Source of the DNA: Guillardia theta CCMP2712
Taxonomy: Eukaryota; Protista; Cryptophyta
Reading direction: 5' to 3'
Length of the DNA: 64,000 nt
NCBI RefSeq assembly: GCF_000315625.1
Contig: NW_005434673.1
Coordinates: forward strand, 1,102,302 to 1,166,301
The position numbers were made by a program, and so were the translations under genes. Every line of letters begins with the position of its first letter. Within the stretch, counting starts at the first letter, position 1. The notes beneath the pieces were generated by a model. It worked only from the letters and a program-made list of their open reading frames with translations, was not told where the DNA came from and made no database searches. Positions 1 through 64,000 of the stretch are shown here, one piece after another.

Positions 1-186
1 TCATCAAAAGTTAACCAGTGCACGAGAAGAGGTAGAGCAGGTACGTATCGTATACTACCGAAGTTACCGTACTGTAGATACGTACTAGAAGTTAAGTCAA
101 AAATCAGTCATGGCCCACTGCCATGTCACCGCTCCGGGGCCCGCCGGCAAAGAACTTCGAAGCAACTACGGGACTAAGTCACTGAT

Positions 187-1045
187 ACTCCTGCAGGATG
201 ACGCGTTGCGCTTTCTGTGGCAGCTGAAACGGCAGCGTTGAGATGTCTCAGGTGATGCAACTTGTAAACACATCCGGTCCAGGATCTTCCGTCAGCTCAA
301 GGCTTCCCTGTGCTTCCCTGTCAAGTAAGCCAGCACGCCAAGTTGTGAGTTTAGCAGAAGACGATGTAGTTTTTTAGCACCATTGACTGTTCGTTGCACA
401 TCCTCTCGAGGAAGGGCAGGGAAGAGAATGCTCGAGAAGATCCTCTTGTGCTGTCTACGCTTTCTAAGAATCGCTAGCCATGATGACGTTGAGTTGCCCC
501 TAAGTTGCTGCGAATCTTCCTTGAGTTCAGCAGAGATGAGCTCTAGGTCCTGCAGGAGCAAGGTGTGTTTGACTTCGTCATCTTTCTAGTACCTCCTCCC
601 GCTTCTGAGAAGAACCCTGGTTGGGAGGAGGATGACCCATTTGGCCCTTTCGAAGGAGGTGTCTCTGAACATCAAAGGATCGAAGGAAGAGTGATTAGTG
701 AAGCTTTAGCGAAACATTTCACGCTTGAGCTCGATGCTCCAGATCGTTACGACTATGGACCGAAGGAAAGAAAAGAAGGAGAGCGACTTAAGTGTTGGTT
801 CAGAGATGAGGAGAAGCAACCCTTGGAGCTCTCATGCTCAAGAAGCGAGGAAGCCAAAAGATGAAAGGATGGTGAAGCAGCAGGAGAAAAAGTGTAATGA
901 GGTTGGAATTGTACTGGATGAAGTCATGAGGATGTTTCCTTCAGTGCCTGCTGCGGAGGAGGGGGAGCGGAGGCTGGAGATGAAGGAGCTGATGAAGCTC
1001 CATCGTCTGTCTCCTCGTCCTCCAAACCTTCTTGATATCTGATCC
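187..1045 (-). mobile_element. degenerate dispersed repeat / probable retroelement relic
   Basis: 187-320 aligns by eye with 52002-52140 (actc[c/t]tgcaggatga[c/t]gcgttgcgctttctgt...catccggtccag[g/a]atctt). The minus strand carries stop-interrupted, intronless reading frames with the shared peptides RKILDRM and RKRNASSC. Confidence 0.35.
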
Positions 1046-1062
1046 TTGGCGATCTCGAGAGG

Positions 1063-1895
1063 CACATCAACAGCCTTGGCGAAGATCTCCCACTCTGCTC
1101 TCGCAGCCCTGGAGAAGAACTCGGGTGAGCACGTGAACGTGCAGGGTGCGGGAGCGGAGGGTCTGGGAGAGGAGGATCGAGAAGGAGTAGACGGAAAGGA
1201 GGAGGGAGAGGGAAGGAGCGAGAAGAGGGAAGGAGAAGAGAGAGGGAGGAGAGGGAGGGAGAAGAGGGAGAAGAGAGAGATGGCCAAGGCAAGGGAGGGA
1301 GACGAGAGGAAGGAAGGGGATGAGGAACAAGTCCGTGTGGGGGGAGCTACTTGCCCGTCGTGTCTGCTCGCGTTCGCTGCCGAGAAGTTCCCGCTGAGGA
1401 TGTCAAGCCGTGACCGATGATCGCTCAGGATCTTGGTCTCCCCGGACTTCTGCTCGTTCTCCAGGTCAAACTGCAGCGCGTCCAGACGGACACAGGCAAA
1501 GTTGGTGAGCGCCTTAGGCAGTCGGAGAGCGGCTGGGGACGTCTGCTCGCCTGCCCTTGGGGAGGAGGTGACTTCAGTCCACTCCTCCTGCTGGGGATCG
1601 TAGCGCTCGATGGAGGAGTCGACTCCATCCCTGGTCCGACCGCCGAGGGCGAGGATGCAACCATGATCCGGCAGCGCCATGAGCTTGTGGTTGGCGCGAG
1701 CTCGCGACATCCTCCTCGCAGAGCTCCAGCGGGGGGGGAAGGTGGAGGGGTCGAAGGCCTCGACTGTGTCCTCCATGTCGGGCGTGTAGGAGTAGCCGCC
1801 TGAATGGCAATGAGCAAGACCATCTCCTTGGACGTTCGTTCATGCTGCCTGGCCCTGAAGACGAGTCCGCCCATGCGCCAGGTTGAGATCGGAGA
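1063..1895 (-). pseudogene. inverted, internally deleted copy of the adjacent Kelch gene
   Basis: 1063-1804 is the reverse complement of 3269-4010 with about 4 substitutions and no indels. 1805-1895 is a diverged reverse-complement copy of ~2205-2303 (VLLIAI). The junction is out of frame. Confidence 0.85.
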
Positions 1896-2225
1896 GAGAG
1901 GAGGAGAGGAGAGGGCAAGCGGAGAGGGGAAGACAAGGATGCGGGGATGTAGGGGGATGGGGGGGAGGAAAGGAGGGCCTGGATCCGCCCCTTGAAATAA
2001 TTTCAATTTCACCCTCTCCCGTGTGCTCCCCCTTCGCTTCTCCCCTCGCGACCCTCGTCTCCTCGCTTCTCGCCCGCCTTCCATTCTTCGACCCCTGGGC
2101 CTCCAGTCTACTCTTCTCCTCTCAACGTTGCCACTACTCTCACTCCCCCTCTTCCCCTCCTCGCATCCTCGCATCCCTGCCTTGTCCTCTCCTCTCCTGC
2201 ACTCACTCCGCTCTCAACATGGAGC

Positions 2226-4506
2226 ATGGCGCATCGCGTCTCCTGGGACAAGCAGCATGAGAGCATGTCCGTGCCCATTGGGAGGGTCTTGCTCATCGCC
2301 ATCTTGTGCGAGTGTCTGTGGGAATCTTTGCATGGAAGCCATGTCGCGCCGCTTCCTCCGGCCAAGAACATGGAGGGAGAGAAGAGGACAAGGAGGCCCA
2401 GGGCTGCGAGCGGCAAGCAGAGACAGACGGAGGTTCACGAGGGCTCTATCGTCATACTGGGAGGGAGGGGGTCAGAGGACAACTGCCCGTCATCTGGTGT
2501 GTTCGCTCTGGACCTCGTGTCGAGGACGTGGGCCAAGCTTCCGTCCATGAAGGCTTGTCGGTCGAGCTCCGAGTGCGTCATGCTGGGAGACTCGCTCCTC
2601 GTGTGCGGCGGCTTCGACTTTGACGTGCTCTTTACTGTCGAGTCCCTCAGATTCAAGCACTCCTTCCTCTACACCAAGGATGAAGCCTCCTCCTCCCGCC
2701 CTCCTCTGGGGCTGCTGATACCTGATAAGTCATGGACGGACTGCCCGGACATGGAGGAGACGCGCACCAAGTTCGGCGTGTGCAGCTTGAACGGTCTGCT
2801 GTGGATCGTGGGAGGGTTGGACTCAGAGGGAGAGATTCTGAGATCTGTGGAAGTCTTTGACCCTAAGGATCGCGTGTGGGTGCGAGGAGCGGCAAGCATG
2901 ATGTACGCGCGGCAGAATCATGCAGTCGCTGTGCTCAACGGGAGGATCTACGCCATGGGAGGCACCTTGGAGGACGGGATGCCGACGGCTAGCGTGCGAG
3001 TCGCTCCTTCCCGCTGCTGCCGTGCTGATGTCACCTTAGGTTGAGAGTTACGACCCGGAGAGCAACACATGGAGGTTGGAAGCTCAGATGCTGCGGCCGC
3101 GAGAAGGTTTCTGCTCCTGCTTGACACTCTCTTCCTTCCTCACTCCCTTACTTTTACTCTTCCCCACTCTCCCTCCTCCCCTCCCTCCTTCCACTTGCCC
3201 TTCATGCCTGTCTGGTTGACTTGCCTGGAAGCGTTTGCTGCAGCAGTCTTCGAGCACTGCATCTTCATTTCAGGCGGCTACTCCTACACGCCCGACATGG
3301 AGGACACAGTCGAGGCCTTCGACCCCTCCACCTTCCCCCCCCGCTGGAGCTCTGCGAGGAGGATGTCGCGAGCTCGCGCCAACCACAAGCTCATGGCGCT
3401 GCCGGATCATGGTTGCATCCTCGCCCTCGGCGGTCAGACCAGGGATGGAGTCGACTCCTCCATCGAGCGCTACGATCCCCAGCAGGAGGAGTGGACTGAA
3501 GTCACCTCCTCCCCAAGGGCAGGCGAGCAGACGTCCCCAGCTGCTCTCCGACTGCCTAAGGCGCTCACCAACTTTGCCTGTGTCCGTCTGGACGCGCTGC
3601 AGTTTGACCTGGAGAACGAGCAGAAGTCCGGGGAGACCAAGATCCTGAGCGATCATCGGTCACGGCTTGACATCCTCAGCGGGAACTTCTCGGCAGCGAA
3701 CGCGAGCAGACACGACGGGCAAGTAGCTCCCCCCACACGGACTTGTTCCTCATCCCCTTCCTTCCTCTCGTCTCCCTCCCTTGCCTTGGCCATCTCTCTC
3801 TTCTCGCTCTTCTCCCTCCCTCTCCTCCCTCTCTCTTCTCCTTCCCTCTTCTCGCTCCTTCCCTCTCCCTCCTCCTTTCCGTCTGCTCCTTCTCGATCCT
3901 CCTCTCCCAGACCCTCCGCTCCCGCACCCTGCACGTTCACGTGCTCACCCGAGTTCTTCTCCAGGGCTGCGAGAGCAGAGTGGGAGATCTTCGCCAAGGC
4001 TGTTGATGTGACGGGGTTATGAGCCTCTGCCCTCCTCTCACCCTCCTCTCAGGATCACTACGGCGACAAGATCACCAAGATGATAGACGAGTGCGAGGTC
4101 CCCGTCCTTCCCGTGCGTCCTCCTCCCTCTTGTGCCTCTTCCGCTGACCTTGGGCCCCCTCTGCTCTGCCACATCTCAGGACGAGCTGCGAGAGCTGGGT
4201 GGGTCTCGAAACTAGATGGCGCTGGCTGACTTGTCTGCAGTGGACGAGGATGACGCGGCGACGAGGAAGGAGCTCGTCATCAACGCGACAGAAGATCTGG
4301 TCGGCATCGCGCTCAAGGTGAGCCGGGTAGACATGCTTGCTCCTGCTAACCTCCCGCAGGGCGACAAGAAGCTGGAGGAGGAGCTGGACAGCGAGCTGGA
4401 GCTGGAGCTGCAGAAGCTGAGGAACAGCTCGTTGATATCCAAGGCGAAGAGGAGCGGAGGGCCGAGAGGAAGGCGAGGAAGAGGTTCATTCAAGAAGTTA
4501 CAATGA
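2226..4506 (+). CDS. Kelch-repeat protein, multi-exon
   Basis: Repeated Kelch motifs IVILGG, LLVCGGFD, LWIVGG..SVEVFDP..W, IYAMGG, FISGG..VEAFDP, ILALGG..SIERYDP..W. Short GT-AG introns. Stop at 4506. Confidence 0.9.
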
Positions 4507-4532
4507 AAGCGATACTCCTTTCCTTCTAGAGC

Positions 4533-7346
<2,814 letters not shown>

Positions 7347-8471
7347 CTGAACAGCCTGAGAAGATGTGTCAAGGTAAGATACAGGAAATGTCACGTGACG
7401 CAATGAGATGTGCAAAAGCAGCATTGGTGTTTGAAACTGACAAGAGGAGAGAGCAGACGATCCTTCCACAGAGATCAAAACTGGGTGTACTGAAAAAGAT
7501 GTTCCAAAATCGAAAGTCTGTGCGTCTTTGTGAGATTTATGCCTTCCTCGCCTTGTCGTGACTGTGGTTGTGACAAAACCCTGCTGCTGTCGCACACGCC
7601 TAAATGTTCGGCTCTCTTCTTCTCCTCTCTTCTAAGTTCTACTTTATGTGTTTTCCTTCCTCCTCATAAGCCATGCAGGTTTTCTGCTTGTGCGTTCCGT
7701 TGTCTTCCTCCTCCGCCTCTCATCCGCATGTTATCCTACTCTTCCTGCCTCGCTTCGTTCATTGCGTTTCAAGACCTCCCCTACCCCTCCCAGTCCCCTA
7801 CCAACACCACCATACATCTTGTACCCCTCCCCCTAAATCCATAATGAATAGGGCTGCACGACCCCTACTAAAATTTCACCACCGTCACCCCCTTGCAAAA
7901 GATTTCTGTTCACAGAGGACCCTCGATCAGAGGTACAGGCACCCCTGCTTTTCCACGTCTAAAGGCTAAAAGTTTCCCCCCTAACCCCCCACCCCCACCC
8001 CTACCTCTTGACCACAGCACACCTCCGTCTCTACGAAAATGTGAAGGGACTCAACAAAATGGTGGAAGAGAGGGGAAGGTACGACGGAAAGAGGTGTCCA
8101 TGGAGAGAAGAGTAGAGAACGTAAACAGGTCGGGCTGTGGTGAGATGCAGCATGGTGAAAAGAGAGGAGCGGCGAAAGACTGTAGCCCACCATATGAGAA
8201 TTGAAATTCGGAATACAATGTATGAGCAGAAAGGTGGGGTAAGAGGCAGGTGCATGAGGGGATGGACTAGCATGGAGCTGGGTGAGCAACAAACGCCTCG
8301 AAAATGCCAAAAAGGAATGACGACTCGGACACGGTGGAAGTCAAAACTACAAGGAAGCTACTACATTCTAGTAAAAGATACAAATAATGAATTATTTTGT
8401 CATCCCATCCCACCCCATCGCTTCGCATCGCAAATCCACGCACCCCATCTCAACTGAACTGATCCCATCTC

Positions 8472-9911
8472 CTAGGTCGTCTTTTCTTGTGGAGCGATCT
8501 CTTGGAACCAATCGTTGAGGATTCGGTTCAGTTCCTCCGGAGACTCATGATGAATCCAATGCCCAGCATTCTCAACAGTCTCAACTCGTGAGTTAGGAAA
8601 GAACCGACGAATGGTGTCGAAGTGAACATCCTGCACATGTATCAAAATCTTAAACACAGATGTCTTTAGGCTATACTTGCACGTATTTTGATCTGCCTCC
8701 TCTCACAAAAAGCGTTGGACCGTCGTAAGTCAAGTTTGAATCCTGCAACAAGGTAATGGAGAGCAAGTGGAGGCATGGAGTTCTTACAACGTTGAACTTC
8801 TTCAGCTCTCCATTCTTCACTCCTTCGCTGAAAGGAGCAAATTTCGTTAGCAGCGTTGCGATCTCACCTCAAACCTACCGAATAGATTGCACGTTCACCT
8901 TCCACTTGAACTGCACCGAAAATGTTGATTTCAGATTACAACAAGCTGAAACATTCTCCAAACCTTTTTGGTCTCTTGAACTTGAGTTAAATTTGTCAAG
9001 ATAAACTCCCTAGTTTCCTGATCCTGTTTAAAAATAGCGCAAAATCAACCGCGAAGCAACGAAAAGCGAGAGCACACAGGAATCTCCTTCGATAGCAAAT
9101 CACGAGCTTGAGCGACAGAGGTGATTGAATTGAGATCTAGATTCTACAAAAAGTCACTTATCTCGGTCAGCAAGAATAGGTCAGCAAGGATCCTACGGCC
9201 ATTGCATCCAGGATGGAAAGATGCATGGAGGAAGAGGAATACTCCACAGGTGCAATGTCAACAACAACCAGACTAGCCAGTTTGTCTGGATACTGTCATG
9301 ACTGAGTCAAGAAAACAGAAGAGTACGACAAAGATAGTCTGACTTTGAGCGCCATGTTCATGGCAACTTTTCCTCCCATAGAATGACCAATCAATGAAAG
9401 TTTTTCAGCCCCCAGCCCATTCGCGAATCCAAGAACATCCTCGCACCTGCATGTACATTCAACGCTATCGTAGGATGATGTAATTGCAATGGGGGGTCAC
9501 ATTTCGTCGTAGAGCATCGAAGATGCGTGTTGTGAACGTCCGTGGTTTCGAAGATCGAGAGCACAAACGTATCGACCAGGTAGAAAATCTTCTCTCACTA
9601 GAAGACTCCTCCAGTTGTATGAACTGCAAGAAAGCAAAAGTGACGCGCAATGATAGCCAGGTCACAAATTACCTTCCAAGCATGCCGTGAAGGATGAAAG
9701 TTATGGGCTTGCTTGTGTAGTCTTTGATATCACCAATCCGTTTTGGTATGAAAGAAGCTAACTCAACCGTTGGTATCGAATGAACAGACCTCCCACTTCC
9801 CCCAAGACAAAGTTGTCTCGATGCCAAAGCTGTACACGACAAGCTCCATGAAAGATTATGCCGGGCTAATTTGCTCCAAACGTCGAATCCGCGCATACCT
9901 CTACCCAACAT
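8472..9911 (-). CDS. alpha/beta hydrolase, ABHD11/YbfF-like, with a mitochondrial-type N-terminus
   Basis: FILHGMLG, nucleophile motif GHSMGGKVAM (~9360-9390), VVVDIAP, and AGHWIHHESPEE carrying the catalytic His. Confidence 0.9.
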
Positions 9912-9932
9912 GGAAGACTAAGAAAAAGCCTG

Positions 9933-10551
9933 ACAACAGAAATTGAAGTTATTTCAAGGAACGAGCCACGGGTTGTGTAAAAATCAAACCCTTTCATCAT
10001 GTCGAACCAAAAACCAAGAAAATTTGATGGGGAAAGAGAGTATACAGAAGCTATCTCAGGGACGGACCATAGAAAGAAATTATCTCAACAGGAAAGAGCA
10101 CATCAATAGATTGTGAAAGTCACCCATGGGGCCAAGGGCATTGATTCCTACAATGCATTGACAAAGCAGGTGAACAGGTTGAGCTCAGCTGGAATGCAAG
10201 CATTTCGTGCGAGGTTTAATGTGATGTTTGTGCATAGACAAGTGCAAGAAAACATGACAACGAAACCAAACATGAGTGAACTTACAGAAATGAGATTGTG
10301 AGATCAACAAGTAGCAAAGGAGGGACAGAGGAAATGAGTGAAGAATCACGAACATAGCACTCCTCTGCACAAAAATTTCCGCATCCCTATACAAAGATTA
10401 GCGTCCATGAGAAACAAGAGCGTGGAGTATGAAGCAGGAAGATAGATCTTGACATGGGAACGATGAAGCAACAAGGAACATTGCTGTATGTGATTGCCGC
10501 AAGGTCGCAGGCACTAGAAGCTGCATGGAGGAGCCGGCATGGACCTGCTAA
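9933..10551 (+). pseudogene. decayed Fanzor/TnpB-like RuvC nuclease remnant
   Basis: Stop- and frameshift-interrupted, intronless frame with, in order, IEVISRNEPR..NPFIMS (RuvC-I-like), QAFRARFNVMFV(HRQV)QENMTTK (RuvC-II-like VxExxTTK) and W/NDEATRNI (RuvC-III-like WxRDxNAxxNI). Recognised by motif memory only. Confidence 0.45.
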
Positions 10552-10968
10552 ATCGCGTTTTTTAAATTCAAGTAACTATTTTGATTTGAATTTTTGTGGA
10601 ACATATTTGAAAATTCACACAGTATTTATACATAAAATTGGACAAATGAAAAAATCGCGCGAGAACCGGAGGAGCAGGGAGGAGACCAGGAGGCGCAAGG
10701 AGGCAGAGGAGCGAGTGAAGTTGCTCGAGGAGAAGAGAACAAACAGACTTGAGAGGAGGACAAAAAGACATGAGAATAGGTTCAACAGACATGTGTTTCC
10801 ATCTGACGACAACGAAGAAAGGCAAGTAACATCATTCATCATTCGTACACCTAAAGAAAATTGCTCGGAAACACCAGTGTAAAAATTGAGGAAATATTCC
10901 TTTACTTTTTATGTATGTAGCGCTGTCAACGTATAAGAAAAAAATCAATTGAGAGTATGCTTGTTGTT

Positions 10969-11849
10969 CTATGCTGAAATCAATGGCTGAATTCCTAACT
11001 TGACTAATAAGTTCTTGTTCCTTGCGATATTTGCTTGCCTTCTCTTCTCGTACTCAGAGGCTTCTGAAGAACTCTCCTCCAGCGCAAAATTGACTTCACA
11101 CGGCATCGATGCCGAAGGAGCTTTTCTGTTTGCTGAAAGATCTCTTTCTCCTCCTCCTGCATTTAATCGACAATTGCATTGCGACTGACGGGGTGGAAAC
11201 AAACAAAAATTGCATGTCCAGTTACCACAAATGATGTTTGCTTTCGCGAACTGTAAACACGTGCTGTGCGCTGAAATCGTGCAATGCTTGCATTGCAGTA
11301 GATTACCTCCTCTCTTGCAGATGCAGCAGAATTCTTGTTGCACAACCTGCTTTGACGATGGTCTTAAACAGATATCACTCCGGCGAGCCTGCTCGTTGCC
11401 TTGACTAATGGGAGCCGATCGGTCAAGAAAGAACCAAAGAACACCATAATCCTTCACATTCAGATCGTGCAGCCATTTTTGTCCACTATCAAATTCAGAG
11501 CGAGGATATCTGACCTGTTGCAAACAGTCACCAAAAAACAACACACATTGAGTTCTCGAACCCAGTATCCTCGATTCACTCTACCTTTGTTCCTGAGCAT
11601 GACTGTCCCTGTATGCCAACCGTCGTGAAAGACGTGGGCAATTTTTTGACCGGATAACTTTTTGCCTCTTTTCAGCAAACTTTCAACGTCTGCGCCAGAT
11701 AGACGAGCATGTCGAAAGATGTGCGGAATGTTTGATGATGTTTTGAATCGTCTGTTCTTGAATATCTGAAAAATCTTCTTTTCCTGTATGATTTTTTGCT
11801 TCAAGACAGTAAAATACGGTGATCTTCGGCATTTGCACCAACATTTCAT
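10969..11849 (-). CDS. PHD-finger protein with an upstream Tudor/SH3-like segment
   Basis: CCICKRGGNLLQCKHCTISAHSTC...WTCNFC is a C4HC3 PHD. C-terminal SEYEKRRQANIARNKNLLVKLGI helix. An intron at ~11515-11561 joins GYW|VRYP. Start uncertain. Confidence 0.75.
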
Positions 11850-11999
11850 GACGGCAAAAGAAATCTTATTCGTTGTTCAATCAGCTCTGCAAATCTCAGT
11901 ACATCACCAAGACAACGTGAAATGTAGTTCTTCAATACAAGTTGTCTGCAAACTGCGTTAGTCTGTCTTCTCTGTGAATCTTTCCACACCGTCTATCTT

Positions 12000-12225
12000 C
12001 TCTTGCTCTCCTCCTCGTACTCCTGACCTTGCTCTATCTCCGTCGTCTATATCTACCTCTCCTCTTCTTACTCCTGACCTTACTCTACCTTCCTCTTCTA
12101 TCTCCGTGCTCTCTATCTACCTCTCCTCCTCTTACTCCTGACCTTACTCTACTTTTCCTCTTCTATCTCCGTGCTCTATATCTATGTCTTCTTCTCTTAC
12201 TCCTGACCTGACCTTGCTCTACCTC
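12000..12225. repeat. degenerate pyrimidine-rich minisatellite
   Basis: Recurring units ttactcctgacct and tctatctccgtgctct. Confidence 0.7.
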
Positions 12226-12368
12226 ACACAACCAATCAACATCCACAACCACAAACTTCCCCCACCCCACCCCTCTAAAGTGACCCCACCCCCTGCCCTA
12301 CTTTTTCTTACCTTTTTCCCTCACCACCCAACCAAATATTATTCTATCAGTGATATCCGCCGCATTGA

Positions 12369-14275
12369 ATGGTGCGTCGCAGCGCCATCGGGCTCATGCT
12401 CCAGGGAACTCAGATCGAGCACAAGATGGTAAGATGAGAGAATAAGATGGTGTGCGAACAGATAAGTACTTGCCAGCTAATGTTACGTCACAATTCTGAG
12501 ATGTTAGTGACAAGGGCACTACGGCAGCATGATTGTCAGATTTTTGACGATTTATGGTTTCTTGTTCAGATCGGCAGCCCTGCCATGAGCTGTGATCAAC
12601 TGAAAAGAGGAGATACCATTCTCATGGTGATTTCTTTGTGAAAGTTACAGGACAAGGATGACGTAAGAAGACAGGTAGATGGAGTAGAAGTTACAGCTGA
12701 GACAATACATCCGCTACTCCTTGGTAACGACGAGCCTGGATCCAAAGTTTTGCTGAGATTGAGGAAGATGGCCACGGTCAGTCGATTTCATGCCTTTCAT
12801 GCAGTAAGAAGATGAAGTTTCGCACAGGACGAGACAATAGAAGTAGTAGTGCAGAGATTTGAGATTGCAAAACATGAGGAACAAAAAAAGGTTTTTGATG
12901 CATTCTCTGAGATAAAGGATCTTTCTACTCGCCTCAAGAATCAACATCTTTCTGAAGTGGTCGATCATGTATTAAATAAACTTTTGTAGAGCACTAAGCA
13001 AGAATTGACAGAATCCTTACAGGCAATTGAGTGCTGGAACAATTTGGAAGAGTCAAACCAATCCAAGATTTCTACGCTTGATCGCTTGGTCCAATCGCAT
13101 CAAGAACAAGCTCGTGAATATGTTCTCCAGTCCATGAGCTGCTTGCGCGATGTGATCTCAATCGGGGAAGAAAAAGAAGACGAATACACAAGCTTGATCC
13201 AACAGCTTGAAATTACATGCACAAAAAAGGATCAAGAAACTCAAAGGATTGAGAAGGCAGTTGCAGATTTGAATAGTCAATTGCTTACTTTGCGAGATGA
13301 ACTTATCTCGCAAACAACACAGCGCGACAAAACAAGAGCTGAATATCTCAAAGCAAAAGACCGATTGAGCTATGAAAAGGAGAAGCGAGCATTAGCAGAG
13401 GACAAGTACAGGGAGACAAATCATCAGCTGAGGAGTGAGAAGGAGGTCCAAAGAATTCTTCTCCATTCGTTTGATACATTCTACTCGATTTTTGAGAATC
13501 AGGCTCAAGAAATCAATCTCCTTCTGGTTTCTTGCCAGTCTCTCATCCAAGAATACAAGGCTTCTAAGGATATCCCGTTCAATCCACCGCCTCTCAACCA
13601 AGTCATGCAAGGGTTTGCTTTAGACACGAGCAAGTTGAATATGACAGGATTGAATGATCTCTTGAAGAATTTTAGTCAAACCACTTTAAGTCTTACGCCT
13701 CAAAAGATGGACAACAAGGCCAAGTTTGTTCCTGTCAAGGCCAATAGCATCAAGTTACAACAATATGATCCCAAAGAAGCAGTGTTTGGAAAAAAGAAGA
13801 TAGTCTTGGAAGCAGTTGTGGCAGATCAAACCAGCAAAAACAGAGTCCCTGAGGTAACTAGTCTACTCTATGTGCTGAATAGTTACTTGGTCTCAGTTTG
13901 GAGATGTTGTGCTCGAAGTGAATTCAACTATGGTCTTGGACATCTGCGATCTCCGACTTCTTATGAAGAACAAGACGGTCTTTGTCTTTCTTCACCACGT
14001 CTGCTTAGTGTTTCTTTACAGGCCTGTATCACAGTCTACCGCAATGGTAAAATTCATTCTTTCAACCTTCCTCCTGGGCTGCTCATGGTTCCTGCTCTTG
14101 ATCAGCCAGGTATGTCCAAACTCCGTATCATTCTATTAAAGCAATTCTGCTTTCAGACTCTGTCAAGCAAGAAAAAGACGGCAGTGTGCATGTGAATGTT
14201 CTGTTTGCCGGCGGGTTGTCGATAAGATTCTATCAAGAAAGGATTCTAGCGGAAGTTTTGGAAGAAAAAGAATGA
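12369..14275 (+). CDS. PDZ-domain / coiled-coil protein, multi-exon
   Basis: Spliced reading IGLMLQG...IGSPA...LKRGDTIL|VDGVEVT...LLGNDEPGSKVLLRL (PDZ), followed by a long heptad-rich exon from 13005. Confidence 0.75.
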
Positions 14276-14338
14276 AACGCAAAACCCAGTCCTATGTCAG
14301 TGATGTACAGCTTCTATTCTTTCACAAAAGTATAAATA

Positions 14339-15546
14339 TCAGATCTCCAGTGACTCAACGATTACAGCAAGAGCTGAACGGGCCTGTTTCAATGTTTCAG
14401 AAAATGTCTATCGATCCAAAAAGATTAACCTGTTCGATGTCGTTCTTGGCATTCATGAGAAACTGCTCAGTTTTTTTATCGGGTCTTTCACCCTACCATG
14501 ACACGATCAGAAAGCCAATGTAGAAGAGCCTTGACGACCTTCTTGAATTCGTTGTTAGCGGAAAAATCTCCAAAGGATGAGCCATAAGCCATGGCGTCGG
14601 CACTGGCAATCAACCTTGCGAAATTCTCTTCTGCCTGCAGCATCGTTATCTCTCTTTCTATATCTGATTTCAAACCTCGATGTAGGCATCAAGGCGGTCA
14701 GGATTCACAAACTTTCTAAACTTTGCGATGTTCGAAGGAGCTCGGTGAAGCGGGTCTTCCGATGAAGCGAGGCCGAGGAACTGCCTCGGGTGATCCACAG
14801 CTCGCAATAAGCTGATTAAAACTTACGGATCGAATCACTGTTGGATTACGTTTGCACTTGACGATCTGTTTGGTACCGATGAATAGGGTACTTTGAGAAG
14901 GAGATATCAAGGACCATGTATTTGTTGTCTTTGTCGAAGAGCGCATTGGTTTTGGCTGCGTCCAGCAACTCTGCCTTGTTCTTGGAAGAAAGAAGATCTC
15001 TAGAGAGCTGACGAATTTTTCATCACAATGTTGCCTCGTTTCTCTCAGCATATCGAAGTCACCTCTGCATAGTTGCACTGAGTCGTCTCGTCATCCCATC
15101 TACATCGAGTTAGCGGCAAGACAATCAGTTCTCCCCTCACTTGCTGATCAGATATTCCAGTCCCTTCAACCCAACCTGATATGGCATATCACGCTGCTGC
15201 AAGATGGTGCATGCTGAAAGCAGATTAGTTTCACCTTCAATTTCAGCATCTCCTTCTTGTCAGTGACTGAGATCTTTCCCGCTGACTGAGCATATCCTTC
15301 GGAGGGAAAGAGAAACGAAGGGATCATCAAAGGAAGTATGCCCAACGTCTTCACTAACGTTTTCCTCTGCAATAGATCGCAAGATGGATTGAATTCCATT
15401 CTAAGCTTACATGCAACCGAACTTCTCCCACTCTTGTCGCTCTGTGACGGCAGGGAGCAACCAACAAATGCATCGCTCCGTTGGGTCCAGAAGGTGATGA
15501 GCAATACGCATTGAATAACTTCACATGACAGCAATGAAGACCCCAT
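14339..15546 (-). CDS. plastid, probably thylakoid-lumen, protein with multipartite presequence
   Basis: Signal peptide ending SDA|F (Phe at +1), Ser-rich transit peptide, then LQRK + hydrophobic stretch + GYA. C-terminal ADAMAYGSSFGDFS and LKQARSALAVIVESLEI*. Confidence 0.65.
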
Positions 15547-15933
15547 CTGTGCATACGAGGTCAGTTTGTATGATGCTACCCGTGGGATCTGTTATGATCA
15601 TCTCATCTCTTCCTCTATCCTTAGGCTACTTCTCTGGTCTCACTACGTCTCCTTCGTTCCTCTAAACTCGCCATACTCTTGTCCTTGCTTTCTCTGCCGC
15701 TTCTCTTTCTCCTCCTCCTCCTCCTCCACCTCCTCTACTTTCCGATGGTGTCCTCTTGAATCCTTTATAAAGGCCCCATTGAGAATTTAGAGGGGGTTTA
15801 GAGGGGGTTTGTTTACTGACTTTGTGAAGCTAAGGGGGTAGGGGTGGTATCAGGCGATAAAACTGCTCGTACTTGACAAGTGAAGGGAAAGCGAATGGCA
15901 GGGCAGGCATGAACAGGTGTCAGCGAGGATAGT

Positions 15934-15966
15934 CAGACCAGACCAGACCAGACCAGACCAGACCAG
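15934..15966. repeat. (CAGAC)n microsatellite
   Basis: About 6.5 perfect units. Confidence 0.95.
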
Positions 15967-16160
15967 TTGTTGAGAGGCGAAGAATGGTCCTGGTCCGTAG
16001 AATACAGGCAACCATGGCTGATGTTCACCATAAGAACATCACGAGAATTTTCCAAATAAGATATCGATTCGCCAGCAAATGAGACGATCAAGAATTGATT
16101 GCGCGAGAGAAGAGATTATGACGTGAGAAATGCTTTCTCGTCACTTATCATAAGCGCGCG

Positions 16161-19100
16161 ATGCCTCTCAGCTCGTTTCTGCATGTCCTCTCGTTAGTCG
16201 TGCTCTCCATTCAGCTTCAAGTCGCAAATACAGGAACTTGCTCCCCAGATGATCCGTTCACAAACAAAGCACCATGCAATGGTCATGGGGAATGCAACAC
16301 CCAGTATGGCCTTTGTGTGTGTTACTCCGGTTGGTCAGGGTTCAACTGCAGTGAACCAGACCAGCCATGTAACAATGCGGTGGTACACCTGGCAGACAGC
16401 GCTGGCTCCTTCACTGATGGTTATTACGGGATGAATTATGCTCCTTCATTGAACTGCATCTGGTATATCTCTTCGCCAAGAGATTCGCCCGAGAACTATT
16501 TCACTTTCCCGACGGTGTTGTTGTTCTATGAAATTAATCTCGAAGATGGATTTGACTGGGTATTTGTGTACGAAGGGCAGAGCACAAACAAATCAGATCT
16601 CATTGCATCCTTCACCGGACAGTACCCTAGACAAGATAGTTCTGGAAGGATGATACTACCCCAGATTGTTTCTTCCCCCTCTGAGAAAGGTTTGACAGTT
16701 CAGTTTCAGAGCGATTGGGCGTATGGAAGTAAAGGGTTTCGTTGCATGTATACGTCCGTGATCGAAGAGTCTTGGATTCTCAACTTCAAGGCTTCGCTCA
16801 CGGGTCAGAACCTAGCCTACAACAACGTCGCTGAAGGAGCCTGCCTTGACGTCAACTGCGTCAACTACAACAAGTGGATTGATGCGGCAAAGCGGCAGAC
16901 GGGTTCTTCCTTCGATGCCTACAGCACGTGCAGCGTTGAAGCTGCGAGCTCAGTGAGCTGGCCAGGCAAGGACAAGAGCGTTTTTGATCTGACCAATCGA
17001 GACATCGAAAAGTTTTTGTCAACTCATCCAGATTTGGTACACATGCCTCCAGTTTGCCCACCCCAGCATTCTTGGGTCCCTTCGATACAAGGATGTTTCC
17101 CATCCTCCCCTGACTACCAGGGACTCAAGGTTCGCGTCAGTGATGTTGCGGTGCCAAAGTTTGTCGCTGTGAGCTCCATATTTTCCTTACGTCTTCTCCC
17201 TCACTCGTTTGCAGAATTTGTCTGCTCCGCTGCTCGATCCCAACACGTCGTACTTTGAGAACATAACTGCAGCGCAAGCCATCGGGTCTGATTGGCTCAA
17301 CGCAAACATCCAACTTGTCTCGACCAGTCAGACTGAATGTTCTTTGTCCTTCTTTGTGTCAGTTCCTGGCATCTACAAGTGGTCTTTCTGGTTGCTGACC
17401 AAGACAGGAGAAGTTTGTCCTCCAAAGCCGACTGGATACTCGTCGACGGGCAAACCGATCTACCTCTGCGACTCCATTATTGAGATGGTCCCTATGCCCA
17501 ACGATGACCTGCGAGGGCCTGCCTCCTACTCGGTTATTGTGTACGCAGGGGACACTGATCCATCCAAGAGCTTCGCGTACGGGTAAGTTCCCCTGTGGTG
17601 ATTCCTTTATCTTCTGAAGGCACCTGTCTTGATGTCCTCTCGTACTCCTGACACAAGCATGTCTTTGTGCAGCCCTGGCCTTAGCTCCGCCAACCAGGTG
17701 GGAGCCTGCACAGCAGGGAGCAGCACATTTTTCCATATCACCAGCGTCGACAAGTACAACAACCCTCGGTTGTCAGGCGGAGACGATTGGTCTGTAAAAT
17801 TTGACATCTTCCTCCCGGGATACGGCGATGCAGAGACATTCATAAGAAGCTCGCAGGAGGGGGAAAGTTCTGAGCTATTGAGGAGGAGCGTTGAGGTTGG
17901 AGGAGAGGAAGACAACGTGAAGATTAGGGGGAGGGAAGCATGTGCCTCCGGCCTCATCGCAAACCTTGGCAACGGGACTTACCTTGTAAGGTGGCAGACG
18001 ACCTGCTCAGGTCGATATTGGTTGTCAATCACTCTAGGTGAGGAAGGCGTCACCCCCCGCTGAGCTCACGGGCTAAGTAGGAGGGAAGCACATTGGGACA
18101 GCAGCGCAATGGAGTGATATGGTCGCTCGCTACCCCTGCTCTCTTGATTGTCCAGCAAAGGTGGAGGAGGGTCTTGAGAGAGGGCGAGGCTGACATGAAG
18201 GTCACAGGTAAGCAGCCCGTTCAACGTCCTGACCTCCAGTGGAGCTCCCGACGTGAAGTCCGCACAGGTTGTTATCACGTCTTCAGCTGATATCTCAGCA
18301 GCAGAAGAGCTGAACCTGTCATCTTGAGGTGTTCGGAACGGCTCTCCTATACGCTCAAGCTGGATACGCCTCCGTTCTCTTTCTGCGCATGAATGACCTG
18401 TGGGGAAACCCTGTGAGCCAACTAGAAGAAGTTGTGTTTGACATCAGAACGCCTTCGTCCACTTCTCTATTGTCCAACTTAGCAGCCTCGTAAGTTCTCA
18501 ATACTTGTTTGACGTGGAAACAAAACATGACACCTTGTCAGTGGAGAAGACTATTCGCAGAAATATCGGGGCGATCCGTTTGAAGATTTAGCAGACCAAG
18601 TTCAATCGTACAACAAGTCGATCAAGGTGGCTCAAGCTGTTACTTAGATTCTCTCTCTGTCTCACTTTCCTTCGATTCTCTCAACTCGTTTCTATTTGCT
18701 CCGTCTACTTTACATAATTCTTTTCTTTTGCTCCATTTTTCTTCAAACGTAAATCTTGTCCCTCACTCCACCTGCAGGTAACGGCAACCACTCATATCCT
18801 TGGAGGTGAAAAGTTTCCGTCGGATACCATGATCGAATGGATTGCAACAACGAAGGGCTGGCATCAGGTCTCTGTCATGGTCAACCAGAAACTTCCAGTG
18901 AGTCTCACCAACACGCAAGAGAAGAAACACTGACTATATTTGACCTGTTGCTCTCTTCTTTGCCCTAGACTGCCACGGGGATTCTTGCTTCCCTCCTCCA
19001 CGTTCCATCCTCTCCCTTCTCCCTCTACATCCACGCAGCCGAGAGCCATCCTCCGTCGACGTGGGTGGAAGGAGGAGTTTTGCTGGGCCCTCTGCTGGAT

Positions 19101-22100
19101 GGCGAGAAACAGAGTTTTGAGAGCGGCGTCATGATCGCAACCGACGGGAACGCTGGCAGATATTTCAGATTCGTCGATCGCGACAGGTATGGGAACGAGA
19201 GGAGCAAAGGAGGTGAGAAATGGACTTTCAAAGTGACTGGGCTCGATCTCGGATCTTGTCCGCACATTCAAGACAAGATCCTCCACGACATTACCTGCAA
19301 ATGTTCCGACGACACCATTGTCGGCATCTATGACCTCACCCTCGGCACTTGCAACCGAGAAAAATTCCCTGAAATCGCGTGGAACGTGATAGCTTTGAGC
19401 AGAGACATCTGCTGCTTGTACAACATGAACAATGTCTCATGTTTGCCCGCGGACTGCTGTGGACCTCCACGTCAGAAGATGTGCGCTTCGCTAGACAGAT
19501 GCGTCAACAACGCGATGGACTCACCATCGTGTTCCTCATGGACGCTCGTCAACGTGTTGACAAACTTCTTCAGGTTTGCGGGGGCAGGTTGTCCTGTGCT
19601 TGAGAAGCTGGGAAGAGAATATGGCATCATCACACCTGATCTTCCTTGCGGTCTCCCGCAGGAGCATCAGTTGTGGAGCTTTTCAGACGCTCTGCCGGCA
19701 TGGGAGTCGGTGCAGGGATATCGTTCCTCACAGGATCATGCTGTCTTCCAAGACTTCGACAACGGAACTTACATGGCCACTTACTTTCACACTACTTCGG
19801 GGCTGTATCAGATCTCCATCGTCAATGACAATGGCTACCTGATCCATGGCAGCCCGTATGCTCTTTTGTGTGCTGGCGTATGCATGACTCGTGACTGCCG
19901 CAGGTACGATACCATGGTCAAGCCCGGGCCCATACATCCCCCATCAGTTGGGGTGAACGATCGTGGTGTAGCATACACAGACTTGCAGTCCGTCATCGCC
20001 GGTGCGACATCCTCGTTGGACTTGCTGCTTCGAGACATGAACGGCAACTCCCTCTGGTCAACTCAGCAAGGGGCGCAAGAAGACCGGAAACTTCGGATGC
20101 AGAGCCCCAAGATGGATGGATATGAGACCCCTCAGCGCCTCCTCAACCTCACCATTCAGCCCATGGTCGTTGAGTTCTTCGATGCTGTCATCGGCATGTC
20201 CTCCGTCGTCGTCTGGGAGGCCAACTTTTCTCCTCTTGTAGTGCAGGATTACGGCGATGGGCTCGTGCGATCCGACTACATCGTGACTACAGCAGGAGAC
20301 TTTCAGCTTCACATACTCTTCGACGGCGAGGTTATCGCATCCTCTCCTTACCGCCTGCGTGTGAGGCCTGGGCCTGTAAGCATTCCGGACAGCACAGCCT
20401 TTGGTAGCGCTTTGCAGACTTGCGGAGCAGGAACTCTCTGCACGCTGTCGATCGAGGTGCGAGACGCGTGGGGCAACCGGAGGATTCTAGAGGAAGACGA
20501 GGGTCCCTCCTGCCACTTGCAAGGCCTCCTGGCCAACTGTGTTCCCGTTGATTCTGTCAAAACAAGCTTCGGACAAGAACCTTCCTGCTTGGACCCGAGT
20601 ACGGGGATAGCTGGGATCCAAGTCCATGCGACCTCGTCCTGTGCCATGGCCTTTCTTGGGTCCTTCACTGTTATGTTCGTCGACCCTGTCAGCCCTGCAA
20701 ACATGCAGGAGCAGAGCTTTCAAATCGACAAGTCCAACTTGTACTCTGGGAGTTACAATGTGACGAACGCTGGACAACACCTCTTATCCATCGTGTACAA
20801 GAAGCCTGACGGCACCTGGACCCATATCAGACACTCGCCTTTCAGCGTCACCATCGTAGGAGGAGTTGCCGTACCCAACATGTACTTGATATCTGTTATT
20901 ATTTTATCTCCCTCCCTCCTCCATGGCTCTTTCCTGATCCTAGCTCGTCCGCTTGCTCACGCTTCGCTTGTATCAGGTGCTCCTGCCAAGGCCAAACAAG
21001 CGAGCTTCATGCGGGACTCCCTGGCACTCTTATCCTCACCAGCAGGGATGCCTGGGGCAATGCGAGGATTCAAGGAGGCGACCACGTATCAGGCTGGATC
21101 CAAGGACCTCTCACTACCCGCGCTACAGCAGCGGAAGGACCGTTGGGGAAAGGCTACCCTGTATCTGTGGTTGACCGTCACAACGGTACATATCATGTCG
21201 AGTACTTCTTGACGGTGACTGGGAAATACTCGTTCTCGCTATCTATCAACGGCTATGACGTGAACAACAGCCCCTTCGAGTTGTTTGTGGTGCAAGGCTT
21301 CCAGTTCTTGAGCTTCTCTCGACCAGTCGGTCTTCAGTTACTAAGCAGCGCCAACATCAATCAGAACAGCAGCACTCTCGACCTCACGTCTCCGTCCAAT
21401 AACAGCATCGGAGCTGTTTGGTACTCAATCCCCCAGCGCGTGGCACAGGGCTTTGTGATGGACTTTCGCTTTCTTCTCCACAGTTTCTCTTCCGTCTGTA
21501 ACTCGTGGAACTACGGAACAAACAGCAACGAGTACTGCACGTTGAGGCGAGGCGAGGGCTTCGCTTTCATGCTGGTTGGAGGGGGCGATGGCATGCCTGC
21601 GTATGGCGATGGAGGAGCTCAGCTGGGGTATGGAGGTCTCCGCAAGTCATTGGCGATCGAGTTCGACGTGACCGTCAACCCCCAGCTGGGAGACGCTGGA
21701 CAAAATCACATCTCGATTCACAGCCGAGGAAGCGAGCCCAACTCAGCAGCTCACACTTTCTCCATCGCACAGACTCCGCAGCTCCCGATCCTCTTCGATG
21801 GCAACGAGCATCACGTGAGGATACGGTACGATCACTCCATACCAAGCTCTTACCTCAAGGACCCATGCTTCAAGGTGTCGCAGTACGGAGCACGCTTCCT
21901 CTCCTCTAGTCCTCGACGAGACTTGGGGTCGCTGACAGTGTGGATCGACGATTTTGACCGGCCGGTCCTTGTGACTGCGCTGAACCTCATGTCCTTCCTT
22001 GCGTACCCTCCTCAAGGCACAGCTTGGGTTGGCTTCACGGCGTCCACCGGATCAGAGTTCATGGTTGCCAGCATCAGAGAATGGAACCTGCAGGTCGGGG

Positions 22101-22201
22101 CTTGCATGGACGACTGCAATGACAACGGATTCTGTCTCGATGGCTTCTGCATATGCGACGAGGGTTTTCGCGGTTCGTCTTGCAGAGATGTGAACGTATG
22201 A
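16161..22201 (+). CDS. large secreted EGF-CUB-filamin(Ig)-legume-lectin-EGF protein, multi-exon
   Basis: Signal peptide; CNGHGEC..CVCYSGWSGFNC (EGF); NYAPSLNCIWYI..FDWV..VQFQSD (CUB); several DxxNGTY...GSPY/F filamin repeats; GEGFAF..SLAIEFD..WVGFTASTG (L-lectin); terminal EGF. Confidence 0.88.
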
Positions 22202-22240
22202 AGGAATCGGGAACTCGTTTGACCTGCCATTGAATACCCC

Positions 22241-22420
22241 TCAGTGAACTCGCCTACCAGGCGAGTTCGATTTTGACTGAGAAGAGCAGTAGCGCAAGGT
22301 TTACCCCGGTCATCAGGGTGTATCAAGAGTACCCTTATGATCACTTAACTCTGATGAGTAAAATTCATCAGCCCGATCAGACTGACCCGGGCCTTTGCCC
22401 GTTGTAACGGACAAATTCAC
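22241..22420. other. cluster of five consecutive stem-loops
   Basis: gaactcgcct-acc-aggcgagttc; ggtcatcagggt...acccttatgatc; ctgatga-gtaaaat-tcatcag; gcccgatcag-a-ctgacccgggc; tttgcccgtt-gt-aacggacaaa. Confidence 0.7.
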
Positions 22421-22814
22421 CAATGTAACTACCGTAACTGTCTGTCCCTTCATGCTGACAGCAAACAGAGAGGGAAGGAACAAGTCAGAGACAGATGAGA
22501 TATTAGATACAGATGATAGACAGATGATAGACAGATCAGAGAAAGATGATAGACAGATTAGAGATGGAAGGTGGAGAGAAATATGAGAAGTTTTAGGAAC
22601 CAAGTAGAATATGACATAGTTGAAAGCATGGTCCAAATAAATCTGAGAGAACAACGACGGACGTTGAATTACAGTTCATGAAATTTCGATATGTTGCTAT
22701 TGAAATTTAGTTTCTAATGTGATCAAATATCATGTCACGAGGAAGGTTATGGAATGACAAGAATATGTGAAGGCGAAGGCGCTGGCTTGAACTGACTTGA
22801 AGCACAGGCTTGCA

Positions 22815-24845
22815 ATGTCAGGAATAGCTGATCTGAGCATTCCTCTCATCAAGAAGGAGAAGATGAGGAGAAATGTTCTTCTGGTCTCCATTCTGACAAT
22901 GGCTGTGATTGGGCTTCTTTTGATGTCCTCGCACGTAAACAAGAATGCTTTGCTGGGATTCAATCAACCTTTCGACTCCGACGTGCCCGTACAATGGGAC
23001 TCAAGTGCATCAAGTGATCTGCAAGGAATCAGCAGATACTTCAGCTCTCCTGGTTCTCATTTGAGGAACAGAGCACCGACTGCACACCCATCACTCAAGG
23101 CTCGAACTACCATCCTTGCCGACGTGCCAGCGCACGAGTGGTCTAAGCATCATTATCGTGATGTTGCTGCTTCCAAGATGGACCAGCAGACTGTGAACGG
23201 GATCTGGTACGACAAGGATGAAGCATGGAAGGGCATTGATGAGGTGCTCCCTACCGATACTCCGTACTCCTATCAACTCGCGCACGTCGGCAAGGGCGAG
23301 GAGTCGAAGATGGAGGCCTTTCTTTCGCATGCATACAAGCAACTGAGCAGTCTCAAGAAAGCTCTTCGTCAAGTCAAGGGCGAGAAGTCAGCGGATGACA
23401 AAGAGCTTGAAGGAATCCTCTCTCAAGGAGAGTCTGCGCTGAAGAAAATTGAAAAACACGTCTGGGCTGACACAGCAAATGCAGAGTACAGGAAGCAAGT
23501 GAATGACAAGATGCACATGAGGGCAACATCGAAGACGATGCTGAGATCCATGAATCTACCACAAAACCATGCATCCTCAAAGCATTATGAATCCGCTGAA
23601 AAGGCAGCAAACGATTTGAACAAATACTTTGACAAGTTGGACAAGAAGACAGAAATGGAAAACAAACAAAACGCCCGGCGAGCCGATGAGGACAACTCCA
23701 TGTCGCTTGGCGACATCAAAAATAATCCTGGACAAATTCTGCATGCTGCTCAAAGGCGCCAGTTCGATCTTTCCGAAGTCCGACCATTGGCCGAAGTGTT
23801 TGTGAAGATTATGGCGAGAGCGATCAAGGCCGACAAGGCTCAAAGCCTTGAGATCAAACCCCCGTCAGAGGAGAGAACACAGAGCTGCCAGCTCTGCGTC
23901 AAGATCATGGGATGCGAGGACTGCTGTGAGATCATATGCCTGGGAGTCGACGATGAAAACAAGAAAGAAGAACCGAGCTCTACAAAGGCGCCATCTCCTT
24001 CTATCCTGAGGTCGGTGGTGAACAAGTTGGCTCGCGTCCCCTGCGAGTGTCAAAGTGCGGAGTGCAAGGAGTGTCCGCAGCACGATCAAATCCGCAAGCC
24101 ATGGTCTTCCCTTACTGCCTCCGACAGGTCTAGCTCTCTCTCTGTGATGTCCATTCTCTGACCCTGTAACAGGGAGCTGTCCGAAGTCGTAGAGAAGAAC
24201 GAAGAGATCAAGAAAGCGTCAGAGGCGGTGGCGAGATCGAATGCGATTCTTCGTGAGCGTGTCGCTGCCCTCGAGGCGACCAACCAGATGGCCATCCGTC
24301 AGGCACTTTGAATCGATGGAGCGATTGACCTTCTAACATCTTGCCTCTCAGGGTCTTGGAGCCTATGTGCCTGAGGAGTCGGACGACGCGTGGGTTGCGC
24401 GGGAGCCGTTCCCTGGAAAGAGCGAGCAAGTCGCCTCAGGGTTCTCCGATGGCGTTCAGGTTGCAAATCATGGCCGTTGAAAGGGCCTCACTTACTCTGG
24501 TGCAGGACTTGCAGAAGCAACTGTTGGGTGCGCGCAGAAAAATCCAGAGGCTGAGGCAGGAGCTGAAGAATTCCGACGCCGCTGCCTATCATGGCGCTGA
24601 GGTTGATTTATGAGGTGCTGGTGTAGCGGTTTACATCCACTCAGGTCGCAGCTGAGATGAGGTACAAGCTCGACCAGGCCACAAAAGCTGCTTCGTCGCT
24701 CCTCCGTTCCAAGGTTCGCGTCATCCAGCTTTTCCTTCTCTCTCAATCTTTGACCTCTTTCGCAGGATCAGACAGATGAGAGTGCGCTTCCCTTCTATGA
24801 GCAGCGGGCGTATGGGGGCAAACAGACAGAAGCTGATGTCAGGAG
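22815..24845 (+). CDS. hypothetical type-II membrane-anchored coiled-coil protein
   Basis: About 450-aa first exon with an N-terminal TM (VLLVSILTMAVIGLLLM), Cys clusters, and further short coiled-coil exons. 3' end approximate. Confidence 0.65.
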
Positions 24846-24949
24846 GTACGAGCGAGATGTGCGAAGGGGAACAGCTTTGCCGTACGGTGAGACTGTCGGG
24901 AGACTCTACTAGATAGAGGAGCTGGCGGCTCTAGTTGTACTTTAAACAC

Positions 24950-26500
24950 TTCCTTCTTCCCTTTCACGTGCGTTTCTGCTGCTTCTGAGCCTCCAGCGCC
25001 TGCTTCATGATGCGATCGTACATGACGATCGACCCCTGGGCCAACATGAGTGCCGCACAAGGAGAAAGCGATACCAACCGCTACCGCGACGTTGAAGGAA
25101 GCATATCTGCATGAAGTCAGCCGGAAACTTGTGAGGGCGGAGTACGAACCGGATGGATGGCAGAGCAACGTGAGAGTGACAGGAGCGGATCACAGACTCC
25201 GGCAGCCCTGTGCTTCAATCAAGCCCGAGACACTCTCCATTCTCGACCTCTCACCATTATCTTCGCTCCCTAAGATGTAGATCGCCCGCTTCCTGTCGCT
25301 CCAAATCAACATGTCCACATAGCTCAGCCTCAACAAGTCCGAAAGTTCATGAGTATTACGGATGTTCAAAGGTTTCGAGAGGTTCTCCTCCCATCTGATT
25401 GACAGTGAGACGAGCAACCTCACGCATCTTTCTCTACCTCCACCGCCACCCACTTGGCACCGTACGCACTGCAGGCCACAAAGGAATTCCAGTCTATGCA
25501 AGGTAAGCGAGCGACGGTAAGACACCAACGTACCTGGATACTCGACCATGGGGATCTTTGTGAAAGACTTGACTACGTCTGTGCGATGGCTTGAAAATCT
25601 ATCTCCTGAAGCTCAGCTCAGTCCCTGACCCGCTTCAGTTCCATTTCTTGACCTATCAAGAACATGCTGGCGGCTCCGAGCTGATAGCCTGCAAGCGTTC
25701 AGAAGGATCAAAACCCTCATCATCTACATGATCGCCAGAGTGTCCCCAGGTTGTCCACATTTTTCATGCCCATCACCCCGCACATAAAGTATCCGTCTTC
25801 CTGTTCTTTGACAAGAGACTCTGCATACGGTTGACGAAAAATCTGGAGGGAGCTAATCAGTTGCATCCTGCTGCTCCTGCCCCTGTCCTCTAATCACCTG
25901 AATGTCAATCCTCCTCGGGGGGCTTGAAAGCGCGTCAAAGGTAACATCCTTCCTCAAGGTTGTCCATCCTAATTGCTCGGTGTCGTACACGCGCACATCC
26001 AACTGATCCACTTCCACGCCATCAGTTCGCAACAGCTCAAGGATCGAATCGCCAGTGACTCGCCCTCCTGTAGCTTTCAAGTCCACCTGAATGTGCAGGA
26101 GCTTTCCATCTCTGGGAGCATTTTCACCTTTTTCATTGTCTGAACATTATTACCTTGTCAATTTGCCGCCTTCGTAAAAATATCGAATCCACACAGTCTT
26201 GAAATTTTCGTCGTCAACAGGGAAAAATGGCTGGAGAGGAAATCCTTTTGTCCCTCCAAAGCAATCCTCGTTTACCATCCTCTGACATGTCATTGTCCGA
26301 CCCAACCGAGGGGGGATAGGCTTGCTGCTATGAAACCTTGAGATCAAAGATGCGTAGAAAACATTCAAAGGAAGACGCATGCTTTTTCGTGCAGCTTGAG
26401 AGATGCTCGTATGCGATACAAACGCTGGATGGGCGATGCTCCTCTTCATCAGCACAGCAGATGACGACATGATTGCGTTGGCCCAATCTAGAGCATACAA
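24950..26500 (-). CDS. hypothetical multi-exon protein, possibly plastid-targeted
   Basis: Exon-like ORFs 26150-26500, 25853-26086 and 25190-25549 separated by short GT-AG introns. HPA|F motif followed by a Ser/Arg-rich segment. No domain recognised. Confidence 0.45.
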
Positions 26501-26611
26501 AAGCTCATCACGATACTGATAATCACATGCTGCTATTTAGACATGATGCGTTCTTTATTTGTATCCTTCTCTCCTTGAATCATTCCCTCCTTGTATCCTG
26601 CACTCCTCATA

Positions 26612-26775
26612 TCGCTCTCTTGCTCTCTTGCTCTCTTGCTCTCTCGCCCTCCCACCCTCTCGCCCTCTCGCCCTCTCGCCCTCTCGCCCTCTCGCCCTCT
26701 CGCCCTCCCACCCTCTCGCCCTCCCACCCTCTCGCCCTCTCGCCCTCTCGCCCTCTCGCCCTCTCGCCCTCTCGC
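26612..26775. repeat. (CTCTCGCC)n 8-mer tandem repeat
   Basis: Directly visible; it accounts for the overlapping low-complexity ORFs. Confidence 0.95.
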
Positions 26776-27304
26776 TCGTTCCCTCCTGCGCTCCGAAGTA
26801 TATTTGGTCGCATTGTGCACGTTTTTTACTCAAGTCTACAGGATGGGGTGGGGGTGGTGGAACTATTCGGGTGGTATCCCCTCAAAGGGATGGTAGGGGG
26901 TTGTATTAAGTCTTTTTGTCTAGGGGGTGGTGCTCACCGGTGGCGGATGCGCATGTAAAGTGAAGAACTGCGATAGGGCAAGAGGAGGAGGAGGAGGAGG
27001 AGGAGGAGAAGGAGGAGGAGAGAAGGAGAGGACCTGAGAGTGTCCTGATGAAAAAAAGAGGAGGATCAGGAGGAGAATGAGACAGATGAAGAGGGAGGAT
27101 TGAAAAGAACAAGTGAATCATCGAGGGAAGAAGTTGCAAATGAGAACAAACCTCGAAACATGACAGTCGGCTAGGTCAGCGGGGAATGAATAGGTCTCGT
27201 CGGAGTTTTCAATCAGTTTAATGTCATTCTTTACTCAGGTTCATTCATGAGGGTTCGCTACCTGAAAACGTACTGATACAAGGAAGATAATAACGAATGT
27301 TGCC

Positions 27305-28242
27305 ATGAACAAACAACGAAGAATTGCGATTGCATACGACAGAAGTGAAGAATCAGACCAGGTGTTTCCCGTGAACTCATTTCAATCCATCAATCCTCCA
27401 GCCCTCCTTCTCCTTCTCCTTCTCCTTCTCCTTCTCCTTCTCCTTCTCCTTCTCCTTCTCCTTCGTCTTCTTCTGTCCGACGGTCTGCTACTTTAGGCGC
27501 TTTTGTGGTGTATCAAGAAGTTCGCGACCCGCGATGACTTGCTGGTGTTGATTCACATCATCAAACTGAGCGAAGTGGACGACGAGGTTCAAGACGCATC
27601 AGCGAATGCATCGGATGCATGCATGCCATGGAAGGTAGAGCAAGGTCCTCGCTTGCAACGTATGACGCGTGGGGCGCAGGATCTTCATCGAGGGCATGAA
27701 GCTGCAGGCAGGTGAAGTGAGCGCTTTCTATTCAGCTGCCATGCTCACGTGTGTCTTGACAGATCGCCGAACAGTGATGAAGGAATGTGCGTAGACATGG
27801 CGAGGTGATGTTGCTTGTAGGATCACAACTGAGAGGAACTCCCTGGCGGAGGTTCGAGGCAGCCATACGCATGTGTGAGCAGCATGAAGTGTCCTTCACG
27901 GTATGAGGCGGAGACAAAAACAGACTCTAAAGCCATCCAGGCGGTTCTGGCCCGAGGAGATGTGGGGCCAACGCTCGTTGAGACTATCAATGCACAAGAC
28001 TGCGACGTTGCTGGTCCACCCTCTCAATCTTTATGTGCCTGATGAACTCTCTGAACTTCATTGTTTTGAGCCTTATCAAACGTATGTAACTTGTTAAGAG
28101 GCAGTTATTGGAGCAAGAAATCTCAATACGCTACAGCGAGCACTTCTCCCTCAAACAACCAAATTTGTGCTGCAGGTGCGCACATGGATGGTCGTACACG
28201 TTGATCTGCCACATTATAATATTACAACTCCCTCGCTGCAGT

Positions 28243-28292
<50 letters not shown>

Positions 28293-30064
28293 TCTCGTCG
28301 TCGTCGTCGCCACCACCACCACCACCACCACTACCCTTTTCACTACCCTTTTTTCTGACTTTTCGTTTAATTTGTAGAGGATCGATTGCCCTCTCATCGT
28401 TCACAGGTAGAATTGAGAAATGCAGCCACATGTTCTGACTGAGGAGCAGGATTCCTTCTCATGTAACATGAAGTTTCCTTTCTACTTGTCTGGGTCAGTC
28501 CCATGATTGTCGTGCCTGCAGTCAAATCGATCTGAAAGAGAAGTCGCTGCTTCAAATTGCGAAAGTTCAGCTGGAGTCCAGCAAGGTCTTGTTTGATGAA
28601 TGCAAAATTTGGTTGTCATTGTCGTGTTTTCAGCACCTTCAAGACTTTCGGAAGAGAAAGTTTTCATAGCAGAAAGTGGGAAAGGAGTGGACAACCTTGA
28701 AGATTCAAACCGAAACTCGACAGATTCTGCTCGAGGTCGACGGGATAGTGCAAGGTGACAGTACGAGTCATGAGATGGGATCTTATTTGTCTCCTGCTAG
28801 ACGGATTGCAGTGGCAGTTGATGGCTCAACCTCCTCAAAAGTTGCTCTGATGTGGGCCGTCAAGCACTGGTGCTCATCTTGTTACTCAATCCTCCCATCA
28901 TGCTTCTCCTGCTCCTGCTCCTTCCCCTTTGCCGTTTATTTACGGTTTTGCTTCCTCCCCCCTTGCATGTTCTCCAGCTATAGGCAAGGAGACGTCATCC
29001 TTCTCTTCCATTGTCAGCCGCTCCAGTTCAACCCTGGCGCAGGGTATGGAGCAGAGAAAACCTTTCAGGTAATGTCCACGTGGGCAATTCTCAACTTAAT
29101 CCTAAGCGAAAGGCGCTCGAGGACAAAGCAAAATCCACTGGCACGAGCGTGAGCGCTTTGTTGTTGTTACCTCCTTTCTTCTCTTCGACTCCCTACTCCG
29201 ATCGTCTTTCTCGTGCTCGTGCTCTTGCTCCGCGTCATTCCTTACTCCCCTCGCTCCCATGAAGTACAAGTTGGTTCAATCAGTTTTCCAGGTCTTGAAG
29301 CGATTTGCCAAAAGGCTCGAGCAGAAAAAGGTGTCCTGCATTCAAATACTCGCGCGTGGGGACCCAGCAAGCGAGCTTGCCCTGCTTACAGAGAAGAACA
29401 AGTGAGACGTTAAGCAATGAACGGGCGAGGAGATCATGCGAGGTGGCAGGTGCCATCTGCTCGTGATGGGATCACATGGAACTTCTTATGATGAACGAAA
29501 GGATTCAGGTTGATCATTTGACGTTTCACGAAGCATCTCTCTCCGCCCCTCTCTGCAATTTTCTTCCTTGTTTCTACATGTCCTTTCCTATTGTTTTTTC
29601 GTGCTTTCACTTAAGATTGGCACCGACCTGCTTGTCTTCTTATCCCTCTTCTTGTGTCTCATCCTGCTGCAGGTGGCCAGTGGCAGCGACTCGCTTCCTG
29701 GTTCTATCGACCAGCAGACAAGGTTTGGTCTAGACTTCCTTCCTCCTGCCTCTCTTTTGCGGTTCCGTATCCTCCACGCGCTTCTAGGATCCTTCTGCAC
29801 TCCCTCTGCTAATTTTTCTTCGCTTGCGTTGCTACTTCGATTCTATCCACTTGCTTCAAAATCTGATCGGCGGTCATTATGGCCGCGCTTCTTACATGTT
29901 GGCAGACGGCCCCGAACAAGCACGCCGTCGGCAGTGTCTGTAAATTTCTTCCTCCCCCTCTCACTGAACTTGCTAACCTTGCTATAGGTTTCGCTGCAGC
30001 CAGCTCAATGCCAGCTCCTCTTGTGATAGTCGACAGGGTCAAGAGCTCTGAAAGTTACAAGTGA
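27305..30064 (+). CDS. universal stress protein locus with two USP-like N-terminal motifs
   Basis: RRIAIAYDRSEESDQ|ALLWC..DLLVLIHI and RRIAVAVDGSTSSKVALMWA..GDVILLFH..GDPASEL..LLVMGSHG. Unresolved whether this is one two-domain gene or two genes. Confidence 0.8.
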
Positions 30065-30637
30065 TCGATGGATTCATTGGCTATGGCTTGCTGAGTCCAG
30101 CTGAAGTTGAGCAGAAACAGAGTCTGACGTCATTCACTCTTCGACATTGCGGAGCGGCTCCATCTCGTCGCCGTCCCCAGCTGGTCCGTAGGGGCTGACA
30201 GAAGCTGTCAAGCGTGCAACACAAGAGGATGCAGAGTCTACCTAACGACCTGGTGCCCTTTTCCGAAGACCTTCCGGCCTAACCGGTTCAAGCAAGGACG
30301 GCAAGGCGAAATCTACAAGCAGATTCAACCAGGCAGTAAGTTATACAAGCACAGGAACCGCGATCATGAAAAATGTCCAGATTCCGGTCAGTACTCCTCC
30401 GGCAGCGATAGAAAAGATCCTGTCATGTCACAACACAACCACCGACTCCTCCTCGTCCTCCTCGCCCCCTTTCCCCGCACCTCCCTCCACCCAAAGAACC
30501 CACTCTCCTTGCCAGCATTGCTAGCCTCCATCTCCCCCCGTTCCTTCATCTCCCTGTCTCTTTACAAATCGCCTTCCCCCTCGAACAAACCTTCAACCTG
30601 ATCGCTTCTGAGTTGGATTTCGGATCCGAAGATATCC

Positions 30638-31516
30638 ATGACCAACCACCAATCTCAAGTGGACGACGAAACTTCCATGGGAAATGGAGATCGATTTAAG
30701 ATCGCTGATGGAAGCCATGCTTTTGTTTCATTACCTAGTGTTACGATTCCTTCAAGCGAAGTGCCTGCGCCACTTCATCCTTCAAGCCCACCCTTGAGGG
30801 CCTCGAGGTCGACTACAAGCTCGAAACCAGCTTCGGTGACCAAGTTGTCCTCTGATGCAGTCTTGTTGTCTTCGGATGATAAGTTGTCTGTAGAACCAGA
30901 ACAGAGGAAAACTCTCCAGGAAAGTGCGGTCGAAACTGAAACAAACTCCGCCTCCCCGGCAGAGAGCTCTCCGGCGAGCACAATGGAGATCTCTCTCGCA
31001 AAAGACGATGCAAAGCTCAAGACCACTTATGGGCAATCTAAAGATGATCAGCGAATCTCGACAATGCTGAGAAAAGGAAGGTCAAGGTCGGTTCATGACA
31101 GGTCCCTTTCCCCGGATCCGAAGCAATCTTTTTTCATGCGGGCGAGGAGCTTTCCGAAGGAGCATGCTCCTCAAGAACCTCCTATTCCTGCGAGATGTTC
31201 TAGTGCTCCTGAATACGAAGATACTCAAGCGGGGATGTTTTCACAGGGTGAACTCAAATACTACGAAGAGCTTGCTGCTGTCGAGCGCTATTGGAGGGAG
31301 CTGGATCTTCACAATGAAGAACTTTACAGGCAATCTCAAATCTCGTCAGCGGTTGGCTATGACAGCAACCTTTACAAGAATCAGAGACGACATGTGAGCA
31401 GTGGAAACAAGTTTTATGCGCACGTGGTTCGCTCTAGGGCAGCAGCACATGACTTCACCGACCACGACCACCATCATGCAAGTGAGCATGAGCGTAACAG
31501 GAGGCCAACGATATGA
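30638..31516 (+). CDS. hypothetical Ser/Pro-rich disordered protein, single exon
   Basis: 292-aa ATG-initiated ORF with no recognised domain. Confidence 0.55.
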   Translation: MTNHQSQVDDETSMGNGDRFKIADGSHAFVSLPSVTIPSSEVPAPLHPSSPPLRASRSTTSSKPASVTKLSSDAVLLSSDDKLSVEPEQRKTLQESAVETETNSASPAESSPASTMEISLAKDDAKLKTTYGQSKDDQRISTMLRKGRSRSVHDRSLSPDPKQSFFMRARSFPKEHAPQEPPIPARCSSAPEYEDTQAGMFSQGELKYYEELAAVERYWRELDLHNEELYRQSQISSAVGYDSNLYKNQRRHVSSGNKFYAHVVRSRAAAHDFTDHDHHHASEHERNRRPTI

Positions 31517-31979
31517 AGATAGTCTTGACAGATGCTGTCAAGATTACGTTCTTAGTTTTCTATTCTTTCGGCATGCGGACGACCAACTGTATATGATTGT
31601 CCACCTTACCGTTCCCTGCCATTTTGTTATCCCCCATTTCCTTGTGCTATCCTTCATATGGCATTGAAATGCCATTTCACCATGGACTTTCCTTACGTGC
31701 TGAATCGGAATTCATGTACGCTCATGCAAGGAAATAAAGTGAGATTTGCAAGCTTGTACATGTTCACACGCTCCTTTCCTGTTCCAGATCAATCTGCAAC
31801 TTTCTTCAATCAAGTCATTTGACTCGATGGCCCACTCTGCGCAACTCGAGCTCGAGGAGTAATGCTAGTCTACTTCTTGAGACATTTTTCAAATCAACTG
31901 CTTGATTGAGAAGTTTTGATTCAAAGCCTCAATCTCCTTGGGCTCCAGCACAGGCCGGTACAGCCTTGGAGGTTTCCCA

Positions 31980-32330
31980 GGAGGAGCAGGAATACCGTGG
32001 AACACATGACCTTGAGCATCTTCGGCTACCAAATCGCTCTCATGCAGCACTGTTGTTATTTCAGGTCACTACGGCATCTCGATGTGTGGAAGAATGCAAG
32101 AGATCACATGAGTTTCCAATGTAGGGGACATCAGAGATGCTGGTGTCAGCATCACCTGTGAATTCATCAGTGCAATCTTTCAACGCAGCTCGCGGTGCCT
32201 GGCGCTCTAGGCTGCTCCACCCTGTCCTCACGCTCCTCCTCCTGCATGAAGAGTTAAAGACCAAATAAACAGTAGAGCTGGTATCAATCATGCATTCCGA
32301 TCACCTTGTCTGCTACAGGACGAAAATTTG
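31980..32330 (-). mobile_element. possible hAT transposase C-terminal relic
   Basis: Minus-strand fragments CPLHWK (32113-32130) and NSAA*ERFGS (~32025-32056) resemble the hAT dimerisation motifs PLxWWK and SAxSERxFS in order and spacing. Confidence 0.3.
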
Positions 32331-32801
32331 GAGGAGGATGGAGAGCTGGGGGACCCCTGTGATCGATGTTGAAAGGTTTCACCTTTCTCATCGCATTTAC
32401 AGGTCTATTGAAGGTAAACATTGATGAGCAAATATATTTCTCCACAACAAAAGTATTTGCCTAGACGGGGGTGGTGCTGGCTCCTTAGCCTGGAGCGAAC
32501 TACTTTCCTTCTGAGAAGAAAAGGTGAGAAAAACAAGAAAAATCATGTGTAGCAGCAGTAGAGATGGATCGGAACGGGAGAAAGGGAGGCGGTAAAGAAC
32601 AAGTTTATAGAGGAGGAGAGGAGTGACGTGCAGAGATGAACAAGAGGAGGGAGGACAGCAGGAGGAGCTGGAGGAGCTGGAGGAGTTGCAGAACAGCAGG
32701 GACTAACCGTGAGCATTCTTCTCTGTGCTGTGGTGGATCAGGGGAGACTCCCCAATTCTAATAGTATTGTACTTCATATACATATTGAAACTACAATCGA
32801 G

Positions 32802-32846
32802 TAACTCGGCGGCTGGTCAAGGTGTATACCACCCCAACCTTTTTGA
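32802..32846 (+). ncRNA. candidate spliced-leader (SL) RNA gene, copy A
   Basis: TAACTCGGCGGCTGGTCAAG|GTGTATACCACCCCAACCTTTTTGA; 44/45 identical to copies B and C; TATA-like atatacat 18 nt upstream. Confidence 0.7.
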
Positions 32847-33905
32847 CCTCCTGCACTTTTTCTTATCCGGAACCTCGCCAGTTCGAGTCTCCATGATGGC
32901 ATCCCAATCCCAATGTTTAAGTGTTTTAGCAGGGGGGGTAGGGGTCCTTAGCAAATGATCTTCTTGAGCTCGTAATCTGGGGTAGTCACACTAGAATGAT
33001 GAGGGTGGGGTGGTCAACGTCAGTAGGGGGTGGGTGAATGTGTTGAAAAGAGAGGGAGGGTGTAAAGTAATGAGCTGACTTTGCCTAGGAGATAGGGGTG
33101 CTATTCTTCTAGTGAGGTAGGGTTCCTCGGACCTCTGGTGCTAGGATGTAGGAAAATACCTCGAGTAACAGAGGGGGTTGTTGCAATTTTTTCAATACTT
33201 TCAAACTATTTGTTAAAATTTGAACATTAACCTGGTTTCGATTTGAAAAATTCAAGTTCCTGACCCCTCCCCCGCCTTCGCCATGTGCAGGTGCCGCAGC
33301 TTTCGTCAGCCCTTCCACTGCCTCCTCCTCCTCCTCCCCTCTCCCCTCTCCCCTCTCCCCCCACACCCTCCTACTCATCTGTTGATGTAGTCTGCATCCC
33401 CTTGTATCCGTCCTTTCCCTCTACATGTCCTTGCGATGTGCAGCCCCCATAGCTATGCCAGGGATTACCTGAAGCTGATTTGCCGCAACTTGTCTGTCTT
33501 GGTGGGCGTCTTTCGCAAACTGTGCTTTTAGAGCGTTTTTTTGCTCTCGAGAGATTAAAGGAGTTGGGAAACTTTCTTTTCTGTTGTAGTGCTGTGTATT
33601 TAGCCAGAAAACGAATTAGATTTATGCAACAATGATTTGTCGACAACTTAGTAATCTACAAAACCCATGCTCTCACCCGAATTCTCTCATTTTCTTTCGA
33701 CTATGTTTTTCAGCTTTGAGAGAAACAATATATGTACATCATATACTTGACGTTCTTGACTTCTGCTTGCTGCAGGCTTCAAAACATCCGGTCGTTGAGG
33801 ATGGAACTTCTAGAAACTTCAAATTGAGCTGCTCCTCTGCTCATCTTATCACCTATTATTTTTATAACGACAACTCTCACGACTCAAACACCTTTGAGCA
33901 GCTTG

Positions 33906-36900
33906 ATGGACCACAATCCAGCGCATCGAAGCCCTCAGCATGGAGCCATAGCTGCCATGGGCCCGCGCAGAGCCACTAGAGGGAGGAGTTGCAATCGTTT
34001 CAGCAAATTGTACATTATTCCATGCCTTCTGATGGTGAACTTGTTGACCAAGACACTGAGCGAGCACCAGCCAGCATCAACATCTTCCACCATGACAAAA
34101 GCACGAATGGTGCATGATATTCTTGATCACAAGTCCACTAGACGGCGATCGTCTTCACTCAGGGATCATTACTTCGCGAAACCCTACTCTTCAGCCGAGA
34201 ATGACTTTGTCCACCCAAGGCAGAGCATGAGTGTCTATGCATTTGCTAGCGCTCCATATGTCCGGAAGAATGCCGGAGAGGAACTGCATGCTTCAATGTC
34301 TCAAGATGCTTTGCAGCCTGCACAAAGATCGAAGATCTTCAGTAATGGATTTCTTGGTCTTTTCGGGGGCAACAACGATTCGAATGCAAAGCTTGCACCC
34401 GCACCTGCTTCCGACAAATCAGCAGAAGCTCAAGATGAGGACCAACTGACACGTCAGCCTGTACAGGAGGAGAAGATTTCTGAGGACGGTCACGAACAGG
34501 TTGGATTCCCGGATCCCGCAAGCGAAGTTGCCCCAACGAGACCATTGCGAGCATCGCCACCCGAAGACCCGGCGTGCACTCCTGAAGCTATTGTACAGAA
34601 CTTAGATCAGTTGAAGGACGGAGAGCCTGATCTGGACTTCGAACAGAAAGGTGAACTTGATGTTGTTGAGAATCAAGATTATTCAGCAATCCAAAATTTC
34701 CCGCCTGCGGAAGACCTGGTTGCGACTGTACGAGACCTGTGTCAGAATGGCAAGAGCGAAGAAGCCCTTGAGCTCGTGCGAACAGACTTGAGAAACGTGA
34801 GCCAGCCGCAATGCTCTGATATCATGCTTGCCTTCGCTGACATTGGAAGGTCTGATTGTGCACAAGCTGTCCTCCTGCACATGCAAATGTTGGGAGTGGA
34901 GACTGGAGCTTCGCTGGACACTGAGACTTACAACGGGCTCATGCTTGCATACGCTAGAGATGCTGCCACTGCAGATTCCGACGGGCTGGAGCAGACGTTT
35001 GCAGTCCTGGAGCTCATGACGCGTGCACAAGTGGCGCCTGACATAACAACCTATAACCGGCTCATGGAGGCTTGTTCCGCCGCAGCCGAGAGTGTTGACC
35101 CATACCAGAAGGGACTTCAGGTGTTGGACATGATGCGTGAGAGCAAAGTGAAGCCGGACGTGAACACATTCAATACTATGCTGGAAGCCTGCGGTAAGAG
35201 AGGATGGTCAAAGAACACCGGCGATGGATTGAGACTGGGTGCATTGATTATCGAGAAGATGACAGAGTATGAAGTGCCCCCAACGGTAGACACATTCAAC
35301 ATCTTGATGTATGGTATCGCGTGGGCCGCTGGTGCTGGAGATGGTTGGGTTGGCGTAGAGAAAGGACTTGAGTTCTTGGTTCTGATGGCAGAAAAGAAGA
35401 TCATGCCGGATGTAATCACCTTCAACAACCTTATCGCCGCATGTGCTCAAGCTGCCGGGTCTGCAGGTGGCGCGCTAGCGAGGGAGCAAGCCTTCAAGAT
35501 GTTGTGGATCATGCATGAACTAGGATTGGATCCGGACAAGGGGACCTGTGACACTCTGATTGCAACTTGTGCAAAGACAGCAGCAGCAGGTGACATGGAG
35601 GGTATCTACTTTGGTGTGGCCGTTCTTGAGCTTGTCCACGATTGGAAGCTTTCGCCTGATCCGAACATGTACAACGCGCTGTTGAACGTTTGCCTCCGTT
35701 CTGCTGAGGCAGGTGACTTGTCAAGACCTTTCGGGTGGAATCACGTTCGATGGATCGCTCATTTGCTATCCTTGATGAACAGCTTTGGCCCTGACATGAA
35801 TCCTCAGATCAGGATGATCTTCGACAACATGACTAGTCTCTGTGTGAGAAAAGCTGCAGCCTTGGAGAAGCGGAGCAAGCGACAAGGCATCAACGAAGCC
35901 AAGGACGAAGATGGAGAGAGATTCAGTGCAGGAGGCATCAGGCTGGAGGCTGTGGGAGACGATGATCATGTTTTCTGGTACTCGAGAGATCTGTGGCCAC
36001 GAAAATCAGCACAGTCGTCAGAGAGCGGGCTTGTTCATGACAAAGCAGCGGGGGAAACTAACTTTGAGAAGCTGAAGCTTCTAGCCACCGACCAGATCAA
36101 AAATCTTCGCTCCCGGTACCTCGAGCAGGCCATGTCTCCAGCTCCGGCCGATCGGCATACTGCTGTTACAGATGAGGGAGGAGAGGCTCATGTGAAAGAT
36201 CTCGAGATCTGTTTGGAGACGAATGAGGGGGAGGAACAACAAATGTTTGATGACATTCCTATGTTGCCTGGTGAAGATGATGGAGATGTTGAGGAGCAAA
36301 GGGATGACGGAGATGGCATTACCGATAAGCAGAACGTTGATATTGTTTACGAGGAACAGGAGGAGGAAGCTCAAGAAAGAAACGTGGAACATCCTGAAGA
36401 GATTTGTACAGCAGCTGAGGTAGAGACACCAAATGGTCATATGCGGCAGGAATATCAAGAATCAGCTGAGATAGAATCGGAGGGCATGCGACAGGAGCAG
36501 AATGTTAGGGATGAGAGAGCTGAAAGGGATTTAACGGAGGAAATTGAGAGTCAGAAAGTAGAGGTAAGGCTCAGACATCCTTCCCCTGATTGCGACGAGG
36601 CGAATCATAAGGGGCAGGAGGAGGAGGAGAAATGTACAGAATATCACGAGGGAGGGGAGGGAGCTTTGGATCGTCGTTTCGCTCCTCATAAAGTTCACGG
36701 GCAAGAGGCGGAAGCGAAGCCGAACAGCCATGCTAGACCTGCTGGGACCCACGAGTTGGGGGAGGGGTCAGACGGAGTCTCTCTCTGCACTCCTTGGGCA
36801 GAGGAAATCGACGACTCCTGGGAGGAGCGCGGTCAGCATGATGTGGAGCAGCAGGCGGAGACAAGACACTCGAGACACCAAGGTAAGGACCAGCCTTGTT

Positions 36901-37645
36901 GATTTCTGCTCCTTCATCCTCATCCTCTCTCTGTTTGTTTCTTGTTTCCTCGATGACCTTTTTTGCTTCAAGGTCACACCTCTTACACATTCGACTTGCG
37001 TTCGTCTCGAGCGGATAGAAGCAGCAACACGCGCAAGTCGCATGGGAAGTGCTCCTCAGCTTCAGTCGCCATCTCTCCTCGCCCGCCAGCTGTTGATCCT
37101 CTTCACTTCCCCCCGCGCTCTCCTCGCGGCTTGCAGGAGTACATAGCACAGATGATCGACTTCCAGCGGCATGGACGGGGAAAGAACTCAAAGAGCTTCG
37201 CTGACAATCGCCGGACGAGGGAGGAAATCAGGCGGATGGATGTGGGCCAGGTGAGGGAGAGGAGGAAGACGGGGAGGAGGGACCTGACGGAGGAGCAGGT
37301 ATGTAACTGGCTCAAGAGCGTGGGGCTGGCCGATTGTGCCGAGTACTTCCAAGAGGCCTGCGTAGATGGAGCAGGCCTTGTTCAGCTGAGAGAGCTGCTG
37401 GCGAGGGAGGTAACTCACCGAGACGATTGATGGGGTGGAAGCTGATGGGGCTGCAGGTTCAGACGTTCTACGACGCTGTCGAGAAGAGGTTGGGAGTGAA
37501 CAAGTTCGGACTGGTGAATGCCTTCTCCTCCTCTTGCTTCTGCTTGCCCTCTCCCAGCGCGACACCCTCTCTTTCTTGGTCTCCCCTCCTCCTGACAGGG
37601 TTGTTGTAGGTTCTTCGCCTTGCGGATTCGCTGCAGTGTCTGTGA
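33906..37645 (+). CDS. pentatricopeptide-repeat protein with acidic linker and C-terminal SAM domain
   Basis: Tandem PD..T(Y/F)N.L..AC repeats; E-rich region; LTEEQVCNWLKSVGLADCAEYFQEACVDGAGLVQL (SAM); spliced end FGL|VLRLADSLQCL*. Confidence 0.85.
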
Positions 37646-38649
37646 GGCCCCTGAAAGATTTGCCGCATGTGGACGGATGGGAGGGTCGACGTAGCTCTTG
37701 TAATTTCATGTAACCTTGTACAGTAGCACGAGTAGTTAAGGAAGATACTTCTTGCATGTCACAGTTCAAGTTCTTGCCAAACTGGCAGTCAGCCGATTCA
37801 GGCTTCATGCAAATTGGCAACGTCGCCGTTCCGAAGTTTGTGGCCCAGGAGTCGACTGGGCACCCGCTGAGCCCTCACTGGCAGTGACTGGCCGCAGCGA
37901 GTTAACAGTCCGACCTTACCCGGCATAGACTCGGATCTACCCGGGCCCAGATTACTCATTGTCTCACGAGCCTCGGATTCAACGGTCGGATAGGGCCATC
38001 CCGGGCGCTTCCGGCGACCGCCGGGGCTGTCCGGTGTCAACCGGATGCGGCCGGCTGGGCAACGCCAGGCCCGGGCCGAAGTCGCGGCGGCGTCCAGGGC
38101 GGCGTCGAGTGATGAACGCGGTTGGGGATGAGGGCCCGGGATCAACGGCTGGAGAAAAAAAAGGGATGAAAGATCGTTGAGATATGGCGACCGACGTGCG
38201 ACGGCGAGGAGAGGATAGGAGAGGGAGGAGAGAGAGGAGAGAGAGGAGAGGGAGGAAAGGAAGGGGAGAGCTGGGAGAAGGCAGAGGAAGGAGGAACAAG
38301 GATGGAACCTGAGGGAGAGAGGAAGTACTGGCAAGTGTCACAGCCTTAGGGCTCGATGGGGCACAGCATGCTGGTGGGGCACGGTGATGAGGACGAGGGA
38401 GGGCGAAGAGACACGACCAAGAAGAGAGCGATAGGCAGGAGGAGGGAGAACATAGCGAGGAAGGGAACGAGTTGAGGGGGGACGACTGATATTTGACGAA
38501 AATCGGTTGTGTAGGAAACAAAGTGAAAAAGGATAGCTGGGGGTAGCAAAGAAAACACGAACAAGAGGCTGTCACCACCAACACATCAGCTCAGAGATTG
38601 CTGCTTCTCCTTCATCGCTCAGCCTCGCGTCTAGTCAGCTGCACCCGCC

Positions 38650-40208
38650 ATGACGAGCAATCAGAATTCTTTCGGCTTGTTCGGGTGATGGTTGACTTTT
38701 GTACCCCCGCGTCTGAGTCTCAGCGCAGCTACACGCCCTCCATCTACCAAGGGGATCCCTACGGGACCTCGGAGAAGGCGCGAGGGGACGCGAGGTACAA
38801 AGGGAAGCAGTTTAAGGTCGGCGGGTACAAGAAGGGCAAGACACCTGACGTCTACTTCGACCCTGCCGTCGCCTCGAGCGTGTACATTGGAGCCAAGTAC
38901 ACGACCCTCTTCGACCTTGACAGAAAGTGAGCACAGACTGCTGCTGCTGCTGCTGATGATGATGATGAGGAGGAGGAGGAGGAGGAGGAGGAGGAGGAGG
39001 AGGAGGAGGAGGAGGAGGAGGAGGAGGAGGAGGAGGACAACTTTGTCCAAATGCTTTAATTGGTGTTGTTGTTCAGACTTGTTATTTTTATGGTAGTGGT
39101 TGTAATTAGTCCAATAGATATCACAAGGAGAAGAAGCAAAGGCAGATAGTCTCTGCTCCCTTCAAGCCCTCCACTCCCAGGTAGTCATCATTCTCTTCCT
39201 TTCCCCTTCTTCCCGTCTACCAATCTCTCCACACTCGTTTCTTCCTCTCGATCCTCGTGCCCTTCTTCTCCTAGTGTATTCATCACGCGCAACTTGGCAG
39301 CCAGCACATGGAGGGCAAGGGCGGGTACTTCGGGACCTTCGGCAAGTTCGAGAACATCAAAACTTCCGACGAGTACGACAAACGGCCGGTGAGAAGGAGA
39401 GAAGGTGAGGGGAGGAGGGGGCCCAAGGCTTTGCGGCAGGTGAAGAAAGGAGAGACGAGGGAGTTCGAGCCGAGAAACTTCTTGACGAGTCCATCCAAGA
39501 AAGGACATCAGGGGCTACTCAGCTGCAAGTGAGTCGTCTTCCTCCTTGCTCCTCCCCCCTCCCCCTCCCCGCTTCCGATCTCGTTCCTTCTTTCTTGCTT
39601 CTCTTCCTCACGGTCATATCCTGCAGGAATGGCGTCCAGGGGGTTGCCAACGAATATCACTACGAGTCATCTCCCCCTCCAACTAGAGAGAAGAAGGAGC
39701 ACGTGAGAAACAGCGAACCAACAACCCACTACCTCCTTTACTCACAACCTTCAGGTCACTCCATTCAAACCCCCGTCGCCTGCTAGGAAGGGTCTCTTCA
39801 CTCAGGTATCTCACCCTCTACCCCCGGCCCCTCCTCCTGATCGTCTCCTCCCCTCAGGACTGTAAAGTCACTTTCTCCGACTTTAAGTACGGAATTCAAG
39901 GGCCTAGAGATGTAAGCTTCCTCCTGCTCCTCTTCTCTCTCTCTGGCGGCTCACCAACGCTCCTCGCTCACATGCTCGTTGCATCAGCGCAAGCGCAATG
40001 CAGCAGGCGAAGGTCTCAAGCCATGGTTCCCCACCAGCGTCTCCAAGTCCATTCGAGGTTCTTCCTCGTTCTCGTCCTCGCCGATCCCTCGCCTCTTCCT
40101 GTGCTCTTCCTCTTCTTCCTCGTCCTTGTTCTCCTTCAACACTCTCCTGATATGCTTGCAGGGCCTTTGGGTCGCATCTTCGCCACCATCAATCCCCCTC
40201 CTGAGTAG
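38650..40208 (+). CDS. CFAP96: UPF0602 / C4orf47 / CFAP96-like flagellar protein, multi-exon
   Basis: Spliced MTSNQNSFGLFG|YTPSIYQGDPY...KQF...KKG...DVYFD; FKPS.P; GYFGTF; PRNFLTSPSKKG. Confidence 0.7.
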
Positions 40209-40299
40209 CTCCTCACCTCATCCAATTGCTTGTCACCTCTCCCCCCCCCCAGGTACCTGCCGCAGGGAGGCGCCGAAAAGAAGGCGAGCAAGGAGGAAG

Positions 40300-41759
40300 A
40301 CATCAAGAGTAAGCTCTCCCCTGCTGCCTCTGCCTGCTCCCGCTTTTCACACTTTCTGTAGAAATTGGCCCAGCATTCCGACCGAGCAGCTGCCCGAAGT
40401 CCATGCGCAGGTACTCCAGTGTAGAGAAGGAGGGAGGAGGGAGGGGAGAGGGAGAAAGTCTGACATCTCTTTCAAGCGTTTCCATCGTCAACATGCCGAG
40501 GAACATCAATTCTGCCTTCTAGCGTTCCTCGTTTTCCCCTGGCTGTTCGACTCAATACGACATGCTCAAAGCTCGCGATCAACCACATCCCGTGCGTCTT
40601 CCAGCTCCAGCTCCCTGTACACGAGCTGGATGAGTGGGAGGAGAGGGAAGGAAGCACACTTAGCGGAGGGGGGGGGGGGGGGGGGGGGGGCGATGGCGGG
40701 GAGCAGGGGAGGGACAAGAGGAGGGAGGGGCCAACAGGCTCGACAGGAAGCTGATGTACCAGCATAGAGGGCGGAGCTGCTGCCATCTGTCGCGATCGAA
40801 GTACTCTGATCCTGTTGGAGGTCAGCTGGGCCTTGTAACGCGCTCCTCACCCATCCACTGCAGCAACCTTTCTCGCTCCTGCAGGTTCCTGGGCAAGGGC
40901 TTGGTGAAGGCGAAGCCCTGCATGGCACATGAGGGAGGATGATCAAGGAAGGAGCAGAGAGAGCTGCTACATGCTCGATGCGGAAGCCCAAGTCTGGTTG
41001 GATTACGCAGTGTCTTCTCCCTGGTATGGATCAGCAACGGAGAGCAGGAGCACGTTCTCGAACCTCCTACTCGCATGGAGGCGACAGCATCCTCTATGCC
41101 GGGGCAGATGTAAGGGTCCTTCACATCTCTAGTCAGCCTGTCCTTGCTTGTCGCCACTGCTGCACCTGGTACAAGACGAACTCCAACGGCTCGTCGTCCG
41201 GCCATACGACGCTGCCGCCTTTCTTCAAGTCGTCGCCTTTCCAGGGCCTTCCTGTCCTGAGGGCGGTGAGTCAGCAGGAGCCCGAGACTGCAACCTAGCT
41301 CACTCTTGATCACTGAGATGCTCGTAGCTCTTGGCAACATTCCATCGCAATCTTATGAGCTTAGCAAGTTTGTCAACCATCGAGGTTCAAACTTACTCGC
41401 TTTACCTGCCCCTCTCTCGGACGCTCTCCATCCCCTGGCCAGACATCTTGATAGGCCACTTGATAGATGCTGGTGGCATTCATGGGGAGAGGAGGAACTA
41501 GTTGCATCTCCGACTCTCTCTCGTCATGGTACTCAGAGTCAGGTTCGCTGTTCGGCTCCACCTTGAACGTTCGCCGTAACACCCGTTCTTCCTCTTTATA
41601 CTTCTTAAAGATGTCAAGCTCCGAGGAATCGCCTCCTCGGATACGCATACTCGCATCTCTCAATGAGCACAGGAAGCATCTTGTCTCCTCGGCCCGACAG
41701 ACTTGAGATCTCAGCATTGCGAATCCAAGAAGGGTGACCAGCAGCGCAATCGTCGTCAT
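40300..41759 (-). CDS. signal-peptide protein with an RIRGG motif and a possible FKBP-like segment
   Basis: MTTIALLVTLLGFAM signal peptide and SMRIRGG. ICPGIEDAVASMRVGGSR resembles FKBP vI.G.eeav.gMkvGekR. 3' end uncertain. Confidence 0.5.
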
Positions 41760-41907
41760 GTCGAGGAAAGGAGAAGGCGTCGGTGTTTTGGATCAGCCAC
41801 CAACAAGATGGTATCGTCTTGTTGTTATCTGCATCTCATTCCTCCTCCTCCTCGCCTCGTTGCCCTCGCCATGCACCCGACGCATTGTTGGGATTTCCAT
41901 CTTCTCG

Positions 41908-41996
41908 TACAGCCCCTCATACAGCCCCTCATACAGCCCCTCATACAGCCCCTCATACAGCCCCTCATACAGCCCCTCATACAGCCCCTCATACAG
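41908..41996. repeat. (TACAGCCCCTCA)x7 12-mer tandem repeat
   Basis: 7 perfect units plus a partial unit. Confidence 0.95.
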
Positions 41997-43285
41997 GCGG
42001 CCCAATAATAGTCATCGCCAGAGTCATCCCCCTCATTTTTTTGGCCCCCATCCCCCATCACTTGCTCCGGAAATAGCGTTGAAGGACCAGCATGTTCGAG
42101 CTGTTGGACGTATGCGGCATCCCGGGGATTGAGAAATGCATCCAGACGTCGCAGAGAGTGAGCGGCCCGCACCTCTCATGAACACATCCTCCTTTAAACT
42201 CCCTCTTTCCTGCTCCTCTCTTCTCCCTCTTCCCTCCTCACCTTCATCCCCATTATTCCTCCTCCCCTTCTTCTTGTTTCCTTCTCTGCTTCCCAGGAAG
42301 TGGAAGTGGCTATTGTGTTGAGCAAGTAAGCAGCTAGGAAAGAGAGGGCATCGGACAAGGGTCTGAGAATAGAAGAAGTAGATTATGAACGTCGCGCAAT
42401 GTATGTATGGACAATGAAGCGTTGGTCATCTTGTTCGTGAAAGGTCATCTTGTTCGTGAAAGATGGGTTGTTTGTGAAATATCATCTGCAGTCCTCCTAG
42501 CTAGGTTGATTCCCAGCCGCTTTGTTGCTTGAAACAACGACTTAACAACGACTTCTGGAATGTCGAATACTGTGTAGATCGTCTGTGAAGCAATTGCAGA
42601 GAAAAGTTTATTTTGGAATCGAGATGAGTGAGTGTTGGGAATAAGTGATAGCCCCTCGAGAATAGAGTTGTGTGGCTTCCCTGATGTGAATGTGGGAGTT
42701 GTTGGGTGTGCAGAAAGGGTGCCAAGTAGGAGATGGCTCGCAACGAGGACTGATTGTTTTCTCAGGTGGTTGACGGTCATTATCCTCATGTGATGCCTCA
42801 CTCCAGCAACTTGAAGTTCTGGGAGCAGGGGCTCACGTCAGACATTGGCAAGAGTTTCCTGATCGGTTCCTCTTCTTTCTGTGGGATGGGGGTTGGTGTG
42901 ACAGATAGTGCAGGTCACAAGAGGTTGGGTAACTCGACAGAGATGCAGTGGGAAGGACTTTCCCGCAGTGTAGGAAGCTCAGGGTAAGAGGAGGAGCGTT
43001 TTTCGAGGCTCTTGATCTTGACCTTTTCTTTCAACAGCACAAAGTCTGCCCTGTACAAGCAGATGTACGCTGAGGGACAGCGGGCACCATGGGGATCTTT
43101 TTAAGGTTGAGAATGGTGCGAAGGAAGGTTACGGATGTACAGACATTGAGAGCTCTAAGAATGAATCGTGTTACATTGCCCCTTGTTGTACAAAGAAATT
43201 TCATTCAACAGGTGATCCAGGACAGAGAGGAAAGAACGTTGGTGAGTACGGAAGGGTGATGGAAAGAGGGATGCCGACAATATTT

Positions 43286-44785
43286 TCAATCTTCTTGACA
43301 GCAATCTTCACGGAGCAGGAGGCATTCTTGCCATGAAAAAATTCGCCAAGTCCAGAAGCATTTCCCTGGTTTTACGAATGCAGCCGGTTCACCCTTGCGG
43401 TCTGATAGCGCCCAATATTCCATCACGCAGCATCGTAGACAATGTCGGCAGCATGGAGTGCATCCGAAGTAGAGAGGCGCGAAGCAAAAATAATTGAGAA
43501 GAAATCTGATGGCGATGCCGAACAGGAAATACGTCAGATAGTGGATGGCCAGTAGCAGCCAGTAGTCGTACTGCGTGACTGAGCATCGGCATTGTTGGAA
43601 CTGAGGCAGCAGCCTTAAAGGTCGGGGCAGAGAGCACATGAACTGGTTCAGATTCTGACAAGACTGATCTACAAATGATGTTTGATTGCTTGAAGCATCA
43701 AATTGCAGAACCTTGCACGAAGAGCCAATGGCCGAGAAGGAAGTAAGATTTGAGCTTGTGTTTGCCAACCATAGTGAGGTCGAATTATACAGACGCATAG
43801 TCTGCATTATCTCCGTTTCATTCGATTCCTCCCCCAAGACAAGAAGTTTTCCTCCAATATTTTCACAGAAGCTATATGCGTCCAGGTTTGACTTGGACTC
43901 ACATATGAACTGCAAGGTTTCTCGAGACTCCATTGCAGCTGTTTCTTTCCTTGTAGCCCGCAAGGATGAAGTTTGATTGGTGTCAACTTGTTTGGTGCTG
44001 TTGATGGTGGCATTCACTGCAACATTGAAAACGATGCCTGCTGGTAGAAGTTGATGAGAGGACACAGCATGATTGATCGAAGCATTCTGAAAGACGAACG
44101 ACTGGCAAGTTTTGAGATTGTTGATCATGAAGTAACAGAAGTACAAGGAAGCAAGAGATAGGAGTAGAGCAAACAATTTCAAAATGTATCGCATGAAATT
44201 CAAGCAGCATCGTGCATTGTGCAAGCGGTCACAAAAGCACTGACAACAGAAGGAATCCTCCTTGTTAAAAATGGTTCCAATAAAACTGCACTTGACGCAG
44301 TAGGAAAACAAAATGGATTGCAGCAGCAAGTTGAGAATAATCCCCGAGACCGTCTTTATCCAGAATGATGATGCCGAAAATACATGCATGATGAGGGAGG
44401 TGCTTAGCAAGGTCACAAGCAACACGTTCAACATGACCATAGTCCTCTGGGTTCTGTTGTATCGTTTACAATCTTCAGGCTGAGCAAAGAAGGGAGAAAG
44501 TTCGTCACTCTCCTCAATGTGAAGACGCATTTTGTTTCGACAAGTCCAGGGACAACAAAACTTCAGGATGAACTCACAGCATGTAAGATCTGGTCGTTCA
44601 GCTTGTGCAGGCTCGATCTCTGACATGGCTTCTCTGAAGTTATAAGGATCATAATAGAGGTTCCTTATCGGTGAAGCCTGAGTGTCGGCATATACCAAAT
44701 CATCTTCCAGAGTCAAGAAGTTATGCAGGTTGGGTGGTGCTCTGATGCAGACATCTCCATCTTCCTCCTCGTGTTGCACAGCCAT
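43286..44785 (-). CDS. intronless multi-pass membrane protein with a C-type lectin-like domain
   Basis: About 500-aa ORF with 4 hydrophobic segments. AYSFCENIGGKLLVL..LWL..C..DQSC..FMC (CTLD) lies in an N-glycosylation-rich loop. Cys-rich juxtamembrane clusters. Confidence 0.8.
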   Translation of the reverse strand: MAVQHEEEDGDVCIRAPPNLHNFLTLEDDLVYADTQASPIRNLYYDPYNFREAMSEIEPAQAERPDLTCCEFILKFCCPWTCRNKMRLHIEESDELSPFFAQPEDCKRYNRTQRTMVMLNVLLVTLLSTSLIMHVFSASSFWIKTVSGIILNLLLQSILFSYCVKCSFIGTIFNKEDSFCCQCFCDRLHNARCCLNFMRYILKLFALLLSLASLYFCYFMINNLKTCQSFVFQNASINHAVSSHQLLPAGIVFNVAVNATINSTKQVDTNQTSSLRATRKETAAMESRETLQFICESKSNLDAYSFCENIGGKLLVLGEESNETEIMQTMRLYNSTSLWLANTSSNLTSFSAIGSSCKVLQFDASSNQTSFVDQSCQNLNQFMCSLPRPLRLLPQFQQCRCSVTQYDYWLLLAIHYLTYFLFGIAIRFLLNYFCFAPLYFGCTPCCRHCLRCCVMEYWALSDRKGEPAAFVKPGKCFWTWRIFSWQECLLLREDCCQED

Positions 44786-45417
44786 TGTATTGTGCGTAGA
44801 TCCACTCAGGAGTGGTATGAAAGGAACAGGTGCTTGAGGTTCTACTGCTTGTAGGCAGCAGATCAAGTTCTATATTCGTAGACTTTCTTTCAGATCAAAA
44901 GTGAGCTTCTCCTCTGCTCTCTCCTCTTCTTCCACCGCCTTTCCGCATGCCTCGAAGCTCCAGGTTGAGCTCTATGCTCGTCCCCACCCCTTTCCCCTCC
45001 TATCTCACCCCTACCACTGACCTGATTTACCACCCACCCATTCAAAACAATCTCGCACAGTACCCCCACCCCCTGATATACGAGTAAAACATTCCCCACC
45101 CAAGATAGCTTTCTGACTTACAGAGATGTTCCACCACCCCTCCTTCGTAGTCTGTAGATCCCTTTTGAAGAGGTGGGACCTCTTATCTTTAACGGATCCA
45201 CTAAAATGGAGCAAGGAAAAGACCTGGAACCATTCTTATGACCCCTACCTTACTTCTTCCCCAGCTTTAACAGGCATATTGACGGGTCGTGTACCCCTTG
45301 CTGTAGGACGTGATTAAAAGTTTAAAAATCATATTTCAATGCCTATTCGTGCCGAAGGGTCAAGGATGCGACAAGGAATCGATCGGCGGAGTTTATGAGC
45401 ACAACCACGTAGAACTA

Positions 45418-45462
45418 TCAAAAAGGTTGGGGTGATATACACCTTGACCAGCCGCCGAGTTA
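45418..45462 (-). ncRNA. candidate SL RNA gene, copy C
   Basis: Exact reverse complement of 45807-45851. TATA-like ttatatacat (45481-45490, minus strand) lies 18 nt upstream. Confidence 0.7.
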
Positions 45463-45806
45463 CCAACCACACCAATCTTGATGTATATAAACTGGCCCTA
45501 CTAGAGTAGGGCCACGGTACACGTTGGCACGGAGGTGTGTCCGTTGACCTTCAAAGCCCGTTTGCCCCGTCACCCTCCGTGACGACCGTCGGACCGTGAC
45601 AGCGCGGCACCGTACGGTCGGCTAACCGTTCAGTAGTGTCATGTCACGGCGGATCCTCAGCCTGGCACTGCCGGGACGGCCCGGGTTCCGGCCGGCCCGC
45701 CGGATCGGATGTGTAGGGCCGGGCCACTGCCGCTGGCAGGCCCTGAGGGGGCCGGGTTAGGGGTGGTTGGATAGTGGTATATAAACATCAGTGTTCTTCG
45801 TGTCAA

Positions 45807-45851
45807 TAACTCGGCGGCTGGTCAAGGTGTATATCACCCCAACCTTTTTGA
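45807..45851 (+). ncRNA. candidate SL RNA gene, copy B
   Basis: TAACTCGGCGGCTGGTCAAG|GTGTATATCACCCCAACCTTTTTGA; tatataaacat ends 18 nt upstream. Confidence 0.7.
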
Positions 45852-46125
45852 AGATCAGATTATCGCTTGTTTTGCTCGTAAAGTCCACCGGTCGATTCCG
45901 ACTCTGCAAGCACCGCTGCCGCATGAGGCATTATTGTCATCCCCCAGGAAGCTCAATTGTTCAGCTCACCTTTCTTTTCTCCCTACCGTTGCTTATCGCC
46001 CCTTCCCTTCTTTTGTTGCTGTGATGCATCCGATCGGCTGCCTTACCTGTCCATCGGTGCTTCCACCCCAAACAGGTCGGCCCCTTCCCCTTTTGATGTC
46101 AGTATGGTTCTGTTCTTCTGATCCT

Positions 46126-47330
46126 TCATCCTGTTGAAACCTCTGGGGTCGTTAGCCCCTTCCTCCTTGCAAACCATAACATTTGTTGCACTTCCACAAG
46201 TTGGACAATTACTTTGACCGCGGCTGAATCGATCGTCTCCTCATCCTTCTTTAGCTTCCTCCAGTTTTCACGCCATTCGAGTTCCATGATAGCGCACTTG
46301 ATCCCCGCGATAAATGTAGCTTGAACACCTTCCGCCTCTGGCCTTACCCTTCTCATCCCCTCCAGCAGGCCTGCATACTTGACTTCTTTCTCCACACATT
46401 TCTCCCGCAAGCATTGCAGACTGCCCATGCCTTCGCTGCCACCATATTCAGATGTTCGTGCTATCTCCACAAGCACGATGCGATTTCTCTCTTGAAGTAG
46501 CATACGCCATCTGTGATGACCCTTGCTGGAGTTGTTGCATCTCAAGTTCTGCCATTGAGTTGACTGGTGTTTGCCACCAGCTCGAACACATGGAGTTGAC
46601 TGGTGTTGTGTTCGAGCTGGTGGCAAACACCAGGCAACTCCGTGGCAGAACTTAAGATGTTTCCTCCAACTCTTCTGTCACTCTTCTGCTTTGATGGCTT
46701 CCATAACTGTGTTGTGCCAACTTGGTCATGAGCTCAAAGCTCTTGCAGGCGAGCTGAACATGCCCCCAAGTCTTCTCTCGCCAGGACACCATGCACAGTA
46801 CGGTGAGTTACTTTTCTTCCATCGGCACAATTTCTTCTTGGTCGGTGCAGATAGGGTGATGGCTTGAATTGCAGTGCGTAGGACCGCTCCCTTGCATCTC
46901 TTCAGCGCCACTCCCCGGAGCTTTCGCCCAACCTGCCCTTCGAGGAGGAAGTTTTCCGTCAATGTGAGAGGGCCGGGTCCGAGCTTCTCCTCCAAAGTTT
47001 TGTCTCGAGTGATTCGATCCCAGATCTTCAGCCTGTCGATATCTGGTTGAGATGCCTCCTCTTCTTCGATTGCAAAGCTGATATCTTGATCAATGTAGGC
47101 TCGCTCCCACGGAGAAGAGAAGACGCTTTTGTCTGTTCGCGCCATCTCCTTGGCTTCCTGGAGTATACCATGTTCGTCAGTAAGCTGTACTCCAACAAGT
47201 TTGCCTGATGATCGAGCTCGGTCTAACTCCTCCTTCAGGCGGCTCCCGAGGATTGATTAGCTCGTCCTCATAACACATGGTATCATGCCGTAGGGTATTG
47301 GTGATGAAACGAAGGATCTTTCACCGATAC
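46126..47330 (-). mobile_element. 5'-truncated non-LTR retrotransposon relic (CCHC finger + restriction-like endonuclease)
   Basis: PTKKKLCRWKKSNSPYCAWCPGE, then after a frameshift TWGHVQLAC...AHNTV (zinc knuckle); TDGV..RIVLVEIART..EKEVKYAGL (PD..E..KxxKY RLE pattern); stops and frameshifts throughout. Confidence 0.75.
46538..46659. repeat. fold-back inverted repeat with 53-bp arms and a 16-nt loop
   Basis: 46538-46590 versus the reverse complement of 46607-46659: 49/53 identical. Confidence 0.95.
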
Positions 47331-47364
47331 CTACTACGGTGATTGGCGATGTGATCGACAGATG

Positions 47365-47758
47365 TAGTTCCCGAGACAACCACTGTCCCCTACAGCAGCT
47401 TGACTACCAGACTCAGACTGTGCAGGAGCCCCGCACATACATGGAGTCTGTTTAGGTCCCCAAGACCGTGATGGAGGACCATGACATCGTCTACAAGACC
47501 CCCAAGACCCAGACCAAGATTGTTCTCCGCACCGTGTTGGTTCCTGTCACCGTCATGGTCGACCAGGTCATCCAGGGGACCGAGACGGCCCCCAAGATCG
47601 TGATGGAGGACCGTGAAATCGAGGTCCCCCACCAGGTGTATGAGACTGTCACCCGCACCGTTCAGCGCCCCAAGACTATCATGGAGGAGAAGGTGATTGC
47701 CGTTCAGGAGCCCACGAATTGTCCAGGTTCCCAAGCAGATCCCCGTGACCCAGACTGA
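47365..47758 (+). pseudogene. fragment of an articulin/alveolin-like Val/Pro/Glu/Lys-repeat cytoskeletal gene
   Basis: PKIVMEDREIEVPHQVYETVTRTVQRPKTIMEEKVIAVQEP repeats with GC3-rich codons; frame broken at both ends. Confidence 0.55.
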
Positions 47759-48031
47759 CCGCCTCTGCGCCTCTCATGAGCACCGCTTGTGCACCGGGTA
47801 GATTTTACGATAGCATTCCAAGCGGCAACGTTGCTTCTCAGAACGAGGGACAAGTTGAAATAAACCATTGCCTTTGTCTAAACCCTAAACCTGATTGCTG
47901 GTACTGTATCATCGCTAAGAGCACAACATTCTACACAATTAGGCTACTCCTGTCGCCCAGGTCCAGAAGCATTTTTCGTCAACACGCAAGTGATAATCCT
48001 TTTGTCCGGCATGATGCCACCTTCGATCAGG

Positions 48032-49120
48032 CTAAGCTGCCTGATACCAGAGTTTTGGGCGCTGGATGAGGCCGCGGCAAAAAACAGTCATGGGTTTGCC
48101 AACATACCCAACTGTCCACAAGAAATCAGCATTGAGTGGCACGCTCGGACCTTCATGAATGATGGCTTGCGGCCACATTGTGTCATTGTAGGATCTTGTC
48201 GTCCATCCTTCTGGAGCTGTGTCATTCGCAAAATGTTTGCATTTCCAATTAGCCGGGCTTGTTGGATAACCTCCGAAGATTCCGATCAATCCTGATAGTA
48301 CTCCAAAATCCATTGCTTTTACGGCAATATGGACAGTACTCAATGATATTACAGGTACCGAATATTTGTACACAATTTGCCAATCCTTACCCGACCCAAT
48401 GTACCTCCCATCAACGTAAAGGTCAAAGGCATTGTCCACCGTCATACTGATGTCCATCCTAAACTGTGAAACATTCAATTCAATCTGCTCTGATGAAACT
48501 AGCTCCGGTTGGTTGAATGCAATTTTCGAATCCGTACTCAGCCATAGATTGCTTGATTTTGGGGGAGGCGTGAAAAGCCTCAAATTCGAATTTTCTCCCC
48601 ACGGATGCCAAGAACGTGTCTGTTCGTCAAAAACCCAACAAAAGAACCTGTCTGTGATGTCTAGAGCACAAGGATGATCTGATATGCACATCCATACCTC
48701 GAAACGATTGAGGATGGTGAACATTCCCAGCCCACCAGTACGAAAGGCAACTTTACCTGAACTTGCATTTGCGAAGAGATCATCCCATGTTTGGTATGGG
48801 TTGATGCAATATCTGTACCTGATCCCACTTTCCCTGAGCATGACATCAAGTCCATCCACCCCATCATATGGTGCAGTTTGACAGGAAGGAGAAAAGTACC
48901 AAAACGGAGCACTAGATGCTATGAACGAAATATTATTGGTTCCAGCAGTAACGTTCGTTCCTTGGATGAATGGGGGCGAAGTAGCTTGCACCGATGGTGC
49001 AATCAGTGTCAAGCACAGCAGGAAGACTTGCAATACTCGGTACCTGAGCATAACGCTCGCAAGAAGTGGGTCACTAGAGCGTCTCATCGTATTGCCTCCT
49101 TGCTCTCCGTTGCAGGACAC
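48032..49120 (-). CDS. intronless secreted protein with a C-terminal galactose-binding-like (lectin) domain
   Basis: Signal peptide ending VQA; VDNAFDLYVDGRYIG..W..HIAVKAMD..GLIG..NWKC..PEGW..YNDTMWPQA. Confidence 0.7.
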   Translation of the reverse strand: MSCNGEQGGNTMRRSSDPLLASVMLRYRVLQVFLLCLTLIAPSVQATSPPFIQGTNVTAGTNNISFIASSAPFWYFSPSCQTAPYDGVDGLDVMLRESGIRYRYCINPYQTWDDLFANASSGKVAFRTGGLGMFTILNRFEVWMCISDHPCALDITDRFFCWVFDEQTRSWHPWGENSNLRLFTPPPKSSNLWLSTDSKIAFNQPELVSSEQIELNVSQFRMDISMTVDNAFDLYVDGRYIGSGKDWQIVYKYSVPVISLSTVHIAVKAMDFGVLSGLIGIFGGYPTSPANWKCKHFANDTAPEGWTTRSYNDTMWPQAIIHEGPSVPLNADFLWTVGYVGKPMTVFCRGLIQRPKLWYQAA

Positions 49121-49207
49121 GCTTTTCGCCGCCTCAGTCCAGCAGGGCAGGCGCCGTGATGCTGAGGCGGGTTGGTACCTGCCTGCAACTCAAATGACGC
49201 ACTCACC

Positions 49208-49336
49208 GTCAATCAGAGTCAATCAGAGTCAATCAGAGTCAATCAGAGTCAATCAGAGTCAATCAGAGTCAATCAGAGTCAATCAGAGTCAATCAGAGTC
49301 AATCAGAGTCAATCAGAGTCAATCAGAGTCAATCAG
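49208..49336. repeat. (AATCAGAGTC)x12 10-mer tandem repeat
   Basis: 12 perfect units at 49211-49330 plus partial flanks. Confidence 0.97.
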
Positions 49337-50799
49337 CCTCTGCTTCAGACATCAAAATGTCCATCGGAAGTTCGCATGTGGTCCTCGTCCCCCTAAGTTG
49401 AAACGTCCGATCGATTGCCCGTGCCGTGCCGCATCATTCAGTGAGGCCCCCGAGGGGGGAGGTTCTTTGCCGCCGCAGATGATATAGTATCACCTGACTC
49501 GCCGGCCGGGGCCTGTTATTACTAGCCTAGTAGTGACTGAGTGATCCCCCCGGCCGGGCGGCCCCCGGAATCGCGGACTCAGCCAGCCTGAGCGTACTAC
49601 GGTAGGACGTGACCCGTGATCCGGCCTCCGGCGGCAAGCGGCCGGCCTGGCCCCGGCTCCGATCGACGCAACTTCATGATATCGGATCCGAGCCCCGTCA
49701 GGCGTCTTTACTCAAAGTCCCGGAGTCCTATTCTCGGCCAGCGGCCGGGCGGCGCGTCACCGGCCCCAGCAAGAGTCCGATCAGTTAGCACTGAGTTCCG
49801 AAGTTCCGAAGTTCTCCCGTACTGCGTACGTCCTCGATCGTAAGAACCCAGATGAGTTCTTGAAGGTGATGAGAAGTTCAGGGTAATGTGTCGCATCGGT
49901 GGACGAAGCTCAGCGAGATGGAGTTGCTCTGATAGCCTTCAACCAGGACTTAGGAAGTAGTCAGGGGCTTTCAAGTTGGGGAAGGGCGGCTGGACATGTG
50001 GTGTGCACTGTGTGCATTGTTGTGTTGGAGGGGAAGCGGAGAGTGAGAACTGTGTTGGAGTACGCAGCCAACCAAGAGCACAGCCTGGTCACACGATTGA
50101 ACATGGCTCCACGATTTGAGACCGGACCTGTGAAGTCACAAGCTCGATGAAATCCAACATGACAATGGGAAACATCTTAAAATCTTTTGCTTCCTCTAGG
50201 ATTGAGCCTGGCCATTTCCTATCACTGACCTTGCAATCGACAACTTGAAGGTTGGGAATCCGAAGATTGCTAGCCTACCTCGCTCTTCAGATATCTTTCC
50301 GAAGGTTATGACTATTACCTATTACCGTGGTGTATCTCTCTTCCACATCGTGTGCCTATCTCACCAGCATACCATATCTCAGCCTCACTTCCCGGCCCTG
50401 ATACCTTCAAGGCTTGTCCATCCACACTGCTCCTGCCTTCATAGTCCACAGCAGCTTTTCTTCCTTTTCTCCTCCTCCATCTCGATTGAGTCGCTGAGAT
50501 CATCACATAAGGTATCATTAGAGCTCTGCGAAAGTGAGCTCCAACCTCCACAGGAAGGGATTTTGGCGAGCACGAGCTCACGAGTGTACAGCAAGCAGCT
50601 GTGGTCCTTTCTTACAGCTACAAAGACAGCAACGGCTTTAATGCTTCAGAACAACAACCCATCGGGAAACAGAGAGCGCAAAGTACGGGTGGAACTCTTG
50701 TATTGGTATGATTGTCTGAACTTCATGTCTCTTCTTCTCTTGCTTTGTGAGTCAATAACGTATCTTGTCAGCAGAGATGCTCTGAGTTAACTTCGCATC

Positions 50800-51348
50800 T
50801 TAGTAGCCCTCCACCCACCCTTGCTGGACCTCCATCCTCGTCCAGTTCCCCACCTCCACTGTTGTTGGTACCGTTGACAGCGACTTGATTCGCTCCTGGA
50901 TGTAAGTGGCAGCTCTCTTGAGCTTGAATGCTGCCTGCTGCTTTCGCAGGGCGACCTTTGAGTCCTCTAGTGCATCCTCAACCGAGTCGCAGCTACGGGT
51001 CCTGGGGAAGAAGGTCGTGAAAGTCGCCTTGAAGGTCTTGGCTGGAGAAGGCGAGGGCCTGTCTGGACTTGGGGACCCGTCATTGGGGACGCTGAAAGCT
51101 ACCCTGTTAGAGTATGGCTTCGCTCGAGGCTTGCGTGGAGCTGAGCATTCAACGTCTTGTAGAGCAGCGTGCATGAGGGAGTTATTGATCGTGTTCATCG
51201 TGGTATGCCTCTCGCAGCTGTCGTCGTCCTGCCAGTCTATAGGGCCGAGGAGCCTCTCGGCACGAAGCTGCTGCATGGTGAGGAAGGAATTGCGGAAGGC
51301 GTCGATGGTCTCTGCTGAGTAGGACTGGTGGGACGGCACGTTACCCAT
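50800..51348 (-). CDS. hypothetical protein, possible N-myristoylation (MGNVPS)
   Basis: 182-aa ATG-initiated single-exon ORF with an MGxxxS motif. Confidence 0.55.
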   Translation of the reverse strand: MGNVPSHQSYSAETIDAFRNSFLTMQQLRAERLLGPIDWQDDDSCERHTTMNTINNSLMHAALQDVECSAPRKPRAKPYSNRVAFSVPNDGSPSPDRPSPSPAKTFKATFTTFFPRTRSCDSVEDALEDSKVALRKQQAAFKLKRAATYIQERIKSLSTVPTTVEVGNWTRMEVQQGWVEGY

Positions 51349-52586
51349 TTCACATCACATGAGGAAAATACGCTGAAGCAGATGGAGGAAGTTGCTGAGA
51401 TGGCAAAGGCGAGGAGGAGGAGGAGGAGGAGGAGGAGGAGGAGGAGGAGGAGGAGGAGGAGGAGGAGGAGGAGGATAGTCTGTAAGACGGGGAGGAGGAT
51501 GTATAGGGGTGGGAGTAGCGGCCATGCCAGGAGTAAAGCTGTATACGGCGGTAGATTGGTAGGGGGCCCATAGCTTATAGGACCTGATGCCCTAGCATTC
51601 CGGACCCCCTAAAAACAACGTAAGTGCCACGTAGAGCGAGGCCAACGGGGGCCGCCAGTGATTTGCTGTCAACTTAGTTGAAAGTTCTCCAGTTCACGGC
51701 ACCTCTCAGTGACTGACCGGTCGCCGGGACCGTGACTCAGTGACTCGGACTAGTACTGATCATTGACTTAACTTTGAGTAAAGAAGTTTGGGGGACCGGA
51801 CAGCAGTCGGCAGGATGAGGGAAAAAATATACTCAAAGTGAGCATGTCGCATGTTTTTGACCGTCGACAATGATGGAACACCGGACCTGGCTCGGAGCAT
51901 CGGAGCAAAAGTTCCGAGCCGGGCATCGTAATGCAAATGCACAGCACGTCCCGCGCGGGGCGGCCAAAGGCCTTTCTTCCCATCATCGCCAGCACTAATG
52001 GACTCTTGCAGGATGATGCGTTGCGCTTTCTGTTGTGGCTGGCGGATGGCTCGGCGAACAAGGAAACGGCAGCGCTCCGACTTGCAAACTTGAAACGCAT
52101 CCGGTCCAGAATCTTTCGTCAGCTTTGAAGGTCTCCCTGTCCTTCGCTGCCAGGAATTGTCCTGCGCGTAGTTACTATTGAAGTGAAGGTATCAGTTAAG
52201 TTTGGGGGACAGCAGTTGGCAGGTTTCGGTTTGGTTCTCGCTGTCTTTTCTCTTGCCTCGCCGTCATGCCATGCATGATGGCCTGTGCGACGTGGCAGTG
52301 TCAGGATCAAGCCTCCTCGATGCTCCTGCCGGCAGACTGTCCTCGTACACCGCGGCCTGGGTGGCGAGTCACCGTGTCACTGACTGATCAGTTTTTAACT
52401 TAATTTTGAGTAAAGATTGAACTTCATCAAGTTACTACTGAGTTAAGTTTTCGGGCGGCGTTAGTAATGTAACACGCAAGAAGTTCGTTGAGAACGGCTG
52501 ACAGTTGCCGCAAGTTTCGAGTCACCGCACCGTTCAAGCCAAGCCACGTCCGATCATCCCCCAGCGGCGATTCAACTCAGAGAAAC

Positions 52587-53635
52587 TTAACCGGGCTTCA
52601 AACTTTGCTGCTGGTTGTAACAGCTGGTAGCTTCTTCCTTACTGACGGATTTTACAAAGACCAAGGAGGAGATTGGAACGGCAAAACGTGCCTGAAAGAT
52701 CCTGGAACAGATCATCACTACAAGGACCAAGACTCAGAGATCAGCTCCCACCTGCGTAACGAGCTGTAGACACCAGCGTCATCGACCTCTCTGAACCCGT
52801 TCTTCTCGTACAGCCTGAGTGCACTCTGATTGTTCCCCTCCACAGACAGGATCATCGCACCGAAACCTTTCTCATGCGCATAGCGAGTTACCGCCTTCAG
52901 CAGTCTGCTGCCGATGCCTCGCCGACGATACTTCGAGTCGACTAGAAAGTTGGAGATGTAGCAGCTGTTCTTGAAGGCTGACATAGAATGATGCTGGATA
53001 CTCTCTGTCACTCCCCTGATATCGTCCACATCCACTGCACCGACAGTCCTTCTGATCGTAACATCGGAGTACCGCTCTTGCAAACTCTGTACAGACTGAT
53101 CGAACATTTCTTGGCTCATGAATCTCGCGTCCAGCATTTCTTTCAAGTTTGAAAACTCTTGAAGATCTTCGACATTGAGAGGTTCAGATGACTCGATCGT
53201 TGCAAACAGTGCGGCTGTGCCGCAAGCCAACTTCTCGAGCTCTCGCAGGTACAGCCCTTGCCTTGAGAGCTCTGCTGTCCTAGCGCGGGGGGGACAAGCT
53301 TCTGGTTCTCTTGCTCGTAAAGAAGCGATGCTCCTTAGATCTCCCGCATCTGCTCTAGAGATCAGCAAAGTGGCAGGTTGGGATGGACCCATATCTGCCA
53401 TAAGAATTGAAGGCTGCGGGGCCTCGACAGCTCTCAGAGGCTGGGCATTCCGACATGACGAGCATTTGCCAAAGGAACAAAAGAATTGTCTTCTTTTCTG
53501 TGAGGTCATCACTCCAGGGACAACGCTGGCACTTGCCCAACCATGTACCTCTTGCAAGACAAGCAGCAACGCCACAAGAGAAGATGCAAGGATGGCTTTC
53601 CGATAGCACATGATTGAGAGACAGCAGGCGTCCAC
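52587..53635 (-). CDS. GNAT-family N-acetyltransferase with bipartite (plastid-type) presequence
   Basis: YISNFLVDSKYRRRGIGSRLL (motif A) and NQSALRLYEKNGF (motif B). Signal peptide VHG|W. A likely terminal intron at ~52703-52752 gives ...SSLVFVKSV...*. Confidence 0.88.
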
Positions 53636-54566
53636 TACAGAGGGTTCATGGCCTATCGAGGTCGAGATGTATGTGACTCTCTTTTAACGTCCTTCTTCCT
53701 CCCCCCGCACAGTTTCCTCCGAAGTTGCAAGCTCCTTCCCATCGCTTCGCCATATAAAAAGGTAGGCCAGCCAAGTAGCCGCTACTAGTAGGCGTTGGCT
53801 GACTCCTGAGCCGGGCCCGGGCCCGGGGGCCGATCGGACCCCGGCCCGGCCGCCGGGGGCGGCCCGGCGCCGGGCCTCATGGCAGGACGTCACAGGCCGG
53901 GCGGCCGCACCGTGCAGTGCCTCAGACGGGCGGCCCGGACCCGGGCCTCCACGGTGACAAGGCGAAGTTCTGATCTTTTAGTCTTAGTGCAGCCTTCAAG
54001 TTACCGTAAGGCAAAGTTTGCGGGGGACAGCAACCAGGATAAGGCCCGGTTGGTTCAGGCTCGGAGGCTCGCTGTACGGCGGCGTACCGTGCCTGTGAGT
54101 AGTAAAGACTGAGTGCTACCTCACAGTGACTCGGAGACAGGCTTGGCCCGGTGGCCTGGCCCGGCTCACGCCGGTACTACTAGTATGCGGCCGTGCGCTG
54201 CGGCCCGGCCGGCGGCCCCGGTCCCGGTCCGCTGGTCTGAGCGGAGCCTCGGAGTCGACGGTCCGACGGTCCGCCGCCCGGCGGCGGGGGGGGGGCCGGC
54301 CCGGCCGGGCGATCATCGCCGGGGCCCGGGGGTCAGAGTCGAGTCACCAGTCGGGTTAATTTTACTCAAAGTTAAGTTAAAAATCAGTACGTGGACAGTC
54401 GGGTCGATTGGTATGGCGAGTGGGACGAGAGGTGCAGGGAACAGTCGGGTAGACAAGCAGTCTGAGAAGAGCATGAGAGAGAGGGAGGAATAGGAGACAA
54501 GTGGAGGAGACGAAGCATGAGCACTTAAGGACGTTCCTCATCTCTTCAAGCCCTGCCTGGCTGGAA

Positions 54567-57390
54567 ATGTCTCGATTAGGACTTCAATTGCTATGCCTCG
54601 TCTTGTTTCACGGCCTGAAGGCTTGTGCAAGAAATCTCGACAGCAGGACATGCTTTGAAAGGGTGATGCCTGATGTTTCTCTCCGTAAGAACCTGACTCA
54701 GTATCGCCAGGTTGTAACAGGACAGGTCGCTTTGAACCATTGCGAGAAAGCAAGCTCAGAGCTGCTTCATATCCTTGCTGACCACCTGTCAGGTCACTCA
54801 AGGTGACTATGTGCATGATGTTAGATAGTATGCTCAATTCAGAAGCAGCGGATGTCTAGCAGAGACATGGATCCTCCTCGGGACCAGGTTTCATGACATC
54901 CTCTCGTTCCCAGACGAGGTAGGAGCGCTGGGGTGAGGGCATGTGCTGAGACTTGCAAGCGAAGGCGATCACGTCTGAGCGACTGTCTGCCGCTCGTTGT
55001 GATGGTCGGAACGTTCCAAGGCTGTGGAAGCCCTACGTCTCACATGCCATGCGAGCGATCGTGACGGGTCTGAGACTGCTGAGCGATGTCAAGGAAGGTG
55101 CTGGGAGTGGTGGATGAACGAGGAGGTCTGGCTGATGTCTCGCAGCTCCAAAGCAAGGTACTCACGCGGCATTGTCTCTTGCACGCGTGCTGCTGCATCC
55201 TTGCACGCTTGCAGACAAGGTGAAGCGCTTCTCTCTTCACCCCACTGGCCGCCTGCCCTCACATAGCGCAGGCATCCCATCCCTTCCTCCATCTCGTCCA
55301 CAAGTACGCGTGGTCCAACCAAGCCGAGAAGAGCTCCGCCCTAGACCAGAGCATAACGGAAGCGAAAGCTCTGAGGAACGCAGGACGATGCAAGGAGGCG
55401 GTGAGAGGAAAGCGCTGCACTTGCTTGTGAGATGAGCTTGTACGATACGCCAAGGTCGAGGCGATTCATGCAACTGCTAAGCGACATTCCTCGTCGATGA
55501 ACGTCTGGTACAACCTGCAGGTCCTCCCTCTCCTCTCTTCTCGTTGTTGCCAATCGTGTTCAAGGTGACGATGATGGAGTGTCGGCTATGGAACTTCACT
55601 TTGGAAGCGAAGACGCCGTTGGAGGCTATGCCTAGGAAGAAGGAGATAGGTGAGGTGAAGGAAGAGGCCGAGGCGATGGATACGTGTAGGGGATAGTTCA
55701 AGAAAACACGAGGATGAAGGGGTTGCTGATGATGACCTAGCAGACAGCTGCGGCAAGAGCAGGGCGCTGGTGAGCGCGGCTTCTCATGAATATTTTGAAA
55801 GATTAGCAAACCTTGTGAGATCAGTCGGCCACTCTTCCTTTCTGACTGAGAACAGGTCGGATCCATCCATGTTTGGGCTTCAGACATCCCAATCGTTGTG
55901 TACGACGTCGGGTTGACGGAGAGACAGGTTGCGATGCTCACGACACGCACCTTGACCAATACAAGAGCGCAGAATCAACAGCTTCAGGGGTGGAGGAACG
56001 TCTCTGTTCGCAAGTTGGACTTCAGCAAACTTCCTGAGCACGTCCGGTAGAATCGTCGGGGAATTTTGAGAGGACGTGAGTGTGGGGCAGGTGGACGGGA
56101 TGGGAAGAGAGCACCTACGCGTTCAAACCCATCGTGATCCGGAAGGCTCTGACGGACTATCAGTGTATTCTATGGTTGGACTCTGGTAAGGGGAGGGGCA
56201 GCAGGACGGAGAGGAGGAGGTCATGAGGTTCTGACCACAGGAGCAGGGATCGAGTTGCGGAGAGACGTCTCCTGGGCCTTCGACTGGATGGGGGAAAGAA
56301 AGGCTCTCTTCCTCGCTTCCGGGTCACCCTTCCACCATACCGTGAGGAGCTGACGAGCTTTCAGGTGGCCCTTTCCTAACTCCTGGGTACACCCGCAATC
56401 CCTTAGGAGTCTCAACGTGACGGAGGAGAGGTGGGGTACTTAGAGGAGGCGTCGCTCTTGACGGCTCCTTGAGCAGCAGCTCGTTTGGGGTCTTTGCGGA
56501 CGAGAAGGGGCATGCGTCGCTGGAAGTCTGGAGTGAGTCAGCCGCCTCCTGCTCGTGGTCTCTCCTAACGCCGAGACGGCAGGTGGCGTCGTTGGTTTCA
56601 ACCAGGCAGACGCGAAGATGATGAGGCTGGTGGTGGAGCCGTGGTATGAGTGCGCATTGAACAGGTTCCATCTCCTCGCTCTCCTTCCTTGTCCCTTTCC
56701 TACCTTGTCCCTCTCCTTCCTTCTCACCCTCCTTACCTTCGTTCTCTCCCTGCTTCTCCTCTCCAACTTCTCCATCAACTTGTCCCTCAGAGAGTGTATT
56801 GCTCCCCTTGGATCCAACAAGACCAATCATCGGCAAGATCAAACCATCCTGAGCATCCTCTTCTACAAGCATCGAACTTCCCTTAGCAAGTATGTTTCCC
56901 TCTTGACCTTCATGTACTGACAGCTATTTCAGACCTGTGGTCTTCACCAGCACAAGATTGAGAGCTTTCGCCCCGGCCCACATCAATGTCGTTCTCCTAT
57001 CGTGGCTTACAGTTTCTAACCCTCCCTCCAGCTCCTCACAAGAGACGAGACTGCTTTCAACGAGGTTCCCTCTTACTCTCCTTCCTCGTTCTCTGACCTT
57101 CAGACAAGATTCTCCTCTTTCAACGCCGCGGTCACCAGCCATGGCCATACGCACGACATCTCTCCCGTCTAGCGAAGTGACACAGGGGACAAGAGCTGCA
57201 TGTCGGCAGCGTCAATACACTCACGTCTCCCTCGTCTCCCTCGTCTCACCTGCCCCCGAGACTTTCTGACGTGCCTGACTGACCTCAGAGTCACTGTATG
57301 CGGATACCTGACCGAAGAGGAGTCTAGTCACAGGATACTCTTGATCCAGTGAGGCAGGCTTGTTCGGCCCCGGGGGTCTACTAAGAGGTC
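54567..57390 (+). CDS. secreted DUF1647-like putative glycosyltransferase, multi-exon
   Basis: Signal peptide; PIVVYDVGLT, LDFSKLPEHV, YAFKPIVI, ILWLDSG, PWYECALN|ECIAPLGSNKTNHRQDQTILSIL. 3' end approximate. Confidence 0.75.
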
Positions 57391-57847
57391 TGTACAGCAA
57401 CTGAGCTTGCTAGCTAGTCCCCTGAATCAGTCAAAGGGGGCAGTAGGCGTGTATATCTCAATTCAGTATGATTTTGAATTTTGAGCCTACACGCCTGAGG
57501 CGGGCTGCGCGTAGTACCAGGAAAGAGCCTCCCCGACTCGCCCAGTCTGACCGCTCCATGCACAGAGGTCCTCCCCTCTCCTCCATCCAGACGCCCCCCC
57601 TCCCACCCCACCCCCCTCCCTCTTTCCGACTTACTTGCACCCCTCCCCTCCCTCCACCCCTCCCCTCCTCCTCTCCCCTTCTCCTGCCTTTCCCGCCCCA
57701 TCGTCTCTGCGCAGCTTCAGTCTGCTCGCCGAAGCTCCTGCAGACCTTCATCGCTGCTCTTCGGCTCATCCTCTGCAGCCAGACTTCACATCATGTACTC
57801 ATCCTGATAGACAGGAAGTAAGTCACTTGCTCTTGTGAGGATCGCGC

Positions 57848-59167
57848 AATGTTGTTGCGACCTTGTTGATGCCATGTTTTCAGAATCAACTTCCTCCGCT
57901 GCAAATCAAACAAGACAACAACGTTTTCATTCGTTTCCTACACATCTTTGGGAATCTCCGCCCTGAAAAGCCCTTCAAGGTCACCGAGGCGACATGTCCA
58001 GCTTTGTTCGTCTGGGGGAAGGAAGAAAGCACCCGATCTATCCCGTCATAGCCAACAGACTCTACTTCTGCATAGGGATAGATGACTTTGTGAAGGCGAG
58101 GATTAAGGTCTGCAAGGACACAGTCTTCATCTCCTCCGATCTTCAGGTCTGTTGCAACAAGCAGCCTCCTCGCACTCACGACCTTGCCTCTCTCACAGGA
58201 CAGCTACATCCCCTTCTGCGACGACTTCGGTCCTCTCAACCTCGGCACGGTCTACAAGTTCTGCAGGACCATGGAGGGGCTGCTGCAGCGACCTGACTGG
58301 CTGAGACACAAGCTCATCTACTTCTGCCCGTTGCATCCGAGGGTGTGCACAAACGCTGCGTTCCTCCTCTCTTGCTACATGCTCCTGTGCCGAGGAGCTT
58401 CGGCCAAGGAGGCGGTAGCTCCCTTTGCTGACATCCAGCCACGGCCCTTCCTGCCCTACAGGGACGCGACGTTTGTGCGATCTGACTTCGACCTGGAGTT
58501 TGAGAGCTGCGTCAAGGGGGTGGATAAGGCGGCCAGGAACGGCTGGTTCAGCATGAGCAAGTTCGACCTGATCAGGTATGACAAGCTTAGCGACCCGCTG
58601 TTCGCCGACTTGCACGAGCTCTGCCATAAGTTCGTGGCCTTCAAGGGCCCCGTGCAGCAAGGGGAGGGCGTCTTCGATCATCGTCCTAACAAGTTCGTCA
58701 GCATCTTCAAGGAGTTGCGAGTTACGGCTGTCGTTCGACTGAACGAGGTCCGCTACTCTTCCAAGATCTTCACGGACAACGGTATCCGCCATTACGACCT
58801 CTTCTTCGAGGACTGCAGCGTACCTCCCCCCAACATCATCTCCTCCTTCTTCGACATCTGCGACCGAGAGCGCAGGGTCGCTGTCCACTGCTTCGCCGGG
58901 CTCGGGAGGACGGGGACACTGATCGCCCTGTGGATGATGCGCCACCACGGGATGTCGGCGGACGAAGCCATGGGCTGGCTGCGGGTTGTGCGTCCTGGTT
59001 GTGTCATAGGAGAGCAGCAGCACTTTCTCAAGTCCTGCGAGCACATGCAGTGGCAGGGAAACTACTGCGCGACCCCAGAGGCGAGAAAGAGCTCGTGGAG
59101 GCAGAGCATGTGCGCGAAACAGCTCAAGGAGGCGATGAGCAACAAAAGGAGGGCAAGGCAGCAGTGA
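57848..59167 (+). CDS. CDC14: Cdc14-family dual-specificity phosphatase
   Basis: NRLYF, YIPFCDDFGPLNL, NAAFL, PYRDA, KFVAFKGP, VVRLN, DLFFEDCSVP, HCFAGLGRTG, WLRVVRPGCVIGEQQ. Start uncertain. Confidence 0.92.
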
Positions 59168-59269
59168 CAAGAGAGGAAGAGAGGCGAGGCGAGGAGGATT
59201 GTGTATAGTGGTGACATGTTTGTTATTATACATCTCTACACTTGTTGATCTTTTGGTGTCAGTCGTCCT

Positions 59270-60382
59270 GCCAAGTAGTCAGCTGATGGAACAATCTTTT
59301 TCACGTCCTCCTATCCCTCTGCTCCTGCCCCAACCTTCTGCTCCTGCTCCTGCCGTCTCCTCCATCCCGCCTCCCCCCTCTTCCTTCCCCCTTCCCTCTC
59401 GCTCCCTTCCTCCTCCCTGACCTCGTTGTCCCAGGGGCTCATGTATTCGTCCGCCTCATCCGCCTCGAACGTGTCCTCGCTGTACTCAGCCGGCTTCCTG
59501 CTCTCCTCCAGCAGCGAGCTCGAAGTCTGCGGCCTTGTAAGCCACCTGCTGAGGCAGGTCATGGGCGGACTCGCCTGCATATAGTTCCTTCCCGAGCTGG
59601 CCTGCAGCTGCCTGCAACCCCTCCGTTATTCTCCTCCTCCTCCTCCTCCTCCTCCTCCTCCTCCTCCTCCTCCGTTATTCTCTTCCTCCGTCCTCCTCCG
59701 CCCGCCGCTCACCTTCGCTCCATGCGCGACTGCAGATACATGTCCTGCCGCAAACTTGAGGTCGTGCACAAGCTCTGCTGTTCTTACTGTTGGGGTTATC
59801 GGCGTCTCCTCCAGCGAGCGCGAATGGTTGCCCATCCTCGACCTCATGCGGATCGTCGGCCGCATGTTGGAGACGCGCTGAATGCTGGAAAGATATGAGA
59901 AAGAGAGGGGAGGGGAGGGGACACGGAGATGACACCGAAGGAGAAGGAGAAAAACCAGATGGAGTAGCAGGAAGTTTGGAAGGGAAGGAGGGAGGGAGGG
60001 AAGGAGGGAGGGAGGAGCAAGATCTTACTGTCGCAGAATCTGAGGGCTCTGAAGGACCTGCTTGTAGTTTGGAGAGGAGGAGGAGGAGGAACTGGCAAAC
60101 GAGGTGAGGACAGGACAGGACAGGCGTCACCTTACTTCATCTTCATCCTCCGCTGCTCAGACGGGAGTGAAGGCGATCCTTGCTGCTGCCCTGAGGAGCG
60201 TGTCTTGGAGTTCCTCTGCACTGTGGGAGAGAGACACCGAGTCTCGTGCTCTATCTTCCCCTCCTCCCTCCTCGTTGCAGGAGAGAAGGCCCCGCTCCTC
60301 TGATCTGCTTTCTCCTCCTCCTTTTCCTTTCTCCTGCCCTTCCCGCCCAATCCTCTTCCTCCATTCCCCTCGTATTGCCTCG

Positions 60383-60414
<32 letters not shown>

Positions 60415-61419
60415 TCTCCTTCTCCTTCTCCTGCTCCTGCTCCTTCTCCTGCTCTGCGCGCTCTGCTCTCTCGTCGTCATCGGATGCTGCAGTGATGTCG
60501 AGGGAGGGCGAGGAGATGGTAAGAGCCACGAGCTCCTCATGCATGCTCTTGTTCTCCGTCTCTCGTACCTGCGAGGAGGATGAGGAGCGTGAAGAGGAAG
60601 GAGAGGAAGACAGCGGTGGTGCTTGTGAGGAAGAGAAGGGGGAGGCGGGGGGGTGTGGGAGGAAGGAGGAAGAGAGGAAGGGGGTGGGGAGGGGGCATGG
60701 TTTGAGTTGAGGAGGTGGAGGGGTTGGAGGAGTCTGACTAGATTTCACCTTCTTCATCAGCTGCTGAGATCTCGGAGACAGGAGAGAAAGTAGCCTCGGC
60801 TATCAAGACGTCAGCACAACAGCACGATCTTCTTCCCACCCTTCCTCTTTCCTCTTCCTCTTCCTCTTCCTCTTCCTACCCCTGTGTCCTCCCTTTCTTT
60901 CCCCTTCTCCTTCCTCTTGTTGTTGCCTCCTCTGCTCTGCTCCTGCTCCTCTTCATCTGTCTCATCCTCGTCATCGCACCTCCAGCTGATCTCTCGTCTT
61001 GGTGGGAAGCGAAGCATTTTTTTGTTGGAGTTTCGACTTTGCTGAGATTCTTTGAAGGCAAGCTTTGTCTGTCTGCAGCGCATGCTCCTGTTGAGGTGAC
61101 AGATCATGAGGAGAAGAAGAAAGAGAAGGAGCAGGAAAAGAGCGACACAGGTGGAGTGAGAACAAGACAAGAATTAAGAACATAAGAGCAAGAGGAAAGA
61201 AGGGAGAACAAATACAAGAAAGACATGAAGTGAAGTCAACCAAGGAGTGATAAGACAAGTGGGAAAACATTCGAGCTTCACCTCAGCCATCAGGTTCGAG
61301 TTCATCTCGTTGATGTCTTGCTCAAGATCCATCGCGTTTGCTAGAGTCTCTCCTACCTTGAAGGGGGTGAGGGAGGAGGAGGAAAGGAGGGGAGGGAGGA
61401 AGAGGAGGAGGAAGAGGAG

Positions 61420-61450
<31 letters not shown>

Positions 61451-64000
61451 GAAAACCTTCTCCTTGTACCGACTGATGTCAAACTTTGCGAGCCTCTCTT
61501 TCAGTGCTGACGATCGGAAACTTGATCCCCGACGTGAGTGTATGAAGTTGGAAGTCTTATCCTGCATGAAAGAGTGTCATGAAGACGATTGATTGTGACG
61601 ACGACGATGACGACGACGACGATGGTGGTGGTGGTGGTGGTGGTGATGATGATGATTATGATGGTGGTGGTGATGGTGATGATGATGATGATGATGATGA
61701 TCATGATGGTGATGGTGATGGTGATGGTGATGATGACTGTTACATGATGGTGATGGAGATGGTGGTGATGATGACGATGATCATGATCATGATGATTGCA
61801 GTTGTGTTGCAATTGCGCACCTTCTTTTCAGCCTTGTCCACATTTCTTTCCTCACTCTCTTCTCTCTTATGAAATCGAGTGATAAGCCTGTCCTGCTCCA
61901 ATAATTCACCCCCTTTCCTCCTCCTCCTCCAGCTCCTCCTCCTCTTCCTCCTCCTCCTCCTCCTCCAGCTCCTCCTCCTCCTCCTCCTCCTCCTCCTCCT
62001 CCTATCTCACCTCCACCTCCATCGACAAGGACGATATGGTAGCCATGCTATCCTCGTTCCGAATCCCCAGGACTGTCGAGCTTCTCGGAGCCTCTTGCCT
62101 CTCACCCGAAACCTTGCTCTGCCACTACCCTTGAGGAGGAGGAGTGGAAGAGAGGAGGAGGAGTGGAAGAGAGGAGGAGGAGGAGGAGGAGGAGGAGGAG
62201 GAGGAGGAGGAGGAGGATGACAAACCTTCACACGACTTTCTCGTGAGAAGTAGAGCGGTGCGGTGCAATCTGACGCACAAGATGTAAGAGCAGCAGGAGA
62301 AGTAGGAGAAGAATTAGGATCATCTATTCATCTTACCCAGCAAAGATTTCTGAGCCAGACGTAGATCGTCGTTTCCAAGTCTAAGGCAGCAAGACGTGCA
62401 AACCTGAAGGGAACGAGAGGAGAAGATGAAGGAGGGAGGGAGGGAGGGAGGGAGGGAGGGAGGGAGGGAGGGAGGGAGGGAGGGAGGGAGGGAGGGAGGG
62501 AGGGAGGGAGGGAGGGAGGGAGGGAGGGAGGGAGGGAGGGANNNNNNNNNNNNNNNNNNNNNNNNNNNNNNNNNNNNNNNNNNNNNNNNNNNNNNNNNNN
62601 NNNNNNNNNNNNNNNNNNNNNNNNNNNNNNNNNNNNNNNNNNNNNNNNNNNNNNNNNNNNNNNNNNNNNNNNNNNNNNNNNNNNNNNNNNNNNNNNNNNN
62701 NNNNNNNNNNNNNNNNNNNNNNNNNNNNNNNNNNNNNNNNNNNNNNNNNNNNNNNNNNNNNNNNNNNNNNNNNNNNNNNNNNNNNNNNNNNNNNNNNNNN
62801 NNNNNNNNNNNNNNNNNNNNNNNNNNNNNNNNNNNNNNNNNNNNNNNNNNNNNNNNNNNNNNNNNNNNNNNNNNNNNNNNNNNNNNNNNNNNNNNNNNNN
62901 NNNNNNNNNNNNNNNNNNNNNNNNNNNNNNNNNNNNNNNNNNNNNNNNNNNNNNNNNNNNNNNNNNNNNNNNNNNNNNTCTCTTCTTTCTCCTCTCTCCT
63001 TCCTTCCTTCCTTTCCCTTTCCCCTCCCTCCTCCTCCTCCTCCTCCTCCTCCTCCTCCTCACCTTGTGTTCCCGCATGACGGCGGTATGCAGAGTGGGGT
63101 CGATGATTCTCAGGAGGGACATGAGAGGTACAGGAAGGAAATTTTCTTCCTCTGTTGTCCCCATCCTCCCGCACGCAGGACAGCTGTCCTCCCCTTGTTG
63201 CTCATCAGAACTGTCTCCTCCCTTCCTCTCCTCACCTAGCAGCTTCAAGGCAGAGCTCGCGTCCTTGGGGAGGGGGGGGAGGTGAGTGGCGACGCTGGGA
63301 GTGAGAGGGCGAGCAAGGGAGGGAGGCTGGGAGGATACGGACTCGGAGAACTGCAAGACCGAGCACCAGAGGAACCAGAGCTGAGAGAAGGTTAGGAGAG
63401 GAGACAACTAGAAGGTAGGAGGGGGAGGAAGGAGGAAGGATGAAGGAGCAAGGAGCAAGGAGGAATTGAGGAGGGGGGGATGGAAGAGGGAAGGAAGAGA
63501 TAGGACGGAGGAGGAAAGCAAGGAAGAAAGGAAGATGAAGTCTAAAGCAGGAGGAAGGGGGAAGAAAGAGACAGGAGGGAGGAAATCAAAGGAGGAAGAA
63601 GGCAATAGAGAGTTTGGAGGAGGAGGAGACTAGGTAAGAGGAGAAGAACCTTGCCATCTTTGCCAAGTTTGAAATACAAGATGCCTCTCCTTAGCTTCTT
63701 CGACTTCGGGAGCTGCTAAAAGTCAAACCTCGTCCCCGTCCTCGTCCCCGTCCTCGTCCCCGTCCTCGTCCCCGTCCTCGTCCTCGTCCCCGTCCTCCTT
63801 TCATTACTGATCCTATCTTTGCTGCCCCTGCCTTTCCTTCCTCCCCCTCCCCCTCCCCTCTCCCCCTCCATTTCCTCGTCCTCCTCCTCCTCTCAAGACG
63901 GACCTGTTTTGTCACGCAAGATAGAAGAGAGTTGACGGTGTCCGAAATCTCGTCTCTTAGATCCTACGATGAAGTAAGAAGAGGGGAGAGGAGAGGAGAG
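59270..64000 (-). CDS. large low-complexity / coiled-coil multi-exon gene, partial, spanning the gap
   Basis: Series of minus-strand exon-like segments bounded by GT/AG, for example VGETLANAMDLEQDINEMNSNLMAEVKLE and VPLMSLLRIIDPTLHTAVMREHK. Introns are filled with simple repeats. Confidence 0.5.
62542..62978. other. assembly gap next to a (GGGA)n tract
   Basis: Run of N. Confidence 1.

Follow-up and report, generated by a model that had tools for sequence, protein, structure and literature searches.

Spliced leader systems in cryptomonads and other lineages

The closest described system is the cryptomonad spliced leader (SL), a 17-nt sequence carried by mRNAs of Guillardia theta and Hanusia phi (Roy 2017, PMC5619915). 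According to that study, the leader occurs in 868,236 of 183 million RNA-seq reads, with ~97% of its mapped joining sites at AG, 7,101 acceptors, and 20.9% of genes represented. Roy reported 20 copies in the genome, marked by a GT donor and a U-rich predicted Sm motif; 16 of them lie in clusters of two to five copies that extend over 1–21 kb and occupy both strands. Beyond the splice site the copies remain alike for 23 nt, up to a U-rich end, and the text of the paper presents the 17-mer as the abrupt onset of their similarity. An operon link of the SL was not found in G. theta by Roy.

Three further systems offer points of comparison for the units described below. The SL RNA of Ciona intestinalis (46 nt, with a 16-nt leader and an Sm motif; PMC7986045) is likewise very short and sets a precedent for size, whereas its sequence is unrelated, its gene copies number at least 670, and it is linked to operons. 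Dinoflagellate SL RNAs (PMC5029490) are short as well (50–60 nt), but carry the Sm motif in the exon and not, like the cryptomonad one, in the intron; moreover, dinoflagellates are described with a TBP-like factor of low TATA affinity. Kinetoplastid SL RNA genes are comparable in that each has its own RNA polymerase II promoter (PMC1888695), and differ in their 39-nt leader, tandem arrays, and a promoter described as TATA-less (PMC1888695, PMC5029490).

Three spliced leader RNA gene copies in the window

We analyzed a window of 64,000 nt from G. theta CCMP2712 (contig NW_005434673.1), in which a 45-nt unit had been predicted to represent SL RNA genes. The unit was recovered at the same three sites (Table 1), and the copies differ solely at position 28, which is C in copy 1 and T in copies 2 and 3. 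A search with a 23-nt pattern and up to three mismatches returned exactly three matches in the window, i.e., all three units, a result that none of 100 shuffles reached. Unit positions 4–20 are identical to the 17-nt SL of Roy 2017 (PMC5619915) in all three copies, the GT donor follows immediately 3′ of the leader in each, and similarity stops 23 nt beyond the GT with T5 and then GA, the U5GA end named in the original prediction. The trio spans 13,050 nt on both strands; copies 2 and 3 stand back to back, with 344 nt between the units, and form a large imperfect inverted repeat. In DNA run X1, the core unitig common to the copies had a depth of 1187.5, compared to 58.7–73.4 for unique flanks, which roughly corresponds to 16–20 copies.

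Table 1. Features of the three SL RNA gene copies (positions in the window).
Feature	Position	Strand	Remarks
Weak TATA-like box, copy 1 (TTCATATA)	32773..32780	+	−29 to −22; putative promoter role
SL RNA gene copy 1	32802..32846	+	Conserved 45-nt block, C at position 28; leader identical to that of Roy 2017
Leader exon, copy 1	32803..32821	+	Published 17-mer at 32805–32821; with an RNA start at A 32803, the likely length is 19 nt
GT splice donor, copy 1	32822..32823	+	Sequence; PMC5619915
Predicted Sm-binding U tract, copy 1	32836..32846	+	Sequence; Roy's predicted Sm motif (PMC5619915)
31-nt segment downstream of copy 3	45375..45405	−	Matches copy 2 segment
SL RNA gene copy 3	45418..45462	−	Leader 45443–45461, donor 45441–45442, U tract 45418–45428
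TATA box, copy 3 (TTTATATA in sense direction)	45484..45491	−	−29 to −22; reverse complement of copy 2's box
TATA box, copy 2 (TATATAAA)	45778..45785	+	−29 to −22
SL RNA gene copy 2	45807..45851	+	Leader 45808–45826, donor 45827–45828, U tract 45841–45851
31-nt segment downstream of copy 2	45869..45899	+	Common to copy 3

Leader, donor, equal length of the conserved intron part, U-rich Sm-like end, copy number of ~20, and loose two-strand clustering are all shared with the published cryptomonad genes (PMC5619915); nothing of substance differs, and the conserved block begins 3 nt upstream of the published 17-mer. As the 13-kb trio matches the description by Roy 2017, the prediction of multi-copy SL RNA genes was right, but it concerned something already known: the three units are copies of the SL RNA gene published in 2017, and their finding is a rediscovery. 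The copies had further been called scattered rather than tandemly arrayed, but "scattered" is too strong, since most published copies are clustered and the trio is such a cluster. Likewise, "unusually short" is a fair description, but has a precedent in the Ciona SL RNA. Among the loose ends listed for 42600–49150 and 28360–32836 (assembly contigs), no leader–mRNA junction was found; trans-splicing therefore rests on the RNA-seq data of PMC5619915.

Approximately 20 dispersed copies, two of them in an inverted repeat, might also be expected of transposon ends or of inert retro-copied leader relics, a reading that we consider very improbable. The unit lacks a terminal inverted repeat, and target-site duplications, which had been named as a sign of transposon termini, were not above background (longest upstream/downstream repeats of 4, 5, and 7 nt vs. 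a background mode of 5). A retro-copied mRNA leader would lose donor and intron part, both of which are kept in all copies, and a TATA box is kept at a fixed distance while the spacer between box and unit diverges. Both versions are contradicted by the presence of the leader at thousands of mRNA acceptor sites (PMC5619915). Individual copies, for instance copy 1, could nevertheless be silent.

Rfam (E up to 1) returned nine matches in the window, all of them off the units and below the gathering score, and ARAGORN reported no genes in the window. Metagenome contigs contained the 18-nt leader pattern at 21 loci and viral contigs the 17-nt pattern at two, which we read as chance, since the SL intron part or the TATA box accompanied the match in 0 of 23 cases. 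Regarding the proteins of the window, two of five matched unnamed entries in an exact look-up, and all legibly named organisms among the 120 matches listed for the Cdc14-like protein are cryptophytes (Rhodomonas, Guillardia, Hemiselmis, Baffinella, and others).

TATA box at a fixed distance and the 18-nt spacer

Upstream of each unit, a TATA octamer occupies positions −29 to −22 relative to the first base of the unit, and is near-consensus in the three window copies. The motif ATA[AT]ACAT occurs three times in the whole window, each time at a unit and with ACAT ending 18 nt before it, and TATATA is found at just two sites in the window, namely the boxes preceding copies 2 and 3. We complemented these data with four further distinct long upstream flanks from assembly loose ends (X1 at 45806 and at 45466, X4 at 45463, X1 and X2 at 32796). 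By hand count, TATATATA starts at −29 in 4/4 of them, so that the tally covers seven of ~20 upstream flanks. ACAT, in turn, was found in none of the four and is hence specific to the window. The predicted TATA-like box ending in ACAT at 18 nt is thus present in all window copies, weakly in copy 1, but its ACAT end does not extend to the further flanks. The fixed spacing does extend beyond the window, which lends support to the claim that the copies are individually promoted; judged from sequence, the box is likely each copy's own promoter. No other upstream element at a fixed distance was common to the three window copies.

The 18-nt stretches between box and unit had been said to differ completely and are indeed unrelated, with 4, 3, and 7 of 18 positions identical in pairwise comparison. 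The same prediction had named, as a less likely alternative, a constant scaffold preceded by a variable guide of 18 nt; RNA-guided nuclease systems have this layout. A variable stretch of constant length directly 5′ of a constant block fits such an arrangement; even so, we give it next to no credence. What would be the scaffold is the published leader (PMC5619915), an RNA starting 18 nt upstream would begin only ~3 nt from the TATA box, and RNA-like contigs begin past the spacer, at unit position 2. Furthermore, with up to three mismatches allowed, the spacers of the window copies match nothing else in the window, and in some copies the final 6 nt of the spacer are the same (unitigs 32796–32827, depth 230, and 45801–45835, depth 125), as expected from duplication. 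By its pattern of variation, the stretch is a spacer conserved in length, not in sequence.

Neither a TATA box nor a stem is mentioned in the text of PMC5619915, whose Fig. 1B may show upstream bases. In the literature searched, which left most subscription journals outside, we found no report of an SL promoter for G. theta, and the 17-mer appeared only in Roy 2017. The fixed TATA box and the three extra conserved bases are additions over the text of Roy 2017 and this literature.

RNA start, polymerase, and 3′ end

Almost certainly, the units are copies of the published cryptomonad SL RNA gene, each likely transcribed alone from the TATA box ~30 bases upstream, which would yield a leader-donating RNA of about 44 bases or longer. 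TBP would bind the octamer. RNA polymerase II is the probable enzyme, and its start site would be the A of unit position 2, the conserved T immediately upstream serving as initiator pyrimidine. This start is suggested by contig ends: four contigs of the RNA-like run X4 begin matching at unit position 2 (A, 32803), preceded by short stretches (median 16 letters) found at no window copy, and contig matches beginning at the same position occur at 45461 and 45808. The RNA nature of X4 is only guessed and the run also includes upstream DNA-like contigs, for which reason the site is weakly supported; the raw RNA run X15, of which ~6% was read, gave only a handful of reads on the units, insufficient to locate an end. 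On this basis, the leader may comprise 19 rather than 17 nt, with an RNA start 2 nt earlier than published. The 3′ U tract would serve as binding site for Sm proteins, as predicted by Roy (PMC5619915), and the spliceosome would cut between G and GT, joining the leader to AG acceptors near pre-mRNA 5′ ends, a reaction shown by RNA-seq in PMC5619915.

The unit had also been described as having a hairpin that contains the donor and holds the variable base in its loop. Minimum-energy folding does yield the 4-bp GGTG/CACC stem and places position 28 in the loop, but shuffled sequences reach comparable stability (z of 0.70 and −0.14). At unit position 31, 3 of 15 X16 reads carry a C>T variant, with which the pair would persist as G-U. 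Directly before the U tract stands CC in place of the usual purine-A (consensus AT{4,6}G). Flanks had been considered unrelated, which applies to the spacers but not to the downstream side of copies 2 and 3, where a 31-nt segment is shared (26/31 identical, score 37 vs. a shuffle maximum of 21) and is either a duplication relic or a 3′-end signal.

U6-type genes combine a TATA box at about −30 with a T5 run at the end. In the same SL RNA genes, the TATA box could accordingly direct transcription by RNA polymerase III, the T5 run serving as terminator and Sm site, and only the polymerase would differ. The position of the box at ~−30, the terminal T5, the lack of another fixed-position upstream element common to the three window copies, and the end of conservation 2 nt past the T run all fit this layout. 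However, a cap fit for translation has to arrive with the leader, and such caps normally accompany RNA polymerase II transcription; the kinetoplastid SL RNA is a polymerase II product (PMC1888695). Conservation also includes the purines that follow the T run, as needed for an Sm site but not for a terminator, and one further copy apparently has only three Ts (X4 at 45422). Transcription by RNA polymerase III is therefore unlikely, and we are equally doubtful of its stripped-down form, a TATA box alone, in either orientation, used by this polymerase with T5 as Sm site and terminator. If it were true, the SL RNA would measure ~42 nt, shorter than that of Ciona, and the leader would be capped outside polymerase II transcription.

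The fixed TATA box and the likely start at A would constitute a small promoter unit with potential for expressing small RNAs in cryptomonads. A leader of 19 rather than 17 nt, if true, matters for leader-primed cDNA work. Finally, a TATA-driven SL gene, set against the kinetoplastid promoter described as TATA-less, would be a minor data point on repeated origins of SL RNAs.

Three spliced leader RNA genes and their flanks

When all 45 nt of the three candidate spliced leader (SL) units, here called copies 1–3, were compared, the only difference was found at unit position 28, which confirmed the predicted conserved block. A 23-nt pattern with up to three mismatches matched only these copies in the window, a result equalled by none of 100 shuffles. 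Unit positions 4–20 are identical to the 17-nt spliced leader of G. theta and Hanusia phi (Roy 2017, PMC5619915). Roy detected this leader in 868,236 of 183 million reads, at 7,101 sites, and in 20.9% of genes; AG acceptors made up ~97% of the mapped sites, and joining of the leader to mRNAs was shown at such acceptors (PMC5619915). The 20 genomic copies have a GT donor, a U-rich Sm-like end, and similarity to 23 nt beyond the splice site; 16 of them are clustered (2–5 per cluster, 1–21 kb, often on both strands; PMC5619915). In the window, the conserved block stops 23 nt past the GT donor, and the trio extends over 13,050 nt from end to end on both strands. The core unitig common to SL copies reached a depth of 1187.5 in DNA run X1 vs. 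58.7–73.4 in unique flanks, giving roughly 16–20 copies with depth as a rough guide. Based on leader identity, extent past the donor, two-strand clustering, and depth ratio, copies 1–3 are SL RNA genes, as originally predicted, and belong to a cryptomonad system already described (PMC5619915).

SL units and TATA boxes in the window
Feature	Position or sequence	Strand	Basis or remark
SL unit copy 1	32802-32846	+	sequence
SL unit copy 2	45807-45851	+	sequence
SL unit copy 3	45418-45462	-	sequence
TATA box copy 1	TTCATATA	+	weak
TATA box copy 2	TATATAAA	+	sequence
TATA box copy 3	TTTATATA	-	reverse complement of copy 2 box, equal position

Contig and read rows listed in two alignments to the window contained no leader–mRNA junction, and Rfam gave no match on the units. 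Leader-pattern scans returned 21 loci in metagenome contigs and two in viral contigs, none of the 23 with the SL intron part. The proposed GGTG/CACC hairpin was present in the predicted fold, but its stability did not exceed that of shuffled sequence. The flanks had been called unrelated, which does not apply to copies 2 and 3, as these have a 31-nt downstream segment in common (26/31 identical, exceeding all 200 shuffles). Transposon ends were rejected, as the units lack terminal inverted repeats and target-site duplications did not exceed background. At 45837 (unit position 31), 3 of 15 reads of DNA run X16 carried C>T, which probably originates from another copy and would change a stem G-C pair to G-U.

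Neighboring features

The 344 nt separating the back-to-back copies 2 and 3 (45463–45806; 62% GC, CCGG-rich) resemble islands at 37.8–38.3, 49.4–49.9, and 53.6–54.5 kb, and a perfect 10-bp hairpin (45493–45514) adjoins the TATA box of copy 3. A spliced transcript (~31956–32500, minus strand; CT..AC gaps on the plus strand) lies back to back with copy 1. Another, in contigs of X4, a run guessed to be RNA, starts ~140 nt past copy 2 (45988–49073, plus strand; four GT..AG introns) and is antisense to ORFs 46126–47256 and 48032–49189, both without Pfam match; it is either SL-gene read-through or a separate RNA.

RNA-like contigs revealed that genes in this eukaryotic window have short GT-AG introns. 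A universal-stress-protein-like gene likely contains in its 5' part a 13-nt micro-exon (28450–28462, plus strand), flanked by CAG and GT, the letters of which were found between two exons in RNA-like contigs of X4 and X7. One X4 contig spans this upstream gene and a 292-codon ORF without Pfam match (30638–31516, plus strand), possibly reflecting overlapping or dicistronic transcription, which contigs cannot show. Among the 120 matches listed for the Cdc14-like protein, legible organism names were those of cryptophytes (Rhodomonas, Guillardia theta paralogues, Hemiselmis, Baffinella). A kelch-repeat gene has its 3' part duplicated in a 742-nt inverted repeat (1063–1804/3269–4010; 99.5% identity), which represents either a recent inverted duplication or an assembly artefact. 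GAG/CTC triplet and similar microsatellites are abundant (38967–39037, 51411–51475, 61916–62220, and others) and account for spurious Rfam microRNA matches.

TATA box, RNA start, and transcription

In the window, the distance from the end of ACAT to each unit is 18 nt, as originally noted, ATA[AT]ACAT occurs three times, each at a unit, and the 18-nt spacers are indeed dissimilar (pairwise identity 4/18, 3/18, and 7/18). Upstream flanks of further SL copies were taken from loose ends of assembled contigs. Among the rows listed, five long upstream rows yielded four distinct flanks (X1 at 45806; X1 at 45466; X4 at 45463; X1 and DNA run X2 at 32796). By hand count, TATATATA starts at −29 from the first unit base in all four, extending the predicted fixed spacing beyond the window copies. 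In the 64-kb window, TATATA is confined to two places, each an SL box, which makes chance an implausible explanation. ACAT was found in none of the four flanks and thus only in window copies; in general, a TATA octamer occupies −29 to −22, with a fixed-length spacer after it. Comparison of the three window copies revealed no other common upstream element. The word "TATA" is absent from the text of Roy 2017 (PMC5619915), whose Figure 1B may show upstream bases, and no report of an SL TATA box was found in the literature searched, the coverage of which was incomplete.

The high-depth core unitig starts at the first T of the unit, 3 nt ahead of the 17-mer at which similarity among copies begins according to Roy (PMC5619915). 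In four X4 contigs, the match begins at position 2 (A), preceded by short letters (median 16) that occur at no window copy and that we infer to be library adapter. Contig rows at 45461 and 45808 have the same start pattern and are probably the same contigs. X4 also includes DNA-like upstream contigs, and contigs cannot fix an RNA end; they only hint at a start at this A, which would make the leader 19 nt and the RNA at least 44 nt long. The TATA box would then lie at −30 and T-A would serve as the initiator, which is textbook geometry. Size precedents are the SL RNAs of Ciona (46 nt; PMC7986045) and dinoflagellates (50–60 nt; PMC5029490).

The original prediction had also considered a variable guide fused to a constant scaffold. 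This reading was rejected: a start 18 nt upstream would leave ~3 nt between it and the TATA box, RNA-like contigs start after the spacer, the spacers have no match in the window, and their last 6 nt are common to some copies.

Our observations comprise the sequence, the copy arrangement, and the fixed TATA position of the SL RNA genes. Each copy is probably transcribed individually by polymerase II, driven by its TATA box and possibly starting at the A of position 2, and Sm proteins would bind the U tract. Transcription by polymerase III appears improbable, as the leader needs a cap, the T run is followed by conserved purines, and a further copy (X4 at 45422) seems to have three Ts only. In kinetoplastids, each SL gene carries a polymerase II promoter of its own (PMC1888695), described as TATA-less in a reference title in PMC5029490. 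To the known system, the fixed TATA box and the possible 19-nt leader add small details that can be tested.
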